Under the pieces are notes generated by a model. It searched no databases. It had not been told where the DNA came from and was given only the letters and a program-made list of their open reading frames with translations. A program made the translations under genes and the position numbers. From a bacterium (GTDB taxonomy: Bacteria > Zhuqueibacterota > Zhuqueibacteria > Residuimicrobiales > Krinioviventaceae): a stretch of 64,000 nt of DNA. Location of the stretch: NCBI GenBank assembly GCA_963675755.2, contig CAXXMD010000002.1, forward strand, positions 832,001-896,000, read 5' to 3'. This document shows, piece after piece, positions 1 to 64,000 of the stretch; positions within the stretch are counted from its first letter, which is position 1, and each line of letters begins with the position of its first letter.

Positions 1-1009
1 TCTCCATTTTAAAGCTGCTGCCATAATCCAACAACGCAAGATTTATTGCTTCAAATACTTCATGGTCAATAAAATATTCCCAAATAGACTTGATAATATT
101 ACGGTCATATTTTTTTTCAAGCATATGAAAAAAAATACCTAAACCATATTCATGAGAATATCCTGTTGAATAAAAAGACTGATCAAGATTTTGAAACAAA
201 GAAGGGACATAGTAATAGTAATCATTCACATCATCATAAACCACATCTTCCATCCATGTAGCAGTTGCTTCGAATAAAAAGATGGCATCAATTTCAGTAT
301 TAAAATAACCCCGATACCCCAGATGAATCATATGGAAAAATTCATGAGCAGCAGTTACATTAATTGCTCCAACACCCTGGGTTGGTGTATGCAGAAAATC
401 ATTGTCCATTTCTATATAACTTGTATAATCATCTCGTTTTGTACCTGATACTGCGTATTCTGGTGTGGTTGCACCATAATCACCAAAATTATAAATATAC
501 ACATCATATTGAGGATCATCGGGATCGTCAATGGGTGGTGGCATATAGCCCAATTCATTAACCTCTATATCATAAGAATGATCAAAGGCCAATGCCGCAT
601 TTTCAACAAACTCCAGAGTTGCGGCATCTTCACCAATTGTTGTATAATGCAATTTAAATAAACCACTGGGACTAATATAAGATTCTGTCAAATTTCCAAA
701 AGAAGCACGAGACAAATAAGGTTTTAAGATTTCTTGTTCATCTAAAGAAGCTGTTTGGTAAGCCTGAAAAGCCTGAAACTTGAAACGTGTAGCATTTCTG
801 GTAATTTCATTTGAATAGGTTTTATATTCTTCTGGTAAATTTTCAGGATTAAATATAGCATCAAGCTGCTTAACCAACAATTCAGTTTCAGAAATATTCC
901 CCTGCTGATACGCTTGTAAAAGTGCCTGCTCTGTTGTCTTTGGACTTGAGCTTGCAATTGCTAAAGTAAACATCAAAAGTACAAAAAAAATTGAAACCGT
1001 GTATTTCAT
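1..1009 (-). CDS. Secreted zinc metalloprotease (MXAN_6640-like), 3' end runs off the window
   Basis: Hand translation from ATG at 1009: MKYTVSIFFVLLMFTLAIASS (signal peptide)...SPSGLFKLHY...YDVYIYN...YIEMDNDF...VTAAHEFFHMIHLGY...FEATATWMEDVVYDDVNDY. HExxH plus a downstream Glu. Frame is open to the window edge. Not in the ORF track. Confidence 0.8.
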   Translation of the reverse strand, partial: MKYTVSIFFVLLMFTLAIASSSPKTTEQALLQAYQQGNISETELLVKQLDAIFNPENLPEEYKTYSNEITRNATRFKFQAFQAYQTASLDEQEILKPYLSRASFGNLTESYISPSGLFKLHYTTIGEDAATLEFVENAALAFDHSYDIEVNELGYMPPPIDDPDDPQYDVYIYNFGDYGATTPEYAVSGTKRDDYTSYIEMDNDFLHTPTQGVGAINVTAAHEFFHMIHLGYRGYFNTEIDAIFLFEATATWMEDVVYDDVNDYYYYVPSLFQNLDQSFYSTGYSHEYGLGIFFHMLEKKYDRNIIKSIWEYFIDHEVFEAINLALLDYGSSFKME

Positions 1010-1012
1010 ATT

Positions 1013-2329
1013 CTAATTCTTTTTTCTAAATATCATACGTACAGGAACTCCCATAAAGCCATAATTGTTCCTGAGTTGATTTTCCAGATAATTGCGATAG
1101 TTTTGTTTAATTCCTCTGGGTTCATTTGTAAAAAATACAAATGTAGGTGGCGAATGCTTTACCTGGGTCAAATAATTAATCTTGACATATTTATCACCAA
1201 ATGCTGGTGGATGATGTTGAGCAATAGCCCCTTCAAGAAATTTGTTTAATTCTGCAGTTTGAATCGTACGTTTTCTCTCTTCATATACGGACAAGGCAAT
1301 ATCCAGTAATTTAAATATTCTCTGTTTGGTTAAACATGAAACAAACAGTATGGGAATGTATGCCAAATCTCTGAATGTATCCTGCATTTCAACTTCAAAA
1401 TTACGAGAAGTCATGGTATCTTTTTCAACCAGATCCCATTTGTTTACACCAACAACAATACCCTTGCCTTCATCTATAGCCTGTCGAATAATTTTTTTAT
1501 CCTGGTCTGCAATTCCCTGTGTAGCATCAATTAAAACCATTGCAATATCACATCGGTGTATAGCGTTATTGGTCCTCACATTACTAAAATACTCTACACT
1601 CTCTTTTACTTTTGTACGTCGTCTCAAACCAGCAGTATCAATCAACACCAATGATTTTTTCTGATATTGAAGTTCCGTATCAATTGCATCTCGAGTTGTA
1701 CCTGCAATATCGGTAACAATATGCTTATCATGACCCAAAATAGCATTTACAAAAGAAGACTTGCCTACATTAGGTCTTCCAATAATTGCCAATTTTATTC
1801 GATCGTCAATATATTCACCAGCTTTGATTTTGTGTTCAAATGATTCGAGAACCATATCTAACAGGTCACCAACATATCGGCCACCCATTGCAGAAAGCGC
1901 ATAAGGTTCACCCATCCCCAGACTGTAAAATTCGTGAATATCAATCAGACGATCATCATTGTCTATTTTATTTACAACCAGTAATACCGGTATACCACTT
2001 TTTTTAAGTATATTGGCAATATCCAAATCAAGTGCTGTAACCCCGGTAGTTATATCGGTAACAAAGATAATCACATTTGCTTCACTGATAGCAAGATTAA
2101 CTTGTTCCCGAATTGCTGTTTCAAAAATATCATCAGATTCGGGAACATACCCCCCGGTATCTAATAATTCAAATTCATAACCTGCCCAATCTGTCAGGGC
2201 GTAATTACGGTCACGTGTCACACCTGGCATATCATCTACAATTGCTTCACGCTTGCGTATAATTCTATTGAACAATGTAGACTTGCCTACATTGGGTCTT
2301 CCTAATATTGCAACAACAGCTCTTTTCAT
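1013..2329 (-). CDS. der: Ribosome biogenesis GTPase Der (EngA)
   Basis: Two tandem G domains (GRPNVGKS...GVTRD...DTGG...NKID; GRPNVGKS...GTTRD...DTAG...NKWD) and C-terminal KH-like domain (YLENQLR...GVPV). Confidence 0.98.
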   Translation of the reverse strand: MKRAVVAILGRPNVGKSTLFNRIIRKREAIVDDMPGVTRDRNYALTDWAGYEFELLDTGGYVPESDDIFETAIREQVNLAISEANVIIFVTDITTGVTALDLDIANILKKSGIPVLLVVNKIDNDDRLIDIHEFYSLGMGEPYALSAMGGRYVGDLLDMVLESFEHKIKAGEYIDDRIKLAIIGRPNVGKSSFVNAILGHDKHIVTDIAGTTRDAIDTELQYQKKSLVLIDTAGLRRRTKVKESVEYFSNVRTNNAIHRCDIAMVLIDATQGIADQDKKIIRQAIDEGKGIVVGVNKWDLVEKDTMTSRNFEVEMQDTFRDLAYIPILFVSCLTKQRIFKLLDIALSVYEERKRTIQTAELNKFLEGAIAQHHPPAFGDKYVKINYLTQVKHSPPTFVFFTNEPRGIKQNYRNYLENQLRNNYGFMGVPVRMIFRKKN

Positions 2330-2332
2330 ATC

Positions 2333-3088
2333 TTATTTAATTGATTCGTCTCGCTCCTGGTTCCACTTAACCCAGTCAAGCGCCTCATCAACTTCCTCGT
2401 CAATTTTAGATTTTGCGAATTTTCCATCAGCACGAACTGTTACTTGAAAACCTTGAACAATTCGAACCCATTCTTCCAGAGTAACCTCAAACGGAGGCGG
2501 TATTTCATAAGGACCAGGCACCTCTACGGGTTTTAAGCTATGTGTTTGAGGTACGTTAGCTACAGGATTCCAATAAGAGTTTGGTCCAACATCTACAGCT
2601 CCCTGATATACACTACAAGTAGTAGATTGATCAGAATCAATTCTGAAAATTGTTCCTCTAACCGCACAAACTGCTGTAGGAGTTTTAACTTGAAATCCAG
2701 ACTTTTTGTTTGTAATGGGATTTATATTAAGCCAGATTTTACCTTTCAGTAACTCTGATTTTGATTTACTGGAATTTTCCTGTATTGCTACAGATGTAAA
2801 AACAAATTCAGATTCTTCACCAATCCTTACAAGACTGTTGTCAGTCAAAGTCACTTCACAACGAGATTCTTTAGCTGTTCTTATCTTGTCTGATTCATAA
2901 ACCTTTTGGCCCATTTCAGCATCATTCCACTCATCTGAATGATGTTGAATTTGTACATCTTTGCCTTGTCCAATTATAAATGTAATCTCACCAATATTTT
3001 CAGGTTCAGCCAGAATCAAATTACTGAAGACGATTATAAATACAAAAAGGACAAAAATTATCCCAATTTTTGATATATATTGTTTCAT
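2333..3088 (-). CDS. FecR-domain exported protein
   Basis: N-terminal hydrophobic segment; FecR-type beta domain (DKIRTAKESRCEVTLTDNSLVRIGEES; VKTPTAVCAVRGTIFRI); C-terminal WVKWNQERD; RBS GAGG. Confidence 0.85.
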   Translation of the reverse strand: MKQYISKIGIIFVLFVFIIVFSNLILAEPENIGEITFIIGQGKDVQIQHHSDEWNDAEMGQKVYESDKIRTAKESRCEVTLTDNSLVRIGEESEFVFTSVAIQENSSKSKSELLKGKIWLNINPITNKKSGFQVKTPTAVCAVRGTIFRIDSDQSTTCSVYQGAVDVGPNSYWNPVANVPQTHSLKPVEVPGPYEIPPPFEVTLEEWVRIVQGFQVTVRADGKFAKSKIDEEVDEALDWVKWNQERDESIK

Positions 3089-3161
3089 AAAGACCTCATT
3101 TTAGGGCAATATGAATTAATTTTTAATTTACTCATTTCTTTGCACAAAAAAAAGTGAAATT

Positions 3162-3205
3162 AAAATAAAAAAGGAGAAGGTAATAGAATAAAAAACCTTC
3201 TCCTT
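3162..3205 (-). terminator. Intrinsic terminator after the CsgG-like gene
   Basis: 11-bp inverted repeat aaggagaaggt (3171-3181)/accttctcctt (3195-3205) followed on the minus strand by a T-rich tract. Confidence 0.75.
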
Positions 3206-3228
3206 GGATTATATATTTGAATATTAAT

Positions 3229-4149
3229 CTATTCCATTCTAACAATATCATTTCTATCAAAGCCGCTGCCACTGACAACACTACAAACAGATGCTTTGCC
3301 ATTTCCAATATTGTTATTTGTAACTTTGATTGAACCAATTTTAGTTTCTGTTGAACCCAAAGAAATACCCAAATCAGGATCAATTAATTCTTCGCCTGCA
3401 CGGTAAACCTGCAAAACATCTCCAACCTGCAAACCAGCATCTGCGCCAGCATTAATATAAACTTGCGCCCCACCTTTAATAACTTTGGCTTGCCATTGTA
3501 AATTTTCAGCTGCAGCGTTACACAATTCTACGATTGAATCAATTGCTTCGCGAGTTGCTTTACCAACAATAGATTCATCAAACTTGTGACGATTGTCAAA
3601 ACGAAAATCATCAGTATTTACTTTTAATCCTTTTTTGGATTGTTCTTTACGAACAGATTCAGCAGAAACAATTTCACCTGTTTCTGTATTAACAAAACGG
3701 ATGTCAACTGCCACGGTAGCGCTAGTGCTTTTAACACCTAATCCAAAACCTTTCAAGCTACCACCGGTACTTTGTTCAGTATAACCAAATTCAGTTACAG
3801 AACCAAAAATTGCAAGTTCAACACCAAGCACCTTACCTGCCTGAGCTGCACTTTCAGGGGTTACAACTCCACTCATACCCATAGATTGTTCTTTTAACAA
3901 TTGTTCCATTTCCTGACGTTCCATCACTGAAAATTTACCAGTTTTAACCAATTCGGTTACCAGCATGTCTGACATACCTTCACCAACAGGCTGACCTGTC
4001 CACCAATGATAACTATGTCCGGATTTATCTTCAAAACTGAAAACAGCTACTCTTTTTTTTAGTTGAGCAGAATATACTCCGCTTACAGATGACAGTAAAA
4101 AAACAAATAATAAAAATAGAATGATAGTAAAACGATTTCTCATTACCAT
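3229..4149 (-). CDS. CsgG/HfaB-family protein with C-terminal FlgT_C-like domain
   Basis: Signal peptide; RVAVFSFED...GMSDMLVTELVKTGKFSVMERQEMEQLLKEQ...GSVTEFG...VAVDIRFVNTETGEIV (CsgG-like); VYINAGADAGLQVGDVLQVY...LIDPDLGISLG (FlgT_C-like). Start moved to ATG 4149 (4143 possible). Confidence 0.85.
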   Translation of the reverse strand: MVMRNRFTIILFLLFVFLLSSVSGVYSAQLKKRVAVFSFEDKSGHSYHWWTGQPVGEGMSDMLVTELVKTGKFSVMERQEMEQLLKEQSMGMSGVVTPESAAQAGKVLGVELAIFGSVTEFGYTEQSTGGSLKGFGLGVKSTSATVAVDIRFVNTETGEIVSAESVRKEQSKKGLKVNTDDFRFDNRHKFDESIVGKATREAIDSIVELCNAAAENLQWQAKVIKGGAQVYINAGADAGLQVGDVLQVYRAGEELIDPDLGISLGSTETKIGSIKVTNNNIGNGKASVCSVVSGSGFDRNDIVRME

Positions 4150-4162
4150 ACCCTTTAATTTT

Positions 4163-5383
4163 TTATTCAATAGTTGCAGGTGTTTGTGTTTGTTCAACCG
4201 CGTGTTTTACCACACGTATTGTTACTTTATTAGCTGTAGCATTTGAAACAGCTAATTTATATTCACCCATATCGCGCTGATCAAGCTCACGTGCTAATTG
4301 TTCAGCATTTCCAGAGATTTGAATATCATATTCGGCCATTCCATCGGCTACATTTCTCTGAAAAATATTTTTAACACCTCTGGTTGTAAATTGTAATGCA
4401 TTTTTGAAATTAGATGCTTCCGTAAAATTATCAACACCAGTAACAATCAATTTCAAAGAATTAAGATCATAAAAACGGCTGCGCCATTTTTCCAATATTT
4501 TTGTTATTAATTCATCAGACAAGGCAGTGGCAGCTTTTTGAATTGCCATGGTTCCGCCGGTAACTTCGTCAATATGCGGATAAGCAGCATGCTTGCTACC
4601 GGTCGCTATAATTGTACCCACGTCTGCATCAATTACACGTGCGGTTAAATTTGCCTGGCAGGATTTCATTCCACCCAGATTAATGCCTGTTGCTACCTTG
4701 GCAATAGCTTTACCTGTAACAACAACTTCAGCATCCAACTTGTTTGCAAGGGATTTGGCAGCTTTGGCGTCACCATTTATAGCAGCTAAAATAGAATCAC
4801 GTTCCCTATTCTGGCGCACAGTCATGGGATCAACAACATCAAAACCCTTTTCAATGAACTTGTTGATCATGGCAGTTTCAGATGCAGTCATATCAACCTG
4901 AAAGTAATGATATCTGTCAGTAGATTGTCCAATATTTTGCTCATCTATCAACATCATGACTCTGGGATTTCCCATGCTGGAAATCAAATTCTGAACTGCT
5001 GTGGCATCATTAGATAGATTTGCCATATCAACAGTTGCTTGTATTACAACTTCATAAGTATCAGGAGTTTTTTTGCTTTCAGATAATACCTGATAATTTT
5101 TCACATATCCACGACTCCAACTGAGAATACGATCTTCAACGACCATATAATTCTCAACTTTGGTTTGCGCGTCAATACAAGTACCCAGAGTCTGTTCAAC
5201 TGCTTTACGCAAAGCATCATCAATAGCTCTGTCTCTTGAGGCACCAACATCGTTATACATAATGCCACCCACGCCAATACTCTGTACAGTTTGCATAGGT
5301 GATCCGTTATATCCTTGTGCGAAAAGTATAGATACAGCTAAAAAAATTGAAATAACTGTAATTTTGAAAATATCTTTTTTCAC
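4163..5383 (-). CDS. FlgT N-terminal-domain protein (FlgT_N + CsgG/TolB_N-like middle + C-terminal alpha/beta domain)
   Basis: GTG start at 5383 behind GGAG; signal peptide; ASRDRAIDDALRKAVEQ...SRGYVKNYQVLSE...YEVVIQATV (FlgT_N/LPP20-like); PRVMMLIDEQ...FIEKGFDVVD...ARVIDADVGTII. Confidence 0.75.
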   Translation of the reverse strand: MKKDIFKITVISIFLAVSILFAQGYNGSPMQTVQSIGVGGIMYNDVGASRDRAIDDALRKAVEQTLGTCIDAQTKVENYMVVEDRILSWSRGYVKNYQVLSESKKTPDTYEVVIQATVDMANLSNDATAVQNLISSMGNPRVMMLIDEQNIGQSTDRYHYFQVDMTASETAMINKFIEKGFDVVDPMTVRQNRERDSILAAINGDAKAAKSLANKLDAEVVVTGKAIAKVATGINLGGMKSCQANLTARVIDADVGTIIATGSKHAAYPHIDEVTGGTMAIQKAATALSDELITKILEKWRSRFYDLNSLKLIVTGVDNFTEASNFKNALQFTTRGVKNIFQRNVADGMAEYDIQISGNAEQLARELDQRDMGEYKLAVSNATANKVTIRVVKHAVEQTQTPATIE

Positions 5384-5408
5384 AGTTAATTCTCCAATAG
5401 AAAGTGAA

Positions 5409-5426
5409 GGGCGGAAAAATCCGCCC
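5409..5426 (-). terminator. Intra-operon GC-rich hairpin (weak terminator or mRNA stabiliser)
   Basis: gggcgga-aaaa-tccgccc perfect 7-bp stem between the SLH gene stop and the FlgT-like RBS; only an interrupted T tract follows. Confidence 0.5.
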
Positions 5427-5431
5427 ATTTA

Positions 5432-6586
5432 TTAAAAAGTCATACGGAGTGCATTTTGGAAATCGCGGATAATCAATAAAGCATCAGCACCTGAAACTTT
5501 ATCGTTCATATTAAACGCACCAGTCATCTTGTCTGCGCTCATAATACCACGATCAACAGTTAAACAAATTGCATTATAGGCAAAGTGTGAAGGGTTAACA
5601 TCCGGAAATCTGGATTGCGTTCCTATATATTTTGTAGCTAGTGACTCATCCCCTGTTGCCATGATCAAAATATCCTGGATCATTCTTGCATAATTGGAAC
5701 GCGTAACTTTTTCATCTGGACGAAAAGTATGGTCAGGATAAACATCCATACCTTTAACATCAATGATATCCTGGATCCAGTTTTTGGCCCAATGATTATC
5801 AATATCAGTAACTTCTGCCATTTGTGTTGTTTGAGAAGTCTGCATCTGAGTTGGGTCATCCGGAGCTTTAAAACCGGTATCATATTGTTTAGGACGTTTT
5901 TTGTCGATAATTTCTAACAGTTTCAACTCTTCCATAAACAATACAGCTAAATCAGCTCTGTCAATTTCTTTAATCAAAGCAATTTTGGCTCCAACTTTGG
6001 TACCAGGTGCTGCACGAACAATCTTTTGAACGAGTTCCCATTGCTCATTTGCTTGTTTTGCATACTCGCCTTTTTTAGCCACAACATCCTGAAATGCATC
6101 TTCAGCATCTCTGAATTGGTAGGCATTTTTAAGGGCAATACCTTTATAATAAGTGGGTTTGTCGCTATCGGGATTGATTTCCAATGCTTTATCAAATTCC
6201 TTAATTGCATCTTTTAACCAGTCATCACCTTTATGTTCAGCTACATAAACACGACCTTTAATAACCCGAGCATCCAACGATTTTTTGTTTTTGTCAATGC
6301 CTTTATCTGCAAAATCATGTGCTTTTTTAAAGTCAGCACGATACGCCCAAACCAGAGCTAAACCTGAATAACCTTCGGCATATTCAGGATCAAGTCCAAT
6401 AGCCTTATTAAATTCTGCTTCAGCATCATTTAAATTACCGCGTTCAATTTCACGCATTCCCTGATTATAGTGATTATCAGGAGTATCAAGTACAGATTGA
6501 GGTGGAACCGGTTTTGGTCCACAACCTACAGATAAAAGAGTAAATCCAATCAAGATACTGAAAAGTATCAAACCTTTTTTTAACAT
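5432..6586 (-). CDS. TPR + S-layer homology (SLH) domain lipoprotein
   Basis: Lipobox LSVGC; TPRs (AEAEFNKAIGLDPEYAEGYSGLA; AIKEFDKALEINP); SLH repeats TDIDNHWAKNWI...FRPDEKVTRSN and FPDVNPSHFAYNAI...RGIM...VSGADAL. Confidence 0.85.
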   Translation of the reverse strand: MLKKGLILFSILIGFTLLSVGCGPKPVPPQSVLDTPDNHYNQGMREIERGNLNDAEAEFNKAIGLDPEYAEGYSGLALVWAYRADFKKAHDFADKGIDKNKKSLDARVIKGRVYVAEHKGDDWLKDAIKEFDKALEINPDSDKPTYYKGIALKNAYQFRDAEDAFQDVVAKKGEYAKQANEQWELVQKIVRAAPGTKVGAKIALIKEIDRADLAVLFMEELKLLEIIDKKRPKQYDTGFKAPDDPTQMQTSQTTQMAEVTDIDNHWAKNWIQDIIDVKGMDVYPDHTFRPDEKVTRSNYARMIQDILIMATGDESLATKYIGTQSRFPDVNPSHFAYNAICLTVDRGIMSADKMTGAFNMNDKVSGADALLIIRDFQNALRMTF

Positions 6587-6630
6587 TACCAGTTCTCCAA
6601 ATTTTATCTCAATAACTGAATAATAGCTAC

Positions 6631-7560
6631 TTAATCAACGATAAACATAACTTTACATTTATCTAAAAAGTTTTGGTTCGCAGCTGCATTTCTTATATTC
6701 GCCGCATCATTGTTTGACACTACAATATCAGCTTTATTGGCGCCCGAGGCACGCAAACCTTTTACAACCATGGGATTATTGGTTACACGGTCATTAGTTT
6801 TAGCCTGGTTGACATTTTTATCATAACCAACCATGCCAATTTGAACAGCCCAATCACGACTGACATACTTGGAACCATACACTTCTTCACCGGTTTCGTC
6901 AACAATTTTGGGGGCCATTGCAGGACGAACACCTAAGCCTTTGGCGTCAATTACCAGACCGGTAAATACTCCACCAGCTGATTGTCCGCTTGTAGAAGCA
7001 GGACCTTGACCGGGATTAACAGGAGTAATTAATTTGTAGCCAGCAGGTACAGGTTTGTCAATTGGCCACAATTGTCCGTAACCACCTTGACCGGCTGCAC
7101 CAGCGGAAACAGGTGTGCCGCCCATTTGCTGAGGCAAAACAGCATCCAATAAAGCGCCAGTAATAGGCATTTCTACGGTCACTTCAATGTCACCTGTGGA
7201 CATGTACTTTGTGTCGACTATGGTAAAATTAGTAACAACACCCTGCACACGTGTATTAATGACATCATTTTCAACCATTGCATTACGAATTGTTGTTTCC
7301 GAGGTTAGTGTCATACCGCGGACAGTTTCGAGGAGATTTCTTAAAGCAACACGTTTTGCAGCTTCAATAGCTCCTGCACGTTGAGCAGCCTGTGGCATAT
7401 TGGGGTTTGGCGCTCCAATACCTGTAGACCGTACTACCTGTGATGACCAGTCAACATTACCCGCATCCCCAATGGGTTGATTTACATATTGAGAAAATGC
7501 AGGTGCGGAAATTAAGAATAACACTGACACAATCAGTATTATTGAATATTTAACTTTCAT
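6631..7560 (-). CDS. LPP20/FlgP-like exported protein with conserved-looking C-terminal domain
   Basis: Signal peptide; VDWSSQVVRSTGIG...AIEAAKRVALRNLLETVRGM...SETTIRN...TRVQGVV (LPP20-like); G/P linker; FTGLVIDAKGL...PAMAPKIVDETG. RBS AAGGAGG. Confidence 0.8.
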   Translation of the reverse strand: MKVKYSIILIVSVLFLISAPAFSQYVNQPIGDAGNVDWSSQVVRSTGIGAPNPNMPQAAQRAGAIEAAKRVALRNLLETVRGMTLTSETTIRNAMVENDVINTRVQGVVTNFTIVDTKYMSTGDIEVTVEMPITGALLDAVLPQQMGGTPVSAGAAGQGGYGQLWPIDKPVPAGYKLITPVNPGQGPASTSGQSAGGVFTGLVIDAKGLGVRPAMAPKIVDETGEEVYGSKYVSRDWAVQIGMVGYDKNVNQAKTNDRVTNNPMVVKGLRASGANKADIVVSNNDAANIRNAAANQNFLDKCKVMFIVD

Positions 7561-7633
7561 TAGTACCCTCCTTGATCAAACATAACTTAATTGCTGAGGT
7601 CAGTAAATATTACGCATTTAATTAATTGGTGCA

Positions 7634-7649
7634 GGTGATAATCGTCACA
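7634..7649. promoter_or_regulatory. CRP/FNR-family-like operator
   Basis: GGTGA-taatcg-TCACA, 9/10 match to TGTGA-N6-TCACA, within the leader of the LPP20-like operon. Confidence 0.4.
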
Positions 7650-7725
7650 AAAACTTTTTATTTTGAAAATAGTTTGTAGCTGCATAATTAACAATATAAT
7701 AATCCCAAGTATTTCATTTCCGAGC

Positions 7726-7754
7726 AAATTAGTCAAGATAGCCTTAATTGTCAA
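7726..7754 (-). promoter_or_regulatory. Sigma70-type promoter of the LPP20-SLH-FlgT-CsgG operon
   Basis: Minus strand TTGACA-N17-TAATTT. Confidence 0.6.
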
Positions 7755-7761
7755 GTTATAT

Positions 7762-7789
7762 TTGCATTTATCTTATTTTTTTGTAATTT
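7762..7789 (+). promoter_or_regulatory. Sigma70-type promoter of the oxidoreductase gene
   Basis: TTGCAT-N16-TAATTT, back-to-back with the minus-strand promoter. Confidence 0.45.
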
Positions 7790-7846
7790 AGGTTCAGTAA
7801 TTGGGTTATTAATCGATCAATATTCAATATAATTATGGAGGATTTT

Positions 7847-9109
7847 ATGGCAGATCGTTTGGGTGTTGGTTTTGTAGGTGCAGGATTCAATACCAACTTT
7901 CACATCAGATCATGGATTGGCGTTCGTGAAGCTGATATATTAGGTATAGCTGATCCCAATCTTGATCGTGCAAAATTTTCTGCAGATGAATGCAGACGTT
8001 TACGGGTTGGTGATCCCAAAGTATATTCAGATGTTTCTGAAATGGTACTTGATCCCAAAATTGATGCAATTTTTATTTGTTCTCCTAATTTTACCCGTTT
8101 GGACGTAATGGAAAAAATTACAGAGGCAGTAAAAAGTGGTAAAGCAACTTTAAAAGGAATTGCTTGTGAAAAGCCGTTGGCCCGCACAGTTGCTGATGCA
8201 CAAAAAATGTTAGATATGGTTAATGAAATTGGTGTATTACATGGATATCTGGAAAACCAGGTCTTTTCCCCTTCTGTTGTTAGAGGCCGTGATATCATCT
8301 GGGCACGTGGAGCCAAAGTTGCAGGTCGTCCCTATCTTGCAAGATGTGCGGAAGAACATGCCGGTCCTCATGAACCCTGGTTTTGGAATGGTGAACGACA
8401 GGGTGGCGGTGTGTTGAATGATATGATGTGTCATAGCATTGAAGCAGCCAGATTCCTTTTAACAGATCCTACAAAACCTAAAGATTTTATCAGACCCGTT
8501 TCAGTAAATGCAGAAATAGCAACGCTGAAATGGTCAAGACCGGAATATGTTAAACTCTTGAAAGAAATGTCTAATGGCTCTGTAGATTACTCAAAAACAC
8601 CAGCTGAAGACTTTGCCCGTGCAAATGTGAATTTTGAAGATCAGGATGGTAATATATCTGTTGCAGAAGTTACTACATCCTGGAGTTTTATGGGACCAGG
8701 ACTCCGTCTTTCATTTGAATTAATTGGACCTGAATATTATATGCAGGCCAATTCTTTGGAACCCGATTTGCATGTTTTCTTTAGTAGAAATGTAAAAGGT
8801 GATGAAGGCGAAGACTTGGTTGAAAAACAATCAGCAGAACAAGGACTTATGCCAGTTGTTTCAACAGAAGGTATTGTTTACGGCTATACAGATGAAGATC
8901 GTTATATGGCTCAATGCTTTATTGATGGAAAAATGCCTGAAGAAAACTGGAACGATGGATTGTTGGTTACACAACTGCTCATGACGGCATATAAATCCAG
9001 CGAACTGAGTAAAAAGATTGCATTTGAACCTGAAAAAGTTATAGATTTTGTTCCCAAAGTTGCAAAAGGAACATATAAGGCTAGTGATGTTTTAAATACA
9101 GCCAGTTAA
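7847..9109 (+). CDS. Gfo/Idh/MocA family oxidoreductase
   Basis: LGVGFVGAGF Rossmann start; CEKPLA; GGGVLNDMMCH. ATG 7847 follows GGAGG. Confidence 0.9.
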   Translation: MADRLGVGFVGAGFNTNFHIRSWIGVREADILGIADPNLDRAKFSADECRRLRVGDPKVYSDVSEMVLDPKIDAIFICSPNFTRLDVMEKITEAVKSGKATLKGIACEKPLARTVADAQKMLDMVNEIGVLHGYLENQVFSPSVVRGRDIIWARGAKVAGRPYLARCAEEHAGPHEPWFWNGERQGGGVLNDMMCHSIEAARFLLTDPTKPKDFIRPVSVNAEIATLKWSRPEYVKLLKEMSNGSVDYSKTPAEDFARANVNFEDQDGNISVAEVTTSWSFMGPGLRLSFELIGPEYYMQANSLEPDLHVFFSRNVKGDEGEDLVEKQSAEQGLMPVVSTEGIVYGYTDEDRYMAQCFIDGKMPEENWNDGLLVTQLLMTAYKSSELSKKIAFEPEKVIDFVPKVAKGTYKASDVLNTAS

Positions 9110-9117
9110 TTTATTAG

Positions 9118-9145
9118 CAGGAACGGGAATCTTTTCCCGTTCCTG
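9118..9145 (+). terminator. Strong hairpin downstream of the oxidoreductase (probable terminator)
   Basis: 12-bp perfect stem caggaacgggaa/ttcccgttcctg; followed by A7 rather than a U tract. Confidence 0.55.
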
Positions 9146-9164
9146 AAAAAAATGCAAAGTTATA

Positions 9165-9190
9165 GAACTTTTCCGTAACTTGTTCGTTAT
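9165..9190 (+). promoter_or_regulatory. ECF sigma promoter (probable autoregulation)
   Basis: GAACTT...: AAC-N16-CGTTAT ending about 25 nt before the ECF sigma ATG. Confidence 0.65.
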
Positions 9191-9214
9191 TTTAATTGAA
9201 AAGCAGATACGCGA

Positions 9215-9787
9215 ATGAATCAGGAACAACTTGAATCAGTAATACAATTAGCTCAACAGGGTGATCAGAAAGCTCTGGGTGAATTAATTGATACATTCGC
9301 GGAATCCGTACATGGTTTTATCTACCATATTATCGGTAGACGAAATGATGTTGAGGATCTGGCTCAGGATACATTTATTAAAATGATATCCGGTTTGAAA
9401 TATTATCAACCCAAAGCCCCTTTCAGGGCCTGGCTCTTTCGCATTACTCTGAATGTATGCAGAGATTATATGCGTAAGAAAAAAGTTAGGAATATTGTTT
9501 CATTTATCACACAGGATTATTATGAAGAAGAAGATATTATTATTACAGATTCTTCTCCAAATCCTGAAAAAGAAATGATTATTAAAGATTCGATGGAACA
9601 ATTAGAAAAAGCGGTACAACAATTGCCATACCCATTGAAAACAGTTTTTTTGTTGCGTGACGTTCAGGAATTATCTTATGAAGAAATTGCAGAAACGTTA
9701 AACTGGCAATTAGGTACAGTTAAATCAAGGTTATTCAGAGCAAGAAATGAAATTGCTCAACTATTAAATACATTAAAGGAAAAATAG
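9215..9787 (+). CDS. ECF RNA polymerase sigma factor
   Basis: VEDLAQDTFIK, FRAWLFRITLNVCRD (region 2); LSYEEIAETL...GTVKSRLFRAR (region 4). Confidence 0.95.
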   Translation: MNQEQLESVIQLAQQGDQKALGELIDTFAESVHGFIYHIIGRRNDVEDLAQDTFIKMISGLKYYQPKAPFRAWLFRITLNVCRDYMRKKKVRNIVSFITQDYYEEEDIIITDSSPNPEKEMIIKDSMEQLEKAVQQLPYPLKTVFLLRDVQELSYEEIAETLNWQLGTVKSRLFRARNEIAQLLNTLKEK

Positions 9788-9788
9788 T

Positions 9789-10187
9789 ATGAAACGTTTT
9801 GTAAAAAAAATGTTTGCAAACTATGACCGAATGAACAAAGAAAATATAACGACTCCCAATAAGCAAACTGCCGAAATTATTGAACAAGCAAAAGCTTTGC
9901 GTGACTATCCCGTCTCACCATTTTTCACTCAAAGAGTTTTAGCAAACGCAAAAGCTATGAATCGAGAGGTTTGGGATTACATGAACTTTATTCCCCAATC
10001 CAAAATGCGTTTAGCCATGATCACACTGGTTCTGCTTATTGTTACTGTGATCAATATTCCCGTCAACGACCAAGACACAGCACAAGCGCAATCCAGCTCA
10101 GATTTTCAGTATATCGTTAGTGGTGAAACCAGTAATATGAATCTCGATACGAATGATAAAGTATTGCAATTTGCTTTATCAAACTAG
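9789..10187 (+). CDS. Putative anti-sigma factor (single-pass membrane protein)
   Basis: 1 bp after the sigma stop; VSPFFTQRVLA motif followed by one TM segment. Confidence 0.65.
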   Translation: MKRFVKKMFANYDRMNKENITTPNKQTAEIIEQAKALRDYPVSPFFTQRVLANAKAMNREVWDYMNFIPQSKMRLAMITLVLLIVTVINIPVNDQDTAQAQSSSDFQYIVSGETSNMNLDTNDKVLQFALSN

Positions 10188-10200
10188 TTGTTAGGAGTGG

Positions 10201-10608
10201 ATGATGCTTAGATCTCAAAAAATGGCGATTACCAGTTTGGTTCTGATCTTTTTGTTCGGAATCTTTTGCGGCATCGCATCTGAACGTTTCATCTTTGACA
10301 AGTTCAAACGTCATGGCGGCAAGCACAAAGGTCAATTTGAACAAAAACTGACCAAAAGACTTGAATTAAATAATGATCAGATTGCAAACCTAAAGGTGTT
10401 GCTCAAAGATGTAAAAAGACAGCATGATGAAATTCGTCAGGCAGACAAACCCGAGTTTGACAGTGTTCGAGTGGATTTTGACAGGAAATTTAACCTGATA
10501 TTGACCAAAGAACAACAAGATGAATTTGCAAGAATGCAGACTGAATGGAACCAGAAAAGAAAGGATATTGAAGCACATGGTGTAAAGGAGAAAAAAGAAA
10601 AAGAATAA
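10201..10608 (+). CDS. Periplasmic Spy/CpxP-like (heavy-metal sensor-type) helical protein
   Basis: TM anchor (LVLIFLFGIFCG); LELNNDQ and ILTKEQQ LTxxQ-like motifs; RBS AGGAG. Confidence 0.7.
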   Translation: MMLRSQKMAITSLVLIFLFGIFCGIASERFIFDKFKRHGGKHKGQFEQKLTKRLELNNDQIANLKVLLKDVKRQHDEIRQADKPEFDSVRVDFDRKFNLILTKEQQDEFARMQTEWNQKRKDIEAHGVKEKKEKE

Positions 10609-10707
10609 TAATTCTCAATCTTTATTTATAATTCCAGGCCATTTTTGCTACAATAACTATTGACCCTAAAACCTGAAAATTATCAAGATAACTATTCAAA
10701 ATTCGAA

Positions 10708-11796
10708 TTATTTTTTCTTGTAATTCTTACCTTCCTGTTTATAGAGTTTGGTCCATTTTTCCTTATCCGCCCTATTCACTCCCATCTTTTGTTTGTCGTT
10801 AAAATACTGGGCTTCCCTGATCATTTTTTGATAGCTTTCATAACGGTCTTCATCCAGTTCCCCATCAATTACAGCTTGTTTAACGGCACAATTGGGTTCT
10901 TTTAAATGTTTGCAATCGTTGAATTTACAATACTGAGCAAATTCTTCAATTTCCTGAAAAGTGTCTTCAACATCATCTTCACCTGCCATGAGTACAATTT
11001 CACGCATCCCAGGATTATCCATTATTAATCCACCATCAGGCAACAGGATCAATTCCCTGTTTGTTGTTGTATGCTGACCCTTGTTAACACTTTCACTAAT
11101 TTCACCGATTTTTTGTCGGTCGTTTCCCAACAATTTATTAATAATTGTTGATTTCCCAACACCGGATGATCCCAGTAAAGCAACAGTAGTTCCTGTTTTA
11201 AAATATGATTTAAATAAATCAAGATTATCATCAGTTATAGCGCTTATTGCATGAATAGGGACACCAAATGCAACATTCTCAATATCAGATATAATTGAGT
11301 CAATATCATCACATAAATCCACTTTATTTAAAACAACTACAGGGTTGGCTCCGCTGTTATACACAAGGGTAAGATAGCGTTCAATACGACGCAAATTATA
11401 ATCCCGGTCAAGACCGGCTACAATAAATATTGTATCAACATTTGCCCCAATGAGTTGTTTTTCTGAGGTGCTAAGATTTTGCTTTTTTCTATTTCCCGCA
11501 GCAATTCTTGAAATTTGAGTTGTGCGTGTTAAAATGGCTTCTATAACACCGGAACCATCTTCAAGTAATCGAATTACAACCCAGTCACCAACTGTTGGTA
11601 AATCCAGTTTAGATTCGGCTTTGTGTCTTATTTTGCCGGCAAGTTTTGCTGTTACTTCTTTATCTTTAGTGAGCACAAGATATTCAGATTTTTGTTCAAG
11701 AAATATTCTACCAGGCATAATATCCAGAGCATTAAAATTGGCAAACTCTGATTCAAAACTCGAATTCCACCCTAGCTGCAATAATCTTTCGTTCAT
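10708..11796 (-). CDS. rsgA: Small ribosomal subunit biogenesis GTPase RsgA
   Basis: PTVGDWV OB fold; NKVD; GSSGVGKS; GQHTTT; DNPGMRE; CKFNDCKH...EPNCAV zinc finger. Confidence 0.97.
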   Translation of the reverse strand: MNERLLQLGWNSSFESEFANFNALDIMPGRIFLEQKSEYLVLTKDKEVTAKLAGKIRHKAESKLDLPTVGDWVVIRLLEDGSGVIEAILTRTTQISRIAAGNRKKQNLSTSEKQLIGANVDTIFIVAGLDRDYNLRRIERYLTLVYNSGANPVVVLNKVDLCDDIDSIISDIENVAFGVPIHAISAITDDNLDLFKSYFKTGTTVALLGSSGVGKSTIINKLLGNDRQKIGEISESVNKGQHTTTNRELILLPDGGLIMDNPGMREIVLMAGEDDVEDTFQEIEEFAQYCKFNDCKHLKEPNCAVKQAVIDGELDEDRYESYQKMIREAQYFNDKQKMGVNRADKEKWTKLYKQEGKNYKKK

Positions 11797-11798
11797 TA

Positions 11799-13010
11799 TT
11801 ATAATATATCCTTTTTGCGATTGCCATAGGCATGCGCTAATCCACCAAATGATGTTTCACGATACAATGAAGGTAAATCATGACCTGTTTTCCTCATTAC
11901 ATCTACGACTTCATCAAAATCTATATGATGTGTGCCATCAGAAAAAATCGCATAATCCGCGCACCCAAGTGCACGCGTTGCAGCATGCGCATTTCGTTCA
12001 ATACATGGAATTTGGACCAATCCCTGTACAGGATCACATGTTAAACCCAAATGATGTTCCAATCCCATTTCAGCAGCATATTCAATTTGACGAATAGTTC
12101 CACCTAGTAACTGCGTGGCAGCAGCAGATGCCATAGCACAGGCTGTTCCGACTTCGCCCTGGCATCCCACCTCAGCTCCGGAAATGGATGCATTATATTT
12201 TACAAGATTCCCCACTAAACCTGCTGTGGCCAAAGCACGCAGTATATGTTTTTCATTACATTTAATGGTTTCAAAAAGGTATCTCATAACAGCTGGCAAA
12301 ACTCCACACGAACCACAGGTTGGTGCGGTAACTATAATTTGTCCATTTGCATTTTCTTCATTAACTGCAAGAGCATATGATGTTAACAGTGCATTTTGTT
12401 TGAAATGCGGACCGGATAATTGAGCTTTACGATAATACGAGCATGCTTTACGTGGTAAACCCAAGCCACCAGGAAGAACACCTTCTTCAACTATTCCACG
12501 TTCAATTGATTCGTTCATAACAGACCAAACCTGTGTAAGGAAATCCCATATTTCCGGGCCTTCCACAAATTCTACATATTCCCAAAAAGACTGGCCGGTT
12601 TTTAGCAAATGTTCAAGTATTGATTTCATCGTACGTAAAGGGTAAATTGATTTATCCTCTTGCTTAATACCTTCACTAATTGCACCACCGCCAATACTAA
12701 ATACTTCCCAGGTATCTGTCACTTGAGCTTTAGAATCAAGTGCCTCAAAACGCATACCATTGGGATGAAATGGTAATGACTCATCCGGTTTCCAAACAAG
12801 CTCTAATTTATCGTCACCAAGAACTTGATGTAAAACGATATCTGTGAGATGGCCTTTACCTGTTGCAGCAAGGCTTGCATACAAGGTTACACGAAAAGAT
12901 TCAGCTTGAGGATTCCTCTCAAGAAAAATCTCCGCGGAATGTCTAGGTGCCATTGTATGACTGCTTGATGGGCCGGCACCAATTCTGAACAATTCTTTAA
13001 TAGATTCCAT
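11799..13010 (-). CDS. sdaA: L-serine dehydratase (Fe-S, single chain)
   Basis: GPSSSHT; SLAATGKGH; TAPTCGSCG; SGAEVGCQGEVG; LGLTCDP...QIPCIERN; YRETS. Confidence 0.95.
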   Translation of the reverse strand: MESIKELFRIGAGPSSSHTMAPRHSAEIFLERNPQAESFRVTLYASLAATGKGHLTDIVLHQVLGDDKLELVWKPDESLPFHPNGMRFEALDSKAQVTDTWEVFSIGGGAISEGIKQEDKSIYPLRTMKSILEHLLKTGQSFWEYVEFVEGPEIWDFLTQVWSVMNESIERGIVEEGVLPGGLGLPRKACSYYRKAQLSGPHFKQNALLTSYALAVNEENANGQIIVTAPTCGSCGVLPAVMRYLFETIKCNEKHILRALATAGLVGNLVKYNASISGAEVGCQGEVGTACAMASAAATQLLGGTIRQIEYAAEMGLEHHLGLTCDPVQGLVQIPCIERNAHAATRALGCADYAIFSDGTHHIDFDEVVDVMRKTGHDLPSLYRETSFGGLAHAYGNRKKDIL

Positions 13011-13075
13011 TATATATCCGGATTCAAAATAAAACTTTTAATTTTAATATAATTAATCATTAAATCAAAGGCAAG

Positions 13076-14002
13076 CTATCGTGAAAAAAGAGGTCCTTCA
13101 GGTTTTTCAGGCCAGGGCAGGTTGTTTTTGTCGAGATAATTTTTAAGCTTAAAACCTAGCATTTTGTAAATCAATTTTGCAACTGCAAAAACAGAATTTA
13201 CATCATCATTTTGCAGGCTCAGTTCTACAATATCAAATCCTACTACTTTTTTATATTTGAAAATACTATAGAGAATTTCCATAATCTCATGCCACAAGAA
13301 ACCACCGGGTTCAGGTGTACCGGTACTTCGTATTACACTCCAGTCAAAAACATCAACATCCAGCGTTATGAAAACAGGATCAGGTAACTCTGCCAACGCT
13401 TTTTCAAGATCAAAACCCTCATAACGGATTTTATGCATGCTTATACATTGAATGTTGTTTTCTTTGACTATTTTAGCTTCAACAGCTTCCATACTACGTA
13501 TACCGAGTTGCAATGTATGAGTTGACATTTCTCGAATTCTTGACATAACAGAAGCATGGCTAAATTTACTGCCCATATATTGATCACGTAAATCTGAATG
13601 TGCATCGAGTTGTATACAGGTTAATTGTCCATAATGCTCTGTCAATGCTTTAAAATATCCTGAACTGATTGAATGATCACCACCAATAACGACAGTGAAT
13701 TTACCTTTTTCAATTAACGCTTTGGTTTCATTGTAAAGCACATCAAGCATTGCTGATGGTTCTGCAGGTATTACAGGTGTATCTATAGTAGTAATTCCCA
13801 TACGGTAAGGTTCAGCATCAATAACTTCATCATATAATTCAAGTTGAGAAGATGCTTCTAAAACGGCGTCGGGTGCTTTTGCTGTACCAACCCCATACGA
13901 AACACCTCCTTCGTATGGGAAAGGTAAAAGGGCAACAGCAGAATTTTCAAAATCTGTAAATTCAGATTCAATATCGAGATATTGAATGGGGTTTAACTTC
14001 AT
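13076..14002 (-). CDS. speB: Agmatinase / ureohydrolase
   Basis: GGDHS, DAHSD, SHAS, LDVDVFD, TGTPEPGG, GFDIVE Mn-binding motifs. Confidence 0.9.
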   Translation of the reverse strand: MKLNPIQYLDIESEFTDFENSAVALLPFPYEGGVSYGVGTAKAPDAVLEASSQLELYDEVIDAEPYRMGITTIDTPVIPAEPSAMLDVLYNETKALIEKGKFTVVIGGDHSISSGYFKALTEHYGQLTCIQLDAHSDLRDQYMGSKFSHASVMSRIREMSTHTLQLGIRSMEAVEAKIVKENNIQCISMHKIRYEGFDLEKALAELPDPVFITLDVDVFDWSVIRSTGTPEPGGFLWHEIMEILYSIFKYKKVVGFDIVELSLQNDDVNSVFAVAKLIYKMLGFKLKNYLDKNNLPWPEKPEGPLFSR

Positions 14003-15069
14003 CTTGAGGTATCCAGCTTTTCTATAAATTGGGGTAATTGATTAATAATATTTTTAGGCTCTTTATTATCACATAAATCATAAACATAAAAAGCCAGTAA
14101 TGGAAAAATGATACTGTAATCCCCCCAAATCTGTACAAGCTTGTCCTGATCAGCAGAATGATACTTGCCCCATGTTACAGCCTCACCAAAAGTACAACCA
14201 GAAAGACTGCCTTCTCTTTCCAATGCAGTTCCAATCTGTAATCCTCTATCAGCACCTTCAAAGTCAATAGAAAGAATCTGACTTATTGTTGGGCCGGTTT
14301 GCTGTATAAAGTTTTTAGGGCCTCCACCTCCCAGCTCTACAAAACCAGTTGCCGGAGATGAATAAGCTATTGCCGCGGAATCAAAAACATCTTTTTGACC
14401 AGACAACCTTACAGGGTAACCTTCTCTGTCAGTTCTGGCAAGATTCATTGCTATAGAATGATTTGATAAAGAATCCCAAAATATCGGGACTCCTAAACGT
14501 GCCGCAGTAGCAGTAAAACTCAATTCAGGATGAGGAGCATTCTCAAGCACCCACATACCAAGATGATAATTAAACTCCCAGCTTGACATTACTTTATTTT
14601 CAAGCTCATCATATTTTTCAATAATAAATTTTCTTATTATTTCATCCTGAGCTTCAAGTGTTTCTTTTTCACGGATACCAATATCATAAATACGGGTATC
14701 GCCATATTGACGAAGTATATCATCGTCCCAATCTGGATTAATAGATTTAACAGGCAAACTGAATGCAAAATGTAAATCATGGTAAACCTGTGCTCCGGTA
14801 GAACAAATAACATCTATATATCCGGATTCGAGTAAAGATATGACCATACCACCCATACCGCCGGCAATTCCTGCTCCAGCTATACCCAGCCAAATCACAT
14901 CATTATCATTGATCATTCGTTTATAAAGATCAGCACCTCTAAAAACATTTCGGGCTTCAAAACTGGTTTCCCCCATAAATTTGACCAACTGGGGTATACT
15001 TGAATTTTGTTTAATTTTATTTGGAACAAGATTTGGGAAATCGTGAAACATGGATTTATAATGAGTCAT
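13999..15069 (-). CDS. Deoxyhypusine synthase-like protein (SpeY/homospermidine-forming type)
   Basis: STGAQVYHD; RIYD; GGGGPKNF; GSLSGCTFGEAVTWGK with the catalytic-equivalent Lys. Start ATG 15069 or TTG 15090. Confidence 0.9.
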   Translation of the reverse strand: MTHYKSMFHDFPNLVPNKIKQNSSIPQLVKFMGETSFEARNVFRGADLYKRMINDNDVIWLGIAGAGIAGGMGGMVISLLESGYIDVICSTGAQVYHDLHFAFSLPVKSINPDWDDDILRQYGDTRIYDIGIREKETLEAQDEIIRKFIIEKYDELENKVMSSWEFNYHLGMWVLENAPHPELSFTATAARLGVPIFWDSLSNHSIAMNLARTDREGYPVRLSGQKDVFDSAAIAYSSPATGFVELGGGGPKNFIQQTGPTISQILSIDFEGADRGLQIGTALEREGSLSGCTFGEAVTWGKYHSADQDKLVQIWGDYSIIFPLLAFYVYDLCDNKEPKNIINQLPQFIEKLDTSR

Positions 15070-15082
15070 ATCTTCTCTTTTC

Positions 15083-15637
15083 TCAGTCAAGTAACATTAC
15101 AGCACATGATACAACGGTTGTATACAGACCATCTTTATGGCCCTTTGCAGATTTGGCAATACTACGACTAACAAATTGTTTCTGTCCTACAATGTACAAT
15201 TCTCTTCTCTCATCCCAGGCAGCGTCAGGATCAAGTTCTACACCCAAAGTAGATGCAAGCATAGTGGCGGCAAGGTCTTCAGCAAAATCACCAGATGTCT
15301 TGGCAGATTCCCCAAAAGCATGGTGTTCACTGATATACCCATACTGTTTTTTATCTTTGGGTTGAGCAAGACCAATAGCAGCAGAAAGTAGACGGTTTGG
15401 CTCGTTTGTGCATTCTCTTGCCAGCACGACAAATGTTATTTGTCCAGCCCTCAAACTATCCATTCCTTCTTTCTTGGTAATTATTTTACAGGCAGGGGGA
15501 AAAATACTGGATACCTGCACAAGGTTACATTTTTCAATTCCTGCATCACGCAATGCAAGTTCAAAGCTTTGCAGTTTGTTTTTATGATAACCTACACCTT
15601 TGGTGAAAAACATACGCTTGGGAATAAAATTGTTCAA
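15083..15637 (-). CDS. pdaD: Pyruvoyl-dependent arginine decarboxylase
   Basis: SFELALRDAGIEKCNLVQVS/SIFP self-cleavage site; GYISEHH; AEDLAATMLASTLG. TTG start behind AAGGAG. Confidence 0.92.
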   Translation of the reverse strand: MNNFIPKRMFFTKGVGYHKNKLQSFELALRDAGIEKCNLVQVSSIFPPACKIITKKEGMDSLRAGQITFVVLARECTNEPNRLLSAAIGLAQPKDKKQYGYISEHHAFGESAKTSGDFAEDLAATMLASTLGVELDPDAAWDERRELYIVGQKQFVSRSIAKSAKGHKDGLYTTVVSCAVMLLD

Positions 15638-15679
15638 CTCGTTTCTCCTTAATAAAGATTTAATAAATAAAAAGGAAAA

Positions 15680-15708
15680 AAATTAATGATATAATTTTTC
15701 TTTTGCAA
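15680..15708 (-). promoter_or_regulatory. Sigma70-type promoter of the polyamine operon
   Basis: Minus strand TTGCAA-N17-TAATTT. Confidence 0.5.
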
Positions 15709-15747
15709 CAATTATTTTTCAATCAGTTTTCATGACAAAATGCATTA

Positions 15748-17163
15748 TCAATTTTGTATTCGTATAAATTCAATACGTCGATTTAGCGCTCTGCCTTCCT
15801 CGGTTGAATTGGTTGCAATAGGTTTATCGGGACCAAAGCCTACGGTTTCAATTCGTTCAGTACCAATACCTTTGAAAACGAGATAACTTTTAACAGATTC
15901 AGCTCGCATACCGGATAAACGTATATTTAAATCTCTTGAACCGGTATTATCAGTATGGCCACGTACCTGAACAGACATTTCAGGATAATCTACCAGTGTT
16001 CGATATACAGCGTCAAGTACCACTTTAGCATTATCTGATAATTCAGCGCTACCGGATTTAAAGGTAACACCTTTTAGTATGATTGGTGCTTTTGTTTCAA
16101 TCATGACTTCGGGTTTTTTATCGGGACAACCATCATTGTCTTCAAAACCATTAACTGTTTCTGCTTCATTCGGACACTTATCTAAATTATCCGGGATTCC
16201 ATCTTTATCATTATCAGGATCAGGGCATCCATCTTCATCCTGAAATCCATCTTTATCTTCAGCTTTTAACGGACATTTATCATTTTTATCTAGAATACCA
16301 TCATTGTCATTATCCGGATCGGGTATACCATCATTATCCTGAAAACCATCCAAGTCTTCAGGATCATTGGGAGCTTTATCTAAAGCATCTGCAATTCCAT
16401 CTCCATCATTATCATAATCCGGACATCCATCTTCATCCTGAAATCCATCAAAATCTTCTGGAACTCCCGGGCATTCATCCAGCTTGTCTTCTATACCATC
16501 ATTATCCGTATCTTTCCAGCCACCAAAGTAAAAATTAAGGCCAAATCGTGCTTCAATATTTCCTGTTTGCACATCACCAAAACCAGACATATCTTTATTC
16601 TGAGCAAAGAGCTGCTGATATCTTAGAGAAAAATCAAAAGCAAAATTCTCACCAACAAAAAACTCTGATCCTGCCCCTATATTTAACAGGGCATTTTTTT
16701 GCATTCCTGATATTTTTTCACCTTTGGGTGTTATAGGAATAACTGAATCATTGTTGCTGATATTGCGTAAATCCCAAAAAAGAATACCAAAACCACCAAT
16801 GAAATAAGGATTAATGGCTTTATCTGGTAATAAATTATATTTCATGTTAACCGTAACCGGGTATAAATATGTTCGAAACGGGCTACCTGGTTTTACAAGA
16901 ACATATTTCCCCAATCCGGATTTTGAATCATCAAAGGATCTGTCCCAACCAAACGCCAAGTCTACATTGATTCCATATTTGGGATTGATTGTATAACCGG
17001 CATTTAATCCAAACCATGGACTTGCCATACTATCATCCTGTTCACCACCAACAAGTTTTGTAACACTACCAAAAACACCGAATTGCACTTTACCCGTGCT
17101 TTGTTCACTAAAAACTAAACCCGCCATACACAACAAAACAATCACAACATTGTAGCGTTTCAT
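15748..17163 (-). CDS. OmpA-family outer membrane protein (beta-barrel + thrombospondin type-3 repeats + OmpA_C)
   Basis: Signal peptide; 8-strand barrel-like N half; DxDxDGIxDxxDxCP/DGFQDEDGCPD repeats; GHTDN...LSGMRAESV...NRRIEF. Start at ATG 17163 behind GGAGG. Confidence 0.93.
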   Translation of the reverse strand: MKRYNVVIVLLCMAGLVFSEQSTGKVQFGVFGSVTKLVGGEQDDSMASPWFGLNAGYTINPKYGINVDLAFGWDRSFDDSKSGLGKYVLVKPGSPFRTYLYPVTVNMKYNLLPDKAINPYFIGGFGILFWDLRNISNNDSVIPITPKGEKISGMQKNALLNIGAGSEFFVGENFAFDFSLRYQQLFAQNKDMSGFGDVQTGNIEARFGLNFYFGGWKDTDNDGIEDKLDECPGVPEDFDGFQDEDGCPDYDNDGDGIADALDKAPNDPEDLDGFQDNDGIPDPDNDNDGILDKNDKCPLKAEDKDGFQDEDGCPDPDNDKDGIPDNLDKCPNEAETVNGFEDNDGCPDKKPEVMIETKAPIILKGVTFKSGSAELSDNAKVVLDAVYRTLVDYPEMSVQVRGHTDNTGSRDLNIRLSGMRAESVKSYLVFKGIGTERIETVGFGPDKPIATNSTEEGRALNRRIEFIRIQN

Positions 17164-17244
17164 CTCACCCTCCCCGGTTTTCCGCCGGCACAAGCTTGTA
17201 GTTTTATTTAGACATCATAATTTGAAATAATTAACCCTTGAATA

Positions 17245-17273
17245 ATTATATCAAGTTTATATACCAATATCAA
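17245..17273 (-). promoter_or_regulatory. Near-consensus sigma70 promoter of the ompA-like gene
   Basis: Minus strand TTGATA-N17-TATAAT. Confidence 0.7.
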
Positions 17274-17304
17274 GGGAAAAATTACAAAAATGAAATTGGA
17301 AAAA

Positions 17305-18138
17305 TTATGTTCCTTCATCTGGCATACCTTCTGGGGTAATAGCTTTATTGCGTAAACATGTAATAATTTCAGAGGCTATCTCTTCAATGGGCTTGTTTGT
17401 CACATTAATAATTTGCCAATTGGGGTGATGGCTGTATAAACGGTTGGCATATCTTAGTTCATTTTGTACATGTTGAAGTTGTGCATAACTGCCTGTTTTG
17501 CCGCCAAGATAGTCATCACGTGCTTTTCTTAATACGGATAAACGGGTAGCATCGGTTGTTAAACCAAATACCCGATCATTGGGTATATCAAATATTTCCT
17601 GAGGTAATGGTATATCAAGAACGATGGGTATATTGGAAACCATCCACCCCTTGAATGCCAAATAAATACTTAATGGCGTCTTAAAAGTTCTCGAAACACC
17701 CAATAAAACTATCTCAGCACGTTCTACTTGATTAATTCGCAATCCATCATCATGCCGAAATGCAAATTCCATTGCCTCAATACGTTTAAAATAAGATTTA
17801 TTCAATTCTCTGAACAGACCGGGTTTTCCAACGGGATTAATGTCCAATAATACTGTTAACTGGGCCAAAAGCGGTCCCATTAAATCAATGGTTTCAATAT
17901 TGAACAACTTTTTATTCTCTTCAATTATACTTCGTAACTCATCTGATACAACTGTATGAGCTATAAAGGCATTAGTTTGAGAGGCTTCTTTAAAAACAGC
18001 CAAAACTTCATCCTTGCATGTAACACCTGGTCTGGTATGTATCGTCACCCTGTCTTCTGTAAACTGGGTCAAGGCAGCGTTTAACATTTGTTCTGCGGTT
18101 TTACCTGTTCCATCAGATATAATGTAAATTGAATTCAT
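17305..18138 (-). CDS. ppsR: Pyruvate,phosphate/water dikinase regulatory protein (DUF299)
   Basis: ISDGTGKTAE; YFKRIEAMEFAFRHDDG; GVSRTFKTPLSIYLA; KPIEEIA. Confidence 0.92.
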   Translation of the reverse strand: MNSIYIISDGTGKTAEQMLNAALTQFTEDRVTIHTRPGVTCKDEVLAVFKEASQTNAFIAHTVVSDELRSIIEENKKLFNIETIDLMGPLLAQLTVLLDINPVGKPGLFRELNKSYFKRIEAMEFAFRHDDGLRINQVERAEIVLLGVSRTFKTPLSIYLAFKGWMVSNIPIVLDIPLPQEIFDIPNDRVFGLTTDATRLSVLRKARDDYLGGKTGSYAQLQHVQNELRYANRLYSHHPNWQIINVTNKPIEEIASEIITCLRNKAITPEGMPDEGT

Positions 18139-18190
18139 AATTCTTTTTCCTTTTTTGCCCTGTTTTGTTTATAGAACAACGTATTTGTCA

Positions 18191-18219
18191 TTGCATATTT
18201 CTATATTTTTTGTTAATTT
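18191..18219 (+). promoter_or_regulatory. Sigma70-type promoter of the dehydrogenase-queH unit
   Basis: TTGCAT-N17-TAATTT. Confidence 0.5.
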
Positions 18220-18263
18220 TTAAATAAATAACGCTAAACATAACGACAAGACAAGCAGAGATC

Positions 18264-19220
18264 ATGAGAATAGTAGTACTGGATGGATTTACAACAAACC
18301 CCGGCGATTTAAGCTGGGATGCATTGTACAAAATTGGCGAATGTCAGATTTATGAACGAACACCACGAGAACTGATCCTGGACAGAGTTAAAAGTGCCGA
18401 CATTGTTCTAACGAATAAAACCATATTGGATCGAGATACTTTGTACGCTATGGATAAATGCAAATATATTGGCGTTATGGCAACAGGTTACAATGTAGTC
18501 AATCTGGAAGCTGCTTCAGAAAAAGAAATTGTTGTCACAAATGTTCCAGCTTATTCTACCAAATCTGTTGCTCAAATGGTCTTTGCACATATATTGAATC
18601 ATACGCAACATGTTGCTGCTCATTCAGAATCCGTTTCATTTGGGAAATGGTCATCTAATAAAGACTTTTGTTACTGGGATTATCCATTAATCGAGCTTGC
18701 GGATAGAACAATTGGTATTGTTGGCTTGGGTAGAATTGGTAAACAGGTAGCTAAAATTGCCCATGCCATGGATATGCATGTATTGGCTTTTACAAAACCG
18801 AGTGAAAAAGAGATACCTGACTATATAACTATTACAAACAAATTGGATGACATTTTTATAAAAAGCGATTTTGTGACTCTGCACTGTCCCCTGACTAAAG
18901 AGACAGAAAATATAGTAAATGCAGATAGGTTAAGAATGATGCGACAAACATCATTTTTAATAAATACCAGTCGAGGTCCATTGATTGACGAAATAGCACT
19001 TACGGTAGCATTAAACAAAGGCTGGCTTGCAGGCGCAGGCTTGGATGTTCTTTCTGAAGAACCGCCAAGGCCTGAAAATCCATTGTTCAGCGCGCCCAAT
19101 TGTTATATAACACCTCATATTTCATGGGCTACACACTCTGCAAGGAAACGACTGTTAGACACGGTAATTAATAATATACAATTATATATTAAAGGTAACG
19201 TACAAAACCAGGTTAATTAA
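18264..19220 (+). CDS. D-2-hydroxyacid dehydrogenase (glycerate dehydrogenase/HprA-like)
   Basis: LDGFTTNPGDLSW; ATGYNVV; GIVGLGRIG; LHCPLT; INTSRG; LDVLSEEP; TPHISW. Confidence 0.92.
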   Translation: MRIVVLDGFTTNPGDLSWDALYKIGECQIYERTPRELILDRVKSADIVLTNKTILDRDTLYAMDKCKYIGVMATGYNVVNLEAASEKEIVVTNVPAYSTKSVAQMVFAHILNHTQHVAAHSESVSFGKWSSNKDFCYWDYPLIELADRTIGIVGLGRIGKQVAKIAHAMDMHVLAFTKPSEKEIPDYITITNKLDDIFIKSDFVTLHCPLTKETENIVNADRLRMMRQTSFLINTSRGPLIDEIALTVALNKGWLAGAGLDVLSEEPPRPENPLFSAPNCYITPHISWATHSARKRLLDTVINNIQLYIKGNVQNQVN

Positions 19221-19748
19221 ATGCCCAAAACGAATACGATACTGGTGCATACATGCTGTGCACCTTGCGCTGCCCCTTCGGGAGAAAAATTGATGCTGGA
19301 AGGATATAAAGTCACTTTATTTTACAGCAATTCCAATATCTATCCACTGGAAGAATACGAAAAACGACTTGCAGAAGTCCGCAAACTTGCTTCAATCTGG
19401 GATATCCTGGTTGAAGAAGACATCTATGACCACAAAAAATGGCTCCACCATGTTAAAGGTTTGGAAAATGAGCCTGAAAAAGGCAGCCGATGCGCAAAGT
19501 GCTTTGAATTTAGCTTGCAAAGAACTGCTGAATTGGCTGACAGGCTTGACTTTACAGCTTTTACAACAACCCTCACCCTCAGTCCGCACAAAGTCTCAAA
19601 GATGATTTTTGAAATTGGCAAACAATATCCCAAGTATATACCGTTTGATTTTAAAAAAGAAAACGGATTCTTGAAAAGTTTGCAATTGTCAGAAAAATAT
19701 GATCTTTACAGACAAAATTATTGCGGATGTGAATTCAGCCTTCGTTAA
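19221..19748 (+). CDS. queH: Epoxyqueuosine reductase QueH
   Basis: HTCCAPC; NSNIYP..EY; EPEKGSRCAKC; SPHK; LYRQNYCGCEFS. Confidence 0.93.
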   Translation: MPKTNTILVHTCCAPCAAPSGEKLMLEGYKVTLFYSNSNIYPLEEYEKRLAEVRKLASIWDILVEEDIYDHKKWLHHVKGLENEPEKGSRCAKCFEFSLQRTAELADRLDFTAFTTTLTLSPHKVSKMIFEIGKQYPKYIPFDFKKENGFLKSLQLSEKYDLYRQNYCGCEFSLR

Positions 19749-19884
19749 TTTAATCTCATCATTACTGTCGTAAAATTCAATTATTGTAATATTATACCTG
19801 AGTTTAAATAGTACAATATACCAGAAATATTTATATTTATATTGATGTTGTATGGATTGAGAAGCAATTAATATATATAATAAT

Positions 19885-20379
19885 ATGAAAAAAATAATAT
19901 CTACAATTTTATTACTTTTCTACTTTACCAGCAGCTTTGGTTTTGCTCAAATTAACCATATCTGCAGTATGGCATTATCTAATGGATCTGACCATTCTGA
20001 TACAAAATGCAATTGCCATGTGGTAAAATCTAATGAATCTGAATCCAACTCTGATCAAAGTTGCTGTTCAACAGAATCAAACCAAAATGCGCAGGAAGAA
20101 TCAAGCTGCTGTACTGTTGATAATACAGAAAATACCGACAATACACTAAATCAAACTCAAGATGGTGTAATACAAATTACATCAAACTGCTGTAGTTTTG
20201 AAATAAATGTAAAAAACAATGATAGTTTTACATTTCCCACAATTGAAAAGACTACTTGTGCACACCATTCAATTGATATTGCAATATCTGAAATTCAATT
20301 ATTTAATCAACAATTACCCGTATTAAATATTAACGCCTCTCCACTTATTTTTTCTATCAATCTTCCACTCTTGATTTAA
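19885..20379 (+). CDS. Cys-rich exported protein (HYC_CC_PP-like) upstream of the metal efflux genes
   Basis: Signal-like N-terminus; NHIC, CNCH and three CC pairs (SCCS, SCCT, NCCS); C-terminal SPLIFSINLPLLI. Confidence 0.65.
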   Translation: MKKIISTILLLFYFTSSFGFAQINHICSMALSNGSDHSDTKCNCHVVKSNESESNSDQSCCSTESNQNAQEESSCCTVDNTENTDNTLNQTQDGVIQITSNCCSFEINVKNNDSFTFPTIEKTTCAHHSIDIAISEIQLFNQQLPVLNINASPLIFSINLPLLI

Positions 20380-20456
20380 AATCAAGGCATCAGTCCGTCC
20401 GGACTGTTATTTCACTTAAAAAAAAGAACAATCCCATAACTGTAATGGAGAGTCTC

Positions 20457-21701
20457 ATGAAGACACTTTTAGTTATTTGGGTAGTTTGTTTCTATTCGTA
20501 TGCATATGCGGAAACAAATACGTTACAACAGTGGATTCAAACTGCTCTTGAAAACAATAGAGATGTATCAGTACAGGATTTAAAAGAACAAATGTCTGAA
20601 TTTGATGCTGATATAACCAGCGCACTTCCGGATCCTGTATTTATGACAGAGTTCAGAGGTATGCCCATAGATCCCATTGATCCCGGTCAAACCAGTGAAT
20701 GGATGTTTATGTTGCAGCAAACGTTTCCATTTCCCGGGAAATTGGGTAAAAATAAAGAAATTGCAAACATGAACGTAAAGATACAAAATCAGCAATATTT
20801 GGCAACAGAGAACCAAGTTGTTGCCATAGTTAAATCACTATATTATCAAAAAATTTACTTGCAGCAAAATATTAACATCTATAATGAAATAGATGAAATA
20901 TTAACATCATTGTTACAAGTAGCTGAGATAAAATATAAAAGTGGTATAATATCTCTTGTAGATATTAACAGATTCTACATTCAACAGGAAAAAAATCGTA
21001 ATAAAATAGTAGCATTGAATCAATTAAACAGCTCATTGGATTTAAAAATTAACAAAGTTTTGGGTAATCCTTTAAACACACAATTATCTCCATTAGCTGA
21101 GCCTGAAGAGTTGATGTATCCCCTTCCATCAAACACACAAATTGATTCAATTCTAACGAATAATAATCCTGATCTTGAATCAGCAGCTTTAAAAATACAA
21201 ACGGCTGAATTGGATTACAAATTATCAAAACTTGATAATTACCCGGATATTACAATTATGGGTGGCTATATGGCAATGTATAATATGCCGGACAGGCTTA
21301 TGGGAAGAATATCCATATCACTTCCTTTTATGCCGTGGTCATCAAAAAATACTAGAGCAAAAACTCAAAAAATACAATTATTGGTTGATCACAATATTAT
21401 TCAAAAAACAGATTTACTGGAAAAATTAAAAAGTGAATCTGGTGCCATTTTATTGAATTTAAAATCAATTAATAGTCAATACACAACATTTATGGACAAA
21501 ATATTACCAACAAGTAAACAAAATATAGATTTATTGATTACAGATTTTCAAACCAGTTCTGTTGATTATGCAGATTTATTGAAAAGCATCAATGAATATT
21601 TATCATTAAAAATTGAAAAAGAAAAACTTTTATTTGACTACAGAGTAAAGTTGGCAGAACTGGAAGTTATTACAGGTTCTCAATTAAATGAAAGGTTATA
21701 A
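20457..21701 (+). CDS. TolC/CusC-family outer membrane efflux protein
   Basis: ALENN; LPDP; QTFPFPGKL; YPDITI; Met-rich loops (MTEFRGMP, EWMFM, YMAMYNMP); first gene of the tripartite cluster. Confidence 0.88.
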   Translation: MKTLLVIWVVCFYSYAYAETNTLQQWIQTALENNRDVSVQDLKEQMSEFDADITSALPDPVFMTEFRGMPIDPIDPGQTSEWMFMLQQTFPFPGKLGKNKEIANMNVKIQNQQYLATENQVVAIVKSLYYQKIYLQQNINIYNEIDEILTSLLQVAEIKYKSGIISLVDINRFYIQQEKNRNKIVALNQLNSSLDLKINKVLGNPLNTQLSPLAEPEELMYPLPSNTQIDSILTNNNPDLESAALKIQTAELDYKLSKLDNYPDITIMGGYMAMYNMPDRLMGRISISLPFMPWSSKNTRAKTQKIQLLVDHNIIQKTDLLEKLKSESGAILLNLKSINSQYTTFMDKILPTSKQNIDLLITDFQTSSVDYADLLKSINEYLSLKIEKEKLLFDYRVKLAELEVITGSQLNERL

Positions 21702-21703
21702 TC

Positions 21704-23881
21704 ATGAAAAATACAAAAATTTCAAGCAAAATATTTATTATCACTGTTATATTTGCAGTGGGTATGTTTATAGGTTCATTATTAAACAATTCAAATGCAC
21801 CAAAACAATCAGAACAAACCGTATCAGCAACAGTTTGGACTTGTTCTATGCATCCACAAATCAGACAACCCGAGCCAGGACAATGTCCGATTTGTGCCAT
21901 GGATCTAATTCCGGCAACTAGTGATAACACAAATTCAGACAATACTATACCGGAATTAAAGCTTGGTAAAGCAGCAATAGCTCTTGCAGATATAGAAACA
22001 TATGAGGTTACTCGAGGTTTACCGAAAAAAAACATGCGTCTTTACGGATCAATAGTTATTGACGAGACACAAAAAGGCAATATTACTGCATGGTTTCCGG
22101 GTAGAATTGAAAAACAATATATAAATTATCAGGGAGCAACGATCCAAAAAGGTGACCCCCTTGTCAAGATTTATAGTCCTGAATTATTTACTGCACAAAA
22201 AGAATACCTGGCAACGTTGAACAGCCCCAATTCCATGGTTTCCGCAGAATCTGCTGCCAAAAAACTCGAGTTATTGGGATTAACCCATGAGCAGATAAAT
22301 GAGATCAAAGAAAATAACCATGCTATGGAACATATTACAATCAAATCTCCGGTAAACGGCATTGTACTCTATATTAACAGTCGTGAAGGTAATTATGTTA
22401 AAACAGGGAGTACAATTTATGAAATTGCAGGTCTGGATCAGCTTTGGATCGAGTTGGAAGCATTTGAATCAGAAATATCCTGGATAAATAAAGGCTCACA
22501 GTTAACATATAGTTTGGATTCAAAGCCAGGTCAAGAATATCATGCATCTATTGATTTTATTGAACCTGTTATGAAAAACGGAACACGTACATCCGTTATC
22601 AGATCTACAATCAATAATAAAAAGGGTGAATTAAAACCGGGTATGTATGTGACAGGTGAAATCAATACAGCATCATCAAAAGCGAACGCCAATGAACTTT
22701 TAATTCCGGCCTCTGCCCCACTTTTAACCGGAAAAAGAGCAATTGTATACATTCAAGACAAGCAAGATAAAGGTACATTTTATGGCAGAGAAGTTAAACT
22801 GGGCAGCCTGGCAAATGATATGTATGTTGTAAAATCCGGTTTAAATGCAGGTGATAATGTTGTAACAAAAGGAAATTTCAAAATTGACAGTGCACTTCAA
22901 TTAATGGGCAAAACAAGTATGATGTCTGCTTCAATGATTGGCAATATGACTATGGAACATCAACACAAGGAAACCGATCATCAGACAGAGCATTCAATGA
23001 ATTCAAAAACCATGAATGTAAAATTGCCATCAATGGATTCTAAACAGATAAAAGATTTGTACAGTAACTATTTTGAATTGCAAAAAAATCTGAGCCTTGA
23101 TAATTTGGCAAAAAGTAAAACCAGTGCAAAACATATTTTAAATGGTTTAAAAACAATTAATAGTAAAAACAATGCATTAGAAAAAATTGAGAATGCTTCA
23201 CAGGAAATAGACAAATCAGAGTCAATACAACAAGCAAGAAAATCTTTTCACACAATTTCCAATGTTATGATTGAATTGGCAAACCAAAAAGTGATGCCGG
23301 AAAACAGCAATGTTTACAAAGTTCATTGCCCCATGGCTTTTGATAATACTGGAGCAGACTGGTTACAAACCCATAAAGAAGTTGAGAATCCATATTTTGG
23401 GTCACAGATGTATCATTGTGGCAGTGTGGAAGCAACCCTTCAAGAATCTGCAAAAAATAATATTGATGTAGAAAACATTTATTCATCATATTTTGATTTA
23501 CAAAAAGCGTTAAGCAAAGATGATCTCAAAAATGCCCAAAGTGTATCAGCAAAATTGGTTAAAATGTTGCCGAAAATAACGAGCGGTTCTTTTGAATCCA
23601 TCAAAGCATCAGCAGTTTCAATCAGCATTTCTGAATCAATTGATGAAGCAAGAACCAAGTTTCAGCCGCTTTCAAATGCAATGATAGATTTGGCAAAAGA
23701 AAACAAAACACCAGCGAATTCAAGCCTGTATATTGTTCACTGCCCCATGGCATTCAATAATACCGGCGCGGATTGGTTACAGACTCACAAAGATGTTGAA
23801 AATCCATATTTTGGTTCACAAATGTATCGTTGTGGAAGTGTTACTGGAACATTAAAAGAAAATGACAAAGGAGAGCAATAA
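21704..23881 (+). CDS. cusB: CusB-like RND periplasmic adaptor with heavy-metal-binding domain and two DUF3347-like domains
   Basis: WTCSMHPQI...GQCPICAMDL; YSPELFTAQKEY; LKPGMY; GNFKIDS; two copies of VHCPMAFxNTGADWLQ...ENPYFGSQMYxCGSV. Confidence 0.9.
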   Translation: MKNTKISSKIFIITVIFAVGMFIGSLLNNSNAPKQSEQTVSATVWTCSMHPQIRQPEPGQCPICAMDLIPATSDNTNSDNTIPELKLGKAAIALADIETYEVTRGLPKKNMRLYGSIVIDETQKGNITAWFPGRIEKQYINYQGATIQKGDPLVKIYSPELFTAQKEYLATLNSPNSMVSAESAAKKLELLGLTHEQINEIKENNHAMEHITIKSPVNGIVLYINSREGNYVKTGSTIYEIAGLDQLWIELEAFESEISWINKGSQLTYSLDSKPGQEYHASIDFIEPVMKNGTRTSVIRSTINNKKGELKPGMYVTGEINTASSKANANELLIPASAPLLTGKRAIVYIQDKQDKGTFYGREVKLGSLANDMYVVKSGLNAGDNVVTKGNFKIDSALQLMGKTSMMSASMIGNMTMEHQHKETDHQTEHSMNSKTMNVKLPSMDSKQIKDLYSNYFELQKNLSLDNLAKSKTSAKHILNGLKTINSKNNALEKIENASQEIDKSESIQQARKSFHTISNVMIELANQKVMPENSNVYKVHCPMAFDNTGADWLQTHKEVENPYFGSQMYHCGSVEATLQESAKNNIDVENIYSSYFDLQKALSKDDLKNAQSVSAKLVKMLPKITSGSFESIKASAVSISISESIDEARTKFQPLSNAMIDLAKENKTPANSSLYIVHCPMAFNNTGADWLQTHKDVENPYFGSQMYRCGSVTGTLKENDKGEQ

Positions 23882-26800
23882 TGGAGGAAACCAGAGATAA
23901 AAAGAATCTAACAGATTCCATTATTTATTTTCTTTTAAACAACAAGATTGTTGTTGTAATGGTATTGATACTGGTTCTTGTTTGGGGAATTCTGGTAGCT
24001 CCTTTTGACTGGCCATTTTTTCGTGAATTACGATCTCCTGTTCCGGTAGACGCAATACCGGATATTGGAGAAAATCAACAAATCGTATTTACAAAATGGC
24101 CGGGGCGTTCTCCGCAGGATGTTGAAGACCAGGTTTCTTATCCATTAACAGTATCATTGTTAGGAATTCCAAGTGTAAAAAGTGTTCGCAGCTTTTCAAT
24201 GATGGGCTTTTCTTCAATCTATATTATCTTTAATGAGGATGTAGATTTTTACTGGTCTCGTTCAAGGATATTGGAGAAATTAAACAGTCTTTCACCAGGT
24301 ACACTTCCTGATGATGCGAATCCTGTTCTGGGTCCCGATGCTACAGCATTGGGACAGGTTTTCTGGTATACACTTGAAGGACGTGATGAAAATGGCAATC
24401 CTGCAGGAGGCTGGGACCTGCAGGAACTTCGTTCTATTCAGGATTTTCAGGTCAAATATGCATTGATGGGTGTCAGTGGTGTCAGCGAAGTCGCTTCAAT
24501 TGGTGGTTTTGTTCAGGAATACCAGGTGGATGTTGATCCTAATGCTTTACGGGCATACAATATAACGCTTGAACAGGTCATTAATGCTGTGAGAAATACA
24601 AACCGGGATGTCAGTGCAAAAACCATTGAAGTTAATAGTGTTGAATATGTCATTCGTGGTATTGGATTTGTAAAAAACACAAATGACATTAAAAAAACAG
24701 TTATCAAATCAAATGGTGACACACCAGTATTTGTTGAAAATGTTGCACATGTTACTCTGGGTCCCGCATTGCGGCGAGGAGCATTGGATAAACAAGGAGC
24801 TGAAGCGGTTGGCGGTGTAATAGTCGTACGATATGGCGATAAACCAATGCAAGTAATTCAGCATGTCAAAGAAAAGATTTCGGAAATTGCTCCCGGTTTA
24901 CCTCAAAAGACATTATCCGATGGGACACAGAGTAAGGTTACAATTGTTCCATTTTATGATCGGACCGGATTAATTAAAGAAACATTGGGTACGTTGGAAT
25001 CAGCACTTTTACAACAAATTTTAATTACCATTATTGTTGTAATATTGATGATCATGCATTTCAAGAGCTCGGTATTAATTTCTGGTCTGCTCCCTATTGC
25101 CGTTATCATGACCTTTATTATTATGAAGTTATTTCATGTTGATGCAAACATTGTTGCACTATCGGGTATTGCAATAGCAATAGGTACAATGGTTGATATG
25201 GGAATTGTAGTTACCGAGAATATTGTGAAACATCTGGATGAAAGAAACAATCTTTCATCCCTGATGAAAATTTATAATGCAACAAAAGAAGTTAGTGGTG
25301 CGGTCTTTACTGCAGTAATGACAACTATAATTAGTTTTTTGCCAATCTTTACTTTAGAAGCAGCAGAAGGTAAATTGTTTAAACCTTTGGCTTTTACAAA
25401 AACATTTGCACTTGCTGCATCTTTGGTTGTTGCATTATTTGTAATTCCTCCTTTTGCACATTTATTTTTCAAGAACAAGAGCAAAAAGAGTGTAATTCAT
25501 ACGTTTATTTATGGTCTTTTCGTACTGGTTGGAATTGTTGTTACCGTTAAAACAAGTATAATCGGTGGTCTTGCAATCCTTATTCTTGCCATGGCAGGTG
25601 GCATAAAACCTTACCTGAAAATCGACAATAACATAGTAGATAAATATACAAACTATGGTGTAATATTTTTTGTTTTAATATTTTTAACATCAAGCTGGCT
25701 TCCACTTGGGAACGATAAAGGTATTATACTAAACCTGGTTTTTGTAGGTTTAATAGTTGCACTTTTTATTTTCTTTTTCACATATTTTATAAAACTTTAT
25801 CCAGCGATATTAAGATGGGCTTTGGATAACAAAATTAAATTTTTAACAATACCTGTCATTGTATTATTCTGGGGATTACTGGTCTGGCAGGGCTTTTTTA
25901 AAATTTTCGGCTGGCTGCCTCAACCGGTTCTTACATTCAAGCCAGTTTCCGTATTTGCGCATGCTTTTCCGGGACTAGGAAAAGAATTTATGCCGCCACT
26001 TGATGAAGGTGCATATCTGTTCATGCCAACCACTATGCCGCATGCTTCAATTGGTGAAGTAATGGATATCATGCGCAAACAGGATATGTCAATAAACAGT
26101 TTACCAGAAATCAAATCCGCTGTGGGTAAACTCGGTCGTGTTGAATCTCCTCTTGATCCTGCACCGGTTTCCATGATAGAGACGATTATAGATTATCATA
26201 ATGAATTTATTACAGATGATAATGGCAAGATCCTGAAATTCAAATATGACGCGGATTCAGTGGGTTATGCAGTTGACAAAAACAACCATCAGGTTAATGC
26301 TAATGATGGAATGCCTTACAAGGTAAAAGGTATACATTTACGAGATGATAACGGTCAACTCGTCCCTGACAGATTTGGTAAACCGTTTCGTATATGGCGT
26401 CGTCCCCTTGAAACAGAGTTAAATCCGGATCGAAACGCCTGGGCAGGTATTCAAAATCCGGACGACATTTGGGATGCTATTGTTAAAACAGCGGAAATTC
26501 CTGGCGTTACGTCTGCACCCAAATTACAACCTATCAGCGCCAGAATTGTCATGCTGCAAAGCGGAATGCGTGCGCCAATGGGTATAAAAGTCAAAGGACC
26601 GGATCTTGAAACTATTGAACAGTTTTCCCTCGAGTTGGAAAAATTACTCAAAACAATACCTGTTATTCGCAAAGAAACAGTTCAGGCAGACAGGATTGTA
26701 GGCAAACCCTATCTTGAAATAGAGATAGACCGGGAAAAAATTGCACGTTACGGGATACATATAGAAACCGTGCAAAATATAATTGAAACGGCAATTGGTG

Positions 26801-27738
26801 GTAAAACTATCAGCATGACTGTGGAAGGCAGAGAACGTTATCCGATAAGAGTGAGATACATGCGTGAACTGCGGGACAACATTGAAGCTATTGAGAACGT
26901 GCTGGTATCATCACCATCGGGTGAACAAATCCCATTGAAACAACTGTCAGAAATTCAATACAGACGCGGTCCACAGATGATCAAAAGTGAAGATACATTT
27001 CTGACCGGGTACGTTATTTTTGACAAGATCAAAGATGTAGCCGAAGTAGATGTTGTGGAACAGGCCAAATTATTCATAGAAACCAAAATAAAAAATGGTG
27101 AACTTGTAGTTCCTCACGGTGTCAGTTATACGTTTGCGGGCCAATACCAAAACCAGATCAGGGCCCAAAAACGACTCGCACTCATTTTACCCTTGTCACT
27201 ATTTGTTATATTTATGATTCTGTATTTTAAATTCAGATCCATACCTATATCGCTTTTAATATTCAGCAGCATTGCAGTTGCATGGGCAGGTGGATTTATA
27301 CTCATATGGTTGTACGGACAAAGCTGGTTTCTGAATATTCCATTGATTGGAAATGGCTTACGTGATATATTTAACATCCATCCGGTAAATATGAGTGTGG
27401 CCATTTGGGTTGGTTTCCTTGCATTGTTTGGCATTGCATCTGATGATGGAGTTATCATTGCCAGTTATTTGCAACAGCAGAATGAAAAGAATAAACCGGG
27501 AACAGTTAAAGAAATCAGAGAATCAGCAATGCAAGCAGGATTAAAAAGAGTACGTCCCTGTATGATGACTACAGCAACAACAGTATTGGCATTGTTGCCT
27601 GTATTGTCTTCCAGCGGAAGAGGTTCAGATATTATGGTGCCAATGGCAATACCGGTATTTGGAGGTATGCTGGTTGTTATGATATCTATGTTTATTGTAC
27701 CTGTACTTTTTGCATGGCTGGAAGAAAGAAATCTTTGA
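23881..27738 (+). CDS. cusA: CusA/CzcA-family heavy-metal RND transporter (Cu/Ag type)
   Basis: VDAIPDIGENQQIVFT.WPGRSP; GPDATALG; AIGTMVD; EAAEGKLFKPLA; Met triad equivalents LFMP, PVSMIET, RIVML; RVRPCMMT. TAATG coupling to cusB. Confidence 0.95.
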   Translation: MEETRDKKNLTDSIIYFLLNNKIVVVMVLILVLVWGILVAPFDWPFFRELRSPVPVDAIPDIGENQQIVFTKWPGRSPQDVEDQVSYPLTVSLLGIPSVKSVRSFSMMGFSSIYIIFNEDVDFYWSRSRILEKLNSLSPGTLPDDANPVLGPDATALGQVFWYTLEGRDENGNPAGGWDLQELRSIQDFQVKYALMGVSGVSEVASIGGFVQEYQVDVDPNALRAYNITLEQVINAVRNTNRDVSAKTIEVNSVEYVIRGIGFVKNTNDIKKTVIKSNGDTPVFVENVAHVTLGPALRRGALDKQGAEAVGGVIVVRYGDKPMQVIQHVKEKISEIAPGLPQKTLSDGTQSKVTIVPFYDRTGLIKETLGTLESALLQQILITIIVVILMIMHFKSSVLISGLLPIAVIMTFIIMKLFHVDANIVALSGIAIAIGTMVDMGIVVTENIVKHLDERNNLSSLMKIYNATKEVSGAVFTAVMTTIISFLPIFTLEAAEGKLFKPLAFTKTFALAASLVVALFVIPPFAHLFFKNKSKKSVIHTFIYGLFVLVGIVVTVKTSIIGGLAILILAMAGGIKPYLKIDNNIVDKYTNYGVIFFVLIFLTSSWLPLGNDKGIILNLVFVGLIVALFIFFFTYFIKLYPAILRWALDNKIKFLTIPVIVLFWGLLVWQGFFKIFGWLPQPVLTFKPVSVFAHAFPGLGKEFMPPLDEGAYLFMPTTMPHASIGEVMDIMRKQDMSINSLPEIKSAVGKLGRVESPLDPAPVSMIETIIDYHNEFITDDNGKILKFKYDADSVGYAVDKNNHQVNANDGMPYKVKGIHLRDDNGQLVPDRFGKPFRIWRRPLETELNPDRNAWAGIQNPDDIWDAIVKTAEIPGVTSAPKLQPISARIVMLQSGMRAPMGIKVKGPDLETIEQFSLELEKLLKTIPVIRKETVQADRIVGKPYLEIEIDREKIARYGIHIETVQNIIETAIGGKTISMTVEGRERYPIRVRYMRELRDNIEAIENVLVSSPSGEQIPLKQLSEIQYRRGPQMIKSEDTFLTGYVIFDKIKDVAEVDVVEQAKLFIETKIKNGELVVPHGVSYTFAGQYQNQIRAQKRLALILPLSLFVIFMILYFKFRSIPISLLIFSSIAVAWAGGFILIWLYGQSWFLNIPLIGNGLRDIFNIHPVNMSVAIWVGFLALFGIASDDGVIIASYLQQQNEKNKPGTVKEIRESAMQAGLKRVRPCMMTTATTVLALLPVLSSSGRGSDIMVPMAIPVFGGMLVVMISMFIVPVLFAWLEERNL

Positions 27739-27776
27739 AAAAAAAAGCGCCAATATTAAATATTGGCGCTTTTTTT
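27738..27776. terminator. Bidirectional intrinsic terminator
   Basis: A-run, gcgccaatat-taa-atattggcgc, T-run, between the convergent cusA and lipoprotein genes. Confidence 0.92.
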
Positions 27777-28335
27777 AATTGGAATAATTATAATAATACT
27801 CGCCCATGTATACAGTAGCAGTTTCCCCTTCTTTTGCAATAACATCGCTTTCATATATTGTTTGAATTTCACCGTGTCCAATAATTCCTAAAAATATATA
27901 ATTCAAACCAATCACTCCCGCAACAACTCCCTTTGCCTGAGTTTCTTCAAGTGTTAAATTGCTGTTTGCAACAACACGAAAATGATCTTTGAACAATTTT
28001 TCATATTCTCCCCATTGGTCAAATTCCGATGGCCAGTTTCGTTGCGCTTCCTTGTAATCCTGATAATCCTGAGAGTTGAAATATTGCATAGAAGAATCAT
28101 ATATTGAAAAATCAAGGATCATGACTTTGACTTCTTCAACAGATTCAGTTTTTAAGAGGTTTTCAATATTTTCATTGATGCCTGATTCCGGGGATAAAAT
28201 TAACCGGGGTAATTTACTGTTATCCGAACTGGTAAATTCAAATACGAATTGAGTAGTATCGTCAGGAGAATTGGGCTGTTCATTACATGATAATAATATT
28301 GCCAGTGCAAAAATTATAAATAAACAATTTTTCAT
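27775..28335 (-). CDS. Hypothetical lipoprotein
   Basis: ATG 28335 behind GGAGG; MKNCLFIIFALAILLSC lipobox; no family recognised. Confidence 0.7.
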   Translation of the reverse strand: MKNCLFIIFALAILLSCNEQPNSPDDTTQFVFEFTSSDNSKLPRLILSPESGINENIENLLKTESVEEVKVMILDFSIYDSSMQYFNSQDYQDYKEAQRNWPSEFDQWGEYEKLFKDHFRVVANSNLTLEETQAKGVVAGVIGLNYIFLGIIGHGEIQTIYESDVIAKEGETATVYMGEYYYNYSN

Positions 28336-28351
28336 ATATCCTCCAATATTA

Positions 28352-29464
28352 TTATTGGAAATAATAGCGTATACCGCCATTAAGTTTTATACCGGTTAAA
28401 CCTGTGCTTTCATCAGTGTTTTTTATATTACCAAAATAAAACCTGGCGCCACCATCAAAAACAAGATTCGTTCCTAATGGACGTTGATAACCGCCTCCAA
28501 ATCCAAACAAAGTTGCTCCTCCAGTGTCCCATTCGTTATTGCCATACAATTTCACATCAAACAAGGCAGAATATCGAACATTGTTTTTAGGTGGAAATAA
28601 CAATTGTCCCATTATTTCAAATTCATTTCCGTTGCTGTTTTTACGTTCTTCTTTAAATACATCTCCAACACCGGTTTTATTTTTGCCTTTAATTTTTTCT
28701 CGTATAAAGAGTATCATATCAAAAGAATTCATTGGAGCCCTTAATGTTCCCTGCAACATGAATCGATTGCCACTTTTAAATATATCTTCATCATTACCCT
28801 GATCACTGCCATACAGGGTATAAACAAGATCAGCAGTAACTCGCATATCTCGGTTCATTAATGTAACATTTCGTTCAAGCCCACCTGTTAAGGTAAACTC
28901 GTTTCCTGGCTGATAATCGTATTCATAGTCAGCAAAGGGTTCAAAATTATCTTTCATCAAATAACTGACACCCGCACCTAAAACATATTCTCCAAATTCG
29001 TAAGCGGTTGCAATGCCGAGGTTAATGTCTCTTCCCTGACCAAGATATGGAACACGAAAATTCATTGCCTTGACAGACAAAGCGTTTGCAACATTATACT
29101 CTTCAACAGTTAACGCATTTTTACCGGATGGCAGAACCAATCCGAAGGTAAACAAGTAACGTTCATCTTGAGTTAGATAATGTCCGCGCAACCGGATATC
29201 AGACATACCATTCAAAGAATGACTGTCCCCGGAATTTAAAGAGGAAAACGCAGGAGAAGTAATAACATCAATCCTTGATCTGGGATTAATGGGATACACA
29301 AACGTTATGGGTAAAGCAAATTGAGTAATACGATCTGATTTGGCACTCCAGGTTTCAAAAGACAAACCCGCAATTGTATTCATTTGTCCCTGCAAGCGTG
29401 GTGTATATGATTGCCCAATAGCTATATTGAGAGCAACAAATAAAAGAATTAAAACCTTTTTCAT
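28352..29464 (-). CDS. Outer membrane beta-barrel protein of unknown function
   Basis: Signal peptide; alternating amphipathic strands; GMSDIRL and LVLPSGK (MetA/transporter-like); C-terminal GGIRYYFQ. Confidence 0.75.
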   Translation of the reverse strand: MKKVLILLFVALNIAIGQSYTPRLQGQMNTIAGLSFETWSAKSDRITQFALPITFVYPINPRSRIDVITSPAFSSLNSGDSHSLNGMSDIRLRGHYLTQDERYLFTFGLVLPSGKNALTVEEYNVANALSVKAMNFRVPYLGQGRDINLGIATAYEFGEYVLGAGVSYLMKDNFEPFADYEYDYQPGNEFTLTGGLERNVTLMNRDMRVTADLVYTLYGSDQGNDEDIFKSGNRFMLQGTLRAPMNSFDMILFIREKIKGKNKTGVGDVFKEERKNSNGNEFEIMGQLLFPPKNNVRYSALFDVKLYGNNEWDTGGATLFGFGGGYQRPLGTNLVFDGGARFYFGNIKNTDESTGLTGIKLNGGIRYYFQ

Positions 29465-29486
29465 TTATCTAGTCTCCACATACAGG

Positions 29487-30974
29487 TTAATGGATAGGTA
29501 CAATAATTTCAATATTTGCAGTGTTGCCAAAAGTGGGTTGGTTTTGTTCCTGTACAGGTTCACGTGATTCCATTCCGGGGATAAAACCAATATCAATAAT
29601 AAGCTGAGTATTCTGCATACGATCAAGCAAAGTAGGTTCTTCCAGGCCTCCTGAATATTCAGCAGTACTTTCACCAACAACTGTTGCATCCATAGATATC
29701 TCACTTGCTGTGGATGGTGAACTGTCGGCAACAGAAACGGTCTCATCAGTTTCAGATGCTTCCTGGGTTGTTTCTACTGATTCAGTTGTGGCAACAGCAC
29801 TGGTTTCAGTAGTTTCTGTGGAAACATCCTGAAACTGGGCTTCTGCAACCTGTATGAGGTTTTCAATGGGGCTCAGAGGTACATTCATCTCCTGCATCAT
29901 GGATAATTGTTCCTGTGCCATATCAAATTCAGGATCTTGTTGCAGCGCTGTTTCTAATTCCTGCTCCGCCTGCTCATACATTCCCTGGTCACTGTAGTCT
30001 ATTGCTTTACAATAGGCCATAAATGCCAGCATACTCTCGGTAGGGACTTTACGTATATTATCAATCTCTTCCTGCGTTAGTTGTATACCCATTTTATCAA
30101 TAACACTGAAAACCAGGTTTTTCTCCAGTTTAAAGAAACCTTCCAGGTTTCCAATCACATCACGGGTATCAAAATCTCCGGTTCGGGTTTGCGTTATGCC
30201 GGCATCAATACGAAATTGTTCATCAGCAAGATCAATAAAAGCGCCGTTAACTATTTCAGAAGCACCCAGCAATTTCCCAACACGTGGAGCGGATTGCGCG
30301 TCAACCAGACCTGTTGTTCCGAACCCTATTTCCTCAAGTAGTTGCTGCATTTTTAAACGCTCAACAACCGTTAAAGCATTTGCCTTTGAAAGGTCTGTAA
30401 TCATCATTTCAGCAATCCCCTTTTGCAAGGGAGTTAAAGCAGAATCTGAGCCCATGTATTTAAAATAAACGACAGCAATGGTTTTATCTTTAATGTGTGT
30501 AGTATCAAGGTTTGCTTCGTTTTGAATGGTATTAGCAACATCTTGGCTAATCTGTTTTCGTGTAAGCTTTTCAAGACGCTTTTTCAAGTCGTCTCTGAGA
30601 GAAGAGTTGGAATCAACAATATTAAACTTGCGATACGCGTTAATTGCATTATCCAGATCATTGTTGATCTCATAAGCAGCACCAAGATAAAACAAAGATT
30701 TTCCATCGTCAGGTACCTGTATTAAAACCTGATTAAATGCATCTATTGATTTATCAAATTCAAGATTTTGAAAATAAGCAAGCCCCAGATCCCTTAAAAT
30801 AGCCGGATTGTCAGGATCTTCATCAAGAGCCGATTTTAAATAAGAAATAGCGTCAGTAAAATTATCTCTGCTTAATTCTTTTTGACCGAGTTGGTGATTA
30901 GATGAGGTTGTAGCACAACTTGATAAAAAAAGAGAAATTAAAATAAACCCAATGCCCCAAAAACGGAACTTCAT
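29487..30974 (-). CDS. TPR + CsgG/FlgO-like domain lipoprotein
   Basis: ATG 30974 behind GGAGG; lipobox FLSSC; three N-terminal TPRs; TIAVVYF...GIAEMMITDLS...VVERLKMQQLLEE...PRVGKLLGA; another TPR; T/S/E-rich linker. Confidence 0.82.
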   Translation of the reverse strand: MKFRFWGIGFILISLFLSSCATTSSNHQLGQKELSRDNFTDAISYLKSALDEDPDNPAILRDLGLAYFQNLEFDKSIDAFNQVLIQVPDDGKSLFYLGAAYEINNDLDNAINAYRKFNIVDSNSSLRDDLKKRLEKLTRKQISQDVANTIQNEANLDTTHIKDKTIAVVYFKYMGSDSALTPLQKGIAEMMITDLSKANALTVVERLKMQQLLEEIGFGTTGLVDAQSAPRVGKLLGASEIVNGAFIDLADEQFRIDAGITQTRTGDFDTRDVIGNLEGFFKLEKNLVFSVIDKMGIQLTQEEIDNIRKVPTESMLAFMAYCKAIDYSDQGMYEQAEQELETALQQDPEFDMAQEQLSMMQEMNVPLSPIENLIQVAEAQFQDVSTETTETSAVATTESVETTQEASETDETVSVADSSPSTASEISMDATVVGESTAEYSGGLEEPTLLDRMQNTQLIIDIGFIPGMESREPVQEQNQPTFGNTANIEIIVPIH

Positions 30975-31012
30975 ATACCCTCCATACAATATATGAATAA
31001 CATTCAAATTCG

Positions 31013-31039
31013 TAACAGAAATTTCTACTACTTTGTTCC
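31013..31039 (-). promoter_or_regulatory. Candidate ECF promoter
   Basis: Minus strand GGAAC-N18-GTTA about 40 nt upstream of the lipoprotein ATG. Confidence 0.35.
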
Positions 31040-31109
31040 GTTTTAGACTGGAAAAATTATAAAAATGAAAAAAAATATAAAGGGTTGGTAAAAAAAACAG
31101 GTGCCTGGA

Positions 31110-31289
31110 TTATTTTTTTACAACAATGACTTGTTTTCTGGCTCCGTTATTAATAATCAAAGCTGCAATGGTGCCGGGTACCCACCCACAAATCGTAAGT
31201 ATAGTTGTAATTAAAATACTGCCGCATCCCCTGTCAAGAACAGCCAGTGGAGGAAAAACAATACATAATAATACTCTGAAAAATCCCAT
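31110..31289 (-). CDS. YqaE/Pmp3 family small membrane protein (59 aa)
   Basis: Hand translation MGFFRVLLCIVFPPLAVLDRGCGSILITTILTICGWVPGTIAALIINNGARKQVIVVKK; FPPLAV and GWVPG motifs; RBS AGGAG. Below the ORF-track size cutoff. Confidence 0.9.
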   Translation of the reverse strand: MGFFRVLLCIVFPPLAVLDRGCGSILITTILTICGWVPGTIAALIINNGARKQVIVVKK

Positions 31290-31338
31290 TGAAAATTCTC
31301 CTGTTTAATTACAACAATAATACACATTTTTTTTAAAT

Positions 31339-33660
31339 TTATTCAATATTTTTTTGAAATACCTGAAATTTTATGGTTTCTTTATAACCATCTTCATCCT
31401 GAACTGTTAACTGATGATTACCGGGATCTAAAGAAACCGGAAAATTGTGAATATCCTGTGTTTCACGCAAATACACTCCATCAAGATACCAAAAGATACG
31501 TGAAGACGGATTATGATGTTTCGCGGAAAAAACAATTTTTTCAAGCTTTCCATCAATATCTCTGGGTACAAAAATCTTGATTCCGTTAAGCGGATAAATC
31601 AACTCCAATATCGTCAGGTTCTGTTGAACAGGACAATCCGGTGCATGCTTGGGTATTTCATCACAATGCACACCCTGTTTTTCCAATACTTCTTTAACAA
31701 GTGGCGGTACAATATATAAACTAATAGATTGAGTTGGTTTGTTCAGCCAGCACAAAGAGCAAACAACATCTCTTGTATGCTCATCTATAATATAATGTTG
31801 ATGAAAAGGACAAAATCCGGGAATATAACTGTTTATAGGACGTTCAATCAATACGGTTTCAGGACAATCAGGGCCTGCAGGATAACCACTCTGCTTACAG
31901 CACTCCACCAAAACCAGATCATCATTGGGTTTATCAAACCACAATTCTTTTTGAGGATCAGTTAAAGCATTGAACAAATCAAACATCATGGGTGCGGCAC
32001 ATGATGCACCACTGATGGAAGCATTCCCTTCTCCTGTAAAATTACCAACCCACACTCCAATTGTCCATTGTTTATTTACACCAATGGCCCATCCATCTTT
32101 TTGACCATAGCTTGTACCAGTCTTCCAGGCAACGGGTACCTGGTTATTAAACCGCTGCCAGTAATATTCTGAACCGGGACGTTGAAGATATTTAAGCGTT
32201 TCAAGAATCTGCCAGGCACTGCCCTTGCTATAGAGCTGTAGATCGTTTTCAGATATTCGTGTTTCTTTATACGTTACCGGTACATGTAAACCCAAATTAC
32301 CCAATTCAACATATAATTGCAGCAACTCCCACAAACTGGCTTCAGCTCCCCCCAAAATTAGAGATAACCCATATCCATCTGGAGATCTGAACAAATGTTT
32401 AAAGCCAGCTTGTTGTAAAAAATAATAAAAATCATTTATGCCATATTGATTCAATAAACGTACTGCCGGAACATTCAAAGACTTTACAAGCATCTCTTCG
32501 ATTGTAACCAATCCTTGAAAAGTTTTGGTTGCATTTTGTGGGGCAAATGTACCATAAAAAGTGGGTACATCTTTTAAAACAGATTGGATTGTAAAAGGAC
32601 CCCGATCCAGCACATTTGCAGCCAGAAAGGGTTTGAGTAAACTACCCGTTGAACGGGATGAATTTACACCATCAACCTGTCCCTGGTTATCATTATCAAA
32701 AAAATCATGAGAACCCACATACGCTCTGACTTTGCCAGTTCCTGTTTCGGCAATCAAAAGTGCTGCATTTTTAATACCCATAGAGGATAACCAATTATAA
32801 TTGGCATCCATCATTTGTTCTGCAATAGCTTGTACATCCAAATCCAACGTTGTATGGATTAGATCCTGAGTAGATTCATTCTGTTTTACAAATTCAGTAA
32901 AATGGGGTGCTAAAAAAGGCAGTTTTTTTGTACCGGAAGGTAAAGGTTCATCACAAGCTATCAAATAATCCGTCTTATCAATAATATCATTATTGAACAA
33001 TTTCAAGAGCAATGTATTGCGTTTTTGTAAAAGTTGCTCTCTCCCCTTTTCCAGATTTAATAAACCGGGAGAATTGGGCAATACAACAAAAAGTGCTGCT
33101 TCTGCCCAGGTTAATTCAGAAATCGGTTTATTGTAATAACAATAGGATGCGGCTGAAATACCCACAATATTGCTACCCATGGGTACATGTGCGGCATAAT
33201 ACTTTAAAATTTCTTTTTTGGAAACATGAACCGTATAACGGAATGCCTGTGCACACTCCAAGAGTTTATTAAGTATAGTCCTTTGTTTGGGCTCTGCAAG
33301 TCTTGCAACCTGCATGGTTATTGTACTGCCACCCCGTTTGACCTCGCCAGCCTTAATATTCACAACAGTAGCATTCAGAATTGCTTTAACATCAAAACCT
33401 GGATGTCTGTAAAAGCGTTTATCCTCAAATAGTATCAAAGATTTAACATATTTATCAGGAAGGACCATCTCTTCCATAGGGAAACGGTACTGCTCATCAC
33501 TGCTCAGAAAAGCACGTATTAACCGACTATCCTGATCAAAAACCAGCGTTGAATAATCACAATGAAAGATATGTACAGGCCTGTATATCCAAATCAGATA
33601 AATCAAAACAAGAATAAATACAGGCCCATAAATATATAAATACTTTTTAGAAAAAGTCAT
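31339..33660 (-). CDS. pbpC: Penicillin-binding protein 1C
   Basis: FEDKRFYRHPG, GGSTITMQVAR (transglycosylase); GSLLKP (SxxK), SLN, KTGTS; C-terminal BiPBP domain. Confidence 0.95.
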   Translation of the reverse strand: MTFSKKYLYIYGPVFILVLIYLIWIYRPVHIFHCDYSTLVFDQDSRLIRAFLSSDEQYRFPMEEMVLPDKYVKSLILFEDKRFYRHPGFDVKAILNATVVNIKAGEVKRGGSTITMQVARLAEPKQRTILNKLLECAQAFRYTVHVSKKEILKYYAAHVPMGSNIVGISAASYCYYNKPISELTWAEAALFVVLPNSPGLLNLEKGREQLLQKRNTLLLKLFNNDIIDKTDYLIACDEPLPSGTKKLPFLAPHFTEFVKQNESTQDLIHTTLDLDVQAIAEQMMDANYNWLSSMGIKNAALLIAETGTGKVRAYVGSHDFFDNDNQGQVDGVNSSRSTGSLLKPFLAANVLDRGPFTIQSVLKDVPTFYGTFAPQNATKTFQGLVTIEEMLVKSLNVPAVRLLNQYGINDFYYFLQQAGFKHLFRSPDGYGLSLILGGAEASLWELLQLYVELGNLGLHVPVTYKETRISENDLQLYSKGSAWQILETLKYLQRPGSEYYWQRFNNQVPVAWKTGTSYGQKDGWAIGVNKQWTIGVWVGNFTGEGNASISGASCAAPMMFDLFNALTDPQKELWFDKPNDDLVLVECCKQSGYPAGPDCPETVLIERPINSYIPGFCPFHQHYIIDEHTRDVVCSLCWLNKPTQSISLYIVPPLVKEVLEKQGVHCDEIPKHAPDCPVQQNLTILELIYPLNGIKIFVPRDIDGKLEKIVFSAKHHNPSSRIFWYLDGVYLRETQDIHNFPVSLDPGNHQLTVQDEDGYKETIKFQVFQKNIE

Positions 33661-36600
33661 TTATTTTACAACAGTTTTATCACCGGCAAGACGAGCATAA
33701 TATTCCGGCGAATACATGGCCTCAACAACCACCGGAGGGATACGATATGTGCCTTTGAATGTGGGATTCAAATGAGCGGCAAATACAACCTCACGATATT
33801 TGGGCAAATCAAAGAACCAATTGATACGATCATCACGTATATCCATATAATCACCGTTGGCGGGATTATTCTTTTTCACCCATTGCGGAAGTTCTTCACC
33901 ATTTACACGATGATTAATTATTTCCAATCCAGCCGGAAAAATACTGCTCAATGCCAGCTCTTCCAGCGTGCCAACATATTCACTTTTGACTTTATAGATT
34001 ACCCAAAAAGATTTACCCTGTTGCAGATCTTTGACAGAGATGGGATATCCTTCTTCATTGAAAAATTTACGGTCAATCAGAATACCCTGATTCTCTGTTT
34101 TAATTCGATCTGTTACAGGTATACCTTCAACCTGTAATGAAACATAAACAGGATCACTGCTTTTCGTTGTAACAGTTATTTGTTTATTCAAAACATCAGA
34201 TATATCCAATACCTGCTGTGTTTGCTGTAATTCTATATCTTTAAGCTTTTTACCATCAACACTGACAGTAAATTTTACATCACCACCATTTCCGGGTGTT
34301 TTTGCATATAATTCGCTTGCTGCAAGCAATACAATTGCCGTTTCCTGAGTAGAATGCCAGCTTTTCGCTGAAAAATCATCAAATACCTTTTTAAGGATGA
34401 ATGATGCGGTTTTTGTATCATCCATTTGCAGGCACAGGTAGGCAATCATTGCTCGGTCACGCATGTCAGAACCATAGGTTCCACCCATTTCACGATAAGG
34501 TTTGATCTGCCATTGGGCCTGATCCACCTGCTTTGCAGCTTCCTTTTGTCCGGCAAGATAATATGCTGTAGCCAGAAATTTACGCGACAAAGGATCAAGA
34601 TCATCAAGATAGTTTTCCCTTACCAGGTTCATGGCGCCCATATCCGGTTTTTCTGCCAGTGATAACAAATACAAACGATAGGCTTGATACCTGTGATTTA
34701 ATATATTTGTCTGCCTTGCCATTTGTTTAGAACTGTTTATCCAGTGATTGTAGAGATTATCAGGGACATAATATCCTTTTCGTTTAGCAAGAATCAGGAA
34801 ATGCCCGGCATAACTGGTTGCCCAGTCATTATAATCATATCGATAATAGGAAGATAATGGCCAGTACGAGAAACCACGGGACAATTTGAATGAAGCAAGT
34901 CGCTCTATGGCGTTATTTACATTTTGAGTAATCATGGATTTTTGGTGATCTCTAACATTAATCAGATCATCCAGGAACAATTGTGGAAATGCGGATGATA
35001 CAGTCTGTTCTAAACATCCATAGGGATATCGAATTAGATATTGAAGACGTTCATCAACATTCAGATTCGGAATTTTTGAAAAAACCAGTTTTGCCGCATT
35101 GGTCCCTTTATAACCAAAAGGCTTGGGAGACAAAACCAGGTCCGTTCCTTTTACAAGCAAAGTGTCCAAAACATCTGTATAATAAGGATTTGGGCTTGAA
35201 ACAGGTAATTCCACAGTATAATCGGCTGAAAAATCACCGGAAATTGCTTTGATGATTAACGTATCCGCTCCAACACGGTTCCCGACTTTGATTCCAAAAT
35301 TTACAGCATCATCACCAATTTTAGTAAAAGTTAATTTCTTTGATGCTCCATCTAAGACAGTCATATTGGATGTTGTAGACAATTCTACAGTTACATCCCT
35401 TACACGTTCATCCATTGCAAAAACAGTTACAGGCAAATCAAATGTATCACCCGGGCGACCTACACGAGGCACTGTGGGCAATACCATTAACGGTTGCTTG
35501 ACAGGAATCGTCTCTTCAAGAGATACATAACTGTTTCCACTCGTCCCTATAACCATTACTTTAACCGAACCAACATAATTAGGCATTGTAAAAGAGGATT
35601 CAAGTGTTTCACCAGGTTTAATTTCAATGGGCTCCTGGAACAGAACCACAGGTTTAAAACGTTTAACCTGGGCCTTGTCCATTCGTTTTAAACGGGCTTC
35701 TTCCAACATGCCGCCGCCAATAGTAAAGTACTGGTCCATATCCGGGAACAGCATGCCAAAGATATCATCATAATTGTCCAGTGTTTGAACAGCCAGCATA
35801 ATTTTCTGATAAAAATAATCCCATGGAGAAGGTGTATCAAATGCAGTTATATCCAGTAAACCTTCATCAACAATTGCAATTGTTACCGAAGATGTTTTGG
35901 AAGCATTGGAATGGATCTTGACTGAAAAATCCTGTTTGGGTTCTAATGACTCTGGTACCGATAACGATAATGGCAAACGCGAATCTGCATTTTCTACGTA
36001 AATGGGTTTTACGCCATACATACGCATAGGCAAGTCATTGTCATCCTGGGTTTGCGGTTGCACAATATAAATTGAAGCATATACATTGGGAACCATATCA
36101 TCATTCAGATCAATTTTGAATTGGGTTTGATTACCTGAAATCTCTTTCCACTCGTGATGTAAAACCTGGTTACCCTGCTCAATCGTCAGGACTGCAATAC
36201 CTTTTGAAGGCGTATCAAAAGACAATTCAGCCGTATCACCAGCTTTGTAGACATTTTGATCAGAGCTGATTTGCAGGAAATTCCGTTCATCAGTCTCTTG
36301 GGCAACAACTCCCCTGCTCCATTTGCTGACATAGAAAAAGAAACCGGTTTGATGTCCCGATTCTTCATCGGTCACTTCAATATAATGTCTTCCATAATCT
36401 TCAATTTTGATTGAATGATTAAAAGGCTGATTGGTAGATGTATAAAGTTCTGTAGAGATTTTGAATGTTGAACTCGCTTTTTTGAAATTCCGTCTGTCAT
36501 CATCATCATAGTGCCACCACCAATGACCCTGCCCAACATAGGTTTCAACTTTTAATTTGCGACCGGAAACCGCATTACCTTCCTGATCAACTGCAACAAT

Positions 36601-39162
36601 TGGGATTTGATAGGATTCACCAAAACTGGCATTTCCATATTCAAAGACATCTTTAATACCACAATAACTTTCAAAAGGTGAAAGCGTAACAATTTTATAA
36701 TTATCTGTAAATCCACCACCTTTTTCATAGACTGTAGAATGCATAGAACAGCGTACTAGAGCATTTGCCCGATCCAAAGAATCAAAGGTATAGTTGATGA
36801 TGGTTTGCCCCTGATCATCCAGGTTCTTTTCAATAATATTCTTGAATTGCTGATTGAACGATTTAAGCGGAGATTCAAATATAAAATCAGGAAAAGAACT
36901 GGAAGCCAGAGATTTGTGTGTTAACACAGCTTCAATACTGGTTTTCAAATTGGCTGCAGGTGCACCAAAAAGATATTTGGATGTTAATGTGCCTTTTAAA
37001 ACAATCGGTCGTCCGGAAAGAAAATCCGGAACATCTGCATATACCTTTAAGCGGTTGGGTTTTATAGTCTCAATTTTAAGATTTTTAGAGAAATGTTGAT
37101 CGGCAATCTCCAGCATTGCTGTCCAGTCACCTGTAGGATCAGTTAATTCAGTAGGTATTGGAAAATATACATGTCCATTAGCTCCGCACTGGGTTTTACG
37201 CTCAAGAACCTGCTGGCCTCTCGAGTTTTTCACTTTGAGGATAACCGGTTGGTTTTCAGGCGGATTCTTTTTATCAAAACGAATGATTGCTGAAAAATGT
37301 ACAGTATCTCCGGGACGATGCACACCTCTGTCAGTATACATAAAAGCATCAATACCGCTTTTGGATCCTGCATGACCTGCAATATCAAAAGAATTCATTT
37401 CCCAACCGGGATGGTCCATTTTAACCAAAGCAATACCGGAATTGTCATTGCCATAAAGATATGATCCCTTTTCTTTAAAAAAGGCATACCCACTTGAATT
37501 GGTTGTTTCAGTTTCCAAGGGTTTGTTCTGATAACTGTACATAGTCAGCTTTAATCCGGATGCAGGCTTGGCAGTTAATACATCAATTGCCTGCACGTGT
37601 ACACCCTCATCGGCTTTTTTCACAGCCAAACCAATGTTGGAGGAAATCAACAACTTGTTGGAATTGCCCCTTGAATAATAATAGCCATATTGTGTAGGAT
37701 TATTGTAATAATCATCACCAGCAAAATATAATGTATTATCAGCAATCTCATTTTTACGATTTACCGGTTTTCCGGTAAGGTCTTCTTTATCAAAATTCAG
37801 TTGAACAACAAAAGCTGAGTTTTTCTTGTTTTTCAAAATCGGCCCAAGATCAAACTCGGTTTTTATCCATTGGTTCTTTTGTGTTGTAATGTCCAGTTTG
37901 TTTTCATAAACGGTTTCACCAACACGGTTTATATCTCTGAATTCATTGTCCCAGCCATAGGGATCAGAGTTCAGGCTTTTATCTTTGATCAGATTTTCCT
38001 GAATAAAAAAGCCAATATTTTGTGGAAAAATTTCATAGACTTTAACATCCATCCTGGCAATATTTACTGATTTGAACTGTAATTTAAAATCATTTGATGC
38101 AGGTAAATAAACTCCCTTTGAAAGCCATTCGATTTCGGGTTTAATATTATCCAGTGAAAATTTTTGAGTGAAATCATCTTTTAACTGTGTGCCGTATATG
38201 GAAGGAAAGCCTTTGTTAATAGTTATCTGATATTCTACACCCGGAACAAAAGCACCATTAACTTGAAGATATTTAGACTGTATCTTTAATTTATGCTCAA
38301 TCTGGGGAGATATCCTGATAAATCCGGAAAGATCAGTATTTGATTTAATTGGTTCATTGAAACGAAAACCATAAGTATAAAGCTTTGAATCCGGATCGCT
38401 CATATCCATATCACCAACTATGCGAAACTCGTCAATTCCGGCAAGGATAAATGAATAAGACCAGTCTTTATTATCAGCAGTATATGATTTGGGTAATGAG
38501 AAAACAAGACTTTTCCCCTGTCGGGTACGGTCCAGTTTTTCTGACACAACAGCCACCTGGTTACTGGCACCGGATATTTTCAAATCAAAATCAACTTTAC
38601 CGGAAGGGCCTTTTATGGTTAGATCTTTTTTCAGACGATCGAGTTCTATATCCTGTGAAAAAGTAATAACACCTGCAAATTGAACAACATTTTGCATTTC
38701 TGGAACAGGAACAAAATCACCTGTTACATTTACAATTTCCTGTTCCGCAACTTTGAATATAAATTCAAAATCGTCAACCTGGGTTTGTTCTCCAAAAGCA
38801 ATTTTACCATTAAACACACCTTTAACCGTCTTACCGGGAGGCAATTGAGTTTCAGCATTAAAAACTATCAAGTTCGTATTAAGCCATGTAGCGGTTCCCT
38901 TGATTCGGGGATCAAAAGAAAAGGGATTATGATCCAATTCATTTCCCACAAAATGCTCCGGAACAATAGGTTCTCTAAACTGAATTTCAATCCGGGTTTT
39001 TGCTGAAACCAATGATGGTGGATATTTAACGATTTCATTCTTTAAATCAATCGCATCTTTTTGAACGGTAACACCCGGGCTCGCTTGTTCTTTTTGTTGA
39101 GGTTTTTCCTGACATGCCAAAAGCAACAAAGCAAGAAACAGAAACACAAACAGTTTTTTCAT
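33661..39162 (-). CDS. Bacterial alpha-2-macroglobulin (YfhM-like) lipoprotein
   Basis: Lipobox LLAC; TDRGVHRPGD; VDEGLL; MPNYVGSVKVM; thioester motif YPYGCLEQ; DIRDDR; EAMYSP; directly upstream of pbpC. Confidence 0.95.
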   Translation of the reverse strand: MKKLFVFLFLALLLLACQEKPQQKEQASPGVTVQKDAIDLKNEIVKYPPSLVSAKTRIEIQFREPIVPEHFVGNELDHNPFSFDPRIKGTATWLNTNLIVFNAETQLPPGKTVKGVFNGKIAFGEQTQVDDFEFIFKVAEQEIVNVTGDFVPVPEMQNVVQFAGVITFSQDIELDRLKKDLTIKGPSGKVDFDLKISGASNQVAVVSEKLDRTRQGKSLVFSLPKSYTADNKDWSYSFILAGIDEFRIVGDMDMSDPDSKLYTYGFRFNEPIKSNTDLSGFIRISPQIEHKLKIQSKYLQVNGAFVPGVEYQITINKGFPSIYGTQLKDDFTQKFSLDNIKPEIEWLSKGVYLPASNDFKLQFKSVNIARMDVKVYEIFPQNIGFFIQENLIKDKSLNSDPYGWDNEFRDINRVGETVYENKLDITTQKNQWIKTEFDLGPILKNKKNSAFVVQLNFDKEDLTGKPVNRKNEIADNTLYFAGDDYYNNPTQYGYYYSRGNSNKLLISSNIGLAVKKADEGVHVQAIDVLTAKPASGLKLTMYSYQNKPLETETTNSSGYAFFKEKGSYLYGNDNSGIALVKMDHPGWEMNSFDIAGHAGSKSGIDAFMYTDRGVHRPGDTVHFSAIIRFDKKNPPENQPVILKVKNSRGQQVLERKTQCGANGHVYFPIPTELTDPTGDWTAMLEIADQHFSKNLKIETIKPNRLKVYADVPDFLSGRPIVLKGTLTSKYLFGAPAANLKTSIEAVLTHKSLASSSFPDFIFESPLKSFNQQFKNIIEKNLDDQGQTIINYTFDSLDRANALVRCSMHSTVYEKGGGFTDNYKIVTLSPFESYCGIKDVFEYGNASFGESYQIPIVAVDQEGNAVSGRKLKVETYVGQGHWWWHYDDDDRRNFKKASSTFKISTELYTSTNQPFNHSIKIEDYGRHYIEVTDEESGHQTGFFFYVSKWSRGVVAQETDERNFLQISSDQNVYKAGDTAELSFDTPSKGIAVLTIEQGNQVLHHEWKEISGNQTQFKIDLNDDMVPNVYASIYIVQPQTQDDNDLPMRMYGVKPIYVENADSRLPLSLSVPESLEPKQDFSVKIHSNASKTSSVTIAIVDEGLLDITAFDTPSPWDYFYQKIMLAVQTLDNYDDIFGMLFPDMDQYFTIGGGMLEEARLKRMDKAQVKRFKPVVLFQEPIEIKPGETLESSFTMPNYVGSVKVMVIGTSGNSYVSLEETIPVKQPLMVLPTVPRVGRPGDTFDLPVTVFAMDERVRDVTVELSTTSNMTVLDGASKKLTFTKIGDDAVNFGIKVGNRVGADTLIIKAISGDFSADYTVELPVSSPNPYYTDVLDTLLVKGTDLVLSPKPFGYKGTNAAKLVFSKIPNLNVDERLQYLIRYPYGCLEQTVSSAFPQLFLDDLINVRDHQKSMITQNVNNAIERLASFKLSRGFSYWPLSSYYRYDYNDWATSYAGHFLILAKRKGYYVPDNLYNHWINSSKQMARQTNILNHRYQAYRLYLLSLAEKPDMGAMNLVRENYLDDLDPLSRKFLATAYYLAGQKEAAKQVDQAQWQIKPYREMGGTYGSDMRDRAMIAYLCLQMDDTKTASFILKKVFDDFSAKSWHSTQETAIVLLAASELYAKTPGNGGDVKFTVSVDGKKLKDIELQQTQQVLDISDVLNKQITVTTKSSDPVYVSLQVEGIPVTDRIKTENQGILIDRKFFNEEGYPISVKDLQQGKSFWVIYKVKSEYVGTLEELALSSIFPAGLEIINHRVNGEELPQWVKKNNPANGDYMDIRDDRINWFFDLPKYREVVFAAHLNPTFKGTYRIPPVVVEAMYSPEYYARLAGDKTVVK

Positions 39163-39185
39163 GATGATCCCAATGTTAGAATAAA

Positions 39186-39890
39186 TTATTGATCTGATTT
39201 ATTATTCTCAATATCCTGAATAATATCCAGATTTTCAATTGTAATATGCTCTGGTGCAACCGCTCCCCCGGAAACGATAAAAGTCATTGCTTCATCAACA
39301 GACCAAGACGTAGAAATCACTTTGTCCATTGGTACAATTTCAAGATACCCCGAAGTTGGATTTGGAGTTGTAGGTATATACACAGCAGCCAATTTTTGCC
39401 CAGTATGTTCATCAGAAAATGTCCTTGTTACTAATCCTACAACTTTCATCTCTTTATGTGGAAAGTCAATTAATACAACTCTTTGAACACCATCAGGTTT
39501 TTGCTCAAGCGCAGTAACCAATTTTTTTGATGAACCATAAATATTTTTAACAAAAGGTATCTGATCAATTATAGCATCAAACCAGGATAATATCTGCTTT
39601 CCAATAACACGTGTAGCAATAAATCCAAGTAAATTTATTGATACAATCACAACAACAATAGCAACAATGGTTGCAAACCAAGGATGCAAAAGCCAATTGG
39701 CTAATTGAGGAGAATACGGGCGTATTAATGAAACAACGCCCTGAACAGCTGGTTCTCCAATCTTTATTATAAGATCCAGTAAAAACTTGACAATGACAAA
39801 AGTTATGGCAATAGGTATGATTGTCAGTATACCGGCAATAAAATGCCTTCTAATTTTGGCAAACAGCCGGGCTTTGTGATTTCTAATCAT
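39186..39890 (-). CDS. DUF502 membrane protein
   Basis: FIAGILTIIPIAIT; IPFVKNIYGSSKKL; VYIPTTPNPTSGYL; AMTFIVSGG. Start moved to ATG 39890 (GGAG). Confidence 0.9.
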   Translation of the reverse strand: MIRNHKARLFAKIRRHFIAGILTIIPIAITFVIVKFLLDLIIKIGEPAVQGVVSLIRPYSPQLANWLLHPWFATIVAIVVVIVSINLLGFIATRVIGKQILSWFDAIIDQIPFVKNIYGSSKKLVTALEQKPDGVQRVVLIDFPHKEMKVVGLVTRTFSDEHTGQKLAAVYIPTTPNPTSGYLEIVPMDKVISTSWSVDEAMTFIVSGGAVAPEHITIENLDIIQDIENNKSDQ

Positions 39891-39945
39891 TATTACTCCA
39901 ATATTTACCGTATCTGCACCGGCATACAACAACTATCCCGAATGC

Positions 39946-40656
39946 TTAATTCTCTGCCTGTGTCCTCAAATCCGGCAGCAATACAATCTCAATTCTACGA
40001 TTTTGGCTGCGGCCCTCTGCTGTCTCATTGCTGGCGACAGGATGAAACTCTGCAAGGCCAACAGACTCGAGACGAGTAGGTTCTATCTCTACAGTTTCCT
40101 GCAAGAACCGAACTACATTTGATGCTCTCGCATTTGAAAGTTCCCAGTTTGTGGGATATTTTAATTTTAATTTTGAACTGATTGGCACATCATCCGTATG
40201 GCCTTCAACACGAATGATTTTATTCTCTGTATTTTTTAAAACATTCCCCACACGTTCTAATACTTTAACACCTTCTGATGTTATATCAGCTTCTCCTGAA
40301 GGAAACAAGATTTTATCAACCATGCTGACAGATAACCGGTCTGCCATTCGGGTTATTTTAATTTTCCCATCTTCGATCTCTGTTTTCATATCTTCTACCA
40401 GCTCATCATAAGTACCTTTAAGTCTGGAGATTTCTTCTTCTTTTTCCCTCGATATTTCAGAGATTTGGGTTTCAAGTTCTTTAACGATCGTTTCCTTTTC
40501 AGAATTCAATTTTTTGATTTCAAAATCTTTTTCCTGAATTTGATCTTTTAAATGATTAATATCCTGAGCAATTTTACCATTTTCATTGTAGAAATAAAAA
40601 CCTGCCAAAGCGAGTAATAGAGCAATAATTGCTACTATTATCAGTGCAACTCTCAT
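39946..40656 (-). CDS. OmpA/MotB-domain membrane-anchored protein with coiled-coil stalk
   Basis: N-terminal TM; coiled coil; ILFPSG, VEGHTDD, NWELSNARA, NRRIEI. Confidence 0.88.
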   Translation of the reverse strand: MRVALIIVAIIALLLALAGFYFYNENGKIAQDINHLKDQIQEKDFEIKKLNSEKETIVKELETQISEISREKEEEISRLKGTYDELVEDMKTEIEDGKIKITRMADRLSVSMVDKILFPSGEADITSEGVKVLERVGNVLKNTENKIIRVEGHTDDVPISSKLKLKYPTNWELSNARASNVVRFLQETVEIEPTRLESVGLAEFHPVASNETAEGRSQNRRIEIVLLPDLRTQAEN

Positions 40657-40773
40657 AAAGCTCTCCTTTCAAACATGGAAAACAATTAAAGTAAAGTTAA
40701 AAGATTATCAGGTTAGTTTTCTTGACATAAAACACAAGATCAGTAAAAAATATTCAGATTTAACTGAAAAAGA

Positions 40774-41016
40774 TTATTCAAACAAATCCCCTTGCATATC
40801 AGACGACTTGTTTGATGATTGCGATTTCAGTGTTTCTATTCGTTCTTCAAGTGCTTCAATGATAAGATAATGATCTCCGGACATGAGTTTGCAATCAAAT
40901 TTATTTTCAATATCAGCAAGCGTTTCATCCAAATTCAGATAGCATAATTGAAGCGCTTTTAAATCATGGAATTTAGACCAGTATTGGTCCCAGTTGGGTA
41001 AACGAGTTTTAGCCAT
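40774..41016 (-). CDS. Hypothetical 80-aa protein with C-terminal QGDLF
   Basis: Strong RBS AGGAG; co-oriented with neighbours; no family recognised. Confidence 0.7.
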   Translation of the reverse strand: MAKTRLPNWDQYWSKFHDLKALQLCYLNLDETLADIENKFDCKLMSGDHYLIIEALEERIETLKSQSSNKSSDMQGDLFE

Positions 41017-41038
41017 GTCTAGCTCCTAACTGAATGCA

Positions 41039-43108
41039 TCAATCAATCCAAAAGGTGTGTTTACGGGTAGCGATGTTTCCGCAACGATCTTTAACAAACA
41101 ATTCCAGGGTATGCATTCCTTTTTTTAAATTGTGTTTCGGTTTATAAGTCAAAGTCAAATGTTCGGGATCGTATACAGCAATCACCTTTCTACCATCCAA
41201 CTTTATTATCCGGTCTTTTTCATCATCAATCCCGGAAAGTGTATCTTTAATTACAGCTTTAAAAACAGGTCTGAGGTTGGTTAAGCGACTGTTATTACCG
41301 GGATAAAAATACATGATATCCGGTTTTTCATCATCAATGATTAATGCATGGGTACCAAACGTCCCCACATGTCCACCTACGGATTGAGTATATTGATCAT
41401 ATTCACTGCCAAAATATCTCCAAGATCCATTACCGTTTTTATAATAAATACCAACTTTTTCTACCGGTACATCGACCTTGTTCATTTTGATCATAACATT
41501 AGCACCTTTGAACAAAGGTACATCCTTGGGATCAATACTATAGATATTGCTGGCAAATTTATATTTACCAGTATCTACGGCTTTTGTTTTTTCAGCCCGA
41601 ACAAAAACAGGTTTATATAAAGAATTGTACGAGAAAGAGATTGTACAGGAATCATCCGGTATAGTGATGGTTTTATTGGTTCGAAAAGGAATAGTTACAA
41701 AATCAATGGTCTCACGTTGCCGGGAAAAATCATACATATTTCCACCCAATACACTCAAAGTTATAGGGCCCTCATCATGTGATGATAATGGAATAGCCCC
41801 AATAAACTTGTTTTGCATTTTTGATAAAGATAATGGATGTGAAATGTTGTTAGCAAAACGATATGTGATAGCGATGGAATCCGGTAGCTTAATAACAGGT
41901 GTCAGCTCTAATCGTAGATGACTATCATAAAACTGATGTTCAATATTAAAAAACTGAGTATCAGGACAAGTTAGATGATTGGCTAACAATAAATCTGTAT
42001 TATGAACACTGCTTTCTACCACCGTATTATCTTTAACAAGTAATTTGCCAATAACCTGACTTGTATTGCCCCAAAAATCCTTTGCTACTATTCTAAAAGA
42101 ATGCTCATCCCCTCTTACAATGAGGGTTCCGGCAAAAGGCTGATAATCAACATTTTCATCATTTGTAAAATAAACAACACCATAATAAGAATCATTATCC
42201 GCATAAAATGGCAATGTATTTCCAATATCACGGTAAAGCTTGTAGAAGAATCCAAGTCCCCACTGATTTAATCTGAATTCACGATCAAGAATTGCCAAAT
42301 GGTTTTCATTATAAGAAAATTTATTATAAGCAGATGAAAAGATCAGCTTGTCATCAATGTACAATTGATTTTTAAAGGTTCCAAATTTATTCGTAATTTG
42401 GTCCATTTGATCAAACGCATCAACACCAAATGCTACCAGACCGTTTACGGTAATTGGTGAACTCAGGGTATAATATTGAGATTCAAGCCGCTGGGTTCTA
42501 AATACGCGGGGTTTGTAATCATAATTCACTGTAGAAAAAGCATCCATAGGTACCAAAGCAACTTTGGAAATTTCAGGAGCAGTGAAATCTACAACCTTGT
42601 AACCTTTTTGTAACGGATTTATGGGCCGGCCGGAAGCATCACGCATTTCAAAATGAAGATGCGGGTAACCTATACCGGTTTGACCTGTAAAACCGATTAC
42701 ATCACCCTTTTTAAAAGGAAACTGATCTGGCTTGCAAAATGTCTGAACCTCGTAATTATCCCTATCCAATTGTACTTGCCAGATATAATCCTCAAGTTCA
42801 TCATTGAAACGCTCAAGGTGACCATAAACAACCGTTTCACCTGTATCCAAAGTCAAATATAATGCCTTACCATATCCAAAAGGTGATACACGTATTCGTG
42901 AAATATATCCATCGCGAATAGCAAAAATTTCATAACCTGTTCTTCCCCAGGTTTTTATGTCTATCCCCGCATGAAAACGGCCGGGTCTGTATTCAGCAAA
43001 ACTGGAAGTCAATGCGCGACTGGCATCCGTGGGCCAGCGGTATTCATCTTCCTGAGCAAAAAGCAGTGTAACAAAAACAAAAATTAAAAGTGGTAGTAAT
43101 TTTTTCAT
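41039..43108 (-). CDS. M23 family metallopeptidase with C-terminal Ig-like domains
   Basis: Signal peptide; SSFAEYR...FHAGIDI (HxxxD); YGHL; PHLHFE (HxH). Confidence 0.92.
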   Translation of the reverse strand: MKKLLPLLIFVFVTLLFAQEDEYRWPTDASRALTSSFAEYRPGRFHAGIDIKTWGRTGYEIFAIRDGYISRIRVSPFGYGKALYLTLDTGETVVYGHLERFNDELEDYIWQVQLDRDNYEVQTFCKPDQFPFKKGDVIGFTGQTGIGYPHLHFEMRDASGRPINPLQKGYKVVDFTAPEISKVALVPMDAFSTVNYDYKPRVFRTQRLESQYYTLSSPITVNGLVAFGVDAFDQMDQITNKFGTFKNQLYIDDKLIFSSAYNKFSYNENHLAILDREFRLNQWGLGFFYKLYRDIGNTLPFYADNDSYYGVVYFTNDENVDYQPFAGTLIVRGDEHSFRIVAKDFWGNTSQVIGKLLVKDNTVVESSVHNTDLLLANHLTCPDTQFFNIEHQFYDSHLRLELTPVIKLPDSIAITYRFANNISHPLSLSKMQNKFIGAIPLSSHDEGPITLSVLGGNMYDFSRQRETIDFVTIPFRTNKTITIPDDSCTISFSYNSLYKPVFVRAEKTKAVDTGKYKFASNIYSIDPKDVPLFKGANVMIKMNKVDVPVEKVGIYYKNGNGSWRYFGSEYDQYTQSVGGHVGTFGTHALIIDDEKPDIMYFYPGNNSRLTNLRPVFKAVIKDTLSGIDDEKDRIIKLDGRKVIAVYDPEHLTLTYKPKHNLKKGMHTLELFVKDRCGNIATRKHTFWID

Positions 43109-44373
43109 AATTCGTCGAGTATTTGTGCCAGATAACGGGTTTGAGATTTGCGATCAAATTGTTTTACAAACATTTGATCTGTGGTTTTCAGTTCCAAATT
43201 TTGGGTTAAAAGCAAAACAAGATTGTTTTTTATATACTCAATTTCATCAGGTGTTGATATTAACGCCAGTGAATAATCTTTTAATAATACTGAAGTATCA
43301 GTAACATTGCTGATACATAAAATCGGTTTTAGTGAACCCAAATATTCAAAAGTCTTGCCTGGTATAAATGTATCTTGCGGTGTTCCTGTTGCAATCAATA
43401 ATAATGCATTTGATTCAGCTATATATTCCATGGCTCGGTTATGTTGTTGAAATCCTACAATTTCTAAACTATCTGAAACATCATACTTTTTAGCCAACGC
43501 GGCAAGGTTACCGGTTACATCTTGTCCAACAAATCGAACCAACAATTGTTGGTATAAATTGGGAGTTTCTCTTTTTAACAAATTCAGTGCTTTAAAAAAA
43601 GGTTCCGGGTCACTGAATTTTGAAATCACACCACTATAGGTTATCACATATTTTGCACTTGGTTTCCATGCATTATCCTTAAAATCATCAGGATCATAAC
43701 CATTTGTGATAAGGTAATGTTTTTGGCTGGAATTAATATCTGCGAAAACTTTTTGAATACCTTCTGAAACACTAATAACAGAATCCGCTGAATTAATAAC
43801 AGAACGCTGATATTTTTGATGTAAATATCGCTGCATGAATGTAGGCTCATGTACAACATGGCCACCTGCCCAATCATCCCTAAAATCTGCAATCCAGGGG
43901 ATATTGAATTTTTTCTTAATTTTCATAGCAAGTAAATGCGTAGAATGTGGTGGTCCTGTAGAGATTACTGCATCAAAATATTCAATTTTAAACAATTCAC
44001 GTATTGTTCTAAATGCCAGCCAGTTCCAGAGAATTTTGGTATCCGGAATACAAAAAAAGGCAAATACTTTTTGATTCAGAAACTGCATTAAAGAGGATTG
44101 CTTAACTTCAGAACTGATATCTGATTTATTTTGAGATGGTTTCAATTTGTATAACAATCTCTGCGGATCAAGTGAACCGGTACGAATAATTCTGATATCT
44201 TTAACATCATCTAATAAAGATTCATCTTTGGCCCAATAAAGAATATCTTTAACTGTGATTACAGTAGGTTCCCAATTGTATTGTGGCAGATATTTGACAA
44301 ACTTTGTCATTCTTTGCGAACCACCCAAACCCAATGGTGGAAAGTAATATGAAAGGACAAGAACCTTTTTCAT
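43105..44373 (-). CDS. Glycosyltransferase family 4
   Basis: YYFPP..GGSQR..KFVKYL; STGPPHSTHL; WIADFRDDW; ITNGYD; PGKTFEYL. Start 44373 overlaps the upstream stop (TGATG). Confidence 0.92.
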   Translation of the reverse strand: MKKVLVLSYYFPPLGLGGSQRMTKFVKYLPQYNWEPTVITVKDILYWAKDESLLDDVKDIRIIRTGSLDPQRLLYKLKPSQNKSDISSEVKQSSLMQFLNQKVFAFFCIPDTKILWNWLAFRTIRELFKIEYFDAVISTGPPHSTHLLAMKIKKKFNIPWIADFRDDWAGGHVVHEPTFMQRYLHQKYQRSVINSADSVISVSEGIQKVFADINSSQKHYLITNGYDPDDFKDNAWKPSAKYVITYSGVISKFSDPEPFFKALNLLKRETPNLYQQLLVRFVGQDVTGNLAALAKKYDVSDSLEIVGFQQHNRAMEYIAESNALLLIATGTPQDTFIPGKTFEYLGSLKPILCISNVTDTSVLLKDYSLALISTPDEIEYIKNNLVLLLTQNLELKTTDQMFVKQFDRKSQTRYLAQILDEL

Positions 44374-45248
44374 CAATACTTTCTCCCCAGGGTAAGATAA
44401 GCTTTTTCGTATACTTTGTATGCTAACCACAATACATGGTTGAACGGTTTGTCCTGCATTTTTTTCCAACGTACTGCAATTTCTGAGAAACGGTCATTCT
44501 GAAATACCCTTGCCAGTGCAAACATTTGACGAACATGCAATTCATGATACATGTGTGAAGCAGGTCGTTTAATTGAATAAAGATCATATCGGGTCCAAAA
44601 ACCTATATCCCATTTCTGCCAATGATCAAGAATTGTATTGGCACCCTTGTTTGCCAGCTCATTCCATTGAGAATCATTACTGTATAAAGCGAAATCCTTT
44701 ACACCCAAAAGAGCAAAAATAAATCCATTTAACACATGAGGTGCTGGAATGGCAGGATATTCCTGAAAAACAGGACTGGTATTATCAATATAATCCGTCA
44801 CACCATGGTTCAAAACCGGATAAGAAAAAGTTTGAATAGCTTGTTCTGCAATATCAACATATTTATTATTACGTGTTTCCTGATAAGCCCGCAACAAAAG
44901 AGAAACCGCTTCTCCCTGGGCCATGCCAGATATCCACGGAGGCTTTGGGCCGTATAATGGTAGTTGAAAATCCATGATCCAGGCTAATGTGCCATTTTTC
45001 CAGGATCTTGCATTCTCAACCAACCAGTCCGCACAATGCATGGCCAGAAACGTGGATTGCTTGTAATCCAATTCTTCCCGAAAACTGAAATGATGCAATC
45101 CAAATTGTGAAATGGTAATAGGGTTATATTTCAACCCAATGTTGCCACCATAATCCACTCTGGGCAATCCGTCAGCATCAAAACTGTATTCATCAAAGTC
45201 TTCCAGTCCGCGCCAGTCAACAGGATATTTAAAAGGTATATCAGCCAT
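44373..45248 (-). CDS. D-glucuronyl C5-epimerase family protein
   Basis: YNPITISQFGL; WISGMAQGEAVSLLLRAY; FQEYP...HVLNGFIFALLG; TRYDL; YHELHVRQM. Confidence 0.88.
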   Translation of the reverse strand: MADIPFKYPVDWRGLEDFDEYSFDADGLPRVDYGGNIGLKYNPITISQFGLHHFSFREELDYKQSTFLAMHCADWLVENARSWKNGTLAWIMDFQLPLYGPKPPWISGMAQGEAVSLLLRAYQETRNNKYVDIAEQAIQTFSYPVLNHGVTDYIDNTSPVFQEYPAIPAPHVLNGFIFALLGVKDFALYSNDSQWNELANKGANTILDHWQKWDIGFWTRYDLYSIKRPASHMYHELHVRQMFALARVFQNDRFSEIAVRWKKMQDKPFNHVLWLAYKVYEKAYLTLGRKY

Positions 45249-45273
45249 TCATTTCCCGGTTAATCAAATATTT

Positions 45274-45302
45274 AACATACAAAAAAAATATGAGGAATGC
45301 AA
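45274..45302 (-). promoter_or_regulatory. Sigma70-type promoter of the epimerase-GT4-M23 unit
   Basis: Minus strand TTGCAT-N17-TATGTT. Confidence 0.45.
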
Positions 45303-45322
45303 GAGAGGTAAATTAACACATT

Positions 45323-46039
45323 TTACAATAAATAGTCCGGTTTAACATGTTTCATGGATTGAAAAATATTTTCCCTGGCACCATGATGGTCTTGCTCAAT
45401 TTTATAGAGTAATTCTTTGACATATTGACGCTGCGAGTGTCCATCTGTAGGACATTCCTGATCAAAAGATGGGATATCATTTTCTACAGCATAATTTTTG
45501 ATCATTTTCTCGCTGACAAATAACAAGGGTCGAATAATATGATATTTCCCTTTTAGAATTTCCAATTTAGGTGGCATGGTGCTAATATTTCGGCTAAAGA
45601 TCATATTCAATAACAGCGTTTCAACAATATCATCTTTATGATGACCAAACACGACTTTATTACATTTCATCTCGTCAGCAGTCTCGAATATCTTTTTACG
45701 ACGGATACGTGTGCACAAAAAACAAGGATTTTCAAGATTTTCTTCACTATGTGAATAGGGGCCAATGCTTGTTCTGATAATTTTTGATTCTACATCAAGT
45801 GAATCAAAATAATCCTGCATAATCTTGCATCGTTTATCTGCATTTTCGCCAAAGCCCATATCCACATAAAATGCATACAGTTTTATATTTTCGCCGTATA
45901 TAAATGAACGGTCTTTTAATATTTTCAATAAGGACATGGAATCTGCTCCACCAGAGACACATACCAATACCCTGTCTCCTTTCTCAAGCAGATTGTATTC
46001 CCATATTGCTTTATCTAGTCTGGAATAAAGTTTTTTCAA
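45323..46039 (-). CDS. ttcA: tRNA 2-thiocytidine biosynthesis TtcA-family protein
   Basis: SGGADS PP-loop; PCFLCTRIRR; GHHKDDIVET; IIRPL; CP. Confidence 0.85.
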   Translation of the reverse strand: MKKLYSRLDKAIWEYNLLEKGDRVLVCVSGGADSMSLLKILKDRSFIYGENIKLYAFYVDMGFGENADKRCKIMQDYFDSLDVESKIIRTSIGPYSHSEENLENPCFLCTRIRRKKIFETADEMKCNKVVFGHHKDDIVETLLLNMIFSRNISTMPPKLEILKGKYHIIRPLLFVSEKMIKNYAVENDIPSFDQECPTDGHSQRQYVKELLYKIEQDHHGARENIFQSMKHVKPDYLL

Positions 46040-48114
46040 AAACCAGCTTCCTGTCGTTTATCTGCAATAACCTGTTCCAACTTTTTAATGAACGCTTGTG
46101 CCTGCTTGGGGCCCCCATGGACTTTTCCATTAGACAGCTCTATGCCTTTTTTCACTTCAACAAACCCTATACTCAACTTGCCTTCTTTAATATGGGCCAA
46201 ACCCTGTTGATACAAAACTTCGGCAAGTTTTTCAGTATTGTTTAATTCAAGTGCAGTATTAACTCCATTTTCGAAATATTTTTGAGCAGCGTTCCAGTTT
46301 TGTAATTGTGCCTCTAATTCACCGAGATAACGATAACTGTCTATCATCAGTGGATAATTTTTCAATTGTCTTCCATTTTGCAATGCTTTTTGTAAAAAGG
46401 GATTGGCATCAACATATTGCTTATTTTTCAAAGTAATAACACCCAGATTCAAGTCTATATATGCGGTATACAATTTATCGTCCAACATTTCAAAATAATT
46501 TTTAGCAATAATAAAATCGTTTTTAGCTGTCTGCAAATTATTCAATGCCAAATGAACCAATCCAAGTTCATAGCGTGCCCGGGCAATGTCGGGTTCACTT
46601 TGCAAGCCATTAGCCATTGCTAAATAACGTTTAGCGGCTGTTTCCGATTTATCAAGAGCATTAACTTGCCGGTAAATGTAACACAGTTTACTCTGTGGGA
46701 GCATTGCTCTGAATGTATCTTTCAAATAGGCGTATAGCTTTACGCTCTTTTCATGATGAAGAATTGCCAGAGAAAGATCATTTTTAATCTCGTATAATAG
46801 TCCTAAATTATAATGAATTTCAGCAACACTGGCAGAATCGACTGGAGGACTTTTTTGATTCAATAAATCTTGATATATTTTTTCTACGGTTGACCATTCC
46901 TGTTGTAAACCCGCTTGTTTTGCTTCCTCAATACGACACAAGTTTTCACCAAATTGATTATTCAAAGCTCTGAATGATGCTCTGGCATAATCAAGCATTT
47001 GTAAAGATTGATCAAAACTGTAAATTGTACGGCAAAAAGCAGCGAAATTTAAACCAATCCAGGGTTTCAAGGGTGATGCCGCTTCCAAAGATCTGTATAT
47101 CATGTTGTAATTATCATATAATTGTTGTTTAAATACATCAATCGTTATTAGACCGGAAGTCCAGTTACGATGCATTACGAGGGTTCTGTTAATAAATAAC
47201 GGCAAATTTGTTTTTGTCAATTCCAATTGGGTTAACGCGCCATTATCGTTCAAAACAATAGAACAAAATGTATTGGGATCAAATTGATCAGCACTTTGCT
47301 GGAAACTGAAAAAGGATTCAATAATTGGTATATAAGGATAATCTACATGCAACGCAGGAGTATTGGGATCAGAATATGGAAAGACCATTGTTACTGGTTC
47401 ATTTTTCTTTTTAGAAAAATCCAATGCAAAACGTGCAGAATATTGATTGGCTATTTTAGCCATATCCATAATGGACTGCTCTTTACTTGAAATCATTTTA
47501 TATTTCAGAGAGCCATTCCAATAAGCGCTTTTGTTATCAAAAAAAGTATTATTGATTACATCAAGGGATTTTGCTAATAGAATATTTTTCGAATCATCAG
47601 TCAACAAGAGTATACCAAAATCAGTATTCTCAAATGGAACACCATATTGTTGCCACTTATTACTCACCAGATTCTCATAAATACTGATCTGCGAAGTAAT
47701 ATTACTAATAACTGAGGATGCTTTTAAATTCTGCATACCTATTTTTTTCTCATTTAATACAATACCAGATGGAAATTCTAATAGATACATAGAGAAATAA
47801 TTCGATTCAGCATTTACAAAAAGCATCAAATCCAGATTTTTCTCATTGTGGTATTCAAATAAATTCACCGGACTTATGATTTGTGCAAAATCTATTGAAA
47901 AAGGGATCTTAAAGTCTTTATCAGGATCAATACCATCATTCAATTTAAAATATTTTGAATTCTTGATTCCGGATTTCAATTGGTCATAATACGCGGCCAT
48001 TTCACCCGTCCATGAAGCTTCCTTTCCCCTTTTTATGATAGCAATATTTACCGGTTCTGCAAAAACCTGCAATGATAAAAATAAAATAATAAATACAAAT
48101 AATACTCTACGCAT
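46036..48114 (-). CDS. Exported TPR-containing hypothetical protein
   Basis: Signal peptide from ATG 48114 (GGAGG); unknown N-terminal half; C-terminal long TPRs (AEIHYNLGLLY, ARARYELGLV, SYRYLGEL). Confidence 0.75.
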   Translation of the reverse strand: MRRVLFVFIILFLSLQVFAEPVNIAIIKRGKEASWTGEMAAYYDQLKSGIKNSKYFKLNDGIDPDKDFKIPFSIDFAQIISPVNLFEYHNEKNLDLMLFVNAESNYFSMYLLEFPSGIVLNEKKIGMQNLKASSVISNITSQISIYENLVSNKWQQYGVPFENTDFGILLLTDDSKNILLAKSLDVINNTFFDNKSAYWNGSLKYKMISSKEQSIMDMAKIANQYSARFALDFSKKKNEPVTMVFPYSDPNTPALHVDYPYIPIIESFFSFQQSADQFDPNTFCSIVLNDNGALTQLELTKTNLPLFINRTLVMHRNWTSGLITIDVFKQQLYDNYNMIYRSLEAASPLKPWIGLNFAAFCRTIYSFDQSLQMLDYARASFRALNNQFGENLCRIEEAKQAGLQQEWSTVEKIYQDLLNQKSPPVDSASVAEIHYNLGLLYEIKNDLSLAILHHEKSVKLYAYLKDTFRAMLPQSKLCYIYRQVNALDKSETAAKRYLAMANGLQSEPDIARARYELGLVHLALNNLQTAKNDFIIAKNYFEMLDDKLYTAYIDLNLGVITLKNKQYVDANPFLQKALQNGRQLKNYPLMIDSYRYLGELEAQLQNWNAAQKYFENGVNTALELNNTEKLAEVLYQQGLAHIKEGKLSIGFVEVKKGIELSNGKVHGGPKQAQAFIKKLEQVIADKRQEAGF

Positions 48115-48135
48115 CACACCCTCCATTATAATGTA

Positions 48136-49329
48136 TTAATCCCGAATCCATTGTGAGTCATAACGAGTTTGTAACAGACTGGCACGCGTTATGGATTGTT
48201 CTCCAAATTTTTCTCTTACTTTATCCAGTACTGAATCAATTTGTTTATCCGATTGTTTTATTTTATCAAAAAGATTCATTTGCATTTCATCTTTTTCAAG
48301 ATGAGATAATGAAACACCAAGCAATCTGACTTTGGATGTTCTGTCAAAAGAATAAAACATATCTTTAATCTGATCAAACAGCTCATTGGTTGAGGAAATG
48401 ACAGTTGAAAAAGATCGTGAGCGGGTAAAAGTACTAAAATCAGTTAACCGAATTTTCATAGTTACCGTTTTACCCCACAATTGCTTACGACGCATTTCTC
48501 TGCACAACTCTGTACATATAAATAACAAAGTTTGAACCAATTTATTTTCATCAGCCTGATCATGTTCAAAAGTAATCTCTTTACTAATGGATTTTGCTGC
48601 CGTATTTGCTTCAATCTGCCTGTTATCCTTGCCATTAGCAAGCTGCCAGAAATGAAGTCCTGATTTTCCAAACTTTTTTACAATTTCCTGTTGCGAATGC
48701 TGTGCCAAATCGCCAATGGTACGAATACCCATTTTCTGCATATAAGGTAATGTTTTCTTGCCTACTCCCCATAATTTAGAAATATCCAATGGAGCAAGAA
48801 ATTCCATTACTTTATCTTCTTCAACAATAACCAATCCATCCGGTTTGTCCAGATCAGAAGCAATTTTAGCCAGAAACATGCTGGGGGCAATACCGACAGA
48901 AGCAGTTAATTGAGTTTCATCATAAATTTGTTTTTTAAGAGCAATAGCAGTATCACGCGGTGTTTTGTGAAATTTATATGTATTTGATATATCAAGAAAA
49001 GCTTCATCAATGCTCAGAGGCTGCATATCGGGAGAATAAGATCCCAGTATTTTCATAATCTGTTTGGATACACGCGCATATTGAGCACCTCGCGTATGGA
49101 CATAAATACCATGAGGACACAATCTATATGCCTGAGATATGGGCATTGCAGAATGGATACCAAATTTCCTGGCCTCATAACTGCATGTCGATACAACTCC
49201 CCTGCCTTTACCTTCTTTAGGATCTGACCCTACTATTACGGGTTTACCACGATATTCAGGATTGTCTCGTTGTTCAATCGCAGCAAAAAAGGCATCCATA
49301 TCAAGATGTAATATGATACGAGGTTTCAT
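48136..49329 (-). CDS. dinB: DNA polymerase IV
   Basis: HLDMDAFFAAIEQ; SYEARKFG; SIDEAFLD; AKIASDLDKPDG; WGVG; VRLLGV; clamp motif QMNLF. Confidence 0.96.
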   Translation of the reverse strand: MKPRIILHLDMDAFFAAIEQRDNPEYRGKPVIVGSDPKEGKGRGVVSTCSYEARKFGIHSAMPISQAYRLCPHGIYVHTRGAQYARVSKQIMKILGSYSPDMQPLSIDEAFLDISNTYKFHKTPRDTAIALKKQIYDETQLTASVGIAPSMFLAKIASDLDKPDGLVIVEEDKVMEFLAPLDISKLWGVGKKTLPYMQKMGIRTIGDLAQHSQQEIVKKFGKSGLHFWQLANGKDNRQIEANTAAKSISKEITFEHDQADENKLVQTLLFICTELCREMRRKQLWGKTVTMKIRLTDFSTFTRSRSFSTVISSTNELFDQIKDMFYSFDRTSKVRLLGVSLSHLEKDEMQMNLFDKIKQSDKQIDSVLDKVREKFGEQSITRASLLQTRYDSQWIRD

Positions 49330-50144
49330 TATTTTGGCTTTTGCATTACAATAAAAGAACGCACCCCATTCGGAATAATCATAACCAATAATCGATCAAG
49401 ATAGAGAAAATGGGTTACGTTATAAATAAAATTTGTAAAACGATGAAAAAAAGATTCATTCCATATCGCAAATGCTTCTGATTTTATATATTTGTTCAAG
49501 ATCCTACAACTCAACAACAAAATAACCGGCAGTTTTGTTGCATATTTGACTTCTTTTTCAAGAGTCCCAACCTTTAATGCTTTCAATCCTTCTTTCTCAG
49601 CCATTTCAACAAGCTCATAAGGTTTATAAGCTGTATGAAAATAGCTGTCTCCGTATTCACAATCTACATCGTATGTTGTTAACGAACCTACTGCCATATA
49701 GGTTGGACGTGTACGATTAAAATTCGGCGTTGTTAACAACGCAACACCACCAGGTTTAAGTACAGTTGCAATTCCGTTGAATATTTCCTGAGGATTTAAA
49801 CAATGCTCAAGCACTTCACTACACAAGACGTGATCTATACTGTTTTTAGAAATACACAATTTTTCGGCATCTGAAACTGCAAGATTTACCGGTTTTTCCC
49901 GATGGGCCTGCTTAAGCACACTGAAACTGAGATCAATCCCAAAACGGGGACCATTATCATAGTTTTGTAAATACATCCCTCGATTGGTTCCAATTTCAAG
50001 CAAAGATCCCTTGAAGGATTTTAAATATTTTAATACAAATCGTTTTCGCAGTCTTCCCCGAAGTGTCTGATATACTATCTCTTCTTCAGGATATTTTTCC
50101 CCGCACTGTTCATAAAATTTTTTCAGAGCAGTTTTTTCATCCAT
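49329..50144 (-). CDS. Class I SAM-dependent methyltransferase
   Basis: LLEIGTNRG; GIDLS; DAEKL; CSEVLEH; LKPGG...TTPN. Confidence 0.88.
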   Translation of the reverse strand: MDEKTALKKFYEQCGEKYPEEEIVYQTLRGRLRKRFVLKYLKSFKGSLLEIGTNRGMYLQNYDNGPRFGIDLSFSVLKQAHREKPVNLAVSDAEKLCISKNSIDHVLCSEVLEHCLNPQEIFNGIATVLKPGGVALLTTPNFNRTRPTYMAVGSLTTYDVDCEYGDSYFHTAYKPYELVEMAEKEGLKALKVGTLEKEVKYATKLPVILLLSCRILNKYIKSEAFAIWNESFFHRFTNFIYNVTHFLYLDRLLVMIIPNGVRSFIVMQKPK

Positions 50145-51642
50145 TCTTCACATTCCTCAAAACAGGTAAACCCAATAGAATGGTTTTCATTTTATTCAAC
50201 TCGGATTGTTCAAAGAATCTCATAACAAACAACAATACGGGAAATGCAACTAATAGTAATGATTTCAATATCAGGCTGCTGGCAATCCAGGGTTGAATAC
50301 CCAAAACATATACTATTGCGGCCGCAATGACTATTTTAATAACACGCACCCATTCATATTCTACTTTGTACAACTTGGTGGCAACAGTATACAGTGAAAT
50401 AGACATGATGATATAAGCAATAACCCTTGCCCATGCTGCACCCATAATTCCCAAAACAGGAATCAGAGTCACATTTGCTATAACATTGCCCAACATACCT
50501 GCAATGGTAATAAATGGTAAATATTTTGTTTTTTTATAAAGATAAATGCCAATAATAAAATTTAAATATGCAGCGTAAAAAATATAGGCGAGAAAAATAA
50601 CAGGTACAACCTTTGTAGCTGGCCAAAAGTCAGATCCAAGAATGGTAAAGCCACCTACATTGAGTCTAACAATATCTTCAATAAAAAGAGTTAATCCTAC
50701 ATATACAGCAAAGCAAGAAAGAATGACATAGGTAAAGACTTTTTGAAAAATTGCTTTGGCATTTTCCTGTTTTGATGTAGCCAAAAAATAGGGATGCCAG
50801 GCAAACCGAAAAGCGGTAACAAACAATGCCATAAACATTCCCAGTTTTGCACCCTGGCTATAGAGTCCTGCAGCATCAATACTATCCATGCGTTCAAGCA
50901 AAGGTCTGTCTATAGTATCCATTAATGAAACGGATAATGTTGAAGGTAGATATGGCAAACCAAAAGCTAGCAACTCTTTTAATGTAGATACAGACAAGGT
51001 GAATCTGAAACGCTTTATAATAATGGGCAATTGTAAAATAACAGTTAAAAATGAAGCCCAAAAATTTGCAAGGAATATCCCTTCAATACCACTTTTTAAT
51101 CCAAGAATGTATATAGCATTAAAGGTAACATTAATAATCACATTCAAAAATTTGAAAAAGATAAACATAACCGGCCGTTCTTCGGCTCTTAATGCGAGAA
51201 ATGGCATAAATGACAACGCATCAAAGAACAAGATGCCACAAATAATTTTGATCAAATACGTTAGATCGATATTCAAGGCATGTGTCTGTTCATCAAACAA
51301 TAAATTTGCAAAAAATCCGGAATTAAAAAACAATACAAGCGTAAATAAAATGGATGTAATAAATATTGTTAAAAACGCAGTTGACATGATGCGCTTTTTG
51401 CCTTCTTCCGAATCTTCAAGGATATAAAATCGAAAAAAAGCCGTATCTAAACCATAGGTATAAATAATCGTAAAAACTGCAAGATAGGCAAATAAAACGC
51501 CGGCTACACCCATTTCCGCTTCGTTAAACAGATTGGTATGTAATGGAAGCAACAAAAAAACAATCATACGATTGACAATATGTCCAATTCCATATACCGC
51601 CGAATGTTTGAACAAGCGTTTTATGCTGTTAAAAATTGACAT
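50137..51642 (-). CDS. Oligosaccharide flippase (Wzx/polysaccharide biosynthesis protein)
   Basis: HSAVYGIG...FLLLPL; YGLDTAFFRF; FGLP...DTIDR; GLYS; AFRFAWHP; GIMGAAWA; many TM segments. Confidence 0.9.
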   Translation of the reverse strand: MSIFNSIKRLFKHSAVYGIGHIVNRMIVFLLLPLHTNLFNEAEMGVAGVLFAYLAVFTIIYTYGLDTAFFRFYILEDSEEGKKRIMSTAFLTIFITSILFTLVLFFNSGFFANLLFDEQTHALNIDLTYLIKIICGILFFDALSFMPFLALRAEERPVMFIFFKFLNVIINVTFNAIYILGLKSGIEGIFLANFWASFLTVILQLPIIIKRFRFTLSVSTLKELLAFGLPYLPSTLSVSLMDTIDRPLLERMDSIDAAGLYSQGAKLGMFMALFVTAFRFAWHPYFLATSKQENAKAIFQKVFTYVILSCFAVYVGLTLFIEDIVRLNVGGFTILGSDFWPATKVVPVIFLAYIFYAAYLNFIIGIYLYKKTKYLPFITIAGMLGNVIANVTLIPVLGIMGAAWARVIAYIIMSISLYTVATKLYKVEYEWVRVIKIVIAAAIVYVLGIQPWIASSLILKSLLLVAFPVLLFVMRFFEQSELNKMKTILLGLPVLRNVKNG

Positions 51643-51667
51643 CTAGGATTTCCAGTACTAAGACCTG

Positions 51668-52456
51668 TCAAAAAGTATACAAATCAGGATGACGGTCAGT
51701 GAATAAATTATTGAGAGGATTTAATTGTTTATTTCGTGCCTTTTCCGGATCAATCTCAATTACCTGTACATCTTCTCTGGAATTAGATGAACGTACAAGA
51801 ATCTCGCCCCTGGGACCCGTTATTTGACTTGCACCTGTGAAATCGACCTGAAGTTCTCCCCTGACATCAGAACCAATACGGTTTGCGGTTACTGCATATA
51901 CACTGTTTTCAAGACAGCGAGTAACCATAGCATTCTGGCAATACGGCATGACCAGATTAGCACTGTGGCAGATCAAATCTGCTCCTTGCAGCGCCAAAGA
52001 CCGCATGGATTCCGGAAAAATCCAGTCAAAGCAGATCATCATTCCAACTTTAATTTCACCAATATTTTGAACAGTAAATGGAATATCACCATGATCAAAA
52101 CAGGTCTTTTCCTTATTAAAAAGATGTATCTTTCTATATACAGAAATAAATCCATCCGGACCAGATAAAAAACTTGCGTTATAAACTTTATCACCAGAAC
52201 GTTCAGGCAAACCGGCAGAAATATAACATTTTTTTTGTTTTGCAAAGTTGGTTAACGCTTTGCAAGTTGGGCCATCAGGAACAGATTCGGCAAAACTCAT
52301 TACCTCTTCCCGATCTTTGAACAAGTAACCGGTATTAAATAATTCGGGAAGTATATAAAGATCAGCTTCTTTAGATTGCAGTAATTCCAGCGCATGAAGA
52401 ACATTACGCTCTACTTGACCAAAATCACAATACATTTGCACAAAAGCTACACGCAT
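51668..52456 (-). CDS. Nitrilase-superfamily carbon-nitrogen hydrolase
   Basis: Catalytic triad motifs LPELF (E), YRKIHLF (K), ICFDW (C). Confidence 0.92.
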   Translation of the reverse strand: MRVAFVQMYCDFGQVERNVLHALELLQSKEADLYILPELFNTGYLFKDREEVMSFAESVPDGPTCKALTNFAKQKKCYISAGLPERSGDKVYNASFLSGPDGFISVYRKIHLFNKEKTCFDHGDIPFTVQNIGEIKVGMMICFDWIFPESMRSLALQGADLICHSANLVMPYCQNAMVTRCLENSVYAVTANRIGSDVRGELQVDFTGASQITGPRGEILVRSSNSREDVQVIEIDPEKARNKQLNPLNNLFTDRHPDLYTF

Positions 52457-52467
52457 GAAATCTATCC

Positions 52468-53367
52468 TTAATCCTGAACTACATTATTTGTCAAGAGTCC
52501 CAACCCTTTGATAGTGGCTTCTATTCTATCACCGGGTTCAATAGGCAAAGTACCTTCAGGTGTACCGGTACAAATAACATCACCGGGTTCAAGGCTAATA
52601 TATTTGGTTATATATTCAATCAATTCCGGAATTTTAAACACCATATCTTTGGTGTTTGCTTTTTGTCGTATTTCACCATTGACTTTGAGTTCAAGATCCA
52701 GATTGTGTGGGTCTTCAATTGCGTCAGCAGGCACCAAATATGGGCCCATGGGTAAAAATGTATCCATACCTTTTGGCAATGACCAGGGATGTCCTTTTTT
52801 AATACAATCACCCTGCAGTGCACGAGCAGTAACATCATTAGCAATAGCATAACCAGCCACATATTCCATGGCTTTGCTTTGTTTTACATATTTTGCATGT
52901 TTTCCAATTACAACAGCCAGTTCAAGTTCATGATCAACACGACCAATACCTTCAGGTATACGAATATCACCATCTACCGGCAGCAAACTGGATGGGAACT
53001 TGGCAAAAAACATGGGCTTTTCAGGAACTTTGGATTTCCACTCTTCGGCATGAGCAACATAATTTCTACCCAGGCAGATAATTTTAGAAGGTCTTGAAAT
53101 GGGCACATCGAACCGAACATCACCTTTGATAACAAGATCATCAAGTGTACGAAATTGTTTTATCTCATCAAGTACTTCGGTAATAACACTGTTGGAAAAG
53201 TTTTCCATTTCAATCATAATCTGCAGGAAATAATAGTCCGGGGTTTGCGGAGAACTTTTCAATTCTTTAAATATCTGCCAGATATAGGTAAAATCAAGAC
53301 GTTTACCGTCAACCTCAACACCTATACGGGGCTGACCTTTTGTCGTAAGATATGAAAAGGCACGCAT
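52468..53367 (-). CDS. Fumarylacetoacetate hydrolase family protein
   Basis: KIICLGRNY..H; DHELELAVVIG; NDVTAR; KGMDTF.PMGP; PGDVICTGTPEG. Confidence 0.93.
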   Translation of the reverse strand: MRAFSYLTTKGQPRIGVEVDGKRLDFTYIWQIFKELKSSPQTPDYYFLQIMIEMENFSNSVITEVLDEIKQFRTLDDLVIKGDVRFDVPISRPSKIICLGRNYVAHAEEWKSKVPEKPMFFAKFPSSLLPVDGDIRIPEGIGRVDHELELAVVIGKHAKYVKQSKAMEYVAGYAIANDVTARALQGDCIKKGHPWSLPKGMDTFLPMGPYLVPADAIEDPHNLDLELKVNGEIRQKANTKDMVFKIPELIEYITKYISLEPGDVICTGTPEGTLPIEPGDRIEATIKGLGLLTNNVVQD

Positions 53368-53488
53368 GAAATAAATCCTCCGGTTTGATTTATCTAAAAT
53401 AATAATTAACTTGGGACTATTATATTAAAGTAACGTGTAAAAAACAAGTGAAATATAGGCTACATTAACAAACATTCAGAATATAATT

Positions 53489-55105
53489 ATGAAAATCAGA
53501 ATACACCAACTCTATTTAAAACTAGAGTATAAAGATAGTGATATTTTAAAATTTGCGGCAAAAAAATTAAACTGCCAACCAGAATCATTATCAATCATCA
53601 GGGTGAACAAACGATCAATTGATGCACGCCCCAGACATCCCGAACCATTGTACACTTTGTCCGTTGATGTAGAATTCACAGGTAGCAATTTATCAGGAAA
53701 ATTTAAACCAAATGAAGTTCAAATTCTCACTGAACCGGAAAACATTGCATCTTTTTTTTCACCGCTCAAGTCCGACAATCCATTCCCTCCTGTTGTTATT
53801 GGTGCAGGTCCTGCAGGGCTCTATGCAGCTTTGGTTCTTGCCGAATCGGGACTAAAACCCATACTCATTGAGAGAGGTGCTGCCGTTACAGAGCGATCAG
53901 ATCATGTTGAACAATTTTGGACAAAAGACATCCTCAATGTAGAAAGTAATGTTTTATATGGAGAAGGTGGTGCCGGACTCTTTTCAGACGGAAAACTGAC
54001 TGCACGGAGTAAAGATAAACCTCGTATCCGATATCTGTTACAAACACTGGTAGATAACGGAGCTCCTGAAGACATTTTGTTAGATTGGGAACCACACGTT
54101 GGTACTGATCTGCTTGCCAATATTGTACCCAATATGCGTAATAAAATCATATCACTCGGTGGTACAGTCAAATTCAATTCGCAATTAACCAATCTGATAA
54201 TAAAAGATAAAAACCTCGTTGCTGTACAGCTTGAGGATGAAACTATTGAAACGAATCACTGCATTCTTGCAACAGGACACAGTGCACGTGACGTTTATGA
54301 TATGTTACATCAGGCAGATGTTCCATTACAATCCAAGCCCATTGCAATTGGAGTGCGTGTTGAAGTCCCACAAATACAGGTTAACCGCGCGCAATGGGGA
54401 AAGTTTGCCGAACATCCCAAACTGGGAGCAGCAAGTTACAGATTGACCCGAAAAAGCCAACAAAACGCACGCGCCTGTTACAGCTTTTGCATGTGTCCCG
54501 GAGGAACGGTTATCTCGTGTGCATCGACACAAGGTGAATTTACAACAAATGGTATGAGTCACTCTACCAGAGGCGGGAATTTTGCTAATGCAGCCTACCT
54601 GGTGCCTGTAAATCCTGATGATTATTTTAATGATATTGATTCATCAGGCCAGGATGTTCTTGCCGGTTATCGCTATCAACAGGAAATTGAAAAAAAAGCA
54701 TATCTTGCCGGAGGTGGCAATTATCATATACCGGCCTCGACGTTGCCAGATTTTCTAAATAAAAGCAACCCTACATCAATACCGAATGAGCGGTCCTGGC
54801 ATTTTGCTTTTCCAGCAAATCTATACGACATTCTACCGGAATTCATTACAAACACACTTGAAATTCAAATACCACAAATGCTCAAAGAATTGAACAGAGT
54901 AGGTCCTGGTGATGTATTAATCTATGCTCCGGAAACGCGCAGTTCCAGTCCTATACGAATTGAACGTAATGAATATGGCGAGTCAACAGGATTAACAGGA
55001 TTATTTCCGGCCGGTGAAGGTGCAGGTTATGCGGGTGGAATTGTTAGTTCTGCAATAGATGGAATCAAAGCGGCAGAAGCAGTAATAAAATCAATTTTAA
55101 CATAA
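53489..55105 (+). CDS. FAD-dependent oxidoreductase (uncharacterised dehydrogenase family)
   Basis: VIGAGPAG; GEGGAGLFSDGKL; PHVGTD; SFCMCPGG; ETRSSSP; GEGAGYAGGIVSSAIDG. Confidence 0.9.
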   Translation: MKIRIHQLYLKLEYKDSDILKFAAKKLNCQPESLSIIRVNKRSIDARPRHPEPLYTLSVDVEFTGSNLSGKFKPNEVQILTEPENIASFFSPLKSDNPFPPVVIGAGPAGLYAALVLAESGLKPILIERGAAVTERSDHVEQFWTKDILNVESNVLYGEGGAGLFSDGKLTARSKDKPRIRYLLQTLVDNGAPEDILLDWEPHVGTDLLANIVPNMRNKIISLGGTVKFNSQLTNLIIKDKNLVAVQLEDETIETNHCILATGHSARDVYDMLHQADVPLQSKPIAIGVRVEVPQIQVNRAQWGKFAEHPKLGAASYRLTRKSQQNARACYSFCMCPGGTVISCASTQGEFTTNGMSHSTRGGNFANAAYLVPVNPDDYFNDIDSSGQDVLAGYRYQQEIEKKAYLAGGGNYHIPASTLPDFLNKSNPTSIPNERSWHFAFPANLYDILPEFITNTLEIQIPQMLKELNRVGPGDVLIYAPETRSSSPIRIERNEYGESTGLTGLFPAGEGAGYAGGIVSSAIDGIKAAEAVIKSILT

Positions 55106-55140
55106 AAAAAGCCCGGCTCTCTCATTCCGGGCTCTTTTTT
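55104..55140. terminator. Bidirectional intrinsic terminator
   Basis: A-run, agcccgg-N10-ccgggct, T-run, between convergent genes. Confidence 0.75.
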
Positions 55141-55168
55141 CATCATCTTTGGAGGAAGATGTTATATT

Positions 55169-55795
55169 TTATTTCACATACTTTTTATAACGGTCATTAA
55201 TTCGTCCCCAATGCAAATTATCAATAAAATTATCGATATATGTTGCACGTCCGGGGCCATCTTTATGATAATATGCATGTTCAAATACATCCAGTGAAAT
55301 CAAGGGAATTCCGCCCCAGATCGCACCATATTGATGTTCATCGACCAGAACATTCAGCAACCTCTGTGAGTAGAGTGAATCAAACACGAGCAATCCCCAG
55401 CCACTCAATTTTGCTGAAAATGCAGTTGCTTTAAAGTCTTCTTTCCACTTTTCAAAAGAACCAAACTCTTTTTCAATTGCAGCCAACACATCGGGACCTT
55501 TTGACGGATCTCCATCTCCACCCATTACTTCCCAATAGACATCGTGAAGTAATGCACCAGAGTGGTTCCAGGTCAATCTTCTTTTAAGTTCGCCAATTTC
55601 GCTGTAATTACCATTGGCTTTTGAGCGGTCTGCAGATTCCAAACCTTTTTCAATTGTATTAAGAGCTGCTACATAACCTTTATGGTGCTTATTATAATGC
55701 CAGTCCGAAGTTTCCGGACTAACTACATTTGACAACAATGTTTTAGCTTCTTCATCACTATAAGGGCGATTTCCAACTTTCCATTCGTATGACAT
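55169..55795 (-). CDS. Fe/Mn superoxide dismutase
   Basis: WHYNKHHKGY; WNHSGALLHDVYW; FGSFEKWK; SGWG; LDVFEHAYY. Start ATG 55795 behind AAGGAG. Confidence 0.92.
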   Translation of the reverse strand: MSYEWKVGNRPYSDEEAKTLLSNVVSPETSDWHYNKHHKGYVAALNTIEKGLESADRSKANGNYSEIGELKRRLTWNHSGALLHDVYWEVMGGDGDPSKGPDVLAAIEKEFGSFEKWKEDFKATAFSAKLSGWGLLVFDSLYSQRLLNVLVDEHQYGAIWGGIPLISLDVFEHAYYHKDGPGRATYIDNFIDNLHWGRINDRYKKYVK

Positions 55796-55942
55796 GATGT
55801 TCTCCTTAATGTTGTTCTTTATCCTTTCAATCAAGGAATTATACAACAGAAGCCTATTGCCGGTTATTCCAAAAGTTTTTAAAAATGAAAAATTCTATGA
55901 TATGGATAATAAAATAATGCAGAAACAGCCTAGAATTCATGC

Positions 55943-55971
55943 TTGCAATTTTTAATTAAAAGTCGTATTGT
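55943..55971 (+). promoter_or_regulatory. Sigma70-type promoter upstream of the TPR-TonB operon
   Basis: TTGCAA-N17-TATTGT. Confidence 0.4.
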
Positions 55972-56022
55972 TTGAAATGAATTTTATAAAATGTAAAACA
56001 ACGTAATGAATGCAAAAACAAT

Positions 56023-56050
56023 GGAACCTGCACTCTTTTAATAACGTCTA
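56023..56050 (+). promoter_or_regulatory. ECF sigma promoter upstream of the TPR-TonB operon
   Basis: GGAACC-N16-CGTCTA ending 35 nt before the ATG. Confidence 0.6.
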
Positions 56051-56085
56051 TTAATATAATAATCAATTATTTATCCGGGAAGAGA

Positions 56086-59000
56086 ATGATAAAAAAACTT
56101 TTTCTATTTCTGATCCTGTCTAATTCGGTTTATTTGTTTGCACAAACAACCGGTTCGCAGGCCGATAATGACTTTTATGTTGCAAAAGGAATGTATAACG
56201 ACCAGTTATATGATCTGGCAGCATCCCAGTTTCGGGAATTCCTCAGTAAACACAGGGATGAATCTCTGGCTGAGGAAGCACAATTCCTGCTTGGAGAATG
56301 CTATTATCAAAGTGGTGATTATTCACGTGCTGTAACGGAATACAAAAAATTATTATCCGATTACCCGGCCATTGGTTTCAGGGACAAGGCTTATTATCGA
56401 ATTGGCGAAACCATGGTGAATTCAGGCCAATATGAAGAAGGTATAAAAGCCTTTCAAATCTTTTTATCTCAATATCCCAAAAGTCCGTTAGTGACAGATG
56501 CGTATTACTGGTATGCCGAAGCTTTGTATCATACCGGTAATAATGCCAAAGCCCTTGAATATTATGCGCGTGTATATAACATGGATAAATCCGGTCCATT
56601 GGCTGACTATTCTTTTTATTCTGCAGCATTTATCTATGAAGAAATGAAAAAATGGGACCAGGCACTTAAAGCTTATCAACTCTTGTTAAAAAATCACCCC
56701 TCAAGTCCACTTGTGCCACAAACTACATATCGTATGGGTTTGGTCTATTTTGGAAAAGGTGAATATGATACTAGCATAAAAATTTTGGATAAAGCAATCA
56801 AAGATTATCCCAAAAACGATATGCGTTTTGAAGCCCAATACTTTATTGGAGAATCTTATTTCAAACTGGAACAATATGTAAAAGCACTTGAAGCCTATAA
56901 CATGGTTGCTGTTGTTCCTGACAACAGTTATGCCGATGATGCGCATTACAGCATGGGTTGGGCATATTTTAAAATCAATCAATTTGAAAATGCTGCACTC
57001 TCTTTCTCTCAGGCTGCTGAGATCAGCAATTCAAAAGAAATCATTTCATCATCATGGTTTCAGGCTGGCAGGAACCGTTTAAAACTGGGACAAACAGATC
57101 AGGCATCACAACTTTTTAAAAGAGTCATTCTGAACCACCCGGATTCCAAAGATGCACCCAATGCGATGTATGAACTGGGCTCTATTGATTTTGATGCCAA
57201 ACAAATTGCAGGCGCAAAACAATATTTTCAGGATATTGTTGATAAATATCCGGATTCTTCTATAGCTGGCCAGGCTTCCCTTATGATTGGAGAATGCTAT
57301 CTCTTAGACAACGATTCAGAAACTGCTTTAAAGGCATTTCAAACAACGGAATCCACATACCAATCTGCGTTTATTCAGGCAAATGCATTATTCAAGATGG
57401 GTAAACTTTATTATAATTCCGGTAATTATGCTAAAGCGCTTGAATATTTTAATAAAGTAAATTCTCAATATACAGATCAACTGGTACATAGCGAATCCAT
57501 GTTCTGGTATGCGGAAACCTTGTTCAAATCAAATGATTTTCAGCAGGCATTAACTTCATATAACAAATTCATAAAATATTATCCAAATTCACCCAAACTC
57601 GCTGAAGCATGGTATGGACTTGGATATGCTGCCATAAAAACAGACAACTTTCAACAAGCAGAAGATGCATTTAAAAATGCAAACAAGCTTGCAGATAATA
57701 AATCCTTAAAAATTGATGCATTATTACGGATGGGAGATGCAATCTTTAACACCAAAGAATACATCCGTGCTATTACCTATTATGAAAAAGCATTAAATAC
57801 GGATGCCTCTCATTCTCAAAAAGCAGAAGCTAATTTTCAAATTGGTTATTGTTATTACCGTAATACCAATTTTCATGTTGCAAAAAAATCATTTACCACA
57901 GTCACCCAAGAGTTTGGTGATACACAATATGCAGCGGAAGCTCAGTATATGATTGGACGTTGTTCCTTTCGTACCAATGATTTCCCTGAAGCTATTGCAG
58001 AATTCAACTCTTTGTTGAGTAAATATCCCAACAGCACTTTTGCGGATGATGCAACATATGCTATAGGAGACTGCTATTACAATCAGGGTGATTATGACAA
58101 CGCTATACTACAATACCGAAAATTACTAGACACTTTTCCCAAAAGTGAATATGTATCGGATGCAGTTAACGGTGTGCAATGGTCAATGATGCAAAAAGGT
58201 GAATCTGATGATGCCATGAACATGGTTGACGAACTTTTACCCAAAATAGACGATCCCGATGTTGCAGCCAAAGTGTTAATTCGTAAAGCTGAATTTGCAG
58301 AAAACATGCAGCAGTATGACCAGGCAATTGCACAATATCAGCTTGTTCTAAGAGATTATCCCACTTCGGAAGCTGCAAAAAGCATGTATTATCATATCGG
58401 TAAAGTTTATGATAAATTCAAAGATCCTGAAACTGCAGTTACCACGTTACAGAAACAATGGGAACAATATCCTGATACAAAAGCAGCGGCAGATGCTTTA
58501 CTACTGGCAGCATTAATACACCAAAAACAGGGAAACCATGACGCGGCAATTGAAACCTATGAAAAATTCATCGGTAATTTCCCCGATCATGATAAACTTG
58601 CAGAAGCGAATTATTTAGCCGGAAATTCCTGGTACAGTAAAAACAATATGGACATGGCGATTAAGTATTATCAAAATGCCATTACCATAAATAACAATGC
58701 AAGAACTACAAATCAGGCAAATATCGGACTTGCCAGGATCTATATTAAAACCGGCAAAACTGAACCAGCTGAAAGTATATTGCACAGTCTCACCAGCCAA
58801 ACGACTATAGATGCAGATCTTGCAGCTGAAGCACATTATCTCATCGGTGAAGTTTACAAGGCACGCGAGGAATATCAAAATGCAGTGGTTGCATTCTTGA
58901 AAATAAAATATATTTTTACAACGGAAACGGATTGGGTTGTTCGGGGCATTTACCAGGCCGCATTATGTAATGAAGAATTAAAGAAATATGACGAGTCCAG

Positions 59001-59094
59001 GCGGCTCTATAATTCAATTATTCGTGAATTCCCCAATCAAACAGAATATCAGGAATACGCAAAGAACCGGTTGCAGCAATTGGCAGGGAAATAA
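56086..59094 (+). CDS. Large periplasmic TPR protein (CpoB/BamD-like repeats, 1002 aa)
   Basis: Signal peptide; more than 20 repeats of the type AxxxYxxLLxxYPxSxxxxxAxYxxG. Confidence 0.92.
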   Translation: MIKKLFLFLILSNSVYLFAQTTGSQADNDFYVAKGMYNDQLYDLAASQFREFLSKHRDESLAEEAQFLLGECYYQSGDYSRAVTEYKKLLSDYPAIGFRDKAYYRIGETMVNSGQYEEGIKAFQIFLSQYPKSPLVTDAYYWYAEALYHTGNNAKALEYYARVYNMDKSGPLADYSFYSAAFIYEEMKKWDQALKAYQLLLKNHPSSPLVPQTTYRMGLVYFGKGEYDTSIKILDKAIKDYPKNDMRFEAQYFIGESYFKLEQYVKALEAYNMVAVVPDNSYADDAHYSMGWAYFKINQFENAALSFSQAAEISNSKEIISSSWFQAGRNRLKLGQTDQASQLFKRVILNHPDSKDAPNAMYELGSIDFDAKQIAGAKQYFQDIVDKYPDSSIAGQASLMIGECYLLDNDSETALKAFQTTESTYQSAFIQANALFKMGKLYYNSGNYAKALEYFNKVNSQYTDQLVHSESMFWYAETLFKSNDFQQALTSYNKFIKYYPNSPKLAEAWYGLGYAAIKTDNFQQAEDAFKNANKLADNKSLKIDALLRMGDAIFNTKEYIRAITYYEKALNTDASHSQKAEANFQIGYCYYRNTNFHVAKKSFTTVTQEFGDTQYAAEAQYMIGRCSFRTNDFPEAIAEFNSLLSKYPNSTFADDATYAIGDCYYNQGDYDNAILQYRKLLDTFPKSEYVSDAVNGVQWSMMQKGESDDAMNMVDELLPKIDDPDVAAKVLIRKAEFAENMQQYDQAIAQYQLVLRDYPTSEAAKSMYYHIGKVYDKFKDPETAVTTLQKQWEQYPDTKAAADALLLAALIHQKQGNHDAAIETYEKFIGNFPDHDKLAEANYLAGNSWYSKNNMDMAIKYYQNAITINNNARTTNQANIGLARIYIKTGKTEPAESILHSLTSQTTIDADLAAEAHYLIGEVYKAREEYQNAVVAFLKIKYIFTTETDWVVRGIYQAALCNEELKKYDESRRLYNSIIREFPNQTEYQEYAKNRLQQLAGK

Positions 59095-60779
59095 TGAAAA
59101 CGAAAATACTTTTATCCTTATTTATAATGGTTCCGGGGTTGCTGTTTGCACAAAAAGTGGTTGCTCCCCCCTCTCGTATAACCTTACCATCGGATACAAG
59201 TCGCGTTGTACCATCATCATCAAAGGTCAATGCTCAGGATTCAACTTTGACTGTACCCGAAGTGTTGATCTATGGCAAGGACAAAACCACCAGAAATGTT
59301 GATGATAAAATAGATTTTAACCAGGAAACACCAACCTTATACAAGCCTCAACTGGAGCATGATCCCGTCAGTAATTTGATGGCAAGCACCCAGAACAAAC
59401 CGGAATATGAAAGAACTGCAAATACAATGCAGCGCATGACTTGGGCAGATCTTACAGGTGGAGGTTATTCAACAGTAATCGCCAATGCAGGATACTGGCA
59501 GCGTATCAAAAAAGGTGATTTCAGGGTTAACGGTAATTTTGATCGCAGCAGTGGACAATTTGATAACAGTGATCATACAATGGGTGGTATTTCAGGAAAT
59601 CTTCACTATGTATTCAACAAATCCAAAACTACTTCGTTTGCAGAGTTGTATTCAAAAGATCTGGGCATGTTTAATTACATGGGTAGATCAGATGTTAAAC
59701 GCACAATCACGAACCTGAATGCCGGAACAGAATGGTATTTAAGCGTTAGTAAACTTGCGGATAGTAAAGTTGGTTTTCATTTCAACAATCTATCTATCAC
59801 GGATGATTCCAGTGCAACAATTAATACCAGAGACCAGTTTACCTATAAACTATTCGGTGAATATAATCAACAATTTAAATATGCTATGGTTAAAGGTTTT
59901 GGTGGTTTTGAAAGAGACTCTGATAATTTGGACAATGCAAGCAATCATTCACATTTTGGTGAGTTAGGGGCAGAATTTAGTGGTAACCCCATTAACTCGG
60001 TAATGCTTTCAGCGGGTTTAAAATACCAATCATTTGATTCCAATTTTCTTACATCTGTAGACAAAGCTGCACCCTTTGCAAAAGTTAATTACATGCCTTC
60101 AAAAAACATAGGAGTTACTTTACAGTATCAAAGTGGATTGGAATATACTCCCTTTACTGAATGGTTATCTCAAAATCCATACGTGGTTCCCGAAATTGCA
60201 AGTACAGCAAATGAATTGAAATACGACTTGCAATTTGATGTTCAATACGAACCCAAAGATGGCATGCACCTCTACTCTACCATTGATTATAAAGGTTATG
60301 ATCAATATATTTACTGGAACAGTCCCGATACTACATTAAATCCAGTATCATTAAATAGTCTGAATGATATGGATTTGCTGTCTTTTAGTCTTGGTGGAAA
60401 ATTTAATCTATCAGAACGTTCCAGATTACAAATTGGGTTCACTAAATATCAAACAAGTATGAACGATACTACTGGGTTTGTTCATAAAAATGTACCCTAT
60501 ATACCTGAATATATGGTTCCAGTTAAACTTATATTTGAACCCCTGAAAGGTACTACTATTTCACTGGATGCCGAAATAACAGGTAAAAGATATATTGCAG
60601 CTAACATGGATGAAACATTATCCGGGTATACTGTGTTTAATATAGCCGTGCAGCAATCATTTGGAAATATCTCTGCACATATTAAATTGCAAAATTTATT
60701 TGATTCTGAATATAGTTATTGGTATAATTATCCACAAAAAGGTGTTCATTTGTTGGCAGGTATTAGCGCCAGATTCTAA
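59094..60779 (+). CDS. TonB-dependent receptor-like beta-barrel apparently lacking a plug domain
   Basis: Signal peptide; TonB-box-like LTVPEVLIYG; strands begin at about residue 115; TBDT-type C-terminus GYTVFN...QNLFDSEY..WYNYPQKG..LLAGISARF; only 561 aa. Confidence 0.75.
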   Translation: MKTKILLSLFIMVPGLLFAQKVVAPPSRITLPSDTSRVVPSSSKVNAQDSTLTVPEVLIYGKDKTTRNVDDKIDFNQETPTLYKPQLEHDPVSNLMASTQNKPEYERTANTMQRMTWADLTGGGYSTVIANAGYWQRIKKGDFRVNGNFDRSSGQFDNSDHTMGGISGNLHYVFNKSKTTSFAELYSKDLGMFNYMGRSDVKRTITNLNAGTEWYLSVSKLADSKVGFHFNNLSITDDSSATINTRDQFTYKLFGEYNQQFKYAMVKGFGGFERDSDNLDNASNHSHFGELGAEFSGNPINSVMLSAGLKYQSFDSNFLTSVDKAAPFAKVNYMPSKNIGVTLQYQSGLEYTPFTEWLSQNPYVVPEIASTANELKYDLQFDVQYEPKDGMHLYSTIDYKGYDQYIYWNSPDTTLNPVSLNSLNDMDLLSFSLGGKFNLSERSRLQIGFTKYQTSMNDTTGFVHKNVPYIPEYMVPVKLIFEPLKGTTISLDAEITGKRYIAANMDETLSGYTVFNIAVQQSFGNISAHIKLQNLFDSEYSYWYNYPQKGVHLLAGISARF

Positions 60780-60805
60780 ACAAACAGAAACAAGGAGTCA
60801 CAATA

Positions 60806-61447
60806 ATGTCCATGATTGAAATCATCCTCAAGGGCGGTGTAATGATGATCCCCCTGGCCCTTTGCTCGGTAGTTGCACTTGCAATATTGATTGAACGGCT
60901 GGTATCCCTGAGAAAGATCCAGATTAATGCCCGTACATTTGTATTACAAGTCAAGAACCTTTTGCTTCGGAACCGAATCGATGAAGCAGTTGTAATGTGC
61001 AAAGAAACACCAGGTCCCATTGCCAAAATCACACATGCAGGTTTGATGAAGCATGACCGTCCCCGCGAAGAAATCAAAGATTCCATTGAAGGCGCAGCCA
61101 AAGTCCAGATTTATCATCTTGAGCGTAATTTGGGTGTTTTGGGAACAATAGCAGCTATTGCTCCATTAATTGGATTTTTGGGTACCGTAACAGGTATGAT
61201 CAAAGCTTTTATGCAAGTTCAAACACTTGGCGGCAGCGTAGATGCAAGTGTTTTGGCAGGCGGTATATGGGAAGCCTTGATTACAACAGCAGCCGGTCTT
61301 AGTGTTGGTATTCCCGCATTGATATTCTATAACTGGCTGTTGAGCAAAGTCGAACGACATGTATTTGACATGCAGGAAAGCTCGAACGAACTTATGGATG
61401 TATTCCTGGAAAAGGAGATTCAGAATGAACATCGAAACATCGCGTAA
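60806..61447 (+). CDS. exbB: MotA/TolQ/ExbB proton channel protein
   Basis: GGVMMIPL; LGTIAAIAPLIGFLGTVTGMIKAF; GGIWEALITTAAGLSVGIPA. Confidence 0.92.
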   Translation: MSMIEIILKGGVMMIPLALCSVVALAILIERLVSLRKIQINARTFVLQVKNLLLRNRIDEAVVMCKETPGPIAKITHAGLMKHDRPREEIKDSIEGAAKVQIYHLERNLGVLGTIAAIAPLIGFLGTVTGMIKAFMQVQTLGGSVDASVLAGGIWEALITTAAGLSVGIPALIFYNWLLSKVERHVFDMQESSNELMDVFLEKEIQNEHRNIA

Positions 61448-61826
61448 ACGGATGGTAATGTTTTCCACCATCTCTTTGACCGATATTGTTCTGCTGTTAC
61501 TGATCTTTTTTCTACTGACTTCATCATTCGTTGTTCAGCCGGGAATCAAAGTCAAATTACCCAATGCAGCAAGTGGTCAGCAGGATGATTCGGATAAAAT
61601 CTATGTCACAATCACTCTGGACAACCAAATATTTCTGAACCAGAGACAAGTTTCCATTACCCAGCTCGCACAGCAAATGGGTCAAATGTTGAATGAAAAT
61701 CCGCAAAAAATGGTTGTAATCAAAGCAGACAAAGATCTTTCACTGGAAAGAACAATCCGTATTGTAGATACAGCAAAACTAGCCGGCGCTGAACGGTTTA
61801 TGATTGCAACTGAACCAGGATTATAA
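61425..61826 (+). CDS. exbD: ExbD/TolR biopolymer transporter
   Basis: ATG 61425 behind AAGGAG; SLTDIVLLLLIFF with the essential Asp; IKVKLP; VIKADK. Confidence 0.92.
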   Translation: MNIETSRKRMVMFSTISLTDIVLLLLIFFLLTSSFVVQPGIKVKLPNAASGQQDDSDKIYVTITLDNQIFLNQRQVSITQLAQQMGQMLNENPQKMVVIKADKDLSLERTIRIVDTAKLAGAERFMIATEPGL

Positions 61827-61830
61827 TTTT

Positions 61831-62625
61831 ATGAAAAAGCTTTTTCAAAATTTAAATCTCAACAAAGCAATGGGAATATCTGTAATTTTCCATTTATTTT
61901 TGGTGCTGTTGTTTTATCTTGTTCACACTCAGATGGTAATGCCTTCACCGGAATACGCCGAGATATCATTTATGTCAAGTTCGAGCAAGACGGTTCCGGT
62001 ATCCACCAGACAACAGGCAAGACCACAGCCACCCAAGCCGGTTACAAAAAAACAGGAACCGGCACCTGAACCCGTTGCAAAAGAGGAAAAAACCCAACCT
62101 GTGAATCTTCCAAAATTCAGAAACAGATTGGATGAAGAAACAGACATGATTAAAAGGGATTATGGCAAAATTGATGCATCCTCATCAGCGCAAAAAATAA
62201 CACCGGATAATTCTGTTTATGATCAACGCGCACAAGCAATTCCGGATGATAATGACAGGAGCTATTACCCTACCCCATCTACCACAGAGAACGACGCAAA
62301 ACCATCGCTGGTAGAAAGAGACGGTATAAAACCTGGTGACTCGAATCAACCCTTTACAATTGAGGGTGATGCGGCTAAACGGACTTTGGTTAAAAAAGTA
62401 ATCCCACAATATCCACCGGGGCTTCAAAAAGAGGCTACAGTAAAAATTAGAATCTTTGTTTTACCCAATGGTGAAATCGGTCAAATGCTTCCCGTACTCA
62501 AAGGTGACCCGGTATTGGAAGAAATTACCTTGAAATCGCTTAGGGAATGGAAATTTAATCCATTACCCCCGGGTGAAAACAAGACTGTTCAAGGTATTGT
62601 TACCTTTAGATATGAATTAAGATAA
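61831..62625 (+). CDS. tonB: TonB-family energy transducer
   Basis: TM with SxxxH (SVIFH); Pro/Lys/Glu-rich linker; C-terminal PQYP...VKIRIFVLPNG...WKFNP. Confidence 0.88.
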   Translation: MKKLFQNLNLNKAMGISVIFHLFLVLLFYLVHTQMVMPSPEYAEISFMSSSSKTVPVSTRQQARPQPPKPVTKKQEPAPEPVAKEEKTQPVNLPKFRNRLDEETDMIKRDYGKIDASSSAQKITPDNSVYDQRAQAIPDDNDRSYYPTPSTTENDAKPSLVERDGIKPGDSNQPFTIEGDAAKRTLVKKVIPQYPPGLQKEATVKIRIFVLPNGEIGQMLPVLKGDPVLEEITLKSLREWKFNPLPPGENKTVQGIVTFRYELR

Positions 62626-62690
62626 AAATAATTTGAAATTCCCATTTTTTTTTATAATTTAACAATTATAATTTAAAAAGGAGCTGTCTA

Positions 62691-63296
62691 GTGAAAGTGT
62701 TTTATACTCTACTGATCATTTTATTATCATCAAGTTTTGTTTTGGCAGAAGAAACACTTTTCAGTGGAGATATTACACATGGCGGTTATGGCGGCCCAAG
62801 CTTCAAAGTTGGTAAAGTATACAACAGTACCGCATTATGGATTGGTGGCGGCGGCGGCTGGATCATTAATCATCAATTTGTTATTGGTGGGGCCGGTTAC
62901 GGAATGGTCTCTGAACTTCGAGCACCTTCTGTAGCTCAACCCGTAGACGGCACAGATCTTGAATATTTTATTGATTTGGGGTATGGCGGTCTGTTACTTC
63001 AATATATTGCCAATTCAGATAAACTTGTTCACTATACAATTGGAGCACTTATTGGTGCCGGTGGTATAAGCTATTCAGACAGAAGATCAACCACCGAATA
63101 TGAAATTACAGACAGTGATGCATTTATGGTAATTGAACCCGGTGTGGATGTTGTATTAAATATGACCCGTAATTTCAGACTTGCTTTTGGAGTTAAATAC
63201 TTGTATGTATCCGGATTAAATAGTATGCCGGGATTAGAAAGTTCAGATATTAGCAGTCCCCAGTTTCATGTAATGCTTAAATTCGGTACTTTTTAA
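62691..63296 (+). CDS. Small outer membrane beta-barrel protein
   Basis: GTG start behind AAGGAG; signal peptide; Gly/aromatic strands (GGYGG, GGGGGWII, GYGGLLL); C-terminal LKFGTF. Confidence 0.8.
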   Translation: MKVFYTLLIILLSSSFVLAEETLFSGDITHGGYGGPSFKVGKVYNSTALWIGGGGGWIINHQFVIGGAGYGMVSELRAPSVAQPVDGTDLEYFIDLGYGGLLLQYIANSDKLVHYTIGALIGAGGISYSDRRSTTEYEITDSDAFMVIEPGVDVVLNMTRNFRLAFGVKYLYVSGLNSMPGLESSDISSPQFHVMLKFGTF

Positions 63297-64000
63297 AGAT
63301 GGGTACCTGCCCAAATAACAAACACTGCCATCGGATATAATAATAACTGCGCTAACAAAGTCCCTGCTACCCTGCTGATAATCATAAACACAATACATTT
63401 TGAATAATAATAGGGACTGGTCTTTCCTTCAAGAATATCATCTGTTAATAATGAAAAGAATGGATCCACAAAAATCACCAGAATTACTGTAGCCAAACCG
63501 GTTAACAATGGTGCAAAGCTGCCCGAGGTTAAACGTAATTCAGGATTCAAATACGAAGCCAGCATGGTAGCAAGCGATCCTGCGGTCAAAAACGCAACAG
63601 CTAAAAAATTCAATCCAATAATTCGTTTGGGGATGGATTTAATACTTTTTAAATGTTTGAAATTATCTGAAGATGGGATTTTAAATTGTTCTTTGAATTG
63701 TTTTATACCACTTTTGGTAAAACTGTGAACAATGACCTGGGGAATTGAACGATCTATATTAAAACGTTGTACAAACTTGACTAATATTCTTCTAAAAGTC
63801 GGCATGAGAACAGCACCGGCAATTGTACCCAATGTAGCAGCAAATAAGATAAAGTAAAAATAATGGGTAGACGGATTCAAAATTCCGGAACCAAGATCTG
63901 TCTCTACTTTTTTGGCAAGAATAGGTACCTGCAATGCATTAGCAGTACGAGACAATAATACCAGAATATTAAATAATGAAAAAGAAACAGTCAGTCTGCC
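63293..64000 (-). CDS. amj: Amj/DUF2837-family lipid II flippase, 5' end beyond the window
   Basis: Frame open to the edge: ...TVSFSLFNILVLLSRTANALQVPILAKKVE; ATLGT..GAVLMPTF; GLATVILVIFVDP; SRVAGTLLAQ. Confidence 0.85.
   Translation of the reverse strand, partial: GRLTVSFSLFNILVLLSRTANALQVPILAKKVETDLGSGILNPSTHYFYFILFAATLGTIAGAVLMPTFRRILVKFVQRFNIDRSIPQVIVHSFTKSGIKQFKEQFKIPSSDNFKHLKSIKSIPKRIIGLNFLAVAFLTAGSLATMLASYLNPELRLTSGSFAPLLTGLATVILVIFVDPFFSLLTDDILEGKTSPYYYSKCIVFMIISRVAGTLLAQLLLYPMAVFVIWAGTHL

Follow-up and report, generated by a model that had tools for sequence, protein, structure and literature searches.

Related systems

The Tol-Pal system combines a proton-driven 5:2 motor, a single-pass transducer with an SxxxH motif, a periplasmic protein of CpoB-type TPR units and a partner with a disordered N-terminal 'box' for grasping. 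The module described here has probable counterparts of these parts, and in other phyla it also has a division-linked gene context. It differs in lacking TolB and Pal, in having an integral 22-strand barrel as outer-membrane partner, in the TonB-type C-terminal domain of its transducer, and in the size of its TPR protein (1002 aa, compared with about 270 aa for the CpoB proteins of sister families, which span 269-276 aa). Its ExbB resembles the canonical TolQ of the sister families no more than it does their other paralogues; the TolQ encoded next to TolB in these families matches it over a partial length, with 37-42% identity.

Ton systems with TonB-dependent transporters (TBDTs) such as BtuB and FhuA share with the module ExbB-ExbD-TonB, a 22-strand barrel, a TBDT-like C-terminal region and a TonB-box-like strand. 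In the module, however, the barrel has short loops and no plug, the motor is dedicated and co-operonic, and the genes are single copy with conserved TPR/SPOR neighbours and no substrate genes. The Agl-Glt gliding machinery of Myxococcus consists of a TolQR-like motor, the TonB-like proteins GltG and GltJ, the TPR protein GltC and outer-membrane barrels. Like the module, it pairs a Tol/Ton-type motor and TonB-like proteins acting on plug-less outer-membrane proteins with TPR partners, but its barrels belong to another family, and adhesin or motility genes are absent at the module. NCBIfam has models for GltG, GltC and GltJ, and a separate GltG-like cluster is present in the genome under study.

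Identifiable tol-pal loci are stated to be absent from Bacteroidetes, and PorE has been proposed as a compact CpoB-TolB-Pal fusion replacing Tol-Pal in these bacteria (PMC12204202). PorE would fill the same gap as the module, that left in the FCB group by the lack of Tol-Pal, and holds TPR units, but it is a single lipoprotein to which no motor is linked, whereas a motor and a transducer are part of the module. The two proposals are compatible. TPR-tolQ-tolR-tolR-vWA transducer clusters are also described in the PVC group (PMC12204202). Comparably, in MAGs labelled Omnitrophota or 'Planctomycetia' we found a TPR gene of about 820 aa immediately followed by an ExbB relative of about 46-52% identity; these loci show no barrel, and a TonB-like match is absent in nearly all of them. 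In the literature searched, no description of a TPR-barrel-ExbB-ExbD-TonB module was found. We regard it as a variant of the Ton/Tol-type systems.

Organization of the operon

The window, a 64,000-nucleotide stretch of contig CAXXMD010000002.1 (positions 832,001 to 896,000), contains five same-strand genes at 56086-62625 according to our reading of its open reading frames. The features are as follows.

56086..59094, + strand: periplasmic giant TPR scaffold, 1002 aa (Pfam/NCBIfam and AF2)
59094..60779, + strand: plug-less TBDT-like outer-membrane barrel, 561 aa (AF2, Foldseek and VIA-align; no family match)
59250..59276, + strand: TonB-box-like motif, barrel residues 53-61 (72-sequence alignment)
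60806..61447, + strand: ExbB/TolQ-type proton-channel subunit of the 5:2 motor, 213 aa (PF01618)
61425..61826, + strand: ExbD/TolR-type subunit with membrane Asp, 133 aa (PF02472)
61831..62625, + strand: TonB-like force transducer, 264 aa (PF03544)
62691..63296, + strand: possible accessory gene for a secreted Gly-rich protein, 201 aa (sequence reading)

The initial annotation had placed the locus at 56023..62625. Its gene span stands, but its start does not, since the first possible start codon lies 63 nt downstream of 56023. The tight coupling of the five genes was confirmed by re-reading the junctions: a TAATG overlap joins the TPR and barrel genes (59092-59096), 26 bp with an AAGGAG ahead of ExbB separate barrel and ExbB, ExbB and ExbD overlap by 23 bp, and 4 bp lie between ExbD and TonB. 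The longest reading frame for ExbD begins at 61359; an AAGGAG precedes the ATG at 61425.

The neighbouring genes encode a superoxide dismutase, an FAD-dependent protein, a small OMP-like ORF and Amj, and as previously stated none of those adjoining the operon is an ABC importer, a SusD-like gene or a substrate enzyme. Polysaccharide-synthesis genes are found on the opposite strand, 5-13 kb upstream. This KSB1 operon encodes no peptidoglycan-binding or SPOR module; the SPOR genes of the genome sit elsewhere. The 201-aa protein, encoded from 65 bp past TonB, ends in KFGTF and resembles a small outer-membrane barrel, with no match in Pfam or NCBIfam. Its gene follows TonB in only some of the relatives' loci (six), so that its membership of the module is uncertain.

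The barrel and its N-terminal extension

The barrel protein comprises a signal peptide (1-20), a periplasmic extension (21-113), the barrel (114-560) and a C-terminal beta-signal ending in F (GISARF). No family in Pfam or NCBIfam matched it. In the AF2 model (pLDDT 83.8), 22 strands with short loops span residues 114-560, while residues 34-107 fall below a pLDDT of 50 and 10-residue blocks over 1-110 average 28-56. TonB-dependent transporters were the only hits among the roughly 50 matches listed by Foldseek and among the 50 listed by VIA-align (Z 22-25, rmsd 2.6-3.4 Å over 390-448 residues), the latter including FhuA, BtuB and PqqU. When low-confidence parts were trimmed, residues 111-561 aligned to BtuB 133-594, i.e. 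to the barrel behind the plug. The family profile (151 representatives, full-length members mostly about 520-610 aa) matched solved TBDT barrels with E 1.6e-13, in the C-terminal strands only. PF00593 was matched at E ≤ 1 by 17 of 72 family members (best 4e-11), the window protein not being among them.

A plug domain (PF07715) was not found in the 93 residues ahead of the barrel, of which 34-107 lie in the low-confidence region. The 25 families listed for the 72 members do not include Plug either, 13 further families matching at most one member each; other genes of the same genome gave 53 Plug hits. The original description as a TBDT-type barrel without plug is therefore upheld by the 22-strand TBDT fold, by the modelling of residues 21-113 as a disordered extension, and by the lack of any predicted plug fold in the N-terminus.

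The TonB-box-like segment recognized earlier corresponds to a putative box at residues 53-61 (TVPEVLIYG; family consensus LELPDVLIYG). Positions 54, 55 and 61 are nearly invariant (consensus L, P and G) in the 72-sequence alignment, and akin motifs occur in orthologues from other phyla. In the genome's own plug-bearing TBDTs a similar strand just before the plug, for example ETPEVLITANK, was judged present in 19 or 20 of the 20 read. The spacer between box and barrel is modelled with low confidence; since the motif lies at 53-61 and the first strand begins at 114, its length is about 52 residues and not 60.

Motor, transducer and TPR scaffold

ExbB and ExbD score above the Pfam cut-offs (MotA_ExbB PF01618, 115.6 bits; PF02472, 106 bits), as does the TonB-like protein for TonB_C (PF03544, 32.9 bits, cut-off 24.6). 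The membrane Asp of ExbD is D20 of the 133-aa form. The TonB-like protein has an N-terminal membrane helix with S17xxxH21, a Pro/Lys/Glu-rich linker holding a conserved PVNLPxRRMLEEEEP segment, and the C-terminal TonB_C domain. In alignments H21 is invariant in 23 of 23 orthologues, P94 is likewise invariant, and the C-terminal domain is conserved. The motor residues are thus intact, as had been noted.

At the level of NCBIfam equivalogs, none of the operon's motor proteins reached the cut-off for exbB, exbD or tonB. ExbB scored 103.5 bits as tolQ and 72.8 bits as exbB, each under its cut-off, and the TolQ score does not discriminate, because all four ExbB/TolQ-type motor paralogues of the genome score higher as TolQ than as ExbB. 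The transducer is not of the TolA type: TIGR02794 (tolA_full) gave 33.2 bits against a cut-off of 59.45, in the N-terminal part only. A separate, generic ExbB-ExbD-ExbD-TonB cluster elsewhere in the genome could serve its 53 plug-bearing TBDTs.

The TPR protein has a signal peptide without lipobox Cys, followed by 53 helices (residues 25-999) that form a single unbroken solenoid. The AF2 model (pLDDT 92.6) is all-alpha and contains no other domains. The units are of the CpoB/YbgF (TPR_6) type, with 365 bits for TPR_6 and 435 bits for TIGR02795 (tol_pal_ybgF, cut-off 90.1), the latter as 13 repeated stretches over the solenoid. BamD/YfiO models match them too (262 bits), and Slam TPR does so weakly. 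The Foldseek matches listed for the model are generic TPR scaffolds, and BcsC, PelB and AlgK do not occur among them. Relatives of the same order have TPR orthologues of 36-53% identity and ExbB orthologues of 65-85% identity.

Conservation and gene context

The gene set is single copy and is kept in relatives labelled KSB1, Calditrichota, Gemmatimonadota, Marinimicrobia, Ignavibacteria, Balneolales and Bacteroidota. This conservation is far beyond chance. The order TPR-barrel-ExbB-ExbD-TonB recurs in other genomes, and no grouping with siderophore or B12 loci was seen. The idea that the locus names the cognate motor of the barrel is supported by the shared operon and by the conserved linkage. 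The linkage is not universal: of 5 genomes checked that had no barrel at their ExbB locus, 3 carried barrel and motor on separate contigs. In five barrel-less genomes the best ExbB match was 37-39% identical, compared with 45-80% for the orthologues in cluster-bearing loci, which partly come from other phyla.

Two Ignavibacteria loci, one Balneolales locus and one Chitinophagales-labelled locus have a SPOR-domain gene between barrel and ExbB. Two more Bacteroidota loci carry, right after the barrel, a gene with a match to the C-terminal part of RlpA, which we take to be the region holding its SPOR domain. The Balneolales locus and one Flavobacteriia-like locus also encode FtsK, two or three genes upstream of the barrel.

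Distribution relative to TolB

Neither TolB nor Pal is encoded in the locus. The best TolB match of the genome reaches 99.5 bits (NCBIfam cut-off 343), in the propeller only and in proteins of about 1000 aa; the best Pal match reaches 81.6 bits (cut-off 125.35), in OmpA-family proteins of 240-614 aa encoded elsewhere. TolB above cut-off was likewise not found in five cluster-bearing genomes of other lineages.

In the window's phylum, the same 113 genomes (at least 90% complete) were searched for the barrel orthologue (E ≤ 1e-39) and for TolB (E ≤ 1e-50). The barrel alone was present in 61 genomes, TolB alone in 32, both in 5 and neither in 15. Altogether 66 genomes had the barrel, and the remaining 47 reached only E 1e-7 to 1e-23, which by sequence is the level of ordinary TBDT hits. 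TolB accompanied the barrel in 5 of 66 genomes and was present in 32 of the 47 barrel-less ones. Among 201 Bacteroidota, the barrel alone was found in 112, TolB alone in 38, both in 1 and neither in 50 (totals 113 and 39). These numbers agree with the earlier statement of a conserved TPR-barrel pair in this phylum, where the TPR gene was directly upstream in 7 of the 16 loci read.

Barrel module and canonical TolB are thus almost complementary in distribution, and the module and Tol-Pal, by TolB, are almost mutually exclusive. The complementarity is at the level of clades, with whole families being TolB-positive. TolB was present and the barrel absent in 15 of 15 genomes of family f8 and in 12 of 12 of family f14 (11 of 11 leaving out one unpublished genome). 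Complete tolQ-tolR-tolA-tolB-pal-cpoB operons occur in two genomes of these families, and their TolB, Pal and CpoB score above cut-off. TolB-positive Bacteroidota recur at mostly regular intervals in our numbering, which suggests that they form one clade. With clade-level complementarity, and in Bacteroidota seemingly a single TolB-positive clade, the pattern reflects few independent events.

Proposed function and alternatives

Because the module occurs mostly where Tol-Pal is absent, it may do Tol-Pal's job of holding and pulling in the outer membrane. We give roughly even chances to the reading that a motor here drives tethering or constriction of the outer membrane in the manner of Tol-Pal. 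A proton-driven ExbB/ExbD-type 5:2 motor in the inner membrane would energise the dedicated TonB-like arm, whose C-terminal domain would grasp the TonB-box-like strand that lies in the barrel's periplasmic N-terminal extension. The force would thereby act on an outer-membrane anchor, the plug-less 22-strand barrel, and not on a plug. The CpoB-type solenoid of 1002 aa, presumably produced in step with the barrel via translational coupling, may serve as a periplasmic scaffold joining this anchor to cell-wall or division proteins. As a probable result, the outer membrane would be tethered and pulled inward, at division and along the cell body, which is the task of Tol-Pal in lineages possessing it.

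The initial annotation had offered export, envelope biogenesis and a Tol-like function side by side. Only the last has gained evidence, from the near-complementarity with TolB and from the SPOR and FtsK neighbours; no support was found for protein or lipoprotein export or for OMP biogenesis. Counting against the Tol-Pal-like reading are the absence of a peptidoglycan-binding or SPOR module from the KSB1 operon, the clade-level nature of the complementarity, the genomes with both systems (5 and 1) or with neither (15 and 50) at the thresholds used, the TonB-type rather than TolA-type C-terminal domain of the transducer, and the lack of linkage between motor and barrel in some genomes.

The fold itself favours a channel, since a 22-strand barrel is more than a mere anchor would require. 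The module may possibly, though with clearly lower probability, be a minimal TonB-dependent transporter, with its lumen occluded by the N-terminal extension or a partner protein. The dedicated TonB would then pull the box and open the lumen for import or for export of periplasmic substrates, with the TPR protein as receptor or chaperone. Homology of the barrel to TBDT barrels, the likeness of its box to those of the genome's own TBDTs and the ExbB-ExbD-TonB motor in the same operon are in line with such gating. The lumen of a TBDT, however, normally takes a plug of about 130-150 residues, and here only about 90 residues, modelled as disordered, are left to fill it. The short loops, the single-copy, housekeeping-like conservation, the fixed TPR/SPOR/FtsK neighbours and the absence of substrate-related genes also argue against a transporter, and nutrient uptake gives no obvious account of the complementarity with TolB. 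On the other side, the Myxococcus TBDT Oar is reported to export a periplasmic substrate (PMC6434023), and a preprint reports small SusC-like transporters of Bacteroides that are 'lidless and often plugless', together with an engineered mutant that works without a plug (10.1101/2025.11.13.688124).

We consider it unlikely that the module is a motor-energised conduit for a non-protein envelope component, such as an exopolysaccharide, an LPS-linked glycan or a phospholipid. The module would resemble the TPR-plus-porin pairs of synthase-dependent polysaccharide secretion (AlgK/AlgE, BcsC, PelB and PgaA), whose layout is likewise a giant TPR protein translationally coupled to a hollow barrel; the polysaccharide-synthesis genes upstream of the operon would also fit. 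The porins of those systems have 16-18 strands, unlike the TBDT-type 22-strand barrel, the systems have no TonB-type motor, and no synthase or glycosyltransferase was linked in any of the loci read. The absence of BcsC, PelB and AlgK from the listed Foldseek matches of the TPR model is a weak argument in the same direction. A lipid-homeostasis role would remain Tol-like (PMC11889096).

Least probable is that the barrel and a BamD- or Slam-like TPR protein form an energised biogenesis machine for outer-membrane proteins or surface lipoproteins: the TPR scores for BamD/YfiO and Slam would suit it, and we know of no established mechanism of lipoprotein surface exposure in Bacteroidota, but the barrel fold is neither Omp85/BamA nor 14-strand DUF560, POTRA domains are absent, no lipoprotein or chaperone gene is linked, and the TolB complementarity and SPOR/FtsK context point elsewhere.

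Organization of the gene cluster

The module under study consists of five genes on the plus strand, followed by a further open reading frame (ORF):

56086-59094, + strand, TPR protein of 1002 aa
59094-60779, + strand, plug-less barrel of 561 aa
60806-61447, + strand, ExbB
61425-61826, + strand, ExbD
61831-62625, + strand, TonB-like protein
62691-63296, + strand, secreted Gly-rich ORF of 201 aa that ends in ...KFGTF and resembles a small outer-membrane barrel

Direct reading of the sequence confirmed the gene junctions of the initial annotation, namely (5' to 3') a stop codon overlapping the next start (TAATG), 26 bp with AAGGAG before ExbB, an ExbB/ExbD overlap of 23 bp, and 4 bp before the TonB-like gene. 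The start at 56023 had to be revised, as the first start codon lies 63 nt further downstream. Promoter-like and terminator-like sites were found by scanning at chance level (33 versus 28.2 expected and 6 versus 5.9 expected, respectively), and the presumed single operon is therefore deduced from gene packing alone.

Matches to ExbB, ExbD and TonB_C all exceeded the Pfam cut-offs, and both the ExbD aspartate and the SxxxH motif of TonB were present. In the TonB-like protein, H21 and the linker proline P94 (in PVNLPxRRMLEEEEP) were invariant in 23 orthologues.

The 1002-aa protein was matched by many TPR families in Pfam, and its best NCBIfam score came from 13 repeated CpoB/YbgF units (TIGR02795, 435 bits). 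An AF2 model with 24 orthologues (pLDDT 92.6) showed a signal peptide and then 53 helices at residues 25-999, with no domain besides the TPR solenoid. The cysteine of a lipobox was absent from the protein. A Foldseek search with the model was uninformative, as the matches listed were all long TPR scaffolds of a generic kind (IFT-A, Ski3, Ctr9), with TM scores of 0.2-0.36.

A transporter-type barrel without a plug

The barrel had no family match in Pfam or NCBIfam. An exhaustive phmmer search yielded 151 cluster representatives, the full-length ones mostly about 520-610 aa long. A profile built from 72 members matched the C-terminal strands of solved TonB-dependent transporters (TBDTs; E 1.6e-13). 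PF00593 was matched by 17 of these 72 proteins, and Plug was not among the families listed for them. A database name was given for one of 12 members listed, and it was 'hypothetical protein'; Atlas clusters with the barrel (530-563 aa) were either unnamed or labelled 'TonB-dependent receptor family'.

The AF2 model of the barrel (pLDDT 83.8) has 22 strands at residues 114-560, joined by short loops, and pLDDT falls below 50 at residues 34-107. Among the Foldseek matches listed there were only TBDTs, and VIA-align gave Z 22-25. After trimming of the low-confidence parts, residues 111-561 superposed on residues 133-594 of BtuB, that is, on the barrel behind the plug. This fold keeps alive the reading of the module as a gated channel, which we consider unlikely.

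Within the N-terminal extension of the barrel is a motif that hardly varies (consensus LELPDVLIYG; TVPEVLIYG at residues 53-61 in the window). Variants of this box were seen in orthologues from loci labelled Gemmatimonadota, Marinimicrobia, Ignavibacteria and Bacteroidota. A similar strand, for example ETPEVLITANK, was judged to lie just N-terminal of the plug in 19 or 20 of 20 plug-bearing TBDTs of the same genome. Complex prediction for barrel residues 21-561 and the C-terminal domain of the TonB-like protein (residues 165-264), with alignments for both but run without controls, gave a score of 0.00 and no verdict, which speaks neither for nor against a contact.

The downstream 201-aa ORF was considered as a separately encoded plug and rejected, since it resembles a small outer-membrane barrel and is not conserved with the module. 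It had no match in Pfam or NCBIfam, lies 3' of the TonB-like gene in only some of the relatives' loci, and is present in two copies in one of them (L060).

Conservation of the module

The closest relatives of ExbB were 63-80% identical and mostly came from metagenome-assembled genomes (MAGs) labelled candidate division KSB1; others were labelled Cytophagia, Calditrichaeota, Neomarinimicrobiota, Gemmatimonadota or plain 'bacterium'. Within the same order, the barrel was single-copy in 39 of 41 relatives. The order TPR-barrel-ExbB-ExbD was kept in all 11 same-order loci read, with TonB next in 10; the remaining locus stops at a contig end. In these loci the barrel was 22-33% identical (leaving aside the same-genus locus L013, with 88%), whereas ExbB was 64-85% identical.

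A locus search with the single barrel protein found the sister genome only, and loci across phyla were fetched with ExbB as the query (n = 80). A match to the barrel profile was present upstream on the same strand in 53 of the 80, at E <= 1e-25 in 50 of them, and most of the 53 also had a roughly 1000-aa TPR gene. Labels of barrel-bearing loci include KSB1, Calditrichota, Gemmatimonadota, Marinimicrobia, Ignavibacteria (Stygiobacter electus and Melioribacter among the carriers), Balneolales and Chitinophagales. Several of the other 27 loci begin at a contig end, and many are labelled Omnitrophota or 'Planctomycetia' and contain only a TPR gene (about 820 aa), ExbB and ExbD. When five genomes whose ExbB locus is without a barrel were checked, three had the barrel on a separate contig.

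In ten of the Omnitrophota/'Planctomycetia' MAG loci (L093, L095, L097, L098, L102, L116, L120, L125, L132 and L134), the TPR gene of about 820 aa lies directly 5' of ExbB-ExbD relatives that are about 46-52% identical, and there is no barrel. These loci possibly correspond to the TPR-tolQ-tolR-vWA clusters that PMC12204202 describes in section 8.

Bacteroidota were sampled evenly (201 genomes), and 113 of these genomes had a single barrel match with E <= 1e-25, the ORFs concerned being about 530-650 aa long. Sixteen loci were read on long contigs, most of them megabase-sized. The barrel was directly preceded by a TPR gene (about 1000 aa) in seven, and in six it was followed by a gene of roughly 600 aa and then by ExbB-ExbD-TonB.

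The barrel and TolB rarely occur together

We searched 113 genomes of the window's phylum, all at least 90% complete, with the barrel profile and with TIGR02800 for TolB of Tol-Pal (positive at E <= 1e-50).

Co-occurrence of barrel and TolB. The genomes counted are related and hence not independent, whole families share one state, and the thresholds were chosen in this analysis.
Window's phylum (113 genomes): barrel only, 61; TolB only, 32; both, 5; neither, 15
Bacteroidota (201 genomes): barrel only, 112; TolB only, 38; both, 1; neither, 50

Barrel scores in the 113 genomes were bimodal. They reached E <= 1e-39 in 66 genomes, which represent 12 families; in the remaining 47 E lay between 1e-7 and 1e-23, and the matches listed there sit in ORFs about 600-860 aa long, as would be typical of ordinary TBDTs. 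Genomes with both a barrel orthologue and full-length TolB were G008, G090, G097, G105 and G109 in the window's phylum and G315 in Bacteroidota; these may reflect genuine co-occurrence, contaminated bins or a transitional state. Two families of the phylum were uniformly TolB-positive and without the barrel, f8 in 15 of 15 genomes and f14 in 12 of 12 (11 of 11 if the unpublished G118 is left out). Textbook tolQ-tolR-tolA-tolB-pal-cpoB operons were found in two genomes of these families, with TolB, Pal and CpoB above cut-off. The best ExbB match in five barrel-less genomes was only 37-39% identical, and the motor orthologue is therefore missing as well. TolB did not exceed the cut-off in any of five cluster-bearing genomes of other lineages, and neither TolB nor Pal reached it in the window's own genome (G000). 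The handles (G-numbers) of TolB-positive Bacteroidota genomes recur at mostly regular intervals, a spacing which suggests that these genomes form one clade.

Two ORFs of G000, of 303 and 288 aa (G000:C3:1146408-1146821 and C1:217110-217547), match the N-terminal domain of TolB only (model positions 15-154) and have no propeller.

Neighbouring genes in other phyla

In two Ignavibacteria loci, barrel and ExbB are separated by a gene whose product (896 and 637 aa) contains a SPOR domain. At the same position, one Balneolales and one Chitinophagales-labelled locus encode an HU-like domain joined to SPOR (368 and 378 aa). SPOR domains are known to attach to peptidoglycan at the septum. Another two Bacteroidota loci have, next after the barrel, a gene whose match covers the C-terminal portion of RlpA, where the SPOR domain of that protein resides. 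Both the Balneolales locus and one Flavobacteriia-like locus encode FtsK, two or three genes 5' of the barrel.

On a Gemmatimonadota chromosome (L080, 8579-10732), the motor is followed by QueF, a 207-aa BamD/CpoB-like TPR gene and a BatD-like gene; the locus yielded no TonB-like match. Queuosine genes often adjoin tol-pal, according to PMC12204202 (sections 6 and 10). Directly after ExbD, L080 also has a 159-aa ORF on the opposite strand.

A candidate counterpart of Tol-Pal

Alongside the anatomy, conservation and distribution observed in this analysis, we put forward, at roughly even chances, that the module is a Tol-Pal-like force-transduction system. The motor would power the TonB-like arm, which would grip the box on the periplasmic extension of the barrel, and the outer membrane would thereby be held to, or drawn toward, the inner layers. 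The CpoB-type solenoid would serve as a scaffold toward cell-wall and division proteins. Export of a polysaccharide or lipid has little support and appears improbable, and a role in the biogenesis of outer-membrane proteins or lipoproteins, likewise with little support, more improbable still.

The force-transduction reading can be extended to a fuller one, which we hold tentatively and at somewhat less than even chances. Across much of the FCB superphylum (by label KSB1, Calditrichota, Gemmatimonadota, Ignavibacteria, Rhodothermota and many Bacteroidota), the module would stand in functionally for Tol-Pal. The plug-less former transporter would be an outer-membrane handle, pulled at the division site by its dedicated TonB-like arm, and its open 22-strand lumen might also carry an envelope component such as phospholipid. 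For those Bacteroidota versions whose motor genes have moved away, the five-gene operon of KSB1 type would name the cognate motor.

In PMC12204202, no tol-pal loci are reported for Bacteroidetes, outer-membrane constriction and stabilization without Tol-Pal in Bacteroidota and relatives is explicitly called an open question, and PorE is offered as a candidate. The module is not described in its abstract or in sections 7, 8 and 10; its supplementary locus tables may include loci of this kind. A search of full-text literature, with subscription journals and bioRxiv supplements outside its scope, found no paper describing the gene set. Naturally plugless small SusC-like transporters are mentioned in the preprint 10.1101/2025.11.13.688124, but their context, polysaccharide-utilization loci, differs from that of the module.

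New from the window are the complete five-gene form, motor included, and the complementarity with TolB. The module offers a concrete, testable alternative to PorE that brings a motor, transducer, outer-membrane partner and scaffold of its own. It occurs in cultured organisms, such as Stygiobacter electus (locus L122), and in numerous complete genomes of Bacteroidota. It would represent a naturally occurring TBDT barrel that works without a plug, and would widen the known outer-membrane targets of 5:2 motors. Should the barrel prove essential, or necessary for envelope integrity, it would offer a target exposed on the surface of gut and oral Bacteroidota.

Other motors of the genome and other genes of the window

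The window occupies G000:C2:832001-896000. Its genome (6.48 Mb, three contigs) encodes flagellar and type IX secretion genes and has 53 Plug matches. It contains five full MotA/ExbB genes, that of the module included; the second belongs to MotAB. Scoring as TolQ versus ExbB by NCBIfam was dropped as an argument because all four ExbB/TolQ-type paralogues score higher as TolQ, all below cut-off. Another of the five lies in a generic Ton cluster, ExbB-ExbD-ExbD-TonB with a duplicated ExbD-TonB unit (L026, G000:C3:1250000-1265000); the unit of ExbD, a 140-aa ORF and TonB is tandemly duplicated 3' of ExbB. In L024 (G000:C3:1866000-1881000), a 313-aa TonB_C protein, ExbB and ExbD are directly 5' of a 998-aa GH123-like glycoside hydrolase, near LptG; this pairing of a motor with an enzyme is unusual. 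L027 (G000:C3:2952000-2967000) encodes two TPR proteins (464 and 883 aa), followed by ExbB, a pair of ExbD-like proteins and a GltG/AgmX-like protein of 460 aa that ends in TonB_C, and recalls Agl-Glt parts of Myxococcus.

Elsewhere in the window, two OmpA-family peptidoglycan-binding proteins are encoded on the minus strand, one of 481 aa with a barrel, thrombospondin repeats and OmpA (15748-17193) and one of 236 aa (39946-40656); both are below the Pal cut-off and unlinked to any motor. On the same strand, at 31339-39162, a PBP1C-type bifunctional penicillin-binding protein adjoins a bacterial alpha-2-macroglobulin of 1833 aa, a known pairing.
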